Below, piece by piece: positions 1 to 64,000 of a stretch of DNA of 64,000 nt (positions are counted from its first letter, which is position 1; each line of letters opens with the position of its first letter). The translations under genes were made by a program, and so were the position numbers. A model generated the notes under the pieces. It was not told where the DNA came from, searched no databases, and saw nothing but the letters and a program-made list of their open reading frames with translations. The stretch spans positions 3,720,001-3,784,000 of the forward strand of contig NC_043019.1 in NCBI RefSeq assembly GCF_006345805.1, read 5' to 3'. This DNA comes from Octopus sinensis. Taxonomy: Eukaryota.

Positions 1-1500
1 AGGGACAAACATATACACACACAAACATATACACACACAAACATATACACACACAAACATATACACACACAAACATATACACACACAAACATATACACAC
101 ACAAACATATACACACACAAACATATACACACACAAACATATACACACACAAACATATACACACACACAAACATATACAACACACACAAACATATACACA
201 CACACAAACATTACACACACACAAACATATACACCACACACACACATATACACACACACAAACATATACACACACACACAAACATATACACACACAACAA
301 CATATGCACACACACAACATATGCACACACACACAACATATGCACACACACACATATGCACACACACAAAACATATGCACACACACAAAACATATGCACA
401 CACACACACATATGCACACACACAACATATGCACACACACAAAACATATGCACCACACACACATATGCACACACACAAAACATATGCACACACACAAAAC
501 ATATGCACACACACAAAACATATGCCACACACACAAAACATATGCACACACAACAACATATGCACACACACACAACATATGCACACACACAAACATATGC
601 ACACACACAAAACATATGCACACACACAAAACATATGCACACACACACCAAACATATGCACACACACAAAACATATGCACACACACAAAACATATGCACA
701 CACACAAACATATGCACACACACAAACATATGCACACACACAAACATATGCACACACACAAACATATGCACACACACAAACATATGCACACACACAAACA
801 TATGCACACACACAAACATATGCACACACACAAACATATGCACACACACAAACATATGCACACACACAAACATGCACACCACAAACATGCACACACACAA
901 AACATGCCACACACACAAACATGCACACACACAAACATGCACACAACACAAACATGCACACACACAACAAACATATGCACACACCAAACATGCACACACA
1001 CACCAACATGCACACACACAAACATGCACACACACAAACATGCACACACACAAACATGCACACACAAACATGCACACACACCAAACATGCACACACACAC
1101 AAACATGCACACACCACACAAACATGCACACACACACACAAACATGCACACACACACAAAACATGCACACACACACACACACAACATGCACACACACACA
1201 CAAAACATGCCACACACACACACACAAACATGCACACACAACACAAACATGCACAACACACACAACATGCACACAACACACAAACATGCACACACACACA
1301 AACATGCACACACACACAACATGCACACACACACAAACATGCACACACCACACAAACATGCACACACACACACAAAAATGCACACACACAACAAACATGC
1401 ACACACACCAAACATGCACACACACAAACATGCACACACACAAACATGCACACACACAAACATGCACACACACACGTATATATATATATATATATATATA
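1..1500. repeat. CA-rich minisatellite array (14-18 bp units) ending in (TA)n
   Basis: The unit shifts from acacacacaaacatat to ...aacatatgc to ...aacatgc along the array. Confidence 0.95.
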
Positions 1501-1663
1501 TGACAGGCTTCTTTCAGTTTCCGTCTACCAAATCCACTTACAAGGCATTGGTCGGCCCGGGGCTATAGCAGAAGACACCTGCCCAAGATGCCATGCAGTG
1601 GGACTGAACCTGGAACCATGTGGTTGGTTAGCAAGCTACTTACCACACAGCCACTCCTGCGCC
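1..1663 (-). mobile_element. tRNA-derived SINE family A copy with internal microsatellite expanded to ~1.5 kb (3' half outside window)
   Basis: 1501-1663 is the reverse complement of the SINE head (GGCGCAGGAGTGGCTGTGTGG...GGTTCAGTCCC). Bases 1-10 (agggacaaac) are the reverse complement of the start of the SINE 3' half (GTTTGTCCCT). Confidence 0.8.
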
Positions 1664-1787
1664 TATATGTGTCGTATATATTGTGATGCTTGTGTAGACA
1701 AGTAATTTATAGAATGTTTGAAAGAAAAACTTGTTTGTAATTTTTTCCTTTTTTTTAAAAAATACCTTTTAAATTTCTCTCTCTCAG

Positions 1788-1946
1788 GATACACCCCGTC
1801 AAGTACTCTGCCTGGTTACACTCAAGTTACATCAAGTCTATTCACACCCATTAGTGCCAACCTGGGGCTTACACCACAACAGCAAAACAACTACAATGGG
1901 CCGGCTGCTAGTCTTGGTGGCTCTGCCCCTGGAGCAATTGGTTCTG
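1788..1946 (+). CDS. pum: pumilio internal coding exon (low-complexity region N-terminal to PUM-HD)
   Basis: ctctcAG|GA acceptor and TCTG|GTAAGT donor. 159 bp, phase 1 to 1. Encodes GYTPSSTLPGYTQVTSSLFTPISANLGL...GAIGS and joins the next exon in frame. Confidence 0.85.
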
Positions 1947-2000
1947 GTAAGTAGAAGTGATCTTGGGGATCATTTTGCAGACTCGCTAGTATTTCTTCGT

Positions 2001-2410
2001 GGATCTTTTCCGTTTGACCGGCAGTTTTTTTCTAGCAGTGTCATATGAAGTTGTCACCCATAATTATGACCCTAGTATCGATCTATTGCACTTCAATCTA
2101 TTTTAGGGTTAGGGGTGGGGGGGAAGGGTATTTTTTTCTCTTCAGAAATGTAAATAAACCCAATCTGTTTCTTAAACGAGGGACATATTCATACAGCACA
2201 ATGTTTTTCACCTCAATAGACGTCAGTGATTGGTTGAAATTGCAGTAATTGAAGAAAAAACAACAAATATCTTACAAACTATAGAATTTTCTCAATAAAG
2301 CCAAGAGAGAAAGATGTTTTATAAACACATTCTACCAGTATACGAAGTTTAAAAGTGTTTGGTTACGTGGAAATTATTTTAAAAAACTGCCGGTCAAACC
2401 GAAAGGATCC
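2001..2410. mobile_element. MULE-like MITE (410 bp) in pum intron
   Basis: TIRs GGATCTTTTCCGTTTGACCGGCAG / CTGCCGGTCAAACCGAAAGGATCC. 8-bp TSD ttcttcgt/ttctttgt. Second copy at 35834. Confidence 0.75.
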
Positions 2411-2460
2411 TTCTTTGTTGTACTTCTCTGACCTGTTGCCTTTGTTTTTTTTATCCCCAG

Positions 2461-2652
2461 GGTTAAATAACCAACGTCGTGATTCATTAGATTTTAAAAG
2501 ACAACAGCCAACATCGGTGCTGTTTAACCAGTATTACAATCCCATTGGTGGTATGTCTGGTGCTCCAGCTGGACCAATGGGTCTTGTACAACCAGGTCAG
2601 TCAGTCACACCTCCACCTTCCTTGTCAGGTTCCACATCAAATCTGTCGATAG
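2461..2652 (+). CDS. pum: pumilio coding exon
   Basis: ccccAG|GG acceptor and ATAG|GTTAGT donor. 192 bp, phase 1 to 1. Encodes RRDS...YYNPIG...VTPPPSLSGS, motifs typical of PUM N-terminal conserved regions. Confidence 0.92.
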
Positions 2653-2760
2653 GTTAGTATGGAAAACTTAACTTTATAATCATAATTTTGAGCTTTATTT
2701 TTCTTTATTTATTGGTAAACTTATTGACTAAAAAAAAAATATACACTTTTGCATTTACAG

Positions 2761-2908
2761 GGTTGGGTAATACAGGCAGATTGGTTTCTGCTGCTCCTGG
2801 TGCTGAAACTAGATTTCGTAATGGCCCCCTGCCCCCTGGTGGTGGTGGCGGCGGTGGTAGTGGTGGTCTTCTCACTGGTGGTGCATTATTCAATCGCACA
2901 CACAGGAG
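2761..2908 (+). CDS. pum: pumilio coding exon
   Basis: ttacAG|GG acceptor and AGGAG|GTAATT donor. 148 bp, phase 1 to 2. Encodes GRLVSAAPGAETRFR (cf. vertebrate PUM GRYISAAPGAEAKYR) plus a Gly run. Confidence 0.92.
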
Positions 2909-2920
2909 GTAATTGCGTTT

Positions 2921-3735
2921 TTTTTTCTCTTTATTCCCACTTAATGTTATGTTTCTTTATTACCCACACGGGGCTAAACATAGAGGGGGACAAACAAAAC
3001 AAACGGATTAAGTCAATTATATCGAGTCCCCAGTGCGTAACTGGTACTTTATTTATCGACCCCGAAAGGATGAAAGGTAAAGTCGACTTCGGTGGAATTT
3101 GAACTCAGAACGTAGCGGCAAGCGAAATACCTATTTCTTTACTACCCACAAGGGGTTAAACATAGAGGGGACAAACAAAACAAACAGATTAAGTCAATTA
3201 TATCAACCCCCCCCCCCAGTGCGTAACTGGTACTTTATTTATCGACCCCGAAAGGATGAAAGGTAAAGTCGACCTCGGTGGAATTTGAACTCAGAACGTA
3301 GCGGCAAGCGAAATACCTATTTCTTCACTACCCACAAGGGGTTAAACATAGAGAGGACAAACAAAACAAACAGATTAAGTCAATTATATCACCCCCCCCC
3401 CCCCCCCCCAGTGCGTAACTGGTACTTTATTTATCGACCCCGAAAGGATGAAAGGTAAAGTCGACCTCGGTGGAATTTGAACTCAGAACGTAGCGGCAAG
3501 AGAAATACCTATTTCTTTACTACCCACAAGGGGCTAAACATAGAGGGGACAAACAAAACAAACGGATTAAGTCGATTATATCAACCTCAGTGCATAACTG
3601 ATACTTTATTTATCGACCCTGAAAGGATGAAAGGTAAAGTCGGCCTCGGCAGAATTTGAACTCAGAACGTAACGACAGATAAAATACGGCTATGCATTTC
3701 GCCCGGCGTGTTAACGATTCTGCCAGCTCGCCGAC
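2921..3735 (-). mobile_element. tandem tetramer of tRNA-derived SINE family B
   Basis: Units restart at ~3126, 3312 and 3504 (periods 186 and 192). Only the last carries the full head (ctgccagctcgccg). B-box-like GAGTTCAAATTCC in each unit. Confidence 0.85.
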
Positions 3736-3825
3736 ATTCCCGCTTAATGTTAAATAGCTTTCAAATTCAGCCCTTTAGCATTCACACGAATTTAATACTT
3801 ATTTATTCAAACAGTTTTGAATTAA

Positions 3826-4044
3826 CCCTTTAGTATTTAAACCGGCCATATCTGGCCAACATAGCTAATCTGTTTTATGCTCAAACTGACCAGATCCAGG
3901 CTCTCACACCTACCCTACAATGTTATTCTACATTAAGTAATTACACCATCAAGATCTTGAAGATATGGGATAATGCATGATTAATTCAAATCAATGGGAA
4001 TCAATAAGCATTATGTTTGATAGAATAATCTGAACACTGAAGGG
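3826..4044. mobile_element. piggyBac-like TTAA MITE family 1
   Basis: TTAA on both sides and imperfect CCCTT(T/C)AGT TIRs. Related copies at ~9402-9920, 10265-10450, 10490-10695, 10700-10918, ~13480-13640 and ~15950-16095. Confidence 0.75.
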
Positions 4045-4344
4045 TTAATCATGAATTATCAAGTAGCTTTGAGATTTCAATAATATGGTTTATTATTAGA
4101 ATGATAATGTAGGGTAGGAGTAAGCGGTAGGACCTAGCCCCCCCCCCAATATTTGGGTCAGATATGGCCAGTTTGAATGCTAAAATGCTAATCCATTTTA
4201 TTAGAATTACATTTGCCTCTTGAAGAAAAATATGACATTGTGGGAAGTTTTCATTGTGAATTTAACTTTTTTTTAATGCTTGATTCTGAAATACAAATAA
4301 CAGACCTGATTGATAAGATTTACAATGGATTTGGACAATACGTA

Positions 4345-4735
4345 GGCGTAGGAGTGGCTGTGTGGTAAGTAGCTTGCTTACGAACCACATGGTTCCGGGT
4401 TCAGTCCCACTGCGTGGCACACCTTGGGCAAGTGTCTTCTGCTATAGCCTCAGGCTGACCAAAGCCTTGTGAGTGGATTTGGTAGACAGAAACTGAAAGA
4501 AGCCCGTCGTATATGTGTGTGTGTGTGTTTGTGTGTCTGTTTGTCCCTCTAGCATTGCTTGACAACCGATGCTGGTGTGTTTATGTCCCCGTAACTTAGC
4601 GGTTCGGCAAAAGAGACCGATAGAATAAGTACTGGGCTTACAAAGAATAAGTCCTGGGGTCGATTTGCTCGGCTAAAGGCCGTGCTCCAGCATGGCCACA
4701 GTCAAATGACTGAAACAAGTAAAAGAGTAATAAGA
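4345..4735 (+). mobile_element. SINE family A, full length
   Basis: A/B-box-like head, CCTTGGGCAAGTGTC core, internal (TG)n slot and 3' end gactgaaacaagtaaaagagtaa. Confidence 0.9.
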
Positions 4736-4954
4736 TTTATAAGTCTCAGTTAATACTGTTGATGCATCTGAACAATAAGAACTATGACTAGCTCGATTAA
4801 AGGCGGTGCCCCAGCATGGCCGCAGTCAAATGACTGAAACAAGTAAAAGAGAGTGTATTTATGTCCTTTCCGATTCTGCTAGTTGTTTATTAACTATCAG
4901 TTCTTCCAGTGGCCTGTTGCTTTAAACCTGATTTACCATTTTCGTCTATTTTAG

Positions 4955-5089
4955 TGCCAGTCTATCCAAAGAAGTGTCTGGGAGGAGTCGTTTACTGGAG
5001 GACTTCCGAAATAACAGAATTCCAAATCTCCTCCTCAAAGATCTTGCCAATCATGTTGTAGAATTTTCACAAGATCAACATGGATCCCG
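4955..5089 (+). CDS. pum: pumilio exon: start of PUM-HD (R1' and R1)
   Basis: tttAG|T acceptor and TCCCG|GTAAGT donor. 135 bp, phase 2 to 2. Encodes [38 protein letters not shown]. Not in the ORF track. Confidence 0.96.
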
Positions 5090-5353
5090 GTAAGTAGTTG
5101 GGTTATTCAGTATTTAAAATTTCAATTTACTGTTCTTCTAGTAATTGAAATAAGTTCTATTTTTTCTGTAGAATGTTCTTTAGGAAAGTTGTAAATCTAC
5201 TGGAGTTCTATTCACTCTTGTCCAAATATAGGATAAAGTGTTAACAGTATTGAAACATTTTACATGTTTATAGAATTGTAAGGGGTTTGTGGTTAAAATT
5301 ACCATTTTTGCTGGTGTATAAGATATACTTTTTCATTTTTTAAAATGTATTAA

Positions 5354-5574
5354 CCCTTTTGTTGTCGTATTTCTATTGAAATACTCTGTGTTTCTTTCAA
5401 TTAATTTTAAATATAACAAAGAATTTACCAAAATAACTTAGTTATCATTCGGCTAGTGTTAAGAACATAAATTGTGACAAAGGCTTGGTGGAAGATTTTA
5501 GTTCAAAACCTTTGAAAACAAGACATTTGTACTCAAAGCCAGGGCCGGTTTCAGCCAGGTTGGTAACGAAAGGG
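5354..5574. mobile_element. piggyBac-like TTAA MITE family 2
   Basis: TTAA|CCCTTTTGTT ... AACGAAAGGG|TTAA, 221 bp. Reverse-oriented tandem copies at ~13645-14180. Confidence 0.75.
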
Positions 5575-6959
5575 TTAAAAAACAACCTGGCATCTAATGT
5601 GACTGCATTACATATGGGAGACCCAACTACCACAGGCCAAGGAGCTGGACAAGTATAAGTTCACTAGGAACAACAACAATAATAATAATATTCCTTTCTG
5701 CTATAGGCACAAAGCCTGAAATCTTACAGGAGGTGGGTAAAGTCAATTACATCGATCCCAGTATTCAATTGGTACTTAGTTTCAACCCAGAAAAGATGAA
5801 AGGGAAAGTTGTCCCAGGTGGCATTTGAACCCAGAACGTGAAGACATGAAATGCCGCTAAGCATTTCACTCGGTGTGCCAATGATTCTGCCAGCTTGCTG
5901 TGTTAATAATAATATTAGAATCATGCCATATTATCGCAGTCTGTTGGCACATGCTTACATAAAATTCCTTTGACTACATTGCAGATAAGTGAGGAGGCCA
6001 TATCACTTCCTTTTATCTCCTACCTACACATACATATAAACCAGTTCCGATATGTATCTTACATTGTTTAACGACTGTGTTACCTTTAAGAAGCATTTCT
6101 TTAAATTATATAAATAAAAATTCTCCTAGAAGGATGAAAAGAATGTTAAGCTTCCATCTGCTTGTCGGCTATTTGCCATATGTGGATGATAAAACCACAG
6201 CAGTGGTGCTCCACCCTGGTGGCCGATCACAATTGCACAAAACATTAAAGCCGACAATTCTCTTGACCAAAATAGATACAACTATACAGATGTTCTGAAA
6301 GATAAAATTGAAACCTGATACTTGAGTAACATAGTTTATATATGGTAAATTTATAGCTGTGTACTTTATTGTTCCAATATACTGTCAGAACATTGTTGTT
6401 ATGTGCACAGTTGCATATTTTTTCCTAAGGAGCCACTTGAAAAAAATTTTTTTTTCCAATTGGTGTATGATGAAATATGGACACTTAGTGTTTTGTCACG
6501 AAATAACTTTGTAAAATAGGGTTACATCTTGTATGCTAGCAAATGTGGTAAATCCTAAAGAAAACCATTTATTTTATTGCCCTGTGCGTAAGCGAAAGCA
6601 GGTTATTGTAGTCACTCATCTTTGTTTGTGTGTTTGCAAAATTATTGGGAAATGGCTGAATGGATTTCCCCCAAATTTTGCAGAAATACTCATTAGGTGA
6701 GTGACTCAAACTCATTAAATTTTGGTTTGATTATCTTCAAAACTGGCAGATGGGTGAATCCGAATGTTTTTTTTTCTTTGTTACATATACATAAACGATA
6801 TGCAGGGAAAATAACTCTTGATGTCATTTTGTTGAAATATGAATTCGTCTGGGAATATATTTATTAGATTAAATTTTATTTTATCCTTGTGTGAGTGCAG
6901 GGTATGCATCACCCCTCCAATGCCTTTTTTCTCTATTTTAATTTTTTTTTTTTTTCCAG

Positions 6960-7218
6960 ATTTATCCAACAAAAGCTGGAGAGAGCAACTCCACAAGAGA
7001 AAGCCATGGTCTTTAATGAGATCCTTTCTGCTGCTTATAGTTTAATGACAGATGTGTTTGGGAATTACGTTATTCAGAAGTTCTTTGAATTTGGTGTTAT
7101 TGAGCAGAAGCAAACATTGGCTCAACGTGTGCGTGGCCATGTTCTTTCTTTAGCACTGCAGATGTATGGCTGTCGGGTCATTCAAAAGGCTTTGGAGTCT
7201 ATTCCATCTGACATGCAG
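6960..7218 (+). CDS. pum: pumilio exon: PUF repeats R1-R3
   Basis: ttccAG|A acceptor and ATGCAG|GTTAGT donor. 259 bp, phase 2 to 0. Encodes [10 protein letters not shown]...[15 protein letters not shown]...[21 protein letters not shown]. Confidence 0.97.
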
Positions 7219-8632
7219 GTTAGTTCTTCACCTTTCTACTATTTCGTTGCTAGAATAAAAGCACAGCTTTGCCTCTGGTGTGAGCACCTTGGTCAAGTGT
7301 CTTCTGCTATTGGCCTTGGCCGATCAAACCTTAGTGGATTTGGTAGACGGAAACTGAAACAAGCCCCTCCCCTGCCACCAATGTTGGCATTCATGGCATA
7401 GTTTTTTTGCAACCAGCAGTTTTATTTCATGGAGATCAGTTGAATTCAAAGGAATATCCCTCTGGAAGGCCTTTCTCTTAAGTTACTTTTTTGAGATGTA
7501 ATCTGCCCCCAATTGCATTGCTAACATTTGCTTAGAATTGCAGGTAGCTATATTGGTCTTTGAGTCCTTTCTGATTAGCCAGGCAATAAAAACACATTCA
7601 TAATACTCAAATTTACTAGATAACCAAACCACTATCACCACCACCACCACCACTTGTTTCATCAATTGTTTGATTCATCTGCTGCACACCCACTTCTGTA
7701 ACTTGTAATTAAGGCTCATGAGTGGTGTCTACATACAGCTGAGTACAAGTGGATAGAAAATGAATTTACCTCTTATCTCTGTATGCAGTCACAAATTTCC
7801 TTTCTACTATTGGATTATTTCACTTTTTTAAAATTTTGCTTTTGTATCCAATAACATCCCCTTTCTGCTTACAATTGTTGAAGCACATATATGTTGCCAC
7901 AGTTTCTAAATCCACCATAAATTTAACTGAACTGAAAAATTGGTCAAAAAATAATATATTGTCTTATGGTATGGGTGCTAGAATTTCTAGACTACATCAT
8001 ACCCTAAGCCATGCTGACTTGTATAATTGTCTTTTTTTGTTTTATCCTGTATAAAATTTAAATCCACAACAGTACCCATTTCACAAATCCTTTAAACTTT
8101 GATTCCCTATTTTCTGGGTTTGCCTGGTATATGCTGTTTGAAATGTACTTGGCCCTTATGCTCTGTCACACTAGAGTTGGGTTATCTGCTTTGTAATTTT
8201 TTTTATATACATTTAACACTGAAGTGGCAGAGGTTTATTGTAAGTAAGGGATCATATTTTAAGTCTACTGCTAGTCTCATGTAGAAGTATTGATATAATT
8301 TTAAAAACCTTGTTCATGTCAAGATATTTAGTAGTTTTGTAGTCCCGGGCAGCTTCCTTAATGTCCATAATATCTTGCATGTACAGTTAGATGTACAACA
8401 ACAACTCTTGGATGAATTAGAGCTCCGTATAGATTATCTTAATCCATTCTGCTTCCAGTATAGAGGTTAGTTGACAACTGTACCTAGCAGTGTTACTAGT
8501 GATGATATACAGAGCATACAAAGTACGTTTCATTTCAATTATTTGGAACTCAGATGTTTAAATTCAATAGATCATGAGAATATTTTATGTTCTGTTCCAG
8601 TGATCAAATATCTCTAATGTCCATAATCTCTT

Positions 8633-9052
8633 CTCTCTATATATAAACGGCAGTTTGTCTGTGTGGCTGTCAGGTTGTACCCTCACCCTGACCACGGCTT
8701 TCAACCGATTCTGATGAAACTTGACACACACATAGCCCAATGTCATAATTCAATACTAACGCAGCGAAAATTTTGAAAAGTTCCCCCCAGTTCTGAAAAA
8801 AATCGATAAATTCGACATGGGGTCGAGAATCTAAGCTTTTTATATGCAACACATTTTCTGTTGTAGTTTTCGCAACTTGCAATTGGGAGACAGCTAGGAA
8901 CATCGTATACATAGAAGTATTCGAGTGAAGAGAAGACATTGCAACCTATACATGCGCCTTCGTTCCCTAGAGGCAAAGAACTAGATTGGGATTAGTTGTT
9001 GCCTACTAGGGGCTCTTACATACCCGGGCAACGCTGGGCTATGCTGCTAGTA
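8633..9052 (-). mobile_element. Helentron/HINE-like non-autonomous element
   Basis: 5' ACTAGCAGC...CCCAGCGTTGCCCGGG hairpin end and 3' CCGTTTATATATAGAG end. Shares its body with 41688-42064. Confidence 0.55.
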
Positions 9053-9147
9053 TTTTATAAGCAGAAAATGTTATTGTCTTTTCGCCTTCAGGTAGTTGTT
9101 GTGATGGTTGTTAATGTGGTTATTGATGTTTTCTGATTTTTATACAG

Positions 9148-9285
9148 GTTGAAATTGTAAAAGAATTAGATGGACATGTACTAAAGTGTGTCAAAGACCA
9201 GAATGGAAACCATGTTGTACAGAAATGTATCGAGTGTGTTGAACCAAATCATCTTCAGTTCATTATTGATGCTTTTAAAGGACAT
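9148..9285 (+). CDS. pum: pumilio exon: PUF repeat R4
   Basis: tacAG|GTT acceptor and CAT|GTAAGT donor. 138 bp, phase 0 to 0. Encodes [46 protein letters not shown]. Not in the ORF track. Confidence 0.97.
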
Positions 9286-10039
9286 GTAAGTTTTCTTTTC
9301 TGTATCTAAACCCTTTCATTACGATATTTCTGTTGAAATGCCTTGCCTTTGTTTCAATCAGTTCTGAAAATAATGAAGTTTTCAGTGAAATAACTTTACC
9401 ATTAACCCTTTAGCACTTAATCTAGCCCAAATATTCTACATGTTTTATGTTCAAACTGGCCAGATCTGCCCTTTTACTCATACCCTACAATGTCATTCTA
9501 AATATAAACAATCATCCCCTCATCGAAATCTTAGAGCTATAAGACTGACTGTGGGATTGCACCTAGAAAGTTACCCTCCCAGGCATAAGTCTGGGCAAAG
9601 GTTGTTTATGGAAGACCAGCTGTCACCCATGCATACCGGCCTCCCATCTCCACGCCACCAGTGTTATCCAAGGGAAGGCAAAGGGGCCAATACAGCTTGG
9701 CACCAGTGACGTCGCAACCCATTTCTACAGCTGAGTCAACTGGAGCAACGTGAAATAAAGTGTCTTGCTCAAGAACACAACACGCAGCCCGGTCTGGGAT
9801 TCGAACTCACAACCTTAAGATCGTAAGCTCGATGCTCTAACCACTGAGTCACATGCCTTCACAGAGCTATAAGATATAATAAGCATTACATTTGACAGAG
9901 AAATCTAAATGCTAAAGGGTTCTTTGGAGCATCGATCGATATGAAATTCTGATGGTAGTTTTTTTTAGATTACTTTCAAAGGTAAGTTTTTATCAGTGGC
10001 CAAGGGGCAATCTCTGGTAGTTTGGTATCAAACCAATTA

Positions 10040-10265
10040 AAACCCTTGGCACGTAAAAAGCACCATCTGAGCGTGGCCGTTCGCCAACCTCGTCTGGCAC
10101 CCACTACACTCACGGAGTGGTTGGCGTTAGGAAGGGCATCCAGCTGTAGAAACACTGCCGGATCAAGATTGGAGCCTGGTGTAGCCTCCTGGCTTCCCAG
10201 ACCCCAGTTGAACCGTCCAACCCATGCTAGCATGGAAAGCGGACGTTAAACGATGATGATGATGA
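10040..10265 (+). mobile_element. retroposon family C with (GAT)n tail (probably RTE-related, non-autonomous)
   Basis: GGCGTTAGGAAGGGCATCCAGCTGTAGAAA ... GGACGTTAAACGATGATGATGAT. Copies at 15530-15932, 28136-28300 and 29645-30077. Confidence 0.7.
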
Positions 10266-10489
10266 TTCAGATTACTTTGTCAAATGTAATGCTTATTTAT
10301 TCACATTGTTTTGAATCTGTCAGGTACTATTTGATGATTGTTTATTTTTAGAACGACATTGTAGGGTAGGTGTAAGAGGCCAGGTCTGGCTGATTTGAAG
10401 CTAAAACAGGAATATTTTGTCTAGACATGGCCACTTTGAATGCTAAAGGTTTAAATATAATAGCTGGATTTATAAAAAATATATCTTAA

Positions 10490-10918
10490 CCCTTTAGTGT
10501 TCAGATTATTCTGTCAAGTGTAATGCTTATGCAATCAAATTGTTTTGAATTAATCATGCAAAGACATCATAGCACTGAAATTTTGAGGATGGCATTGCTT
10601 ATTCTTAGAATGACATTGTAGGATAAGTGTGCAAAGCCAGATCAGGCCAGTTTGAACATACAACCAGTAGAATATTTGGGCCGGATATGGCCGGTTTAAC
10701 CCTTTAGTGTTCACATTATTCTGCCAAAATTAATGCTTTTTCATCCAAATTGTTTTGAACTAATCATGAATTATCTTGTAGCTATGAGATTTTGATGAGG
10801 TAGCTGTTAAATTTTAAAACGATATTGTAGGGCTGGTGTGAGAGACCTGGCCATGCTGAACATAAAACAGGCAGAAGAATACTTTTGGCCGGATATGGCC
10901 GGTCTAAATGCTAAAGGG
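10490..10918. mobile_element. two tandem TTAA MITE family 1 copies
   Basis: TTAA|CCCTTTAGTGTTCA starts at 10490 and 10700. The second ends with CTAAAGGG|TTAA at 10918. Confidence 0.75.
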
Positions 10919-11018
10919 TTAATAGAATCTCCAGTATGTTGTTAGTTATTATTTCAGTATTACATTTCCTCAGAGCCAGGAATTAATTCTATGCCTTGCC
11001 TTACGTCTCTTTTTATAG

Positions 11019-11266
11019 GTGTTCAGTTTGTCTACACACCCGTATGGTTGCAGAGTGATCCAACGCATTCTTGAACACTGTACTGCAGAACAAACAACTC
11101 CCATTCTCGAGGAACTCCATGAACATACTGAAAGACTTGTTCAAGACCAGTATGGTAATTATGTTGTGCAGCATGTTTTGGAACATGGACGAGCTGAAGA
11201 CAAAAGTAAGATAGTCGGAGTAATCAGAGGAAAAGTACTTGATCTCAGCCAGCACAAATTTGCCAG
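11019..11266 (+). CDS. pum: pumilio exon: PUF repeats R5-R7
   Basis: tatAG|GTG acceptor and GCCAG|GTAAAT donor. 248 bp, phase 0 to 2. Encodes [19 protein letters not shown]...[14 protein letters not shown]...SQHKFA. Confidence 0.97.
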
Positions 11267-12443
11267 GTAAATCATTTTTTTTTTACCAACTCCCTAAGAA
11301 TATTATTTATTCTTTCTTCTTACTTGTTTCAGTCATTACACTGTGGCCATGCTGGGGCACTGCCCCGAGGGGTTTAGTTTGGCAAACAAATCAACCCCAG
11401 TATTAGTTTTTTTGACATCCCCCCTCTTCCCCAACACTTTGCTTTTGTTTGGAGATTTATTCTGTTTTTTCCTTTTTACTTGCTGCACTGCTAAGTTAAG
11501 GGATGTAAACAAACCAACACCAGTTGTGGGGTACAAAACATACACATACAACGGGTTTTGTTTTGGTTTCAAATACTACTACAATATTGTAGTTCTGGAT
11601 AAAGGCTATATAGAATAGGCTACTTGTTAATGACACTATATGAAACAGGTATTGCCTATTTGGGTAAGAAGGTGCTTCCCAACTACATGGTGTTGGGTTC
11701 AGCCCCACCGTGTTGCACATTGGGGTGGTGTCTTCAACTATAGCCCAAAGCTGACCAAAGCCCTGTGAGTGAATTTGGTGGATGGGAACTAAAAGAAGCT
11801 TGTATGTGTGTAGGCTTGTTTGCTTGTTTCGACATTGTGTTTCAGAGGTGAATGAGTATTATTGTCAAGCAGTGTCATTCTGTGTAAACATGTATGACCA
11901 AGTGGAAATATCTTGCATGGGAAGAGGCAAGGGTTGGTGATAGAGAGAGCATCCCAGCTGTAGAAAATCTACTTCAATAAACTTCATCCAACCTATGTTA
12001 GTATTAAAACTGGATGTTAAAATACTGGGTCTCATCAAACTCTACAAAGGCATCAATTGCTCTGCCTCGCCAAATCCACAGCCAGGTACAACAGGTGTGT
12101 GTGTTGTATAAAATCGATGGAAGAGTGTAGCACGGCTGTTGCATGTGGATGGAACCGCATGAATGCAAAACAGGACGAAACCCAGGTATCAGTGGCGAAG
12201 CGGGGTTAGTGGGGTCCGAGCCCCCCCCCCCATTCCATCTGTAATGTCTTCTGGTCTGTCATAGCATTCGATTTCTCCGATTTCATTATATGTTTGTAAT
12301 TATGTGTAAATTTTTAATTTCATCCTTTGTGTAAAATCATTCGTGAATCTGACCCCAAATCAGGCTGTATTGTCCCCTCTTTGTTCACCCCTTGTGGGTA
12401 ATAAAAAACAGGTACAACAGGTGTGTGTTGTATGTTTATGATA

Positions 12444-13220
12444 CAGTCAACTCTCGCTACTATGCCACCCTGCGGGACTGAGCCAAAGTGGCATAGTACC
12501 GAGGGTTTGTTATCTAAACACTACATAACCAAAAATTTACTGAACATATGAATAAAAATTCATAGGGTCGGAAGTAAGGCCAATAAGAAGTTCAATGCAA
12601 TGGTAAAAAGAAGGCATCCAAGTTTATTAAGTTCAGATTGCTTTTAGTTAATCCCGAAGCTCTCAAAAATTGTCAGCTGACGCATCTTCTTTCGGCGGAT
12701 TTCATTCATTTCGTTGTCTAGCCTATCACACGCCTGCACGACGCTGGGTTTTCCGCTGCTCTGCTGCTGCATAAACTTTCGGATAGTGCTCCATGCTCTC
12801 TGGGCATCTGCAAACGAAACGTATTCCTCTTCCACAATTACCTCGTCGTCTTCACTTTCCACCGGCTCTTCGTTATGCATTACCTTCTTTGCTATTTCTT
12901 CTAGAGTGAAACATGTCGGACAGTACAAGGGACAGTAACTTGTCACAGATATTACTAATGATATGAGGGGCCCGACAATAACGTTTTTCGCAGCATCGAT
13001 AATCTCCTTCTTTTCCTTCAGCGTAAACTCAGTCCGCTTGCGTTTCTGAGCTGAGACATTGTGTGCTACTTTCTGAACTTTTCCACAAGATTACAAATAC
13101 GAAATGTACAAAATTTCAAAAAGTTGCGTGCGCTTCAGTTTACAAGTGGCATAGTAAAAATTTTTTGTTTGTTATTTGGCCAGGACCGCGCAAAACTGGC
13201 ATAGTAGCAAGAGTTGACTG
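12444..13220 (-). mobile_element. internally deleted Tigger/pogo (Tc1-mariner superfamily) transposon, 777 bp
   Basis: 24-bp TIRs CAGTCAACTCT(C/T)GCTACTATGCCA with TA TSD at both ends. The minus strand keeps a CENP-B-like N-terminus (QKRKRTEFTLKEKKEII) and C-terminus (RRKKMRQLTIFESF). No DDD core is visible. Confidence 0.9.
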
Positions 13221-13282
13221 TATTAACTTCATTGTAATCTATTAGTTTGTCCAACTGACGTATTTTTATTTTCCATTTCTAG

Positions 13283-13366
13283 CAATGTGGTGGAGAAATG
13301 TGTGTCTCATTCCTCAAGACAAGAACGAGCATTTCTAATTGAGGAAGTTTGCTCAATGAATGATGG
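13283..13366 (+). CDS. pum: pumilio exon: end of R7 and start of R7-R8 loop
   Basis: ttctAG|C acceptor and GATGG|GTAAGT donor. 84 bp, phase 2 to 2. Encodes [29 protein letters not shown]. Confidence 0.96.
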
Positions 13367-13817
13367 GTAAGTTCGTTTTTTTTAAAAATTATCTTTAAAA
13401 TTTTTATTGGCTCAATTTGAAGGAAACCAACGGTGTTCTGCACAGGTCCTCCCAACATGGTCTGATTGGCATACTTTTAACCCTTCAGTGTTCAGTTTAC
13501 TTTGTCAAATGCAGTTGCTTATTTATTCACATAATTTTCAATTCATTATTGCATTATCTCGTGGCCTCAAGATCTCACTGATGTGACTGTTTAGTTTTAG
13601 AATTACATTGCTAGATATGTGAAAGGCCAGATCTGACCAATTTAACCCTTTTGTTACCAACCCGGCTGAAACCGGCTCTGGCTCTGCAGTACAAGTGTCT
13701 TGTTTTCATAAATTTTGAATTAAAATCTTCCACCAAACCTTAGTCACAAATACTGTTCCTAACACTAGCTTAAACCTTTTGTTACCAACCCGGCTAAAAC
13801 CATCTCTGGCTCTGTAG

Positions 13818-14007
13818 TAGTTAGTTAGTTAATTTTTTGGCTCAAAAGCAAAAAGCAAGGCCATGTAGGGGGACATGGAGTTAAGTACAGGGTGGTGTTC
13901 ATGTAAAGAGTTCAGGCCACTTGAGGTCAAGGAGACTTTGAACAAAGCGGTCGTCGGCATCTTCACCATCTCGTCTGGCAGCTTGTTCCACGGATCCGCA
14001 ACCCGGA
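13818..14007 (-). mobile_element. 5'-truncated CR1-type LINE 3' end nested in a TTAA MITE
   Basis: Reverse complement of ~30830-31021 (…DPWNKLPDEMVKMPTTA…) with a (TAAC)n tail. Confidence 0.8.
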
Positions 14008-14996
14008 ATGTCTTGTTTTCATAAATTTTGAATTAAAATCTTGCACCAAACCTTAGTCACAATTTATGTTCCTAACACTAGCTGAATGATAACAAAGTTA
14101 TTCTACTAAATTCTTTGTTATATCTAAAATAATTGAGAGAAACACTGAAAATCTCAAAATAAATACAGTAATGAAAGGGTTAAACATACTTCCTTTATCC
14201 TGCTATTTGAATTGTCCCATAAATGGGCTGTTAACAATCTAAAAAAATACTGCTTTTTTGGTCAATATTTTAATTGATGGAAATATCAAAAACTTATTGG
14301 CTTCAGTATGTATGGTGAACTTTAAAAATCTAATTTCTAAAATTATTTTTTGTTTTTGTCTATTTGAGAATTACAAAACTATAATAGAAGACGCAAAAAA
14401 AAAATCCACTGTACTTCATCACATTACTTTAAATAGCATTGTCTTTTTACCTGTGCTCACCTGTAATTTGAGTAGTTTTCAAGTCAATTCTGTATTTGTG
14501 AGAGCTTTTCATTGTTCCAAACACAACTTAAATATATTAATAAATTTTAAAAATGTAAGTAGTTTTAGGAAACCAGTCTAAAATTTCAGTTTTAGAAAAC
14601 CATCTTTGTGTATTTTAATTTGAAATCCAATAATGAAAGGGTCTAATACTTGAAATTATATACTCTGGACTTTAATCCTGTAGCATTCAGATTTCTGTCA
14701 AATGTAATGCTTATTGTTGTGAAATACGGCCTCCTGACACCAACACAGCTCCAACAGCCAAGTCAGCGGCTGAGAAACCACAGCCCAGCCCCAGCAAGTC
14801 AACTTGCTCAGAGTGGAAATAGCAGTTGTACCTGGCTGGATGTCTTGCATGATGTGGTTCTTTGTTGCCCGGGTTCACTTTCACCGGTTCCATCACATCT
14901 TTTCTCTGACCATCTTTGTTGCCAACTTCACACTGACTGTAGTCCCTTGTTGCCTAAACGTAACATCAACTGTTCACATTGTCAAACTCGCATCAC

Positions 14997-15058
<62 letters not shown>

Positions 15059-15074
15059 ATATATATATATATTT

Positions 15075-15305
15075 TTCTTTACTACCCACAAGGGGCTAAA
15101 CATAGCGGAGACAAACAAACAAGGACAGACAAAGGGATTAAGTTGATTACATCGACCCAGTGCAAAACTGGTACTTTATTTATTGACCCCGAGAGGATGA
15201 AAGGCAAAGTCGACCTCGGTGGAATTTGAACTCAGAACGTAACGACAGATGAAATACCGCCAAGCATTTCGTCCGGTGTGCTAGCGATTCTACCAGCTCA
15301 CTGCC
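15075..15305 (-). mobile_element. SINE family B monomer
   Basis: Matches the family B consensus. Other monomers at ~5700-5900, 30215-30427, 32722-32950, 36840-37020, 38715-38950, 39453-39665 and 62962-63195. Confidence 0.85.
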
Positions 15306-15529
15306 TTATCACTAGTTTATATAGTACACCTCACAGTAAAAAGCATGCAAAAAGAAAACGTACAGCATGCTTTAAATCAGTCACATGATCTGTGAACGTT
15401 ATTTCTCGTTAGAATTAATTATTAATCCAGTATTGGTTTTCTTCTGTAGAACTAGAGAACTGTAGCAGTATCATTTGAATTTTATATTTCTCACAATATT
15501 TCTCCTTCATAATATTATTTATTCATATT

Positions 15530-15932
15530 GCCGTTGCCAGCGCCGCCCCGACTGGCCTCGTGCCGGTGGCACGTAAAAAGCACCATCCGTCCGTGGCCGT
15601 TTGCCAGCTTCGCCTGGCCCCCGTGCTGGTGGCACGTAAAAAGCACCATCCGTCCGTGGCCGTTTGCCAGCTTCGCCTGGCCCCCGTGCTGGTGGCACGT
15701 AAAAAGCACCATCTGTCCGTGGCCGTTTGCCAGCCCCGTCTGGCACCTGTGTCGGTGGCACGTAAAAAGCACCCACTACACTCACGGAGTGGTTGGCGTT
15801 AGGAAGGGCATCCAGCCGTAGAAACACTGCCAGATCAGACTGGGCCTGGTGCACCCTTCTGGCTTCCCAGACCCCAGTTGAACTGTCCAACCCATGCTAG
15901 CATGGAAAGCGGACGCTAAATGATGATGATTG
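15530..15932 (+). mobile_element. retroposon family C with 63-bp tandem 5' repeats
   Basis: Units start at 15560, 15623, 15686 and 15749, followed by the family C body and (GAT)n tail. Confidence 0.8.
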
Positions 15933-16163
15933 ATGTGAACTATTTGTGCATCACCTTGTGGATTTGAGATTTCAGTGATTGCTTATTTTTAAAATGACAT
16001 TGTTGGGTAGATGTGAGAGGCCAGAAGTGGGCCAGCTTGAAAATAAAACAGCTTGTTTGGGGCCGGGTGTGGTTGGTTTAAATGCTAAAGGGTTAATGAA
16101 CAATCTAGTAACTTATTGGTGTTTGTGTGTTGCTGTAATATAACTAATGTATTTTTCTGTTAG

Positions 16164-16407
16164 TCCCCACAGTGCCTTGTATACAATGATGAAGGACCAG
16201 TTTGCTAACTATGTTGTACAGAAGATGATTGATGTGGCAGAACCTGCTCAACGCAAGAGTCTAATGCACAAGATCCGTCCACACATTGCCACTTTGCGCA
16301 AGTACACTTATGGGAAACACATCTTGGCAAAACTGGAGAAGTTCTTCATGAAAACAAACTCGGACATGCCTCAAATGAACATGACACAGAATGGACCTCT
16401 TCCCTGA
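16164..16407 (+). CDS. pum: pumilio terminal coding exon: R8, R8' and stop
   Basis: gttAG|TCCCCAC acceptor, with an alternative in-frame AG giving exon start 16173. Encodes [23 protein letters not shown]...[23 protein letters not shown] at 16405-16407. Confidence 0.97.
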
Positions 16408-16716
16408 GGTGACTTTTTCACAGCTTAACCTATTTTAGGCAATGGATGTTTTTTTTTTTTTTTTCATTTTCTATTTTTTTTTTTAAAGATAAAATTTCCC
16501 CCCTCCCCCACCTCATTGTCATAAAAGGATAAGTTAGTTAAAATGCGGGCTGGTAGATTGGTTGATGACCTTGATACAGTGTTAAGAAATGTCTAATTCT
16601 AGAGATGATGGTGAATAGACATGGAGCCCTAAATCAAATTCTATTGTAGCTGCACACTTACACACACACACACACACACACATAAACATACATGCATGCA
16701 CACACACACACACATG

Positions 16717-16754
<38 letters not shown>

Positions 16755-19447
16755 TACAAGTTATAACTTCCCCCATCCCCTGTGCAGTACCTTGCACCAA
16801 TGTTTTGTATCTGGTTGTGGTATTATTCCTATATAATGATCACTTAAGTTGTTTTAGATATTGGGATCTACATGTAGCATTATCAAGTTCATTATCTTAT
16901 TTACTCCCCACCCCCTTTCCCCCTTTGTTCAACAGCCCCCTCCCCCGCCCCCCTCCTCCATGTCTTTTTTAGTATCGGTGTTATGTGTGTGTTACTGATT
17001 TGAAATCTCAGACAATTCATATTAAATTTGACAGTTTGTGAAACTTCCCATGTTGATGTCATGACAAATTGACTTTTAGTGAGGTAAATGTTTATTATTG
17101 AACTGAATCATTCTTTGTTGATGAAACTTGGAAATTTGTAGATTTTATGTGAACAAGCTGCCATATCCTTGAACACACCACACAAATTTCTCGTATATGT
17201 ATGTATATTTTATATATATATATATATATATGCATATAAAAAAAAATGCCAGTTTTAGATTCTGATATTGTGAACTGTTTCCATTGGTCACTTAAAGAGC
17301 AATTATTCAAATTATTGTAATACTTTTTCATATTTTATTTTAATTTTTTTTTTTTTTTGCCTAATATGCTTAACCTGTTTATTACCTGTTGTATGTCAAT
17401 ATATCTATATATGTATGAATATACATATGCAAAAAAAAAAAAGAAAAAATTCACCCTTAAAGAACAAAGGTAATAGTGAACTTTGACATTGCTACTTGTG
17501 TCTCCAATTTTGAACATTTTCTTTTTCTATCCTTCACCCTTACTGTTTATGCTGGGAAATCACTTAAATATTTCACCCTGAACTCCAAATTTAAACTTTA
17601 TTCTATGTATGTATTCACTGCTGTGCCCCCGACTTCGAACTGCCCCCACTTTAAACACATCCAGTTGACTGTTGGCATTAAATTTAGTCAAGTTAAGATT
17701 ATTATCTTCTAAAAAAAAATTTTTTTTTTTTTTTATAGACCAGACTCAAATTTTCTATTATCTCCCTGCTTAGTTACTGGTGTTGACTTGTATAAGCTAC
17801 CAAGTCACTAGATAGTTTGTCTCTACAATTTGGTATGTTCTTTTTTATATCATAGAACATGATTTACTCAATTTTGTATTTCTGGCCAACAGATCAGCCA
17901 GTGCTTTTTATTTCTGTTCCTCTCCAGAAATAATCCCGTTTCAGCATAGTAATTTGATTAAGGAATGGGATTAACCATTTCATTTGATTCAACATAAGTG
18001 CTTATTTAGAGGTTTTGATTCTTCAGTGAAGCTGTCTTAATTTTCTTTATCTAAGCTTTTTTTTTTTTTTAAATATATATATATATATATATATCTTTTA
18101 GTTTTAGTTTTCTCAAGATTTATCATCTTTCTCAAGTCTAGACAAACTTTGTCTATATGTCTTCCCTTTTTTTTTTTTGTTTTAACATGTAGTAACCATT
18201 TTCCCTCCTCTCTCTCTCTCTCTCTCTTAGTGTCCATTCTTCAATTTATTCTGATATTTGTTTCAAAAAACTCTTCAAAAGTCAGCTAATGCTGTGACTG
18301 AGTTCCATCTCTCTCAGTATGTGAAGTTTAGTTATGTTACTGTGTTCTAGAACCGAGTGCCAACTCATCTGCTTGCATTTCTCTCTGGAATCTCTGATCC
18401 TTCTCTCAATAGTTACCAATTTCAAGAGTTTCAGTGACTCTGCTCATCATTCCCCCCCAACCCTCTGCTACGATTAATTCCTGTCCAGCACTATTTGGCA
18501 CTTTTAAAAAAAAAGGTAGTTCATCTTTTCCATTTTTTTTTTTTTTCTTTCTTCTTAATTTCTAAACTGAACCATCCAAATTCTCCTCTGAATCATTTTA
18601 GTTAGTTTAGACAATCTTCCTCCAGTTGGTTGTAGCAGCAAAATTGTGAAATAAAAACTGTAAAGTGTAAATATGTGTGTACACAGGTTCCATCTGTATA
18701 TTCACATTTCTCGCTCTTTCATCCCACCACCATTCCACCATCATTATCTTTGTAAGTAATAAGGTGTCTCTCTCTGCTATCATTGCTCTGTGATGTGGTG
18801 TGGTGTATCTATCTATCTATGTATGTATGTGTGCGTGTGTATGCATGTTTTTTCTTTTTCCTCCTCACTCTCCTTCAGAATAGTGAGGCTGTTTGTCTTT
18901 CTGTCTACAAATATACACACACATGCTCACATACACACATGGTGACCTCCCCCACTGACAAGCAACAGGAGCGGTGGTCGTAGATGTGTTGTCACCGTCA
19001 CTGCTGTTCATCCATCACAGGTGGGTCCTTACCGCTGCCATTTGATGTGATAGTATTTTTTTCATTGATGAAGCTTTTTTGGAGTTGTAAGAGAAACATG
19101 AAAATTTGTAATCTTACGTGGAAAAGATGCCACGATTCTGTTGTAAATCAAGCTGGCATTTTGTTGGAACAAACTTTATTATAAATTTTAGATTTTTTTT
19201 TTATCCCCCCCTCCACTAAAATTAAATCCTTGAAAATGTTTTTAATTTAAACTTTCCAATAAAACCTTGTTGGCAGCGTGCCATTTTTTAGTTCTCGTGT
19301 TTGTCTCATCTAAAATGTTTTAAAGTAGGCAATCAATATGGTTTTGTTTTATATATACAATATAATTATATATATATATACATATATATGTATGTATATA
19401 TTTATTAAGGTGGTGCTCCAGCATGGCCGTAGTTAAATGACAAAAGA

Positions 19448-19483
<36 letters not shown>

Positions 19484-20005
19484 TTATATCTTAATTTTGT
19501 AATCATTTCCTTTGCTGTTGATCTTTGTCTAGTGTGTAGATATCTGGTAGTGATATATATATTCAAATTTTTTTTTTAAAACTAAGAACAATCTCAAAAC
19601 AAAAAAATATTTTACTCTTGAAGAGGTTTGTTTCGACAAAATGTTCTGGCCATTCTTCTTGTTTCTTTATGCATCTTGGCTGTACATTCTTGTAGGATTT
19701 GAAATTCTTGTATAGTTGTAATATAGCTGGCAACGGTATTGTACAGACTACTGGGTGCTATGTTTGTATCATGAAGTCTTAATTTTGATATCATTGTACA
19801 GTTTCTGCCATATATTTGTTGTCCGAACATTTCAGTAATCCATGTCTTCTGTCGGTGGTGTGTGTTTATATATATATATATATACATATATATAGTTGTA
19901 TGGGCTGTAGTGGCTATATTGGTCACCTGCATCCTACATCTACTGATATTTCCTGCTTTTGATCTGTAATTAAATCTTAACAAATCTATTTCTATTTTCT
20001 CTTCC

Positions 20006-20042
<37 letters not shown>

Positions 20043-21469
20043 CCCTCTCTATCCAAAAACTGCCACAAATATTCCTGTGCAGACGTGAAGTGTGAACGTA
20101 TGTGAAGCTTGTAAAGCCATCAAGCTAAATGCCTCTTAATTCTGGTTTAAGTTTTATACGTGCGCGTGTGTGTGTGTAGATGTAAGTATATGTACGCATA
20201 TATGTATGTACGCATGTTATATGTATGCTTGTGTATATGTGCGAATGTATGTACATGCGTATTTCTGCATGTGTATATGTGTGTACGTATATGTACTCCC
20301 ATGTATGTAGGTATATATATATATATGTATGTACGTACGTACGTAGGTAAGATATGTATATGCATGTAGGTGTGTGTGTATGTAGATATGTATGTATATA
20401 TAATCAGATTGTACATGTTATTTAATAGCCTTTTGATGGGAGACCTTCAACACCGTAACCCCCCAAGCCCTCTTTATAAATAGTTTATTGTACATTTATT
20501 CCGTTTCATGCTAAAAGAATGCATTCTTTGTAATTACTCTGTAAATAAGAATTAAAAACAAAATACTGTTTCAGTACCTATTTAACAATCCCCTATTTCT
20601 GTCACATGACTGATCGGTGAACAAGGAGAGGGAGTGACATACTTCTCTAGTTGACCTCAGACACTAACCACACTCGCTCACTCTTTCTCTCTCCATCCCT
20701 TTAGAACCTTCATACATATATCTCCAAATCCTTTTTGTAGAATGATGTAAATCTGTATAATAAAAAAAAACCATCACAATAATCTGACTCTGTCACCCTG
20801 TGTAATATATCTGTATACTATGTATATTTAAAGAAAACCAACAGGCAACCCATGTGTTGCCATAATCCCATATCAGTTCTGGATATCAGAACTAATTTTT
20901 TTTTTTTTAAATCTCTTTAAATTTAAAGACAAATACCAAACCTTGTGTAGATATATAAATAGACAGTTTTTGATCTTTATTTTGGTTCAATAACTCCTGT
21001 ATATAGAATGATTAAAAGACAAAAAAAATAAAAGTCCATACACATTAACTTTCTGCCACACATGCTGGTTACGTGCTGTCTGGATTAAAGGGCGATATAT
21101 ATCATGTTACATCATCTCCATCATTACTTATGTCAGTTTGACCTGAAGGTAACATTCCTATGTATAAAACAAAAAACACAACAAAAGGTGTAGAAGTTTG
21201 CGAGTGACTGAGTGAATGGATGGTTGGATGCTTGGCTTGGACGAGTGGGACGACATTTTAAGTGTAGCTGTGATCCAGATTTTTCCTTTTTAGCCATAAC
21301 GTTTCTGTTCGTTTTTGAAACTAGTTTTAAATTCTTCTCCTTATTTTGGGAGTTGATTGAAGATCTCGAAATAACAAAAAACTTTAATTCAATTGAATAT
21401 CAAATGCTGTATGTTATTTTATGTATTTTCTTTCTTTTTTTTTTATTTCCTCAAGTGTAGGTTCTGATA

Positions 21470-21860
21470 CTATATATGTATTTATATATATTATATATAT
21501 ATATTTGCATATATTTGCATATGTATTTATGTGCATGCATATGCATGCGTAGATGTGTATATGCGTTTATTTGCATATACTTGTGTATACATATATGTAT
21601 GTGTATGTACATGTGTATATGCATATATACATGTGTAAATGCATGTATATATATGCACATGTACATGTGTATATGCATATATATACATACATGTATATGC
21701 ATGTGTATATATATGCACATGTACATGTGTATATGCATATATATATATATATATATACATGTGTAAATGCGTGTATATATACACCTGTATATACACGTGT
21801 ATGTGCATATACGTATAGATGTGTATACACACTGTGTAGATTTTACTACTGTATATATCC
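21470..21860. repeat. degenerate alternating purine-pyrimidine (TA/TG/CA) minisatellite
   Basis: Recurrent catgtgtatatgcatatata units, with five TGTATATA matches (21644, 21704, 21772, 21786, 21850). Confidence 0.85.
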
Positions 21861-23012
21861 TAATGTAAGTGTTCATGGATGCAGGTATGATCAAGTGGTT
21901 AATGAGTTTACTTTGTGGTCATGCTCTGGGTTTGATCCCAGTGTGTGGCTTGTTGGAAGCAAGTAATGTTTTGCTATCGCCTCAAATCTTACAAATTGAG
22001 ATTGGGTCGACAAAACGGTGTAAAAGCCCGTCGGGTGGATTGTACCTGTGTTTTCAAAACGCTTGGCATTGTACAGATTCAGCCTGAGAAACAATGTCTG
22101 TGGAATACTCGGCCACTTCCTAACGAATTAATTTAAATGAGGCAGCAGTAGTTCAGTTGCTTGAACAGTGGTAATACTCATTGTGAAGGCCAGATTTCCA
22201 TCACATTATGCTAATGTCTCGGTTAATTGTAAATTGAAAATAAAAAGAAAAAAAAATCTAGGCATTTAAATTTTTTGTTTTTAAAACCAACTTTAAAATA
22301 CAGTTCTCTGCCAATACATATTGGTGAATTCCTCAGATAATCATATTATTTAATACCAAGCTATTATGACATTTTTTCCCCCCCACATAATTCCATATTT
22401 CATTATGTTAATATTTCACCAGTATCTAAGATATTTTTTCAGTTCATTTCCTTCCCCCATTTCTCTTTTCTTTAAGCTAAACTTTTAAAAAAAAAATTTT
22501 TTTTTTAAAAATAAGCAAAGGAAAAAGAAAAAAAATCTCCATTCTATTTATTAATTTTCTATGTTAACATATCAAAATATTCACCAAAACATTATATTCT
22601 TCAGTTAGCATCTGAAATTTGCTTTTGCTTTCACATTAAGTCATATGGAATTTGTTTCCGATTCCATGAACCGTTAGCTTTACTCTGTTATCTTAGCATT
22701 TCATCCAGGTCTCCTTACTCTCCGAACAGTCAAAACTCTTTTAAAATATTACACGCCTACCTTATTTATTTTTTCTCTACAACTCCTCTCCTTTTCTTCT
22801 CAGTTAAGTTATTTCATATTTCTGTTGACAATTTTAACTTTTTTTTTTTTTTGTAAATATGAATGCTTTGTCTTCCTGTAAGCAAACTTTAGGTAATGTT
22901 TATCAAATGTGTGTAAGTTATGTATGTATGTATGTATGTATATGTCTGTGTGTGTATGAACGTATGTGCTTGTATATTTTCTCCCAAAAGGTGTTTTGAT
23001 TTGATGGCTTTT

Positions 23013-23108
23013 AAGTGTGTATAAATCTAATCTTTTTGAAGTGTGTATAAAATCCAATTTTTTTTGAGTATGTATAAATCAAACTTTTTTGAGTGTGTAT
23101 AAATTCAA
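23013..23108 (+). repeat. four degenerate 25-28 bp tandem units (agtgtgtataaat..aa.tttttg)
   Basis: Units start at about 23013, 23039, 23067 and 23092. Confidence 0.8.
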
Positions 23109-24130
23109 CCGACTAACATAATTGGTTTTACTGTTTTTGTTCAACTGTAAAATTGAACTATTTTTATTGCTATAGACTTTGTAATTTTTTGTACTGTAAA
23201 AAGGATATTTACAAAAAATAAAAACAAAAAAAACCCCTTGTCCTCCTCCTTCTCCTCCTCAACATAGTTCTTATAAATAATAAAAAAAAAAAAAAGGAGT
23301 TATTTTTCTTGTGGAGAATTTTAAGTAACATTTCAGTATGTGCAGCCCTACCCCCTAAAGACAAAAAAAAAAAAAGTTTAAAAAAAAATATAATGGTAAA
23401 TAAATAAATGGTTAAGAAATATGTCACTGACATTTTATTTGTCCTTGCTCTCTCCATTTTTCATACCTAGGATTTTGGAATTTTGTACAAGTCTATTGTA
23501 TAGTTTAAATGTTATGGGACTGGCCAAATTTATTGATCTAAGGGGGGGAGGGGAGAGTGCTGCTGCAGCATGTGTGTTTTGTTAGCTTTTTATTCATTTT
23601 TTTTCTTTACTATACCTACATGTTTGGTTTTGGACAATATCCACTGCTCCAATCTTAGATTTTTTTTTTTTTTTACTATTATTATTATTGTTATTATTAT
23701 TATTATTACTACTACTACTAATAATAAATATTAAAAACTTGGAATTCCTTGCTCTCAGATATTTCGTTTGTGCCATGCAAGTTACGTAGTTTTAACTTTT
23801 TTGTCATATTTCTCTCCGTTAAAACAAACTTTTTTTGTTTTTTTTTTAAAATTCTTTTAAGGAGGGAAGGAATAAAAACTTGTTTTGTTCCCTGTTGTGT
23901 TAATCGTCGCTAGTTTTATTAAAAATTACTTAGGATAGGAACGTGTCTCTGTTGTCTGTGATTCTTGTTAGTTTTAAATATTTCCAAAAAAAAAAAAACC
24001 AACCAAAAAAAATAAAGCTGATTGCTCAGTGGGGTAAATATAAAATATAAACTATTTAGTTCTGCATATCTAGGACTTGCTTGGCATTATTCATAACTCA
24101 GGTTACCTACTCTTTATGTATGTGTGTATA

Positions 24131-24352
24131 TGTATATATATATATATATATATATACATTTATATATATATGTGTGTATATATACATTTATGTGTGTATA
24201 TATACATTTGTGTGTATATATATACATTTGTGTGTATATATATACATGTGTGTATATATACATGTGTGTATATATACATGTGTGTATATATACATGTGTG
24301 TGTATATGTGTATATATACATATGTGTGTATATATATGTGTATATGTATATA
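24131..24352 (+). promoter_or_regulatory. cluster of 11 Pumilio response element matches (TGTATATA)
   Basis: Manual count at 24131, 24175, 24195, 24213, 24233, 24251, 24267, 24283, 24309, 24327 and 24345, inside a ~16-20 bp TG/TA minisatellite. Confidence 0.5.
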
Positions 24353-25559
24353 ACACATACGCTGTCTCTTGCTGGTTCCCTCTCCCAAACATTTCCAAAA
24401 TCTATCTAATTCTAGTTTTCCTTTCACTTGTGTCTTAGATGTCTGTGAAGGGCAACTGTTTTCGGTAGTTGTTGGCATTAGTGAAATTATTTTAGTGTTT
24501 CAGACTTATTATTACTGGGGCAGTACTTTCTTCTCTCCACAATTCTATCGAGGGATTTCTTTGGTAATTCTCTATAATAACCTGGAGAGTTTCTACAAGA
24601 ACTCCCATCCTTACCCTCCACCCCCCCACTGTATATTTTGTATGTGCATGGCGGCACCACCGAAATACCCAGTATTTCAATCCAAAGCAACAGGAATTTC
24701 GTTGAACTTTCATCTACTAACTTGGTGGTCTTAGACACTTTTCTCTTTCTCTCTCTCTCTCTCTCTCTTAGTTGTGGGTGTGTCTCTCAGTTTTTTTTTT
24801 TTTTTTTAAAGAATTTCTCTCCAGCTATACTTTTAATTTGGGACCAGTTCTCTCTCTTATCCAGGAAAACTAACCACATCCCTTGTCAGACGAAGCTGAT
24901 TCAGCTAAGACAACTGCCCCGTTCCACCTCCCTTGTTTTCCTCAATTTTCCTTTTTCTCCCAAGATTTTTCCATTTCTCTAAATATTGGGCATTTCAATA
25001 TTTGGTTCCTTTAGCTTTCTCTCCTATTTTCTTGCCTCTCTACAGCATTTAATGTATCCCCATTCCCTCTCTTTAGCCTCTAATATTCTCTCTCTCTGCT
25101 CCCCTTTCTCAGTGTGTAGTATTCTCTCTCTCCCTCTCTCCCTCTCACACCTGTTCTTTTGCACGTGTGCTCAATTCTCTCGTTAGCATTTACTGTTCTT
25201 CAGTAGCATGTGCTCTTCTCCCTCAAGTTGTGACATTTTCAGTCTCCAAACTCCCCCACCCCACCCCAATCTTCTCTCTTATACAATGGTCTCTCACTAG
25301 AAAGTATGATTGGAACATCCTCCCATATTATATTGTTGCTATTAGTAACCACATTGTGGCTGTCTACGTCTAGTTAGTGATGTATCCCCAAACTTTATCC
25401 GTGAACCTTCTTCCTCTCGTTTTCTGTCTTTTACACTATTTTCTTTGATCAGGAATTTTTCTGCCGCTTTGTTTTATAAAAAAAAAACAAAGCGAAACCC
25501 CACCCCCCAAATTTCTTCCAGCTATTTTCCAATATTGAAATATGTTGTGAAGATACATA

Positions 25560-26260
25560 TGTATATATGTATATCTATATATGTATATATACACGTACAT
25601 ATATCTGTGTATATATATTTGTGTATGTATTTGTATATATATGTATATGTGCATATATGATGTATATCTGTGCACGAATGTGAATTAATGCGCTTGCAAG
25701 CGTGTTTTGTGTTTGTATTTATGCCTCTGTATCCGTGTTTGTATGAATGCATTTAAAAGTATATGCAATTGTTTACGTATGTGTGTATATGCGTTTAAAA
25801 GTGTGAATGAATTTAAGTGCATACGTTTATATTTGTAGCTATTTATGTATATACTAGTGTATGTGCGAGTGTATATACTTGTGAACAAGTATGTGTGTGT
25901 TTGTGTACATACATATACCTGCACACACAGACATGTATATATGTATATAGACATATGTACATATATAGTTGTATAGTTAAATATACACATTTGTATACAT
26001 GTAGGCGCATGTATGTGGATGTGTATGTATGTAGACATGTATATATTGTGTATGTCTGGACTTGTATGTGTTTGTAGTGTGTATGACAGCATCTATATAT
26101 AGATGTGTGTATATGGGCATGTATGTATATATGTATAAACATGTATATAGGTGTATGTGCATATATGTATATAGGCATACGTGTGTATATGTATATAGGC
26201 ATATGTATATATAGGCATGTGTGTATATATACATATATGTATATAAGCATATGTATATAA
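25560..26260 (+). promoter_or_regulatory. second PRE-rich TG/TA tract (at least 18 TGTA[TC]ATA)
   Basis: Manual count in a degenerate RY tract on the sense strand. Confidence 0.4.
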
Positions 26261-27083
26261 GTATGTATATAGGTATGTATATAGGGATATATGTAAAATA
26301 TTTGTATGTATGTAGGCATATGTATGTGTATGTTAGTATGTGGTTGTCTATACATATATATGTATGTATCTCGCTCTTCTTGTATAAGATTTTATTAGGA
26401 ACTGGTTTTCATTCTGTCCAAAGTCAAATAACATTTGTAACTATTTCCCCCCCTCTTCAGTTTTAATGAAATGTTTCTTTAGCTTCAAGACAATTCCCTG
26501 ATCTAAATAAAAATTCCACTCATTTTACTCCTCACGCCACACTAATTTCCCCCTTCCCCTGCTTTCTCTCTCGCATGTGGGGAGAGAAACGGTTTAACAT
26601 GGATTTTATTTTAAACATTTTGTACAATATGTAATGGATTCTAGCCTTTTTGTATATTTGCCCCTTTTCCCCATTGTATATTTATCAAGGTTTTTTTTCT
26701 TAAAAAAAAAAGAAAACAAAAAACAATAACAAACAAGCAAAAAACTATTTATCAATCATCATTTTCTAATTGTACAAAGAATGTATCCATAGCTCTCACT
26801 GTGTTTGGATTAATTCTTAGCAAGTCCTGCCATGGTCACGGCTTGCTGTCCACTTTGCTTCCTTTAGGCTCTTCTCTCTGTTGTTTTGGCCAAAAATCAA
26901 GGGTCTAGAATTTTTTTCTTAATTTTTTAACTTTTTTTTTTTTTTTTTGTAGTTACCTGTAAATGAGTTGTGAAGTACAGCTTTTTTGTTAATTGTACAT
27001 GTTGTATTATACAAGATTTGTGTATTATTGTAATGTTTGTAGCTATATATAAATATATAAATATATATATATATATCCCCCCA

Positions 27084-27089
27084 AATAAA
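27084..27089 (+). terminator. candidate distal polyadenylation signal
   Basis: AATAAA with a downstream GU/U-rich tract, just before SINE density jumps at ~27200. Confidence 0.35.
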
Positions 27090-27197
27090 GTTGCTGGTAT
27101 GTGAACTGCTAGATTTTTGTGTTTTCTTTTGATTATAAAAATTGCTGTTGTCAAAACTGTTTTTTTAATTTTTTTTTTTATATATATCAATTGTTGA

Positions 27198-27762
27198 CTT
27201 ATTTGTGTTTACGTCCCCGTCACTTAGCGGTTCGGCAAAAGAGACCGATAGAATAAGTACTGGGCTTACAAAAGAATAAGTCCCGGGGTCAAATGACTGA
27301 AACGAGTAAAGGAGTAATAGATTTGAAATCGGCAGGGATACAGACGGAGCACATACTCTCTTTACTCTTCTACTTGTTTCAGTCATTTGACTGCGGCCAT
27401 GCTGGAGCACCGCCTTTACTCGAGCAAATCGACCCTGGGACTTATTCTTTGTAAGCCCAGTACTTACCCTATCGGTCTCTTTTTGCCGAACCGCTAAGTG
27501 ACGGGGACGTAAACACACCAGCATCGGTTGTCAAGCAATGCTAGGGGGGCAGACACAAACACAAACACACACACATATATATACACACACACATATATAC
27601 GATGGGCTTCTTTCAGTTTCTGTCTACCAAATCCACTCACAAGGCATTGGTCGGCCCTGGGCTATAGCAGAAGATACTTGCCCAAGATGCCATGCAGTGG
27701 GACTAAACCCGGAACCATGTGGTTGGTAAGCAAGCTACTTACCACATAGCCACTCCTGCGCC
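27198..27762. mobile_element. SINE A 3' fragment (+) abutting full SINE A (-)
   Basis: 27198-27320 is a + strand 3' half. 27355-27762 is a full minus copy. Confidence 0.85.
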
Positions 27763-27896
27763 TATGTGTAGACTCATTTGCTAATTGCCATGTGATGTTT
27801 CATTCTGTTGCAACCAGGATTCCAATTTGAAACCTCAATCACGTCTGTAGTGCACTTCCTGCTGTATTGGTACCTACTACAACTTACTCGGTATAC

Positions 27897-28299
27897 CGTT
27901 TTACTCTTTTACTTGTTTCAGTCGTGTGACTGTGGCCATGCTGGAGCACTGCCTTTAGTCAAACAAATCGACCCCCCCCTCCCCCCAGGACTTACTCTTT
28001 GTAAGCCTAGTACTTATTCTATTGGTCTCTTTTGCCAAACCGCTAAGTTATGGGGACGTAAACACACTAGCATCTGTTGTCAAGCGATGTTGGGGGTGGG
28101 GGACAAACACAAACATACACACACACATACATATATGGCATGTTAAAGCACCCACTACACTCTCGGAGTGGTTGGCGTTAGGAAACTCTGCCAGATCAAG
28201 ACCGGAGCCTGGTGCAGCCATCTGGTTCGCCAGCCCTCACTCAAACCGTCCAACACATGCTAGCATGGTAATCGGACGTTAAACGATGATGATGATGAT

Positions 28300-28330
<31 letters not shown>

Positions 28331-28411
28331 ATGTATATATATATGTATATATGTATGTATATGTATATATATATGTATATGTATATATATATGTATATAT
28401 ATATATGTATG

Positions 28412-28443
<32 letters not shown>

Positions 28444-28757
28444 TGTATATATATGTATGTATGTATATGTATGTATATATATGTATATGTATGTATATGT
28501 ATGTATATATATGTATATATATGTATATGTATGTATATGTATGTATATATATATGTATATATATGTATATATATATATATATGTATATATATAATGTGTG
28601 TGTGTGTGCGACGGTCTTCTTTCAGTTTCCGGCTAGCAAATCCACACACAGGTCTTTGGTCGGCCCGACACTTGCCCAAGGTGCCACGCAGTGGGACTGA
28701 TTCTGGAACCATGTGGTTGGTATCCAAGCTACTTACCATACAGCCATTCCTGCGCCT
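27897..28757 (-). mobile_element. SINE A interrupted in its internal slot by a family C insertion and ~300 bp of (TATG/TA)n
   Basis: 3' half at 27897-28135, family C at 28136-28300, microsatellite at 28305-28610 and 5' half at 28610-28757. Confidence 0.75.
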
Positions 28758-28964
28758 ATAAGTTGATAATTTCTTTTATTAAATTGAAAAAAAAAAATTC
28801 CTGTTGTATCCTTATCTGTCAATGACCATTTTCTTCTTTCCTTTTTTTTTTCCAATTTGACTGCAATCCTTTTCTTTGGCTCCATTCCCGGGATGGAGTC
28901 ATAGTTTAACTGAACTGAACGCATTCAGTTAGCAGTGCAAAATGCTTCAAAATGTGTTTCGCAA

Positions 28965-29365
28965 TGTTAGGAGTGGCTGTGTGGTAAGTAGCTTGCTAAC
29001 TAACCACATGGTTCCGGGTTCAGTCCCACTGCGTGGCATCTTGGGCAAGTGTCTTCTGCTATAGCCCCGGGCCGATCAATGCCTTGTGAGTGGATTTGGT
29101 AGACGCAAACTGAAAGAAGCCTGTCATATATGTATATATATATATACATATATATATGTGTGTGTGTGTCTGTGTTTGTCTCCCTAGCATTGCTTGACAA
29201 CCGATGCTGGTGTGTTTATGTCCCCGTAACTTAGCGGTTCGGCAAAAGAGACCGATAGAATAAGTACTGGGCTTACAAAGAATAAGTCCCGGGGTCGATC
29301 TGCTCGACCAAAGGCGGTGCTCCAGCATGGCTGCAGTCAAATGACTGAAACAAGTAAAAGAGAAT
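28965..29365 (+). mobile_element. SINE family A
   Basis: Full consensus match. Further copies at ~31922-32385(+), 39670-40070(+), 42115-42536(-), 44670-45095(+), 50715-51135(-), 52020-52452(-), 54796-55225(+), 62320-62757(-) and 63971-end(+). Confidence 0.9.
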
Positions 29366-29644
29366 TTAAAAAAAGAATTTGCCCGATTTCATTGAAATGA
29401 ACAGTTATTTGTGGGACACTTTGTGTGTGTTCTTGAGAAACGTCTTCATTTTGAGAACAAACTTATACATCATTTGATGTCTACTTTCCCATGTCTGCAT
29501 ATGTTGCACAGAATTGAGATGGACTTTCTATGGTTGGATGCCTTTCCTGTTGCCAACCCCCATCTGTTAACAAGTAAAGTAGTATTTCCCAAGAGCAAAC
29601 ATTTTCACAGAATATTGTTCAGGCAAGTAAAATCAAAATTCGAT

Positions 29645-30077
29645 GACTGGCGTCTGTGCTAGCGGGGTGCAAAGGGCACCACACGAGTGGGATCATTGAC
29701 AGAGCGGCTAATCGGCTTCAGTGCCAGTGGAACTTAAAGGCACCATTCGAGCCGAGCCCCGTGCTAGTAGGGTATTAAGAGCACCATCCGAGCGTGATCG
29801 TTGCCAGAGCGGCTATCTGGCCTCCGCGCCGCTGGCACGTAATAGACACCATTCGAGCATGATCGTTACCAGCATCGCCTTACTGGCACCTGTGCCGGTG
29901 GCACGTAAAAGGCACCCACTACACTCTCGGAGTGGTTGGCGTTAGGAAGGGCATCAAGCTGTAGAAACTATGCCAGATCAAGATTGGAGCTTGGTGCAGC
30001 CTTCTGGTTCGCCAGCCCTCAGTCATTCGTCCAACCCATGCTAGCATGGAAAGCAGACGTTAAACGATGATGATGAT
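29645..30077 (+). mobile_element. retroposon family C with diverged 5' repeats
   Basis: About five degenerate gtgc..gcacca units (40-66 bp) precede the conserved body and (GAT)n tail. Confidence 0.7.
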
Positions 30078-30608
30078 TGGAAACAAACGACACTGTCTGG
30101 ATGCCTGATACTTGCTTACATCTATTGTATCAAAAATAAGGACGGACGGGGACACTCATGAGCTTTCAGTTTCTGCCCTCCTACCAAATACACTCAATAA
30201 TTGGAACGATAATAGATACCTATTTCTATTACCCACAAAGGGCTGAACACGGGACAAACGGATTAAGTCGATTACATCGACTCCAGTGCGTAACTGGCAC
30301 TTAATTTATCGACCCCGAAAGGATGAAAGGCAAAGTCGACCTCGGCGGAATTTGAACTAGAACGTAACGACAGACGAAATACGACTACGCATTTCGCCCG
30401 GCGTGCTAACGATTCTGCCAGTTCGCCCAAGGTTCCACGCATTGGGCTTGAACCCAAAACCACGTGGTTGAGAAGCAAATTTCTTACACCTGTTTCTTCC
30501 CCCCTCCACCCGCCGGGTTCAGCTGCATTCTAGGACGCCTTGGACAAGTGTCTTTCACTAGCTGGCTGACTAAATCCTTGGGTGGATTTGGTAGACAGAA
30601 ACCGAAGG

Positions 30609-31021
30609 AAGTCTATGAAGAAAGGCTGAAGACGCTCGACCTTTATTCTCTAGAAGAACGACGACGCCGTGGTGATCTCATTTCTCGTTCACAACATCAT
30701 AAGCGGAAAGTGTAACCTCTCGAAAGAGCTGTTCTTCACTCCTGCTCCAGAGCGTCGGCTGCGGAGTCACTCCAAAAAGCTCTATCTGCGACGATTTCAT
30801 CTCAATCGAAGGAGAGGGGCTTTCTCCGTCCGGGTTGCGGATCCGTGGAATAAGCTGCCGGACGAGATAGTGAAGATGCCGACGACCGCTCGGTTCAAAG
30901 TCTCTCTTGACCAGAAATGGCCTGAACTCTTTGCATGAACACCACCCTGTACATAACACCATGTCCCCCTACATGGCCTTGCTTTTTGCTTTTTGAGCCA
31001 AAAAATTAACTTAACTTAACT
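30609..31021 (+). mobile_element. 5'-truncated CR1-clade LINE (RT C-terminus, 3' UTR and tail)
   Basis: YEERLKTLDLYSLEERRRRGDLI, then a frameshift, then LRSHSKKL...FSVRVADPWNKLP...FKVSLD, typical of CR1 ORF2 ends. (TTAAC)n tail. Inserted in a degenerate SINE A. Confidence 0.85.
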
Positions 31022-31289
31022 ATGTGTGTGTCGACATCACGTGGTAGTTGTAAGTAAGTGTCGCCAACATATAGGTGGTATCATTCGTTTTGCAATCTTC
31101 CGTGAAAATATCTCCGGTCATGAGGAAATATTACGTTACTTGGAATTGGGTGAGGGTTAGCAACAGGAAGAGCATCCGACTAAAAAATCTCCCATAATAG
31201 ATTCTGTCCAGGGATGAAGAAGTGAACGTTCAAATGATGATACATCTCAAGTAATCTACTTTACTCCTCTTTATAGGTTTGGCAGTGAA

Positions 31290-31560
31290 TGCTCACACAT
31301 TAAATAATAAATGCGCCCTTTTTAAGTCAAGCTCATGGGGCCCGGTTTCCCCGGTTCCAATGGCGTATGTGTTCTCCAGCTGGATGGGACGCCAGTCCAT
31401 CGCAGCATTACTCATTTTTGCCAGCTGAGTAGACTGGAGCAACGTGAAATGAAGTGTTTTGCTCAATGACACAACGAGTCGCCTGGTCCAGGAATCGAAA
31501 CCACAATCTTACGATCATGATGCTGACACCCTAACCACTAAGCCACGCGCCTCCACAAAA
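31290..31560 (-). mobile_element. tRNA-derived SINE family D (V-SINE-like core)
   Basis: The head has A/B boxes (TGGCTTAGTGG; GGTTTCGATTCC) and the core is GATGGACTGGCGTCCC(A/G)TCCAG. Copies at 42929-43190(+) and 56335-56630(+, hybrid). Confidence 0.65.
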
Positions 31561-32082
31561 TAAATACGCCCTTTTAAAGCCTAGCCAGGCTCATGGACCC
31601 GGTTTCAATGGCGTCTACCAAATCCACTCACAAGGCTTTGGTCGGCCCGAGGCTATAATAGTAGAAGACACTTGCCCAAGGTGCCACGCAGTGGGACTGA
31701 ACCCGGAACCATGTGGTTCGTGAGCAAGTTACTTACCACGCACCTAACATAAAAGAACATGTAGTTAACCGCGTAGAGATTATGGGGCATTCATGCCTTA
31801 CACAGCGGCAGTGCAAACCAGCGAGGGACCCTGTATGTTGTCACTCGACCAATAAGAAATAGCGACCAACGTCTTTCTTCATGTATTTTCCTCCACTAAA
31901 AATTGAAACAAAATATCATATAGCGCAGGAGTGGCTGTGTGGTAAGTAGCTTGCTTACCAACCACATGGTTCTGGGTTCAGTCCCACCGCGTGGCACCTT
32001 GGGCAAGTGTCTTCTACTATAGCCTCGGGCCGACCAAAGCCATGTGAGTAGATTTGGTAGGCGGAAAGTGAAAGAAGCCTGC

Positions 32083-32121
<39 letters not shown>

Positions 32122-32141
32122 GTATGTATATATGTGTGTAT

Positions 32142-32173
<32 letters not shown>

Positions 32174-33075
32174 GTATGTGTGTTTGTATGTCAGTGTTTG
32201 TCCTCTCAACAACACTTGACAACCGATGCTGCTGTGTTTACGTCCCCGTAACTTACCAGTTCGACAAAACAGATCGTAAGAATATGTACGAGGCTTACAA
32301 ATAATAAGTCCTGGGGTCGATTTCTTCGACTAAAGGCGGTGCTCCAGCATGGCCACAGTCAAATGACTGAAACAAGTAAAAGAGTATATGAAGAATAGCC
32401 AAGGGAATTAACTGCGGTTTCTACAACCCTGAGTTATCTACCTTGATAAAAACTGAAACCTCGTGTTGCAGTAGTTGGGAGGAAGGAACGTCTCAACGAA
32501 CAGATGACAGAAGAACTTCTACGTTGTCGTTTAACCTGTTCAGCCTGCTTGAAATAAATGCCAAATATCCCTCAAATCTTACACTACGTCTTCAAAGGAA
32601 AGATATTATTGGAAATGAAGGATGGATACGTCTGGAACATCTTTGTTCATAGCACAACGACATTGTATACGTTATACGTTCAGAGTGTAACAGTTGTGTG
32701 CGAGTTGGCAGGATTGCTAAAGCGGCGAGCTGGCAGAAACGTTAGCACGCCGGGCGTAATGCTTAGCGGTATTTCGTCTGTCTTACGTTCTGAGTTCAAA
32801 TTCCGCCGAGGTCGACTTTACCTTTCATCCTTTCGGGGTCGATTAAATAAGTACCAGTTACGCACTGGAGTCGATATAATCGACTTAATCCGTTTTTCTG
32901 TCCTTGTTTGTCCTCTCTGTGTTTAGCCCCTTGTGGGTAGTAAAGAAATAGGTATTTTGTCTGCCGTTAGGTTCTGAGTTCAAATTACGCCCAGGTCGAC
33001 TTTGCCTTTCATCCTATCGGGGATAGGATGAAAGGCAAAGTCGACCTATCGGGGATAGGATGAAAGGCTATAAAG

Positions 33076-35434
33076 CAGTGTTTCCCAACCTTTTTTCCCG
33101 GCGCCCCACGTTTTCATAGCAAAAGTTTTTACGCCCCACCTTTTCCCATGTCCACTCACATTTACAAGTACATGTGGGCCTACTTACAATTGAAAAAAAA
33201 TCAAAAATTAAAAAATTGTATTCAAAATACAAAAAATAGTTTGAGAATTGAAACAACAGGCACTGAAAGTGCATAACACCCAATAAATCGATAAAATTAT
33301 TACGATTTCTCATGTTTTTAAAAAATGTCAATTTATAAAGAATAAAGAAACACGTTTTTTCAGTTCAATTATTTGACGGTCAGCTCGACTAATTTGTGAG
33401 AACCCTGTGCCTGATGCATACAGCACAAGTTTTTAATTTGAGGAGACAACTTTGTTAATTTCAGTCGTAAATCGCCACGTTTTGTAATCTCAAGCCGGTT
33501 TCTCTTGGCTTCGAGCAAATTATCAACTGCACTAAAACCACATTCGACCAAATAAGACGAAGGGAAAGGAATCAGTAGCTCTCTCGCTGATGTAGAAATT
33601 TTAGGATATTTTCTTTCAACCTCGTCATATAGCCACATCTTTGTACCTTTCAATTTAAACAAAGTCTTCACTGATTCATCATGTTGTAATTCTGATAACT
33701 CTTCTTGGTATTGGATTGTAGCATCAGAAACGTTAATCAGAAGCGGTTGAGTTAACCAAGAAGGAAAATTCATTGCCTTTAAATCGCAAAATCTGTCATT
33801 GAAATCCTTTATCAAGATATTTAAATGATCAATAATTACAATGCCAGCATCATTCGTTATTTCACATTTACTCAACCAGTAAAGTTCACTGAAATTTCTT
33901 TTTCCATAATTCGAGAGCTGTAATAAATCCAAAAATCTTTGCTTTTGCATCAATAAGTGTCATGTTTGCACCTTGAAGTTGTTTATTCAAGTTTCCAAGT
34001 TTCTCAAATATGTCTGTCAAATAACTGACAAATGCTTTTCCATCCGTTGTTGACAGCAATTTCATTTCACATTTATCACTAAGAAAGTCGTTAATCTGAT
34101 CAAATAATTCCATGAACCTCTTTAAGCAGTTTCCACTTGATAGCCATCTTACTTCTGTATGAAGCAATAATCGAACATGTTCGGCACTTTGATTTATACA
34201 AAACTGCTTAAAAAGACGTTCAGATTTAGAATTTCTTTTAATGCTGTTGACACACTTGATCACACTTTGAAGAATCTTGTTAAGAACAGGGGACAATTTC
34301 TTGGTAACCAAGTTTTCTCGGTGTATTACACAATGGACAGTCAACATGTTTGGATTTTCATCCTTCATCATTTTTAAGCATCCCGTATTCTTGCCCATCA
34401 TGGCAGGTGCATCGTCTGCCGCACATGCCAGTAAGTTTTCCTTTGGTATTTTGTTTGCATCCAAATAATGTTTGATTTTGATGTAAATATCATTTGCAGT
34501 TGTGGTGGTTTCAAACGATTCGCAGAACAACATCTCTTCCTGAAACTCCTCGTGGTCAATATACCTCACATAAGTCAATAACAGAGCCTCACTGTCCCGG
34601 ATTGTGGATTCGTCCATTTGTAATGAAAACTTACGCAATTTTAATTTCTCAATGAGCTGGCTTTCAACATCTTGCCCCATTTCATCTATTCTGTTCGAGA
34701 CAGTGTTATTACTGAGTGGCATAGTCCTGATATCTCCATCATCTTTTTGTAATACAGTTTTTAAGAATATTGAGATAGCAGGTTTAATCAGTTGCTCTCC
34801 AATAGTGTGATTCTTTCCATGTTTTGCTATAAGCAAGGAGATTTCGTAGCTGGCTTCAAGGGCACGAGTATGAGGCGCTTGTTTTGCATGAAATAGTGAA
34901 GTGAGTTTTGTTCGGTTTTTAAATTTTTCTTTCAATGATTTGAAGTATTCCAAATCTAAATTAGAATTATTAGGATGTCTTACCTTTAAGTGCGCTTCCA
35001 GCCTACCTGCCTTCATTGACTCATTGCTCATCGTCTGATTACATAATAAGCAAAACGGTTTACGCTCATCATGCTCATCAGGAATGAATCCAAACTTCAA
35101 AAACTCCACCGCGTATTGACGAGTCTTCTTCTTGTTTGGTTTGCTCATTTTCAATAGGGCTAACAAAAGACTAATTGAGGCAAACTAATTGAGGCAATTG
35201 ATTGGCTTATCTGAATAGTAAGTTTATTGCTCAGTGCGGGATCTTCTTTGTCTCGCTGGGGTGCGAGAGTTTCCGATGTGGAGGCTTCAAAGGAAAGACG
35301 GAATCTAAGGTTGTGCCCGCGATGACCGCTCGTTATGTACAAATATTTTCACAGCCCACGTCTATGCCCCGCGCCCCACCTGAATTTTCTCAGGCCCCAC
35401 CAGTGGGGCGTACGCCCCACCTTGGGAATCACTG
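33076..35434 (-). mobile_element. hAT superfamily, Buster/Charlie-type DNA transposon, 2359 bp
   Basis: TIRs CAGTGTTTCCCAA / CAGTGATTCCCAA. Perfect 8-bp TSD CTATAAAG (33068-33075 and 35435-35442) with central TA. Subterminal CGCCCCAC repeats. Confidence 0.95.
33369..35148 (-). pseudogene. Buster-type transposase (~590 aa) broken by one frameshift near 33900
   Basis: ATG at 35148. BED-like CxxC...H...H, FSLQMDEST, DDAPAM, HCVIH, HTEVRWLS, and in the second frame PFPSSYLVECGFS and RGDLRLKLT. ORFs 33886-35166 and 33369-33953 overlap. Confidence 0.92.
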
Positions 35435-35833
35435 CTATAAAGGATACACACACACACACAGAGACATTTTGCCGTTTATATATATATAGATTAAGATCTA
35501 AACTGTAAATATATATGTATCCGGAAGAGATAGTTGAATAACTGTAAACCTACGTTTGGGCCACCCTGTATATATACACACATATAGACAATGTTTTCTG
35601 CTGCTCAATCAACTGAGTCACCAGCTCATTGAATTAGCGTATAAGGCTGAGTATACCAGAGACGAGCACCATTAAAGTAATTCTCAGACAGAATCAGCGT
35701 AACGCTGTGTGCAACAAACTTTGACAGTTAAATTACTGGTACAATTATTCCGTCAGGATTCTTTACTGTCTCCGCTCATTTAACTCCACTCACAAACTTT
35801 TGGTTGAATTAAGGGTACGATAAAAGAGACTCG

Positions 35834-36285
35834 GGATCTTTTCGCTTTGACCGGCAGATTTTTTCTAGCGGTGTCATATGAAATTGTCACCCATAATTAT
35901 GACCCTAGTATCGATCTATTGCATTTCAATCTGTTTTAGGATTAGGGTTAGAGTTAGGGTTAGTTAGGGTCAGGGTTAGGGTTGGGGGAAGGGTATCTTT
36001 TTTTTCTTCTGAAATGTAAATAAACCCAATCTGTTTCTTAAATGAGGGACATATTCATACGGCACAGAATGTTTTTTTTTCACCTCAATAGACGTCATTG
36101 ATTGGTTGAAATTGCAGAAATTGAAGAACCCCCCCCCCCAAATATCTTACAAACTATAGAATTTTCTCAATAAAACCAAGAGAAAAAGATGTTTTATAAA
36201 CACATTCTACCAGTATACGAAGTTTAAAAGTGTTTAGTTACGTGGAAATTATTTTAAAAAACTGCCGGTCAAACCGAAAAGATCC
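35834..36285. mobile_element. MULE-like MITE (452 bp) carrying TTAGGG repeats
   Basis: GGATC-TTTTCG TIRs and a perfect 9-bp TSD AGAGACTCG. Same family as 2001-2410. Confidence 0.85.
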
Positions 36286-36746
36286 AGAGACTCGGTCAAC
36301 ATGTTACCCTGTAGGATCGAACCCGGAACCTCATGTTATCCTTTACTGATTGTTACCCCCCCCCCACCGCCCATGCCATGACCATGTTTTTGTATTCTGC
36401 ATTTGTGAGTTTTATTCAATGAATCCTTCTGAAAGCTTGCAGTCTTTTTGTTTACCGCGCGTTGCTAAGTGTTGCCAAGCACATTTATTGTTATTGTGTC
36501 AATGCGGGTGTATATGCATTTACGTGTACGCGTAGTCGTGTCATTATGACGAGGCACGTTCACACACACACACATACACAGGCACGCACACACACACACA
36601 CAGGCACGCACACACACGCATACTCACACGCACACACACATACGACCACGCACAGATGAATATACATACTGACGAATACGCGCAGTAACCTGACTTAGTA
36701 ACACATAGCAACATAGCAACATACAAACAATCTATCTATCAATCTA

Positions 36747-36841
<95 letters not shown>

Positions 36842-37054
36842 ACGTTCTGAGTTCAAATTCCGCCGAGGTCGACTTTGCCTTTCATCCTTTCGGGGGTCGA
36901 TAAATTAAGTACCAGTTACGCACTGGGGTTCGATGTAATCGACTTAATCCGTTTGTCTGTCCGTCCTTGTTTGCCCCCTTCTGTGTTTAGCCCCTTGTGG
37001 GTAGTAAAGAAAAAGGTAGGAGCTGAGGTTTGGGGTGATTGAGAAAATCTGGAG

Positions 37055-37315
37055 CAGTGGTTCCCAACCATGGTCCATGATGGCCCTTTAGGGGTCCACA
37101 TAAGATTTTGTGGTTAAACTTTATGTGCAATAAATTGGTTATACTTCTGCAATACACAAAATATTCTAAAAATAAATTTATGTTTTTATACGATTTCTAA
37201 TAATATTTAATTATAAAAATATAATAGGGTTTTTCCTTTTTAACATGGGGTCTAGTAGAGCAAAATATGGATCAATAGGGTTCATATGTAAAAAATAAAT
37301 GGTTGATAAACACTG
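37055..37315. mobile_element. hAT-Charlie-like MITE
   Basis: Ends CAGTGGTTCCCAACC / CAGTGTTTATCAACC. Degenerate 8-bp TSD atctggag/gtcaagag (5/8 identical). Confidence 0.55.
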
Positions 37316-37339
37316 GTCAAGAGGGACCACAATTTCAAC

Positions 37340-37416
37340 AACTACTATTACCACCACCATCACCATCATCCCCATCACCGCCACAATTATCACCAGCACC
37401 AGCACCATCACCACCT

Positions 37417-37464
<48 letters not shown>

Positions 37465-37622
37465 CCACCACCACCACCACCACCATCACCATCACCATCA
37501 CCACCACAATTATCACCAGCACCAGCACAACCACATACTACACCACCACCACCACTACCACCACCACCGCCGCCACCACCACCACCGCCATCACCACCAC
37601 CATCACCACCACCACCACCATT
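37340..37622. repeat. compound CAC/CAT/CAG trinucleotide array
   Basis: Includes a pure (CAG)n run and a duplicated ccacaattatcaccagcaccagcac block. Confidence 0.9.
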
Positions 37623-38139
37623 GCATTCAAACATGTCTGAACAGGACGAAAACTGTACATCACGCACGCATGCACACATACACGCACGCACACGCTCACA
37701 CGTTTACACACACATACACACACATGTGTGTTCGTGCATGTGTGTGTGTGTGTGTGTGTGTGTGTAGAACAATGTGTATATAAAAGTCTCGAGTTTCAAT
37801 ATTAAGGACGCAGTGTTGATAATTTCTGGCTTGAGTGCGGCTGGTTGACGGCGGAGTGGTGTTGCAGTACAAAACCAGTGGTGTAGTGTTTGTTTGGTGG
37901 TGATGTAGTGTTGACGCGGCAGAAAGGCTCTGTTGCCTGGCGGTGCTCCGCTGGTACAACAGAGAGATCTGGTCGATGGAGTGGTCATGGCCGACCTGTT
38001 GGTGCAGTAGAGAGACTTGGTGGTGAAGCGGCGGTCTAGTGGTGCAGAGAAAGTCTGTAACAACCAGCGGAGACCTTATGGTAGTACAATGAAAGTTGAG
38101 AGTTGTGGTGATGGCAATCTGTTAGTCTGGTGAAGACCT

Positions 38140-38370
38140 GGAGGTGCAACCGAGAAAACTGGAGGTGCAATGGATAGATCTGGAGGTGCAATGAAGAAGT
38201 CTGGAGGTGCAATGGATAGATCTGGAGGTGCAATGGTGAGAACTGGAGATGCAATGGATAGATCTGGAGGTGCAATGAATAGATCTGGAGGTGCAATGGA
38301 TACATCTGGAGGTGCAATGGAGAAGTCTGGAGGTGCATTGGTGATGATCTGATGGTGCAGTGGAAAGACT
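38140..38370. repeat. 21-bp minisatellite (CTGGAGGTGCAATG + 7 variable nt), ~10 units
   Basis: Directly visible. Degenerate units extend across ~37960-38460. Confidence 0.9.
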
Positions 38371-40134
38371 TGCTGAAGCAATGCAGTCTGGTTGTTACAG
38401 CGACGATAATCTGATGTAGCGAAGAGACCTAATTTTGCAGGAGAGAGACTTGTTGCTCTCTTAAATACTCAGAGATAGATGGACAAACAGAGAGAGAAAA
38501 AGACAGAAATTCCATCGTCGGATTTATTCAGTCAATTCCAGACGAATTCAGTTCGATCCAGTTTCATCCAGTTTAGTCATGGCCAGGTATTGTCAACGCT
38601 TTATTTCTCTTTGTTTTAATGTTTTTCGATTGATCACATAGGGATGTTATCGGGATAACCTCTGTTTCCGGTGGTAACCATCGTGTGTGGTGGTATCTTG
38701 CATCTTATATAAGGCGGCGAACTGGCAGAAACGTTAGCACACCGGGCGAAATGCGTAGCGGTATTTCGTCTGTCGCTACGTTCTGAGTTCAAATTCCGCC
38801 GAGGTCGACTTTGCCTTTCATCCTTTCGGGGCCGATTAAATAAGTACCAGTTATGCACTGGGGTCGATATAATCGACTTAATCCGTTTGTCTGACTTTGT
38901 TTGTCCTCTCTGTGTTTAGCCCCCTGTGGGTAGTAAAGAAATAGGTATCTTGCATCTTATGTTTATGGTGGTAATCTGTATTTTAGGTTCTAATCGCTAC
39001 GTTTGCGGTGGTAAGATTTTCCCATCTAGAACCACGAACTAATTTATTTCCATAAAAGGAAAAGTATCCCCATAAAAGGTGTTGGTGCGGCGCCTACATG
39101 AACACGCCTCGGACAATCAGCATTGTCTGACTTATTACACTGGAAGCAGCAATCTTCAAAAGAAGTATGCGAGTTTTCCTACCAAACAGTATGGCTGAAG
39201 GTTCTAGAAGAATAGTTTACAGTTATAAAAAGAAAGGCAAATTCAACCTAACCAAAGGCCAAACGGTCTTGGGTATTTGTATCGCTTGTCTAAACAAGTA
39301 GTTCTCTTTTTTTCTTTCTCTATTTAGTGAAATACTTATCTCGTAGTCAACAAAAGACACTAACATTTACCTGTAGTGCATAGTAACATATATCAATTAT
39401 ATGCAGTGATTTAAATTCTTTGCATTTTCTTCATAATGTTATCCAGCAAGTTAAGGCGGCGAGCTGGCAGAATGGTTAGCACGCAGAACGAAATGCTTAG
39501 CGGCTTTTCATCCGTCGCTACGTTCTGAGTTCGAATTCTGCCGAGGTCGACTTTCACCTTTCATTCTTTCGGGGTGAATAAAACAAATACTAATTGAACA
39601 GTGGAATCGATGTAATCGACTTAAGCCCTTCCCAGAAATTGCTGGCCTTGTACCAAAATTTGAAACCAATAGGCGCAGGAGTGGCCGTGTGGTCAGTAGC
39701 TTGCTAACCAACCACATTGTACCGGGTTCAGTCCCACTGCGTGGCATCTTCTGCTATAGCCTCGGGCCGACCAAAGCCTTGTGAGTGGATTTGGTAGACG
39801 GAAACTGAAGGAAGCCTGTCGTATATATGTATATATATGTATGTATGTGTGTGTATATGTTTGTGTGTCTGTGTTTGTCCCTCTAGCATTGCTTGACAAC
39901 CGATGCTGGTGTGTTTACGTCCCTATCACTTAGCGGCTCGGCAAAAGAGACCAATAGAATAAGTACTGGGCTTACAAAGAATAAGTCCCGGGGTCGATTT
40001 GCTCGACTAAAGGCGGTGCTCCAGCATGGCCGCTGTCAAATGACCGAAACAAGTAAAAAGAAAAAAGAAAAAATATCCACCGCCGGTTCATTGTGCTAGT
40101 GTATGTATAAAATGAACCTCCACCATCTATTCTG

Positions 40135-40335
40135 CCTATATGTCTGTGCACACCTTTCAATGCAATGTATAGCAGAAAGTCTGCAAATCTAACGGAGGCC
40201 TCAAAAGACATTTTAAGATCCATAAAGATCAGAGCTTAACTGCTGCTCTTGGTGGTCCAAATCGGAGGTGCAATCTATGTGGGTGTTTTTTCAAAACATC
40301 GTCTGGTTTAAAAAGCCAAGTCAGATGTCATGATG
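40135..40335 (+). mobile_element. LINE (RTE-like) C-terminal fragment with two C2H2 fingers, decayed
   Basis: HTFQCNV*QKVCKSNGGLKRHFKIH...CNLCGCFFKTSSGLKSQVRCH. A homologous copy is on the minus strand at 46420-46635. Confidence 0.55.
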
Positions 40336-40794
40336 GTTCTAAGGTTTAGGTACAGGAGGTGGTCAAACTCTGCAGAAGGAGTAGACAGACACCATGTATA
40401 TATATATATATATATTAATAAAAGGAATTCCAACCTTGTCTGATTTTCACGTTTTATTTACAATCTTATAATGATATAAGATAATATAATATAATAAAAT
40501 AAAATAAAATAATAGAATGTTAAATGTTCATTCTGATTGAACTAGTACTTTCATGCATTAAATTCTGCACTCTTCAGGTTCATGTAGTAGTGGTGACAGT
40601 CATGCTTCACAATTTTTGACAGTAGTGAGATGACTGAATCTGTGCCTTAATTACAGCTGGGTAGGCTCCAGATTGCTAGGTTTTGCAAACTGTATTCTGA
40701 CCAATCAGTGTGTAGTATCACTCAATTACTTAAGCTGATTGGTTGGTTGAGCTGATTGGTTTAGGCGTCACGCTTTGTTGGACATGTTAAGAGT

Positions 40795-40842
<48 letters not shown>

Positions 40843-40850
40843 TGTCTGTC

Positions 40851-40891
<41 letters not shown>

Positions 40892-40894
40892 TTC

Positions 40895-41130
40895 GGCAGG
40901 AGGACTTAAACGACAGGCAAAGGTACATGAAGCCCAGTTACAACTACAGCCGGCTATTACTAGTAAAAGGTTTTAGTTGCCAATTCTGTACAAGACATTG
41001 TAGATCTTTAGCTGGGCTAAAGAGTCACATTCGATCACAGCACCAGCAACAGTTAAGCTTCGTGCAATGGCCATACTCGATAACGAGGGGACAGCCATCA
41101 TGTATGTATGTATGTATGTATGTATGCATG

Positions 41131-41161
<31 letters not shown>

Positions 41162-41190
41162 GTATGCATGTATGTATGTATGTATGTATG

Positions 41191-41221
<31 letters not shown>

Positions 41222-41243
41222 GTATGTATGTATGTATGTATGT
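40895..41243 (+). mobile_element. LINE (RTE-like) 3' end with C2H2 finger and (ATGT)n tail
   Basis: FSCQFCTRHCRSLAGLKSHIRSQH, then 3' end GCTTCGTGCAATGGCCATACTCGATAACGAG followed directly by (ATGT)n. The same 3' end and tail are inverted at 45700-45830. Confidence 0.65.
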
Positions 41244-41334
41244 AAAGGGAAAGTTTACGAAAATAAACAAAAGACGAAGGCAGGTGGAGTACAAACAAAC
41301 AAATGTATTAGCATAGCGCTCAGGAATAGAAAAA

Positions 41335-41374
41335 ATCTTTTACGTTTCGAGCCTACGCTCTTCCACAGAAAGAT
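41335..41374 (-). ncRNA. minimal type I hammerhead ribozyme-like motif (Penelope-like element type), A6U variant
   Basis: Minus strand: AUCUUU-CUGUGGA-A-GAGC(GUAG)GCUC-GAA-ACGU-A-AAAGAU. It has a 6-bp stem I, a 4-bp stem II and a palindromic ACGU stem III. Confidence 0.6.
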
Positions 41375-41687
41375 ACACAGAAAAAAAAAAACAAGGAGAG
41401 AAACAAGGAGAGAAAAAAATGCGTGTAGGAGCTAACGATCTACCATGGCGTGTATGTATCGTAGGATGAGGCAGATTCGTATGGAAAACGACGATCTGTT
41501 TTTCTTTTTGCTTTTACTGCTTTGCTCCCATGCTGCAAATCTTCTCTTGCATTCAATTGATTTAATGATTCAAACCTTGCAATCACGCAACACAACCACA
41601 ACATCCTTGCCAAGTCTGTACATAAAACCCCAAAACGAAGGCGATTCAGAAAGCAATGCAAATTATATCTGCATTATTTTTTGGACT

Positions 41688-42064
41688 TATATAAACGGCA
41701 GTTTGTCTGTGCGTGTTTCTGTGTGTCTGTTTGCTTGTACCCTCACCCTGACGACGGCTTTCAACCGATTCTGATGAAACTTGACACACACATAGCCCAA
41801 TGTCATAATTCAAAACTAACGCAGCGAAAATTTTGAAAAGTTCCCCCAGTTCTGAAAAAAATCGATAAATTCGACATGGGCTCGAGAATCAGAAACACAA
41901 GCCGCAAACTGTCTAGGGGACGCAACTCCACCTTTTTTAACTAAAAAAAAAATTTACCATCATTTTTTTCCATTTTTTTTGCTATTTTTTGACTATAACT
42001 CTCTAAAAATGCTTTATAGTTATTTCCCTTACAAACCTGAGCAACGCCGGGCGATACTGCTAGT
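41688..42064 (-). mobile_element. Helentron/HINE-like element
   Basis: 5' ACTAGCAGTATCGCCCGGCGTTGCTC end. Related copies at 45332-45697(+), 51482-51772(-), 58161-58367(-) and 59025-59427(+). Confidence 0.55.
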
Positions 42065-42323
42065 CGTTGTATAAACTAGTGGTGAGTCGAAGTAATTTCT
42101 TTTTTTCTTTTATTTTGTTCTTTTACTTGTTTCAGTCATTTTGACTGCGGCCATGCTGGAGCACCGCCTTTTAGTCGAGCAACTCGACCCCGGGACTCAT
42201 TCTTTTTGTAAGCCCAGTACTTATTCTATCGGTCTCTTTTTGCCGAACCGCTAAGTGACGGGAACGTAAACACACCAGCATCGGTTGTCAAGCAATGCTA
42301 GGAGGACAAACACAGACACATAA

Positions 42324-42370
<47 letters not shown>

Positions 42371-43699
42371 TACGACAGGCTTCTTTCAGTTTCCGTCTAC
42401 CAAATCCACTCACAAGGCATTGGTCGGCCCGAGGCTATAGCAGAAGACACTTGCCCAAAATGCCACACAGTGGGACTGAACCCGGAACCATGTGGCTGGT
42501 TAGCAAGCTACTTACCACACAGCCATTCCTGCGCCTAATCTAAATAAAAATTGCATTCCTTTCTGACTCACCCTCATAAGTGGTAGGCATGGTGAGAGAT
42601 GCGAGTATCAAAAGATGCATCATTGTCCCGGGGTCTAATGAAAACTAAGTGTCGCGTGTTCTTAACCGAGGATTGCTTTACACTCATTGACCGCCTTAAT
42701 CTAACTGGTACACTAATTACCATGGCGAAGTACAAGTGTCCGCTCTGAGAGTTCCATAACAACGGTATTTAACGAGAACTGATACATTAAGTTCAATGAA
42801 TTCGTAGCTGTAAGTACAAATGGAGATACTTGACTCCTAATGATATTTCGGTGTAGATTATAAAGTTCAGTTCACTGAGAGCAGATCCTTCACTAAAGAT
42901 CTTACTTTCGCTTGTGTAATCAAACATTAGTGGAGGCGCGTGGCTTGGTGGTTAGGGTGTCAGCATCATGATCGTAAGATTGTGGTTTCAATTCCTGGAC
43001 CGGGCGACGCGTTGTGTTCTTGAGCAAAACACTTCATTTCACGTTGCTCCAGTCCACTCAGCTGGCAAAAATGAGTAACGCTGCAATGGACTGGCGTCCC
43101 GTCCAGGTGGGGAACACATACGCCATTGAAACTGAGAAACCGGGTCCATGAACCTGACTAGGCTTTAAAAGGGCGCATTTATTATTTAAAACATTTAAAA
43201 AATTAATTAATTTATTTTTAATCACAAATTAAAGGCCTATATCATGTATCTCTACCGATATTTCGGTGCAGATTTTGAAGTGCAGTTCACTCAGCTCTGG
43301 ATTAACCATTAAGCAAAATGAGCACGCGCTTAGGGCATCAAGGGAAGAGAGGAGACTCAGATATGGTAAACGGTTTACGGCGCAACAGAAATCGCTTTAA
43401 ATTTACTAAAATGATGATCCAAGTGGTGCATTTAGATTAACTGGCCTACCGATATTTCGGTATAGGTTTTGAAGTGCAGTCCACTGAGCTCTTGATTGTG
43501 TGACCTCCTTCGGTCATGAATGACCATGGGCTTGCACCTAGAAAGTTACCCTCCGAGGCACAAGTCTTGGCAAGGTTGTTTATGGAAAGCCAGCAGTCGC
43601 CCACGCATACCAGCCTCCCCTCTCCACGCCAACGATGTTATCCAAGGGAAAGGCAAAGGGGCCGATACAGCTTGGCACCAGTGACATCGCAGCTCATTT

Positions 43700-44455
43700 A
43701 TTAACGTACAAGTGGCTGAGCACTCCACAGACACATGTACCCTTAATGTAGTTCTCGGGGGAGATTCAGCGTGACACAGAGTGTGACAAGGCTGGCCCTT
43801 TGAAATACAGGTACAACAGAAACAGGAAGAAAGAGTGAGAGAAAGTTGTGGTGAAAGAGTACAGCAGGGATCACCACCATCCCCTGCCAGAGCGTCGTGG
43901 AGCTTTAGGTGTTTTCGCTCAATAAACACTCACAATGCCCGGTCTGGGAATCGAAACCGTGATCCTACGACCGCGAGTCCGCTGCCCTAACCACTGGGCC
44001 ATTGCGTCTCCACATGGATTAACCATTAAACAAAATGAGCATGCGCATAGGGTATTAAGGGAAATGGGGAAATACAGAAATGGTAAATGGTTCGCAGCAG
44101 AAACTGACCAAAGACTTTGTAATTCAGAACACTCACAAATGAGTGTTTATTGAGCGAAAACACCTAAAAGCTCCACGAGGCCCCGGCAGGGGATGGTGGT
44201 GATCCCTGCTGTACTCCTTCACCACAACTTTCTCTCACTCTTACTTCCTGTTTCTGTTGTACCTGTATTTCAAGGGGCCGGCCTTGTCACCCTCTGTGTC
44301 ACGCTGAATATCCCCGAGAACTACGTTAAGGGTACACGTGTCTGTGGAGTGCTCAGCCACTTACACGTTAATTTCACGAGCAGGCTGTTCCGTTGATTCG
44401 GATCAACCGGAACCCTCATCGTCGTAACCGACGGAGTGCTTCCATCCCATCCAAT
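43700..44455. mobile_element. inverted pair of tRNA-SINE family E copies
   Basis: 43700-44010 is a minus copy with a tRNA-like head. 44140-44455 is a headless plus copy. About 240 bp are complementary. Confidence 0.8.
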
Positions 44456-46639
44456 TCAGAACAATAGGAGAAAGCTTTTCAAATAAAAATGAGGCGTTTA
44501 GTAACAGACCGTCGTAAGCGGCACAACTTAAAAACCGAGAAAAACGCAGTCAGTTTCGCGACTTTCGGAATGCGATATCTCAGCGAGGAGTGAAGTTAAG
44601 AAGCTGGTTTTGGTCTTAAAATGACCGTGAAGGCCGCTAATCATTTCACTTATGTGCAATTATTTATTTTTAGTGGCTGTGTGGTAAGTAGTTTGCTAAC
44701 CAACCACATAGTTCCGGGTTCAGTCCCACTGCGTGGCATCTTGGGCAAGTGTCTTCTGCTATAGCCCCGGGCCGACCAATGCCTTGTGAGTGGATTTGGT
44801 AGACGGAAACTGAAAGAAGCCTGTCGTATATATGTATATATATATATATAAATATATATGTATGTATATATGTATGTATGTATGTGTGTGTATATGTTTG
44901 TGTGGCTGTGTTTGTCCCCCCAACATCGCTTGTGTGTTTACGTCCCCGTAACTTAGCGGTTCGGCAAAAGAGACCGATAGAATAAGTACTAGGCTTACAA
45001 AGAATAAGTCCTGGGGTCGATTTGCTCGACTAAAGGCGGTGCTCCAGCATGGTCGCAGTCAAATGACTGAAACAAGTAAAAGAGTAAAAGAGTATCTAAA
45101 AGATGAAACAATGACTGCATCTTTCTCATTTTATAGAAGGTATCGGTAGTATGAAACGGTGTATCGCATTGCATATTTCAGCCATAGTATCTAGGGAAAA
45201 CATACAAAGACCCACCGAAGGTATTGCTTGAGTTTTAATATATCAAGGTAAGTATCTTTAAGAGGTAAGTAAGACAAGAGAGTAAAATAATAGCCCATTA
45301 TCGTTACGATGGTAAGGAGAAATATTAGAAAACTAGCACTATGACCCGGCGTTGCTGGGTCATAGTGCTAGTGCATGCGTATACAGTTGCATGCGTGCGC
45401 ACATGCACGCGAGGACTGTCCAAATCTCCGACCAATCACATACAGCTTGCTGGCATTCAATTGGCGTATCAAGTTTCGGGCATTTTGATTGGGTTTTGGA
45501 TAGAAAATTCACAAAAAAGTCACTTCTATTGATTTTTTAATGGCTTTGCGGAGTGACTGGGGAAATGTAAAGATGTGCACGACCACCCTTGGACGGTTTT
45601 GAATGACCATAGAAAGTGCGAGACCTCTAACTGAAAAATTGTGGATTTGTATAAAGGACACGCACACAGACATTTTGCCGTTTATATATATAGAGATAAA
45701 TACATATGCATGCATACATACATACATACATACATACATCATACATACATACATACATACATACATCATACATACATGCATTCATGGTGGCTGCCCTCTC
45801 GTTATCGAGTATGGCCATTGCACGAAGCTTAATCAATGTTGTTATCGTGTAATGCCTGTGCATGAAGATTTTTTTTTTAAAGTGAGGAAAGGCTGTGCAC
45901 TGAGTCAATCCCACTCACTAAGCAACAGCAGCCATAATCCGAAAAGAAGAACAAGTCAACATCATCGGTAACCACTGAGCCGCAGGTTTTATGTCGGAGT
46001 TATCCCAGTTACCTGAGTTACCTTCTCCTAGAAGGATGCCCTAACAAAGGCTAGGGGTCCTTCACTCCCAATGGTTTAACCTCGCGATCGGGTATTCAGC
46101 CCGATTATTTCTATGTCCCCGCGCATGATACAGCCTTAAGACATTTATTGGATGGCCGTTGACTCTCAAGAGTTCCTCCGCCCTTTGACGGGTTTTGTTT
46201 TTCATCTCGCAGGGTGTCCAATAAACACCCTCCTCACCAAACAAGCTTGGTGGGGTTGCCAGTTTAGTCGCCGACGACCCGACCATGCAACAGGTTGTAT
46301 GGGTTACATGTTACCAGTAGCTCTCGAAAGTGACCTGACATACATACATAGATACATACATACATACATACATACATACATGCATAATAACACTATCCTG
46401 ATTACAAGTTCAGGTTTATACCAGTAATTATTTGGGTACTGGAATATGTAATACTGTCCCTAAATACCAATCTTGAGAAATTAGGCTTTGCAAAATCAGA
46501 ATGGAGAAAGCTAACTTGAAGACTACAGATCCAAACTTTGTGGATCTTAAAATGTCTTTTGAAGCCTCCGTTAGATTTGCAGACCTTCTGGCATACACTG
46601 CATTCAAAGGTGTGTACAGTCATATAGGCAGAATATATG

Positions 46640-47902
46640 CCTACATCCATCCATCCATCCATCCATCCATACATACATACATACATACATATAGACAAAC
46701 ATATACATACAAACATACATACATGCATACAGGCATACATACATGCGTACATAAATACATACATACATACATACATACAAACATACATACATGCATACAG
46801 GCATACATACACATACATACATACAACATACATACATACATACATAAATACATACATACATACATACATAAATACATACATACATACATACATACATACA
46901 TGCATACAGGCATACATACATACATACATGCATACATACATACATACATACATGCATACATACATACATACATACATAAATGCATACATACATACATACA
47001 TGCATGCATACATACATACATACATACATACATACATACATACATACATACATACATGCATACATACATACATACATACACACATACATACATGCATACA
47101 TACATACATACATACACACATACACACATACATACATACAAACATACATACATACGTACATACATACATACATACATACATACATAAATACATACAAACA
47201 TACATACATACATACAAAATACATACATACATACACACATACACACATACATACATACATACATACATGCATACATACATACATACATGCATACATACAT
47301 ACATACATACATACATACATGCATACATACATACATACATACACACATACACACATACATACACACATACATACATACATACATACATACATACATACAT
47401 ACATACATACATAAATACATACAACATACATACATACATACATAAATACATACAAACATACATACATACATACAACATACATACATACATACATAAATAC
47501 ATAATACATACATACCTACAAAACATACATACCTACATACATACATACATACATACATACATACAACCATACATACATACATACATACATACATACATAC
47601 AAACATACATACATACATACATACATACAACATATAGACAAACATAACATACATAATAATACATACATACATACATACAAACATACATACATACATACAT
47701 ACATAATACATACAAACATACATACATACATACATACATACATACATACAACATACATACATACATACATACATACATACATAACATACATAATAATACA
47801 TACATACATACATACAAACATACATACATACATACATACATACATACATACATACATACATACAAACATACATACATACATACTACATAATACAAACATA
47901 CA

Positions 47903-47934
<32 letters not shown>

Positions 47935-49090
47935 GACAAACATACATTACACATAAATACATACATACATACATACATACAAACATACATACATACATAC
48001 ATACATACATACATACATACATACATACATACATACAAACATACATACATACTACATACATACATACATACATACAAACATACATACATACATACATACA
48101 TACAAACATAATACATACATACATACATACATACATAAATACATACATACATACCATACATACATACATACATATAATACATACATACAACATACATACA
48201 TACAACATACATACATACATACATACATACAAAATACATACATACATACATACATACATACATACAACATACATACATACATACATACAGCATACATACA
48301 TACATACATACACACATACACACATACATACATACAAACATACATACATACGTACATACATACATACATACACACTACATAAATACATACAAACATACAT
48401 ACATACATACAAAATACATACATACATACACACATACACACATACATACATACATACATACATGCATACATACATACATACATGCATACATACATACATA
48501 CATACATACATACATGCATACATACATACATACATACAACATACACACATACATACACACATACATACATACATACATACATACAACATACATACATACA
48601 TACATACAATAACATACATACATACATACATACATAATACATACAACATACATCATACATACATACATACATACATACATACATAAATACATACATACTA
48701 CATACATCAAACATACATACATACATACATACATACATAACATACATACAAACATACATACATACATACATACATACATACATACAACTACATACATACA
48801 TACATATACATACATACATATATAGACAACATACATACATACATAAATACATACTTACATCATACAAACATACATACATACATACATACATACATACATA
48901 CAAACATACATACATACATACATACATACATACATACAACATACATACATACATACATACCTACATACATACATACATACATATACATATACATACATAC
49001 ATACAAACATACATACATACATACTACATACATACATACATACATACATACAAACATACATACATACATACATACATACATAAACATACA

Positions 49091-49122
<32 letters not shown>

Positions 49123-50525
49123 GACAAACATACATACATACATAAATACTCATACTACATACATACAAACATACATACATACATACATACATACATACAA
49201 TACACTACATACATACATACAACATACATACATACATCATACATACATACATACATACAAACATATACATACATAATACATACAAACATACATACATACA
49301 TACATACATACATACATACATACATACATACAACATACATACATACATACATACATACATACATACAACTACATACATACATAAATACATACATACATAA
49401 AACATCATACATACATACATAAATACATACATACATACAAACATACATACATACATACATACATACATACATACAAACATACATACATACATACATACAT
49501 ACTACATACATACAAACATACATACATACATACATACATACATACAACAACATACATACATACATACATACATGCATACATACATACATACATACATACA
49601 TACATACATACATACATACAAACATACATACATACATACATACATACATGCATACATACATACATACTACATACATACAAACATACATACATACATCATA
49701 CTGCATACATACATACATACATACATACATACAATACATAATCTACAAACATACATACATACATACATACATACATACAAACATACATACATACATACAT
49801 ACATACATACATACATACATACATACAAACATACATACATACATACATACAGACATACATCATACATACTACTACAACATATACCTACATACATACAAAC
49901 ATACATACATACATACATCCAAACATACATACATACATACATACATACATACATCAAACACTACATACATAATACATACATACATACATAACATACATAC
50001 ATACATAAAACATACATACATACATACATACTACATACATACACACATACATACATACATACATACATACATACATACATACATACAATACATACATACA
50101 ACATACATACATACAACTACATACATACATACATACAAACATACATACATACATACATACAAACATACATCATACATACATACATACATACATACAACCA
50201 TACCATACATACCTACATACATACATAAATACATACATACATACATACATACATACATACATACATACATACATACATACTACACCATACAACTATACAT
50301 ACCTACATACATACATACATACACATACATACATACATACATACATACATACATGCATACATACATACATACATACATACATCATACTACATACATACAT
50401 ACATCTGCATGCATACATACATACATACATACATACATACATACATACATACATACGTACATACATACATATAGACAGACACATACATACATACATAAAC
50501 ACATACGTACATACACGTATATGCA
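46640..50525. repeat. ~3.9 kb (ACAT)n microsatellite array
   Basis: Directly visible, with GCAT, AAAC and ACAC variants. Confidence 0.97.
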
Positions 50526-52228
50526 TATGTATGTATGCACACCGACACATTTGCTTCGTTGCTTACATATATGTGTGCATGTGTATGTGTATATTGTATG
50601 TGTATATATAATAATAAACATGAGCATATGAATACATATATAGGTATAAATATATATATGCTTTTTACATGTATATATATACATACACACAAACACACGC
50701 GTACACACATGTATATTCTTTTACTCTTTTACTTGTTTCAGTCTTTTGACTGCGGCCACGTTGGAGCACTGCCTTCTATCAGTATCTTTTGGTGAAACCC
50801 TAAGTTACAGGGACGAAAATACGCCATCACCGATTGTCAATCGGTGATGAGGGGACAAACACAGACATAAAGACACACAGATAGACACAAAGACACACAG
50901 ACAGACACAAAGACACACAGACAGACACAAAGACACACAGACAGACACAAAGACACACACAGACACAGACACATATACGACGGGCTTCTTACAGTCTCCG
51001 TCTATGAAATCCACTCACAACGCTTTGGTCGGCCTGAGGCTATAGTAGCAGATACCTGGTCAAGGTGTCACGCAGTGGGATTGAACCCTGAACCATGTGG
51101 TTAGGAAGCCAGCTTATTATCGCACAGCCACGCCCGAGAAATTGTGGAGTTATTGAGGTTGAGAAAGATGACAATATTAATTTTAAAAAGTTCTATTTCG
51201 TAGAAATTATGAAATTCTTTTCTAAATCTCACCGTTTTGTATTACTGAAGATTCATTGACCATCATCTCTGTAAAGTCCTCCCTTAAACCATTTGGATGG
51301 CAATATTTTTCTGTCTATATAGAAAGAAGTGTATCCCCACGCAGGTAAAAAATAAGGAGAACTTGTTTTGAGGTTTGAAAAAGCACTTGAATTTGAAAAA
51401 AACGTCTAGTTGTTTTTAAAGAGATGTAATCACGTACATACCAAATTAGTTTCGACAAATTTTTGTTTATCAATGGTACAAATATATATATATAAAAGTG
51501 AAGTTGTGTGTCTGTCTCCTACGATTTAGATTCCTAACTACTCCCACATTTTGCGGTGCAGTTTAACCAAAAGCGGGTATCTTATAGTCGTGATTAAAAT
51601 CGAGCCCTTCTGGATATTAGCGCGCGTCTACGATTTAAAAAAAAATTTACCATAATTTTTCTGCATTTTTAATGAAGTTTCGCTCGGTTTATATAAGGGA
51701 AGTAACTCTCTATAAATGCTTATATAGTTATTTCCCTTACAAACCCGAGCAACGCCGGGCGATACTGCTAGTATATATGTAAAACAAGGGGTTTTAGAAG
51801 AGTTTAAAATTCCGAAGTAAAAATCGGACAAACATGTTTTTAAACGATCAAATGCTCACATAAATTTCTATGGGTTTCACAGGGATAGGTTATATCAAAG
51901 TAAATGTTCGACGAAGAGAAAAAGAAAAGATAAAAATAAAGAAGAGAGGAAGAAAAAAGTTTTTTTTTTTATACAGTTTCTGTCGTGGTACGTGTAGTTC
52001 TTTTTTCTCTCGCATACTCGTCTTACTCTTTACTCTTTTACTAGTTTCAGTCATTTGACTGCGGCCATGCTAGAGCACCGCCTTGTAGTCGAGCAAATCG
52101 ACCCCGGGACTTATTCTTTTTGTAAGCCCAGTACTTATACTATCGGTCTCTTTTGCCGAACCGCTAAGTAACGCTGACGTAAACACACCAGCATCGGTTG
52201 TCAAGCAATGCTAGGGGGACAAACACAT

Positions 52229-52287
<59 letters not shown>

Positions 52288-52673
52288 TACGACGGGCTTC
52301 TTTCAGTTTCCGTCTACCAAATCCACTCACAAGGCATTGGTCGGCCCGAGGCTATAGCAGAAGACACTTGCCCAAGATGCCACGCAGTGGGACTGAACCC
52401 GGATCCATGTGGTTAGTTAGAAAGCTACTTACCACACAGCCACTCCTGCGTCTCTTCGCTTTTCACGGTTTTTTTAGGGGGTGGGGAATCGGAACATATT
52501 TTGTGTATATATTATATTTTTACAGGAAAGGATCTAAATTTTGATTTGGTATAATTTTGACGACGTCTTATACTTTCTCGTGGATGTTTTTGGTCAAAAG
52601 ATATATTTCGTTTTGGCATTAGTACTTTGGTTGGTTGGTTACCTGTTGGTGTTTGTATATATATCTATATCTA

Positions 52674-52706
<33 letters not shown>

Positions 52707-52739
52707 TATATATATATATATATATATATACATATATTT

Positions 52740-52865
52740 ATCAAAATAAAAACATGATGCAAAGGATTTAGCGGTACATATGTTTCGGGCCTTTATTAGA
52801 CGGTTTATAACAAAGGCCCGAAACATATATACCGCTAAATCCTTTGCATCATGTTTTATTTTGAT
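52740..52865. repeat. fold-back palindrome (~55-bp arms, 17-nt loop)
   Basis: atcaaaataaaaacatgatgcaaaggatttagcggtacatatgtttcgggccttt and its near-perfect reverse complement. Confidence 0.9.
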
Positions 52866-53000
52866 GAATATACTCTATCACCTACACACTAAATGGTATA
52901 CACAGGTGCTTACAATTATCAAGTATTCACCCTGAATTTTTGTACCCAACTTACATATACATATATATAGACATATATATACATATATATGCATACATAC

Positions 53001-53031
<31 letters not shown>

Positions 53032-53036
53032 CATAC

Positions 53037-53121
<85 letters not shown>

Positions 53122-53239
53122 TTATAATATACATACGGTTGTCTTCGGCCACGACTTCAGACTGGACAATCTTTGCGAATGGAATTTGGTAGCCGAAGTC
53201 TGTGCACAAGCCACCATCTCCCCACACGCACACACACAC

Positions 53240-54795
53240 ACATACATACATGTGCGTATACATATCAACATACATATATACATACATACATACATACATA
53301 CATACATACATACATACATACATACATGCATACATACATACATACATACATACATACATACATACATGCATACATACATACATACATACATACATACATA
53401 CATACATGCATACATACATACATACATACATACATACATACATGCATACATACATACATACATACATACATACATACATACATGCATACATACATACATA
53501 CATACATACATACATACATACATGCATACATACTACATACATACATACATACATACATACATGCATACATACATACATACATACATACATACATACATGC
53601 ATACATACATACATACATACATACATACATACATACATGCATACATACATACATACATACATGCATACATACATACATACATACATACATACATACATAC
53701 ATGCATACATGCATACATACATACATACATACATACATACATACATTACATACATACATACACCACATACATGCATACATACATACATACATACATAATA
53801 CATACATACATACTGCATACATACATACATACATACATACATACATACATGCATACATACATACATACATACATACATACATACATGCATACTACATACA
53901 TCACATACATACAACTACATACATACATACATACATACAACACCCAATACATACATACATACATGCATACATACATACATACATACATACATACATACAT
54001 ACATACATACATACATCACACACACATACATGCATACATACATACATACATACATACATACATACATACATACATGCATACATACATACATACATACATA
54101 CATACATACATGCATACATACATACATACATACATACATACATACATGCATACATACATACATACATACATACATACATACATACATACATACATACATA
54201 CACACACACACATACATACATACATACATGCATACATACATACATACATACATACATACATACATACATACATACATACATACACACACACATACATGCA
54301 TACATACATACATACATACATACATACAATCATGCATACATACATACATACATACATACATACATACATACATGCATACATACATACATACATACATACA
54401 TACATGCATAACATACATACATACATACATACATACATACATACATACATACATACACACACACATACATACATACATACATACATGCATACATACATAC
54501 ATACATACATACATACATACATGCATACATACATACATACATACATAAATACATACATACATACATGCATACATACATACATACATACATACATACATAC
54601 ATGCATACATACATACATACATACATACATACATGCATACATACATGCATACATACATACATACATACATACATACATACATGCATGCATACATACATAC
54701 ATACATACATACATACATGCATACATGCATACATGCATACATACATACATACATACATACATACATACATACATACATACATACATACATACATA
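53240..54795. repeat. ~1.55 kb (ACAT)n/(GCAT) array
   Basis: Directly visible. Ends at a SINE A head. Confidence 0.97.
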
Positions 54796-54961
54796 GGCGC
54801 AGGAGTGGCTGTGTGGTAAGTAGCTTTCTAACCAACCACATGGTTCTGGGTTCAATCCCACTGCGTGGAATCTTGGGGCAAGTGTCTTCTGCTATAGCCC
54901 CGGGCCGACCAATGCCTTGTGAGTGGATTTGGTAGACGGAAACTGAAAGAAGCCTGTCGTA

Positions 54962-55007
<46 letters not shown>

Positions 55008-55267
55008 TATATATATGTTTGTGTGTCTCTGTTTGTCCCCCTAGCATTGCTTGACAACCGATGCTGGTGTGTTTACGTCCCCGTCACTTAGCGGTTCGGC
55101 AAAAAAGACCGATAGAATAAGTACTGGGCTTACAAAGAATAAGTCCCGGGGTCGATTTGCTCGACTAAAAAGGTGGTGCTCCAGCATGGCCACAGTCAAA
55201 TGACTGAAACAAGTAAATGAGTAATACATACATACATACATACATATACATATATATATATATATAC

Positions 55268-55306
<39 letters not shown>

Positions 55307-55651
55307 TGTATGGGTGTGTGTGTGTTTGCTTCTATGTTTTCCTGTATGCGTAGACTGTCTGATAGACGTTCATATTTCTTAAAGAGCTCTACATACTATC
55401 AAAATACTACGAGTAACTCAAATCAGGGTAACCGCTTCCCCTCTACCTTACCTCTATGTCACTATAAAACACTCGACACGTTAATAAATTACCCCAGCAA
55501 AGCAGGAACATTCGACGTGGATATCAACATGCTAAAAATAGCATTCAAACTACATATATATATATATATATATATTTTTACACTAACATTTTTCAAGAGG
55601 GGAAAGTTGCATTAGATATCCTCAACAAGTCGGGATGTGTGTGTGTGCATG

Positions 55652-55688
<37 letters not shown>

Positions 55689-57304
55689 ATATATATATAT
55701 ATATCTTTTACTCTCTTTTACTTGTTTCAGAAAAAGAGCACCGCCTTTAGTCGAGCAAATCGATCCCAGGACTTATTCTTTGTAAGCCCAGTACTTATTC
55801 TATCGGTCTTTTTTGCCGAACCGCTAAGTGACGGGGACGTAAACACACCAGCATCGGTTGTCAAGCAATGATAGGGGGAGAAACAGAGACGCACAAACAT
55901 ATACATACACATGCATATATACATATATATATACATATATATATATATATACACGACGCTCCGACAGGGGGTGGTGGCGATCCTTGCTGTACTCTTTCGC
56001 CACAACTTTCTCTCACTCTTTCTTCTGTTGGCCTGCTCGCTTAGCCAGCGGGGTGGCGTCATTTGAAGGCTAAAACGATACGAAGCGCATTGTGACCAGC
56101 GATGTGTAGCAACATCTGATAGCCTGGTCGGTCACAGTGATATATATATATATATATTACGGAGATGTACTTGCATAGCAAGTGACCTGATCTGAGATCG
56201 TGTGCTGAAACAAAAACAATTGCAGCAGCAATGTGTGCACCAGAGGATAACAATTAATTGCTGTAAAAGCTTAAATTGATTGCTGAGAGCGCAGCTCATT
56301 TCACATAATGGACGATAGTATTCAACACTGCAGTTCAGTGGAGGCACATGGCCTAGTGGTTAGAGCAGCGGACTCGCGGGTTCGAATCCTAGACCGGGCG
56401 ATGTGTGTGTTTATGAGCGAAACACCTAAGCTCCACGCGGCTCCGGCAGAAGGTAATGGCGAAACTTCTGCTGACTCTTTCGCCACAACTTTCTCTCACT
56501 GTTTCCTCCTGCTCTCGCAGCTCACCTGCGATGGGCCGGCGTCCCGTCCAGGTGGGGAACCTATACGCCAAGGAAACCGGGGAAACTGGCCCTTATGAGC
56601 CAGGCATGACTCGAGAAGGAACAAAAAACAACACTGCAGTTCGAAGTTAGTATATCTCTTGATGTAGACATTAACAGATATGTTCTTCTGGAAATTATTA
56701 TTTCCGATCATATAAACCACCTCGAATATTATTTCAACAAGTTTAAAGTGATTTCATTTGTGCCGTAAACCAATTACCATTTTTGTCATTCTTCTCCCCC
56801 TTCCTTGATGCCCTAAGCACGTGCGTATTTTGCTTAATGGTTAATCCACCGCTGCTTCTGGCTCTCCCTCTCTGTCTTTATCTATCTAATTCATCATATA
56901 TTTTCTGTTTCAGACACTGGCCTCAGAAACATCTATAACAATAGAAAGAACCTGACGGTTACTATGCGGTCGCTCTCCCAGCTAGAAATAACAACTAAAC
57001 TCCTTCATGACAACACGGAACCATATTGGAAAAACAAAAAGGGGTAAAGTCATGCTGGGTAATTATAGTCGTACGTACATCATAGATGGCAAAATGACTC
57101 GACAGCCATGAAGTGAAGGCCTTTGGTTAAAGGTCTCTGCACCATCCGAAGGGCAAAACAGTAACAACTATAACGACGATGACGACGATGACAAGAAGAA
57201 GAACAACAACAACAAAAGCCACCACCACCACTACAACAACAACAACCACAACAACAACGACTTCAACAAGTACATGAACAACAACGATAAAAGCTATGAC
57301 ACCA

Positions 57305-58030
57305 GTAACTATAATCTTTTCTACTCTAGACACATGGCCCGAAATTTTTTGAGAGAAGGGGTCAGTCGATTAGATCGAACCCAGTACGCAACTGGTACTT
57401 AATTTATCGACCCCGAAAGGATGAAAGACAAAGTCGACCTCGGCGGAGTTTGAACTCAGAATGTAAAGACAGACGAAATGCCGCTAAGCATTTCGTCCGG
57501 CGTGCTAACGTTTCTTATTTCTTTATTGCCCATAAGGGGCTAAACATAGAGGGGACAAACAAAGACAGACAAAGGGATTACATCGACCCCAGTGCGTAAC
57601 TGGTGCTTAATTTATCGACCCCGAAAGGCAAAGTCGATCTCGGCGGAATTTGAACTCAGTTTGTAAAGACAAACGAAATAACTATTTCTTTACTACCCAC
57701 AGAGAGGACAAACAAGGGCAAACGGATTAAGTCGATTATGTCGATCCCAGTGCGTAACTGGTACTTATTTAATCGACCCCGAAAGGATGAAAGGCAAAGT
57801 CGACCTCGGCGGAATTTGAACTCAGAACGTAGCGGTATTCGAAATACCGCTAAGCATTTCCCCCGGCGTGCTGACGTTTTTTTAATTTCTTTATTGCCCA
57901 CAAGGGGCTAAACATATAGGGGATAAATAAAGACAAACAAAGGGATTACATCGACCCCAGTGCGTAACTGGTACTTAATTTATCGACTCCAAAATGATGA
58001 AAGGCAGCGGAATTTGAACTCCGCCTTACA
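57305..58030 (-). mobile_element. tandem SINE family B array
   Basis: About four partly deleted units. Confidence 0.8.
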
Positions 58031-58160
58031 ACAATAAGAATTATGATGATGGCAACTATAACAGTATCTAAAAGAACTATATTTGGATTTAAAGGATGAC
58101 AGTAGTAAAAGGTATGAGATCAAATGGTGCATTATTGAACACGTGTCTCCCTACATAATT

Positions 58161-59225
58161 TTTAAGGCATTTTTTGGGGTATTATATAAGGGAAGTAACT
58201 CTCTAAAAATGTCTACGATGAGTCTACGATTTAAAAAAAAATTTACCATCATTTTTTTCCATTTTTAATGCATTTTTTGGCTATTATATAAGGAAAGTAA
58301 CTCTCTAAAAATGCTTATATAGTTATTTCCCTTACAAACCCGAGCAACGCCGGGCGATACTGCTAGTATAGAAATAAATATGAGGGTTATATCACATAAA
58401 AATATAAAGGTGGTTAAAATGAAAAACCACCGTGGCAATACATACTAAAATGGCTACTAGTCCACATTACTCCGTAAAACAGGTTGGGGAGAGGGTTGCT
58501 AACACATCACCCTCTACCCACATTTTTGTCGTCCACATCTTTACCATGCACAATACTCCGCAAGGAGCGTAAGGCCGATTTCCTGGTTTCTCTGGCGTAT
58601 ATATTCCTCCTTGAGACGGACAGGTGTTCCGTTAGGGTAATCTTTTCCCCACGAGAGTTCCGGACCCCAGTAAGGAACTCATTTGCATACAGCCAATCAG
58701 AACTCCCCTTGACCAAATAAACTCAAGACGAAGCACGGTGTTGCAAGTCGACCGATCGCCAAGTTTATTCCTGATTTTAGAAGGAGACAAGTAATTGGAT
58801 AGGTTTGCATCTATACCTATCATCGGATTTTGTTAGGGGCCCCATATGGTAAAGATGTGGACGACAAAAATGTGGGTAGAGGGTGATGTGTTAGCAACCC
58901 TCTCCCCAACCTGTTTTACGGAGTAATGTGGACTAGTAGCCATTTTAGTATGTATTGCCACGGTGGTTTTTCATTTTAACCACCTTTATATTTTTATGTG
59001 ATATAACCCTCATATTTATTTCTATACTAGCAGTATCGCCCGGCGTTGCTCGGGTTTGTAAGGGAAATAACTATATAAGCATTTTTAGAGAGTTACTTCC
59101 CTTATATAATAGCCAGAAAATGCATTAAAAATGGAAAAAAATTATGGTAAATTTTTTTTAATCGTAGACTCATCGTAGACATTTTTTAGAGAGTTACTTC
59201 CCTTATATAATACCAAAAAATGCAT
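58161..59225. repeat. long inverted repeat (~385-bp arms, ~295-bp spacer)
   Basis: 58161-58549 is the reverse complement of 58845-59225. Confidence 0.9.
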
Positions 59226-59534
59226 TACAAATGGAAAAAAATGATGGTAAATTTTTTTAAATCGTAGACTCATCGTAGACGCGCGCTAATACCCAGAAGG
59301 GCTCGATATGAATCACGACTATAAGATACCCGGTTTTGGTTAAACTGCACCGCAAAATGTGGGAGTTGTTAGGAATCTAAATCGTAGGAGACAGACACCA
59401 CACAACTTCTCTTTTATATATATAGATTTACTGAGCTATTTGTTAAAAAGCTTTACAGAAAAGGAAACAACATTTTTTAAAATTATGTTTATGAAATATC
59501 TATTTCTATTAATGATAGATTAATCCAAAGCATT

Positions 59535-60340
59535 GAGGTGTCAGTATCGTTAGCACGCGTGACAAAATGCTAAGCGGTATTTATTTCAGCTGACAGAAAC
59601 GTTAGCGCGCCGGACGAAATGCTTAGCCGTATTTCGTCTGCCGTTACGTTCCACCGAGGTCGACTTTGCCTTTCATCCTTTCGGGGTCGATTAAATAAGT
59701 ACCAGTTACGCACTGGGGTCGATATAATCGACTTAATCCGTTTGTCTGTCCTTGTTTGTCCTCTCTGTGTTTAGCCCCCTGTGGCTAGTAAAGAAATAGG
59801 TATTTCGTCTGCCGCTACGTTCTGAGTTCAAATTCCACCGAGGTCGACTTTGCCTTTCATCCTTTCGGGGTCGATTAAATAAGTACCAGTTACGCACTGG
59901 GATCGATGTAATAGACTTAATCCGTTTGTCTGTCCTTGTTTGTCCTCTCTGTGTTTAGCCCCTTGTGGGTAGTAAAGAAATAGGTATTTATTTCAGCTTT
60001 TTTAAGGTGGCAAGCTGGCAGAAACGTTAGCGCGCCGGGCGAAATGCTTTGCGGTATTTCGTCTGCCGCTATGTTCTGAGTTCAAATTCCACCGAGGTCG
60101 ACTTTGCCTTTCATCCTTTCGGGGTCGATTAAATAAGTACCAGTTACGCACTGGGGTCGAAATAATCGACTTAATCCGTTTGTCTGTCCTTGTTTTTCCT
60201 TCTGTGTTTAGCCCCTTTTGGGTAGTAAAGAAATAGGTATTTATTTACGTTCTGAGCTCAAAAGCCGCCGAGGTCAACTTTGCCTTTCACCCTTTAGGGG
60301 TCGATAAGATAAGAAACACCATTTGAGCACTGAGGTCGAT
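59535..60340 (+). mobile_element. tandem SINE family B array
   Basis: Repeated ...gtaaagaaataggtattt|cgtctgccgctacg junctions. Confidence 0.85.
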
Positions 60341-60467
60341 GTAAACAATCCCCCCATTCCCTAAAAATATCCCCTAAAAAAATTCAGACTTTTTGTCTAT
60401 AGCAGAAAGAAATTACACCTCTAACTGTCCATCATTATAAGTTGATTTTTAAAAGTTTTATCGACGT

Positions 60468-60555
60468 TTCCCTATTCTGTATAAAACCTCTTTATATTCC
60501 CTATTCTGTATAAAACCACCTTATATTCCCTATTCTGTATAAAACCACTTTATAT
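60468..60555. repeat. three ~29-bp tandem units (ttccctattctgtataaaacc.c.ttata)
   Basis: Directly visible. Confidence 0.85.
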
Positions 60556-60934
60556 ACAAACCTTATCACGATCCGTCCACGATATTTCGTAAATATCTAT
60601 AATGTAATCGTATTTGTTTTGGCAGCTTACTTGATGTGAGTTCATATGTTGAAACAGAACCAACTTTGAAGAAACATGAAATTATTTAAGAATACTCACA
60701 TATTCACTTGTATTTTATTTTGTATCTTACATTGTATATATTTTGTGTTGAAAATGATATGCAATTACTCTAAATAATATATCTGGCTCTGTAACACGTG
60801 TGTTTAAAAAGCCTTATAAAAGTGAAAGCGCTTGCACAAAGCAGTTTTCCATTAGATCTGTGTTAAACCGCCTTTTTATTTAAAAAGAAACTTTTTATAT
60901 AATTAACCATTTTAATATAAATCTTTTTTCATGT

Positions 60935-60977
<43 letters not shown>

Positions 60978-61117
60978 GTGTGTGTATATATATATATATA
61001 TATAGATATATATACACACATACACATACATATATATGCATATATATAATGTACTTTATATATACATATACATATGTGTGTATGAATGTACGAATGTATG
61101 TATATACGTAAACAAAC

Positions 61118-61217
61118 NNNNNNNNNNNNNNNNNNNNNNNNNNNNNNNNNNNNNNNNNNNNNNNNNNNNNNNNNNNNNNNNNNNNNNNNNNNNNNNNNNN
61201 NNNNNNNNNNNNNNNNN
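61118..61217. other. assembly gap (100 N)
   Basis: A run of 100 N, a standard placeholder. Contiguity across it is not guaranteed. Confidence 1.
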
Positions 61218-61462
61218 CCACCCCATGAGGAAAGAAAAGAACACTCAGTGGGTTGCGGGTCGATTATATATATATATATGTGGTGTGTGTGTATATATGT
61301 GTGTGTGTGTGTATATATGTGTGTGTATGTATGTGTATATTGTGTGTGTGTATATATATATATGTATATGTATATATATGTATGATACGAAACCAGTTTA
61401 CTTCAATAGAAATATAATAATGGTAATAAAACGATTAAAGATCTCTCTCTCTCTCTCTCTCC

Positions 61463-61498
<36 letters not shown>

Positions 61499-61637
61499 AT
61501 GGCGAGTAATATTTGATGACATTTACCCATTTGATATTTAATATATTGTCTTATATGTGTGCGTGTATATATATATATATATATATGCAATGTCTGTTTT
61601 CTCATGTATAATTGTATTGCTCATATGTAAGGAAGAT

Positions 61638-61668
<31 letters not shown>

Positions 61669-61817
61669 CTACCTACCTACCTAACTACACACACTCAGAT
61701 AGATAGATAGGTAGATAGATAGATAGGTAGATGTCCAAAGAAAAGAGCGCAATCAATAGAACGGCTATACTTTGAATACGATATATATATATTAAGAACC
61801 ATGTTTTAGCCAAGCAA

Positions 61818-61868
<51 letters not shown>

Positions 61869-62541
61869 TAATATAGCAAAGCATATAGGTGTTATTATGT
61901 CCGTTATCGCTTAAAATGTGGTTACACTGAAATCGGTTTCACAGTTTTGCGTTCAGCAAATCTGTTATGATTATCCGGCAATTCATTCATTCATTCATTC
62001 ATTCATTCATTCATTCATTCTTTTATCCGTTTATTCGTACTTTTAATAATTTGTTGTACTCTTTCATTCTTCTCCCCATTCGTCCGTTTGTTATCATCTC
62101 ACGTTTTCTACTGCTTTCGGCTTTTTCTCCTTTGTATTCTGAAAATTCCTTTTTCGTTTCTTCCACTTCTTAAATTTGTAGGTGTTGAAAAAGGTTTATC
62201 GCGTGTATGCGTGTCTGTCTCTGTGTCTGTGTGTGTGTGCATATACATTTTTTTCACTCACACTTTGAAAGGGACAGAAATAGTTCATTAACTTAAATAT
62301 AAAATGTATCTTTTTTTTACTCTTTTACTCTTTTAACTCTTTTACTTGTTTCAAGTCATTTGACTGCGGCCATGCTGGAGCAACGCCTTTAGTCGAGCAA
62401 ATCGACCCCGGACTTATTCTTTGTAAGCCCAGTACTTTATTCTATCTTTTGCCGAACCGCTAGGTGACGGGGACGTAAACACAACGCAATCGGTTGTCAA
62501 GCAATGCTAGGAACCAACACAGACACACAGCACACGCAACC

Positions 62542-62584
<43 letters not shown>

Positions 62585-62876
62585 TACATATATACGACAG
62601 GCTTCTCTTCAGTTTCCGTCTACCAAATCCACTCACAAGGCATTGTCGACCCGGGGCTATAGCAGAAGACACTTGCCCAAGATGCCACGCAGTGGGACTG
62701 AACCTGGAACCATGTGGTTAGTTAGCAAGCTACTTACCTCACAGCCACTCCTGCACCTATCTGTTCTCATTATTGATTACCCTGGCCATAAATTGTCGTT
62801 ATCCCATTTTTTGAAATCGTCCACTTTAAATCGCATTTCTAAAATCAGTCCACAAAAATCGCACGCACGCACTCAA

Positions 62877-62909
<33 letters not shown>

Positions 62910-63379
62910 GTTCTCAATTCTTTTGATAAAGAGAAAATAAGAAAACAAAGCCCCCCATACAATACCTATTTCTTTACTACCCACAAGGGGCTAAACACAG
63001 AGGGGACAAACAAGAACAGACAAACGGATTAAGTCGATTATATCGACCCCAGTGCGTAACTGGTACTTAATCTATCGACCCCGAAAGGATGAAAGGTAAA
63101 GTCGACCTCGGCGGAATATGAACTCTGAACGTAACGGCAGACGAAATACCGCTAAGCATTTCGCCCGGCGTGCTAACGTTTCTGCCAGCTCGCCGGTCTT
63201 GCATTTATTCACTGTTCTGCTTACAGACTGAAAATGAAGAATGCAATTTCATTGGTATTCATGGTATACTCTACAGTACCGTGGACTATACCAGACTGTG
63301 GTACCTACATACAGCTGAGTGAACTGGGCAGCTGGGCTGTTGACAGCTGCCTTGGTCACGGACACAGTGCTGTGAACTA

Positions 63380-63800
63380 TACCTATTTCTTTACTACCCA
63401 CAAGGAGCTAAACACAGAGAGGACAAACCAGGACTGATAAACGGTTTCAGTCGATTATATCAACCCCAGTGCGTAACTGGTACTTATTTAATCGACCCCT
63501 AAAGGATGAAAGGCGAAGTCGACCTCAGCAGAATTTGAACTCAGAACGTAGCGGCAGACGAAATACCTATTTCTTTACTACCCACAAGGGGCTAAACACA
63601 CAGAGGACAAACAAGGACAGACAAACGGATTAAGTCGATTATATCGACCCCAGTGCATAACTGGTTCATAATTTATCGACCCCGAAAGGATGAAGGGCAA
63701 AGACGACCTTGGCGGAATTTGAACTCAGAACGTAGCGGCAGACGAAATACCGCTAAGCATTTTACCCGGCGTGCTAACGTTTCTGCCAGCTCGCCGCCTT
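63380..63800 (-). mobile_element. tandem SINE family B dimer
   Basis: Two units joined at cggcagacgaaatacctatttc. Confidence 0.85.
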
Positions 63801-64000
63801 TATGAGTATATCACACTGCGATACCTACTTACAGCCAGGTGGACTGGACTATTGACATTCAGATGTCTTAGTCCTTGTATACCATACAGTGAACTATACT
63901 GCACTGGTATCTATTTACAGCTAAGTGGACTGATTACAGTCAAGTGTTTTGGTTATTGGACACAGTTATGAGGCGCAGGAGTGGCTGTGTGGTAAGTAGC

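Follow-up and report, generated by a model that had tools for sequence, protein, structure and literature searches.

The window (the whole 64,000-nt stretch of Octopus sinensis DNA analysed here) carries the 3' half of a pumilio gene, the parts of which are collected in Table 1. The introns between its six PUM-HD exons are canonical (GT-AG) throughout, as read from the junction sequences, and the protein obtained by joining these exons contains eight PUF repeats (Pfam PF00806, E = 1.9e-90), which makes it a member of the PUM-HD proteins. The last 96 residues match PDB chains of both PUM1 and PUM2 (E ~1e-73). The window PUM-HD is 70-81% identical to those of mollusc and annelid PUM proteins and ~75% identical to that of vertebrate PUM2; on this HD identity the gene is an orthologue of the classical Pumilio (PUM1/2, fly Pum) as opposed to other PUF subfamilies, and its owner falls among the spiralians. 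Protein searches with the window pumilio returned nothing above 91% identity and no same-species transcript from the collections searched.

Table 1 Features of the pumilio gene in the window.
Feature	Position	Strand	Basis or remark
pumilio, 3' half	first 16.4 kb	+	tblastn placement and junction reading
PUM-HD coding exons (6)	4955-5090, 6960-7218, 9148-9288, 11019-11266, 13283-13366, 16164-16407	+	tblastn to PUM proteins, junctions
Penultimate coding exon	13283-13366	+	tblastn, junctions, translation; ends AAT GAT GG, last two bases GG open the Gly codon
5' splice site GTAAGT of last intron	13367-13372	+	sequence
Last intron, phase 2	13367-16163	+	junction sequence; splits the Gly codon of N-D-G
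Putative branch point CTAAT (branch A 16147)	16144-16148	+	inferred from the YTNAY consensus only
T-rich polypyrimidine tract TATTTTTCTGTT	16150-16161	+	sequence; abuts proximal AG
Proximal acceptor AG (TAG)	16162-16163	+	sequence; exon start 16164, long loop NDGPHSALY
9-nt segment TCCCCACAG	16164-16172	+	Gly third base, Pro, His and first two bases of Ser (AGT)
Distal acceptor AG (CAG)	16171-16172	+	sequence; exon start 16173, short loop NDGALY, in frame
Last coding exon, long form	16164-16407	+	PUF repeat 8 and C-terminal tail; stop TGA 16405-16407

Apart from the gene, microsatellite-like arrays of great length, built of CA- and TACA-type units, occupy positions 1-1500, 46500-50600 and 53100-54800 of the window, and an assembly gap of 100 N lies at 61118-61217. 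A dispersed repeat, probably a SINE-like element, is present in many copies on both strands (1504-1683, 31585-31749 and 42259-42540, with further copies on the reverse strand). A 196-residue open frame on the minus strand (33372-33959) has no Pfam match and looks transposase-like by eye only. Within pumilio, a second AG was also seen at two upstream acceptors: that of exon A (4953-4960), which reads ttttAG/TGCCAG/TCT and has an in-frame delta-6 second AG, and that of exon D (11017-11026), which reads atAG/GTGTTCAG/TT and has a frame-shifting delta-8 second AG.

Anatomy of the tandem acceptor

The 3' end of the last intron (16150-16185) reads TATTTTTCTGTTAG/TCCCCACAG/TGCCTTGTATACA, with TGCCTTG as the start of the last exon after the second AG. 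The 9-nt segment between the slashes is exonic when the proximal AG is used and intronic when the distal AG is used, and both joins (13366-16164 and 13366-16173) translate in frame to the same stop codon. Since two AGs lie within 2-12 nt of each other at the boundary and the frame is kept either way, the site is, in sequence, a tandem delta-9 acceptor, and the in-frame second site removing exactly Pro-His-Ser that the preliminary description of this DNA had pointed out is confirmed to the nucleotide. On a qualitative comparison of splice-site strength, both AGs (TAG and CAG) stand in a good, pyrimidine-rich context. The description had also credited the distal CAG with a pyrimidine run of its own; a run is indeed present, but it consists simply of the codons CCC-CAC-AGT. 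CTAAT is the only good branch-point match, and from its putative branch A the distance would be 16 nt to the proximal AG and 25 nt to the distal one.

Of the six pumilio acceptors in the window, four are followed by a further AG no more than 14 nt downstream, and the tandem arrangement in the window does not exceed chance expectation. The distal CAG arises automatically, because the ancestral His-Ser codon pair CAC-AGT directly follows the intron. In amphioxus, GGG CCA CAC AGT stands at the equivalent place in mid-exon, and CCN CAC AGT also occurs in transcripts of many taxa, so the second acceptor can be regarded as a by-product of ancestral codons.

Known tandem acceptors (NAGNAG and the delta-2 to delta-12 classes; TassDB2, GTEx) resemble the window site in that two AGs, here 9 nt apart, preserve the frame, the outcome here being a three-residue indel in a surface loop; where known acceptors are at least 8 nt apart (TassDB2), a short pyrimidine stretch precedes the second site separately, and the same holds in the window. 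They differ in that the use of both sites is only potential in the window, and in human only 212 (1.1%) of the 18,645 acceptors with a delta-9 AG are confirmed as alternative (TassDB2). In the GTEx catalogue of tandem splice sites, minor sites are usually used at a level at least 10-fold lower, with a preference for the upstream acceptor. A comparable case is WT1, in which a 9-nt tandem site adds or drops three residues (+/-KTS) in a nucleic-acid-binding protein, as the window site would. The +KTS and -KTS isoforms of WT1 differ in function. In this gene, which TassDB2 lists as a delta-9 tandem donor tied to human disease, the site is a donor and both isoforms are proven and conserved, whereas the window has an acceptor with the potential only.

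The R7-R8 loop and Nanos recruitment

The residues at stake belong to the loop that connects repeats 7 and 8, and the position of the window indel is that of the vertebrate three-residue insertion. The PDB sequences of human PUM1 and PUM2 both have NDGPHSALYT, and the vertebrate loop NDGPHSALY is exactly the long product of the window. In the alignment of insect Pumilio to the window protein, a three-residue gap falls exactly at NDG(PHS)ALY, and the fly Pum chain 5kl1 has 89 residues across 92 query residues; the Drosophila loop is of the same length as the short product of the window. These comparisons bear out what had been stated in the preliminary description, namely that human PUM1 has NDGPHSALY (as does PUM2) and that the fly-type loop is three residues shorter. 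At the 7218/9148 junction (...SDMQ/), the window protein is two residues short of the vertebrate ...SDQQVINEMVRELDGH, another small length difference at an exon boundary.

Weidmann et al. (2016) described the three-residue insertion in the R7-R8 loop of vertebrate PUM, a contact between the loop residue F1367 and Nanos, and the loss of the complex when four residues are inserted into the fly loop. Human PUM1 without the insertion interacts with Drosophila Nanos (Sonoda & Wharton 1999, as cited in Weidmann et al. 2016). The view that the loop contacts Nanos and that its length affects recruitment accordingly holds for fly and human proteins with fly Nanos. The long product of the window has Met at the position equivalent to F1367. 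The gating of fly Nanos recruitment by this indel is known for the fly and human proteins. Edwards (2001) is a further reference on the R7-R8 loops of vertebrate and Drosophila Pumilio.

Distribution of the loop intron and of loop lengths

The vertebrate and amphioxus loop is encoded in mid-exon, whereas that of the window straddles an intron boundary. Vertebrate PUM1/PUM2 genomic open frames run uninterrupted from SNVVEKC through NDGPHSALY to ...MHK, where an intron follows, and the amphioxus genomic sequence reads through to ...MMK with no intron at the loop. Splicing is therefore unable to vary the loop in these animals. Splicing of the vertebrate loop had been considered as a candidate and was dropped, as the genomic frames read straight through and ~50 PUM1/PUM2 cluster members that span the loop are all long, with no short loop among them.

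An intron of the same position and phase was found in tick, mite, termite- and ant-like insect contigs, bivalve, gastropod and annelids, as well as in many annelid- or mollusc-like contigs. Tandem acceptors were read in the genomic sequences of (i) the tick Rhipicephalus (tcAG/GCCTCACAG/TGCC), (ii) Mytilus (atAG/TCCACACAG/TGCC), (iii) Batillaria (acAG/ACACCACAG/CGCG), (iv) Owenia (ttttcAG/TCCCCACAG/TGCC, with the 9-mer and flanks as in the window) and (v) contig L086 (gcAG/GCCCCACAG/TGCC); AG-N7-AG with the same intron also occurs in L029 and in clitellate contigs. Short-form acceptors were read in the mite Panonychus (ctcAG/TGCT, genomic) and in termite-like metagenome contigs and an ant-like contig (acAG/TGCA and atAG/TGCA). 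A genomic open frame of a lepidopteran cluster (P0166), seen as protein only, has the same intron position and phase; the insect position was read from termite-, ant- and lepidopteran-type sequences. The last intron is old and common to the protostomes sampled. The preliminary description had proposed a survey of the AG-N7-AG arrangement across bilaterian pum genes: it is present in tick, mollusc and annelid, but the intron itself is absent here from vertebrates and amphioxus, so it is not a general bilaterian switch.

Two irregular sequences were noted among the relatives. In P0493 (an ENA contig of 2794 nt with a C-terminal tail of the window type) the reading frame is continuous from the intron before SNVVEKC through NDGALYQMMKDQ, so that a short loop is encoded with no intron in it, which could reflect intron loss via a short-form cDNA or a chimeric assembly. 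In Batillaria attramentaria (L092, ~15416-15535), a 60-nt stretch that includes the acceptor together with 24 nt from the start of the last exon occurs as a second, head-to-tail copy just before the real exon; the duplication may be genuine or an artefact of assembly.

Loop length goes together with the acceptor register. Long-loop genomes mostly have the same AG-N7-AG, and short-loop genomes (L002, L035-43, the termite contigs, the ant-like contig and Panonychus) have a single acceptor at the distal position of the window, with T-GCN as the exon start. An exon starting at the T of AGT would be expected to complete the glycine codon as GGT, and GGT was found in 5/5 Gly-type short forms versus 4/19 long forms (Fisher p = 0.003, uncorrected for phylogeny). 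Closely related sequences can differ in form: the short transcript L006 (GAT GGT GCC) and the tandem genomic contig L086 have 100% identical last-exon proteins and ~13% diverged DNA, and so come from different though closely related sources, while the short transcript L003, which belongs to the tail-motif clade of the window, and the long, genomic L004 (acAG/ACACCACACGGCC) are 96% relatives. In the short-loop L002 (4073-4105), CCTCACAG is retained 21 nt upstream of the single acceptor (8-mer, shuffle p ~0.02); this may be a weak relic of the Pro-His-Ser codons moved into the intron. No clear 9-mer relic was seen upstream of most short-form acceptors.

This pattern supports, in outline, the earlier proposal that fixation of the distal acceptor gave rise to the fly-type loop, as the short-form exons stand at the distal register and carry GGT. 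A 9-base exonic deletion would look alike, and the short loops could accordingly be ordinary deletions lying beside the intron by coincidence. The absence of a clear relic upstream of most short-form acceptors is in keeping with deletions, as is the plasticity of the loop, which is seen in both directions: in L001 (2200-2250) and P0366, the closest relatives, it exceeds that of the window by two residues (SDSYGHHSALYS or SDGYGHHSALYS), P0009 has DGSALY, and copepod-like forms also differ. Nevertheless, every intron-bearing short form starts at the exact distal register, and the GGT bias (with its phylogenetic caveat) and the L002 8-mer point the same way; moreover, loss of the first nine exonic bases would leave the same sequence as an acceptor shift followed by decay. 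We regard coincidental deletion as unlikely. The preferred reading is that the distal position repeatedly became the sole acceptor over evolution, and that its sole use would be the most likely origin of the short fly-type loop in insects, mites and several spiralian lineages.

Choice of acceptor and its possible meaning

For the window we favour a passive mechanism, a delta-9 tandem 3' splice site that keeps the frame, in which an old phase-2 intron within a Gly codon sits directly before the ancestral Pro-His-Ser (AGT) codons. The proximal TAG would most likely be the main acceptor, with the long loop NDGPHSALY as the main product, because the T-rich tract abuts it, it follows the likely branch point with no AG in between, and the nine nucleotides encode the ancestral PHS. 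The exact retention of this coding in the window suggests that the nine nucleotides are translated, and the base rates given above (1.1% of delta-9 sites alternative, minor sites at least 10-fold lower, upstream acceptor preferred) likewise favour the upstream site. The distal CAG would be competent but latent or of minor use, and a certain amount of NDGALY may come from it. On balance, a main proximal site with a latent or minor distal one is probable, the acceptor choice and proportion being inferred.

Gene models of other species bear on this choice. Those of Mytilus, Batillaria and tick are joined at the proximal AG, and the transcript L079 is long although the related genomic contig L085 has the tandem. 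Owenia fusiformis, the pumilio gene of which has the same acceptor region, intron position and phase as that of the window, is different: its model (CAH1774802.1, GCA_903813345.2) reads ...CNMNDGALYT... and is joined at the distal AG despite the identical TCCCCACAG. The Owenia annotation, in which RNA-seq assemblies and curated junction hints were fed to Augustus and PASA, thus joins NDG directly to ALYT, whereas for the window the acceptor was deduced from the DNA. As that annotation was RNA-seq-guided, the distal junction probably has read support. The PHS codons of Owenia are perfectly preserved though left out of the annotated model, so the long form is probably made as well. Of the evidence at hand, Owenia speaks most strongly for true alternative use.

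A sizeable distal share is possible in the window too, given the Owenia model with the same arrangement and the short distance of only 16 nt between the putative branch point and the proximal AG, which could favour the distal AG at 25 nt. The distal site may be major or co-major in some tandem species, possibly including that of the window. Taken to its extreme, this would make the distal CAG constitutive in the window species, with TCCCCACAG as intronic sequence (part of the pyrimidine tract) and only a short loop. The Owenia model with the same 9-mer, the short transcript L003 from the same tail-motif clade and what would be a more typical branch-point distance of the distal AG speak for such an arrangement. 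It is unlikely, however, as the nine nucleotides still encode exact in-frame Pro-His-Ser, which is unexpected of free intronic sequence; in addition, the T-rich tract abuts the proximal AG, the first-AG rule and the tandem-site data favour the upstream site, and the proximal AG is the one chosen in the Mytilus, Batillaria and tick models.

A further reading is that both acceptors are used in a regulated manner (e.g. germline versus soma) and give long and short Pumilio proteins differing in the recruitment of Nanos or other partners. It would agree with the importance of loop length for Nanos recruitment by fly and human proteins, with the good, pyrimidine-rich contexts of both TAG and CAG, with the conservation of the tandem from tick to annelid and mollusc, and with the Owenia PHS codons, the preservation of which despite being skipped in the model is easiest explained if both forms are made. 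Against it, coding and a retained AGY Ser codon fully explain the conservation, and the tandem motif is not conserved beyond its coding: amphioxus keeps CAC AGT without an intron, and the distal AG is lost in L001 (the closest relative sampled, 91% identical in the last exon), which has TCG for Ser, and in L004, which has Thr ACG in place of Ser. This loss in L001 and L004, the two nearest relatives for which genomic sequence covers the site, is accompanied by no sign of harm. Furthermore, none of the 20 spiralian clusters has both long and short transcripts from one species, pairwise DNA comparison of all fetched last exons yielded no transcript-genome pair from one species, and in no cluster or contig set examined did both forms come from one species. 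The delta-9 base rate is ~1%, and the Nanos gating described is that of fly and human proteins. A regulated switch is therefore unlikely on present evidence. Much the same low probability is given to the broader scenario in which AG-N7-AG is an ancient protostome alternative site, still used in spiralians and chelicerates to make two isoforms with differing partner recruitment, while insects, mites and some spiralians would since have become short-only, and deuterostomes long-only through loss of the intron. The reading put forward in the preliminary description is, as a whole, partly supported, and its regulated Nanos switch is possible.

Tandem acceptors and the importance of the Pumilio R7-R8 loop are each already known; in the literature searched on Pumilio and on tandem splice sites, no link between the two was found, nor any mention of the protostome intron on the loop indel. 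The evolutionary pattern counts as a real, if modest, result, and a physiological switch is hypothetical. The three residues concerned have been reported to decide Drosophila Nanos recruitment by Pumilio, and if it is true that one gene makes both loops, a 9-base splicing choice could set the partner of a germline and neuronal translational repressor. Independently of any switch, the indel that separates fly- and vertebrate-type Pumilio falls exactly on a shared intron boundary in the protostomes sampled, and a shift of the 3' splice site offers a simple route for evolutionary change of the Nanos-contact surface.

Follow-up and report, generated by a model that had tools for sequence, protein, structure and literature searches.

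A probable long pumilio 3′ UTR in Octopus sinensis with a candidate self-regulatory PRE core and PRE-rich microsatellite arrays

Pumilio self-regulation and PRE-rich RNAs

The 3′ UTR of Drosophila pumilio carries abundant Pumilio sites that are deeply conserved (PMC5707805), and PUM2 is subject to negative autoregulation through its own 3′ UTR (bioRxiv 10.1101/033423). NORAD is a mammalian lncRNA that serves as a PUM decoy and condensate scaffold. It is abundant and resists PUM-mediated decay, and its 17 PREs are set in twelve conserved ~300-nt repeats that also carry stem-loops and U-rich motifs; human PLCXD1 has 18 PREs, mostly within transposable elements (bioRxiv 10.1101/033423).

We analyzed a 64,000 nt stretch of the O. 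sinensis genome (the window), for which an earlier note had proposed that PRE-rich repeats in the 3′ region of pumilio form a NORAD-like sponge or feedback module in cis. As in the autoregulation of Drosophila pum and human PUM1/PUM2, sense UGUANAUA motifs are found 3′ of the stop codon, enriched over both chance and the antisense strand and conserved across lineages. In contrast to those systems, most of the octopus motif matches derive from microsatellites and are not individually conserved, binding and repression by Pumilio are presumed for cephalopods, and the 3′ UTR, at ~10.7 kb versus a genome median of ~0.37 kb (PMC9699675), would be extreme for an invertebrate. In lying far above genome-typical length, it resembles the neural 3′ UTR extensions of flies (PMC5707805). 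The likeness to NORAD consists of many clustered PREs on one RNA, in excess of 17, such that multivalent PUM binding is conceivable; unlike in NORAD, the octopus repeats are microsatellite units of 2-20 nt that vary between species, are predicted to be base-paired and lie in the UTR of an mRNA, and the same array type recurs identically in non-transcribed DNA. PLCXD1-type clusters likewise owe a high PRE count to repetitive DNA rather than to site-by-site selection, but in octopus the PREs stem from microsatellites instead of transposons and sit in the pumilio gene itself.

We consider it fairly probable that the locus combines a long pumilio 3′ UTR, an ancient PRE core for self-regulation and array PREs that are microsatellite by-products. 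This would extend, by inference, Pumilio self-regulation via its own 3′ UTR, known in flies and mammals, to cephalopods.

The pumilio gene and the probable reach of its 3′ UTR

Using the human PUM1 PUF domain as a tblastn query, we identified six PUF-domain exons of pumilio on the + strand, which cover the PUM-HD (eight PUF repeats) fully and show 78-85% identity to human PUM1. Over the 331 PUF-domain residues scored, the protein matches O. sinensis pumilio homolog 2 (XP_036368446), which carries PF00806 and PF22493, at 100% identity; the gene in the window is a PUM2-like pumilio. Its last coding exon has an exact match in the O. sinensis and O. vulgaris loci, and the stop codon is TGA at 16405-16407 on the + strand. 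The features that bear on the extent of the transcript are:

16165..16407, + strand: last pumilio coding exon (PUF repeat 8 and C-terminal tail), located by tblastn with the human PUM1 PUF domain
16408..27110, + strand: putative full-length (distal-isoform) 3′ UTR, ~10.7 kb, from conserved blocks, repeat depletion and UGUA asymmetry
26630..27132, + strand: last of the conserved blocks, in which the distal poly(A) signal AATAAA (27085-27090) is followed by a GU-rich element at ~27113-27132
18632..18720, + strand: deeply conserved block with AATAAA at 18650, PRE UGUAAAUA at 18666 and a GU-rich run; 82% identity to the cuttlefish flank at 1983-2079
19655..19845, + strand: strongly conserved octopus-cuttlefish block with no PRE (Blast E 2e-48; alignment), with stops in all sense frames
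22848..22899, + strand: conserved block with PRE UGUAAAUA at 22852, aligned to a cuttlefish PRE at 5400 of the flank
23136..23221, + strand: conserved non-coding block, 83% identity with cuttlefish

The 3′ flank of the gene in the cuttlefish Acanthosepion pharaonis has collinear non-coding blocks in common with octopus from 18.6 to 27.1 kb. The similarity stops just past a common AAUAAA context (27085), with nothing shared beyond, and AAATAAAGTTGCTGGTATGTGA of the terminal block also occurs in the cuttlefish flank at 7899. Since the collinear blocks end at the conserved AAUAAA and a GU-rich stretch, after which SINE-like repeats begin, we infer a 3′ UTR of ~10.7 kb, running from 16408 to ~27110, whose poly(A) site would have been conserved since the octopus-cuttlefish split. 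Judged from these alignments, the cephalopod pumilio 3′ UTR appears exceptionally long and conserved (~10.7 kb in octopus, ~7.9 kb in cuttlefish, with a common poly(A) site), and the PRE-rich region very probably lies inside this unusually long, deeply conserved UTR, which would hold all three arrays described below. Interspersed repeats make up 3.8% of the putative UTR versus 30-47% of introns and flanks, and UGUA in unique UTR sequence is present at 12.1/kb on the sense and 4.9/kb on the antisense strand. The possibility that the conserved blocks are alternative coding exons was ruled out, with blocks b1, b2, b6 and b8 having stops in every sense frame in both species.

Among three Octopus species the 3′ flank is collinear wherever it can be assessed. 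Identity within the genus is 93.9% for the flank, while intron blocks that can be aligned reach 86-93%. This intron yardstick was taken from local alignment blocks, global alignment being misleading through large indels; substitution-level constraint on the flank within Octopus is weak. Among other outgroups, the reach of the 3′ flank is set by the contigs, with that of Lingula stopping 112 nt past the gene and an ENA cephalopod-like contig (L007) extending ~1.8 kb. No Rfam family matched in 15-30 kb, and a 123-aa ORF taken from unique UTR sequence had no match when searched in protein space, a result that is uninformative on transcription. Elsewhere in the window, long minus-strand ORFs at 33.4-35.2 kb had no Pfam domain.

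A different reading is that most pumilio mRNA ends proximally, for example at AAUAAA 18650, with the distal blocks being DNA regulatory elements or a separate ncRNA and the arrays lying outside the mRNA. The median octopus 3′ UTR is ~350-380 nt (PMC9699675), against which 10.7 kb is an extreme outlier, and proximal sites, 18650 among them, may be the main ones used; cuttlefish shares the poly(A)-signal-like block at 18650 (with ATTAAA in place of AATAAA), which has a GU-rich run after it and is possibly an intermediate poly(A) site. Decapodiform transcript contigs also reach only 291-955 nt beyond the stop codon, although it is probable that the assembly simply broke off there, at A- or T-runs. 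We nevertheless regard predominant proximal ending, with the arrays outside the mRNA, as unlikely: the conserved series stops exactly at a sense AAUAAA and GU-rich element in both lineages, which is hard to reconcile with enhancers, octopus and cuttlefish alike show a PRE and UGUA asymmetry specific to the sense strand, and transposon depletion continues unbroken from the stop codon to 27.1 kb.

A sense-strand core of isolated PREs

The isolated PREs listed in the earlier note are all real, and three more, at 19535, 20381 and 20946, can be added. The core set comprises ~8 isolated sense PREs, at 18666, 19535, 20540, 20946, 20998, 21850, 22852 and 25904. Besides the PREs at 18666 and 22852 in the blocks above, these include:

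19535..19542, + strand: isolated PRE UGUAGAUA, identical in three Octopus species
20540..20547, + strand: isolated PRE UGUAAAUA, identical in three Octopus species, with a predicted unpaired probability of 0.58
20946..21005, + strand: two isolated PREs, UGUAGAUA at 20946 (Octopus-conserved) and UGUAUAUA at 20998 (matched by a cuttlefish PRE at 3684 of the flank)

After repeat masking, unique sequence contained six sense and no antisense PREs, with 1.1 expected. Masking by TRF is imperfect, removing the conserved unique PREs at 18666 and 22852 and leaving degenerate upstream repeats unmasked; with these two sites, which lie in conserved unique blocks, added back, the core rises to eight. Six isolated PREs are identical in the three Octopus species, which is weakly informative, as at ~7% divergence an 8-mer is kept by chance ~56% of the time. 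Three (18666, 20998 and 22852) align between octopus and cuttlefish. The cuttlefish UTR has seven sense and no antisense PREs and a UGUA ratio of 91:36, versus a symmetric gene body (PREs 14:16, UGUA 391:372). The core PREs sit in RNA predicted to be loosely folded, their unpaired probabilities ranging from 0.2 to 0.58, with 18666 at 0.54.

The earlier note had pointed to PUM autoregulation through PREs in its own 3′ UTR, and the conserved, sense-only core appears compatible with such a circuit in octopus. Most likely, Pumilio protein would bind the core PREs of its own mRNA and repress it via deadenylation, as in flies and mammals.

Microsatellite arrays and their PREs

The at least 40 PREs previously reported for 18666-26260 are borne out by 45 sense UGUANAUA, including 37 exact UGUAUAUA. 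The same interval has 23 antisense TGTANATA, absent from the earlier note, and two further sense TGTANATA lie past it, at 26264 and 26276. Comparison with dinucleotide-shuffled controls, which had been suggested as a check, gave strong enrichment (the two strands of the window together have 137 motifs, where the shuffles predict 36.8 ± 6.1). PRE density is 4.4/kb sense and 2.2/kb antisense in the putative UTR versus 4.0/kb and 3.7/kb in the 10 kb preceding the gene; relative to the real local background, the total PRE density of the UTR is not special.

The array sites, ~37 PREs, are in degenerate (TG)n(TA)n arrays that are specific to Octopus and differ between species. These arrays, together with a control outside the UTR, are:

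21470..21860, + strand: array A, compound microsatellite of degenerate TG/TA/CA repeats; 5 PREs sense, 6 antisense (TRF)
24127..24352, + strand: array B, ~18-nt units (UG)n UAUAUAUACA with 11 sense and 9 antisense PREs (TRF)
25553..26345, + strand: array C (C1-C3), made up of cryptically simple sequence rich in TG/TA and of (TATGTATA/TAGGCA)n
28300..28593, no strand: control, an intergenic (TATGTATATA)n array with 13 TGTATATA in ~250 nt (28332-28582)

Most of the site counts given earlier for the arrays could be reproduced. The interval 24131-24352 has 11 sense TGTATATA, with 44 nt between the first two and 16-26 nt between the rest, and also nine antisense sites because the unit TGTATATATACA equals its own reverse complement. 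Five sense sites are present in 21644-21857, with four antisense as well. For 25560-26260, "at least 18" sites holds for the degenerate TGTANATA (19) and fails for the exact TGTATATA (17). Arrays A and B are nearly strand-symmetric; array C, with 21 sense versus 3 antisense PREs, is the main contributor to the strand bias of the UTR. A transposon origin for array C (25668-26118) was ruled out, the other "copies" being low-complexity matches to TG/TA and CATA arrays.

Wherever TG repeats pass into TA repeats and two more TA follow (TG-TA-TA-TA), the sequence reads UGUAUAUA, and the ~37 perfect matches would arise in this way. The caveat raised at the outset, that chance PRE matches arise from TA/TG repeats, accounts for most of the count. 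The (TG)n(TA)n repeats would have expanded in the genus Octopus within the UTR and likewise in the surrounding non-UTR DNA, the arrays being tolerated, not built. With regard to conservation and length polymorphism, which the earlier note had also put forward for checking, the arrays are absent from cuttlefish and variable among close Octopus species: no multi-PRE array was found in the conserved cuttlefish UTR, which has a plain (TG)20(TA)34 in the interval of array A, and sense PREs in array B number 11/17/3 in sinensis/vulgaris/bimaculoides.

We also considered whether the arrays are a selected multivalent Pumilio platform, giving stronger feedback, NORAD-like sequestration or condensates, with their length tuning PUM dosage; this appears unlikely. 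The putative UTR holds 47 sense PREs and 56 non-overlapping UGURUAUA, compared to 17 PREs in NORAD (bioRxiv 10.1101/033423), but the arrays do not have NORAD's conserved ~300-nt units and accessory motifs, and a sponge function requires high RNA abundance. The arrays are at orthologous positions in the three Octopus species, with array A having 5/7/6 sense PREs and C1 and C2 similar counts as well; against this, the cuttlefish UTR is conserved yet without arrays, and counts shift fast between sister species. The 21:3 sense bias of array C fits selection, whereas a ~2:1 bias is seen across the locus (71:33 in introns and 44:21 in downstream intergenic sequence, as in the UTR) and arrays A and B lack a marked bias. 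The arrays lie within an otherwise transposon-free UTR at ~7-fold the density of the surroundings (three in 10.7 kb versus ~five in 128 kb elsewhere; a rough post hoc Poisson estimate with p about 0.01), and the arrays may have some preference for the UTR. However, arrays upstream, in introns and in intergenic sequence give 1.6-6.2 PREs per 100 nt versus 1.9-4.9 in the UTR, and one of them, the control, sits just downstream of the poly(A) site, past the SINE-like repeats.

Predicted folding also bears on this question. All arrays are ~75% paired, and array B forms near-continuous hairpins (MFE -126.7 kcal/mol, z -7.3). Thermodynamic prediction gives most array PREs an unpaired probability of about 0-0.15 (about 0-0.2 in array B), with the PREs of A and C mostly base-paired, though such predictions for AU/GU helices are uncertain in vivo. 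Because much of their PRE content would, by prediction, be buried in AU/GU hairpins, the arrays would probably add little regulated Pumilio binding. Accessible array PREs, even as a minority, would exceed the core sites in number.

The hairpins themselves might be what matters, with the arrays acting as double-stranded RNA, either as ADAR substrates or as structural elements, and the PREs being incidental or gated by editing. The strength of the predicted array folds and the concentration of octopus A-to-I editing in introns and hairpin-bearing 3′ UTRs (PMC9699675) point in this direction. However, the intergenic control array has a predicted fold like that of the UTR arrays, so that repeat composition accounts for the structure, and conservation of the arrays does not reach beyond Octopus; we regard a double-stranded RNA function as very improbable.

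Of the original proposal, the placement of the region in a long pumilio 3′ UTR and the fit of conserved PREs to PUM autoregulation gain support, and the idea of the arrays as a built NORAD-like module fares poorly: similar arrays with equal yield occur upstream, in introns and in intergenic DNA, the strand bias is not UTR-specific, and the PREs are predicted to be paired. Neither conserved complex units with accessory motifs nor, by prediction, single-stranded accessibility was found for the arrays, and a NORAD-like sponge is not supported. There is a slim chance that microsatellite growth in the genus Octopus made the pumilio UTR a length-polymorphic multivalent platform, a cis sponge or feedback amplifier serving as a fast-evolving PUM-dosage dial in the nervous system. 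Repeat length would then determine how many sites are effective, with hairpins or A-to-I editing as the gate. If the arrays bind Pumilio, they would offer a natural case in which differences in repeat length tune how much of an RNA-binding protein is present, which no result here requires. With array PREs as by-products, the reading we favor, the locus urges caution for motif-count arguments in repeat-rich genomes, as ordinary microsatellites give a PRE count more than twice that of NORAD.

The largest downstream arrays, at 46-55 kb, are of the ACAT type on the + strand, as first described, with GC skew down to -0.96.

The pumilio gene and the probable extent of its 3′ UTR

The window is eukaryotic DNA with a very high microsatellite content and is an exact match to O. 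sinensis CM016881.1, with window coordinates equal to those of our O. sinensis locus sequence (L003) minus 74398. Six exons encode a complete Pumilio homology domain. Within the PUF region that was scored, the encoded protein and Octopus sinensis pumilio homolog 2 show 100% identity.

4980-5090, + strand, pumilio PUF exon
~6955-7218, + strand, pumilio PUF exon
9145-9288, + strand, pumilio PUF exon
11019-11264, + strand, pumilio PUF exon
~13278-13367, + strand, pumilio PUF exon
16165-16407, + strand, pumilio PUF exon
16405-16407, + strand, pumilio stop codon TGA

The last pumilio intron also contains a tandem repeat (15519-15890, period roughly 70-75 nt), one frame of which reads as repeated GAFYVPPARGPGEAGKRPRTD; it is probably a minisatellite or a transposon fragment.

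Orthologous pumilio loci from O. bimaculoides, O. vulgaris and the cuttlefish Acanthosepion pharaonis were compared, all of them extending 10 kb past the stop codon. The 3′ flank is collinear throughout Octopus wherever sequence exists, with 98.5% identity to O. vulgaris and, in alignable blocks, 93.9% to O. bimaculoides, compared with 86-93% for introns, of which just 20-88% is alignable. N runs in the O. bimaculoides locus sequence (L001 39553-41710 and 45726-46569) mask the counterparts of window positions ~17.5-19.5 kb and ~23.3-24.0 kb and limit the three-species comparison; the window itself has an assembly gap of 100 N at 61118-61217. Collinear blocks and poly(A) features were found in both octopus and cuttlefish.

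18625-18731, collinear octopus-cuttlefish block
18632-18720, conserved block with AATAAA (ATTAAA in cuttlefish) at 18650, then a conserved Pumilio-binding site motif (PRE) and a GU-rich run
19551-19869, collinear block
20731-21032, collinear block
22848-22899, collinear block
23136-23221, collinear block
26615-27127, collinear block
27085, distal poly(A) signal AATAAA (at 7899 in the cuttlefish sequence past its stop codon)

In both species the last shared block is closed by 'AAATAAAGTTGCTGGTATGTGA', and similarity stops directly past it; in octopus, a GU-rich run follows AATAAA 27085, and SINE-like inverted repeats begin at about 27200. From sequence, we infer that the distal poly(A) site lies at about 27105-27115; the 3′ UTR would then span about 10.7 kb in octopus and about 7.9 kb in cuttlefish, and all three PRE arrays described below would lie inside the octopus UTR. 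The median 3′ UTR in octopus, by comparison, is just about 350-380 nt long (PMC9699675). In both species, every sense frame of the major conserved blocks (b1, b2, b6 and b8) is interrupted by stop codons. Interspersed repeats make up 3.8% of 16408-27110; the corresponding figures are 30% for introns, 47% for the 10 kb upstream and 30% for the 37 kb downstream. Several copies of the SINE-like element, some inverted, lie in 27200-28260 and 28600-28700, starting just past the inferred poly(A) site and marking where the repeat-poor UTR gives way sharply to intergenic DNA rich in repeats; pumilio introns also carry related copies (e.g. at ~3000 and ~15200).

An intermediate poly(A) site may be present at the AAUAAA/AUUAAA block (18650), in which case shorter isoforms lacking nearly all PREs would likely coexist with long ones, and Pumilio feedback would be limited to the latter. 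The best-conserved octopus-cuttlefish stretch (19655-19845, ~190 nt, E 2e-48) is non-coding, lacks a PRE and might be bound by microRNAs or by a different RNA-binding protein. We also noted a cephalopod-like pumilio gene, with introns much shorter than in octopus, in ENA ERZ21867824 ctg112846l (14135-18461), which is eukaryotic host DNA within a 'metagenome' record.

Core PREs and probable autoregulation

The earlier note had described a PRE-rich region at 18666-26260, an interval that lies on the sense strand between 2.3 kb and 9.9 kb past the pumilio stop codon. As a whole, the observation was confirmed: every listed site was found, and the clusters are real, with 45 sense-strand TGTANATA (37 of them exact TGTATATA) and 11, 19 (17 exact) and 5 sites in the three clusters. 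The interval also has 23 antisense PREs, absent from that account. In a dinucleotide-shuffle control, the motif was strongly over-represented window-wide (137 observed vs 36.8 +/- 6.1 shuffled).

After tandem-repeat masking, the UTR retained 6 sense and 0 antisense PREs, with 1.1 expected per strand; PREs 18666 and 22852 were masked yet lie within conserved unique blocks, giving two further core (isolated) sites. Six isolated PREs (19535, 20540, 20946, 20998, 21850 and 22852) are identical among the three Octopus species, and three octopus PREs (18666, 20998 and 22852) align with cuttlefish PREs. In cuttlefish, PREs in the UTR number 7 on the sense and 0 on the antisense strand, with UGUA at 91 vs 36; the cuttlefish upstream region plus gene body (66.5 kb) is symmetric (PREs 14:16, UGUA 391:372). 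Within unique octopus sequence, UGUA occurs at 12.1/kb sense vs 4.9/kb antisense in the UTR and at 4.5 vs 4.3 per kb in intergenic DNA. Predicted folding places the core PREs in loosely structured contexts (unpaired probability 0.2-0.58).

This core-site pattern agrees with the Drosophila pumilio 3′ UTR, which has many deeply conserved Pumilio sites (PMC5707805), and with human PUM2, which is subject to negative autoregulation via its own 3′ UTR (bioRxiv 10.1101/033423). Judged by the sequence of its core sites, the locus would add a cephalopod member to the known class of autoregulated pumilio 3′ UTRs. The earlier interpretation is supported in part: an autoregulatory UTR is likely, and a purpose-built sponge is unsupported.

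Microsatellite arrays and the sponge idea

The remaining ~37 PREs lie within degenerate (TG)n(TA)n compound microsatellites, in which one TG then three TA repeats spell TGTATATA.

Arrays, with sense PREs in O. sinensis/O. vulgaris/O. bimaculoides for A to C
21470-21860, + strand, array A, 5/7/6
24127-24352, + strand, array B, 11/17/3
25553-26345, + strand, array C, 4/4/4 in C1 and 7/8/6 in C2
28300-28593, non-UTR array just past the poly(A) site, 13 PREs

Array B is nearly strand-symmetric (11 sense vs 9 antisense) because the unit TGTATATATACA reads identically on both strands. These arrays are not unique to the UTR; similar ones are present in the upstream 10 kb, in introns and at 28300-28593, with 1.6-6.2 PREs per 100 nt of array compared with 1.9-4.9 in the UTR. 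Per kb, the UTR has 4.4 sense and 2.2 antisense PREs, and the 10 kb preceding the gene has 4.0 and 3.7. The sense excess in the UTR comes mostly from array C (21:3); an excess of ~2:1 is found outside the UTR too (introns 71:33, intergenic DNA 44:21). The arrays are orthologous yet labile in the three Octopus species, and the cuttlefish locus has no multi-PRE arrays, only the plain tracts (TG)20(TA)34 and (GT)13(TA)29. Array RNAs are predicted to fold as near-continuous AU/GU hairpins (array B, -126.7 kcal/mol, z -7.3), with an unpaired probability of 0-0.15 for most array PREs and an identical prediction for the intergenic array. Since Pumilio binds single-stranded RNA, many array PREs may be occluded by pairing.

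The idea that the microsatellite arrays are a built Pumilio sponge is not supported, although tandem repeats are undepleted in the otherwise transposon-free UTR (26% vs 10% in introns), three arrays per 10.7 kb of UTR vs about five per 128 kb is a ~7-fold excess (a rough post hoc estimate, p about 0.01), several arrays have steady PRE counts across Octopus species, and the total of 56 non-overlapping UGURUAUA exceeds the 17 in NORAD (bioRxiv 10.1101/033423). None of the array excess, the stable counts or the high total demonstrates selection. The arrays lack the conserved complex repeat units of NORAD and, according to the folding model, its accessible PREs, and are more like PRE clusters that arise incidentally from repeats, as noted for human PLCXD1 (bioRxiv 10.1101/033423). 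If some array sites are accessible in the long isoform, Pumilio would bind them regardless of their origin. Overall novelty is modest; the more interesting result is how long and how deeply conserved the probable pumilio 3′ UTR of these cephalopods is, together with its conserved distal poly(A) site.

Other repeats and ORFs

Inside the UTR, 23009-23108 is a 26-nt tandem repeat of about 3.7 copies of TTTTGAAGTGTGTATAAATCAAATTT, each with a near-PRE, UGUAUAAA, that differs from the canonical UGUANAUA. Further downstream, (CATA/ACAT)n-type arrays span about 8 kb (46400-54900, + strand, GC skew down to -0.96) and are oriented opposite to the UGUA-type repeats of the pumilio UTR. Two neighbouring long ORFs (426 and 194 aa) were found on the minus strand at 33369-35166; they gave zero Pfam matches and are, we presume, reminiscent of hAT-type transposase-derived proteins.
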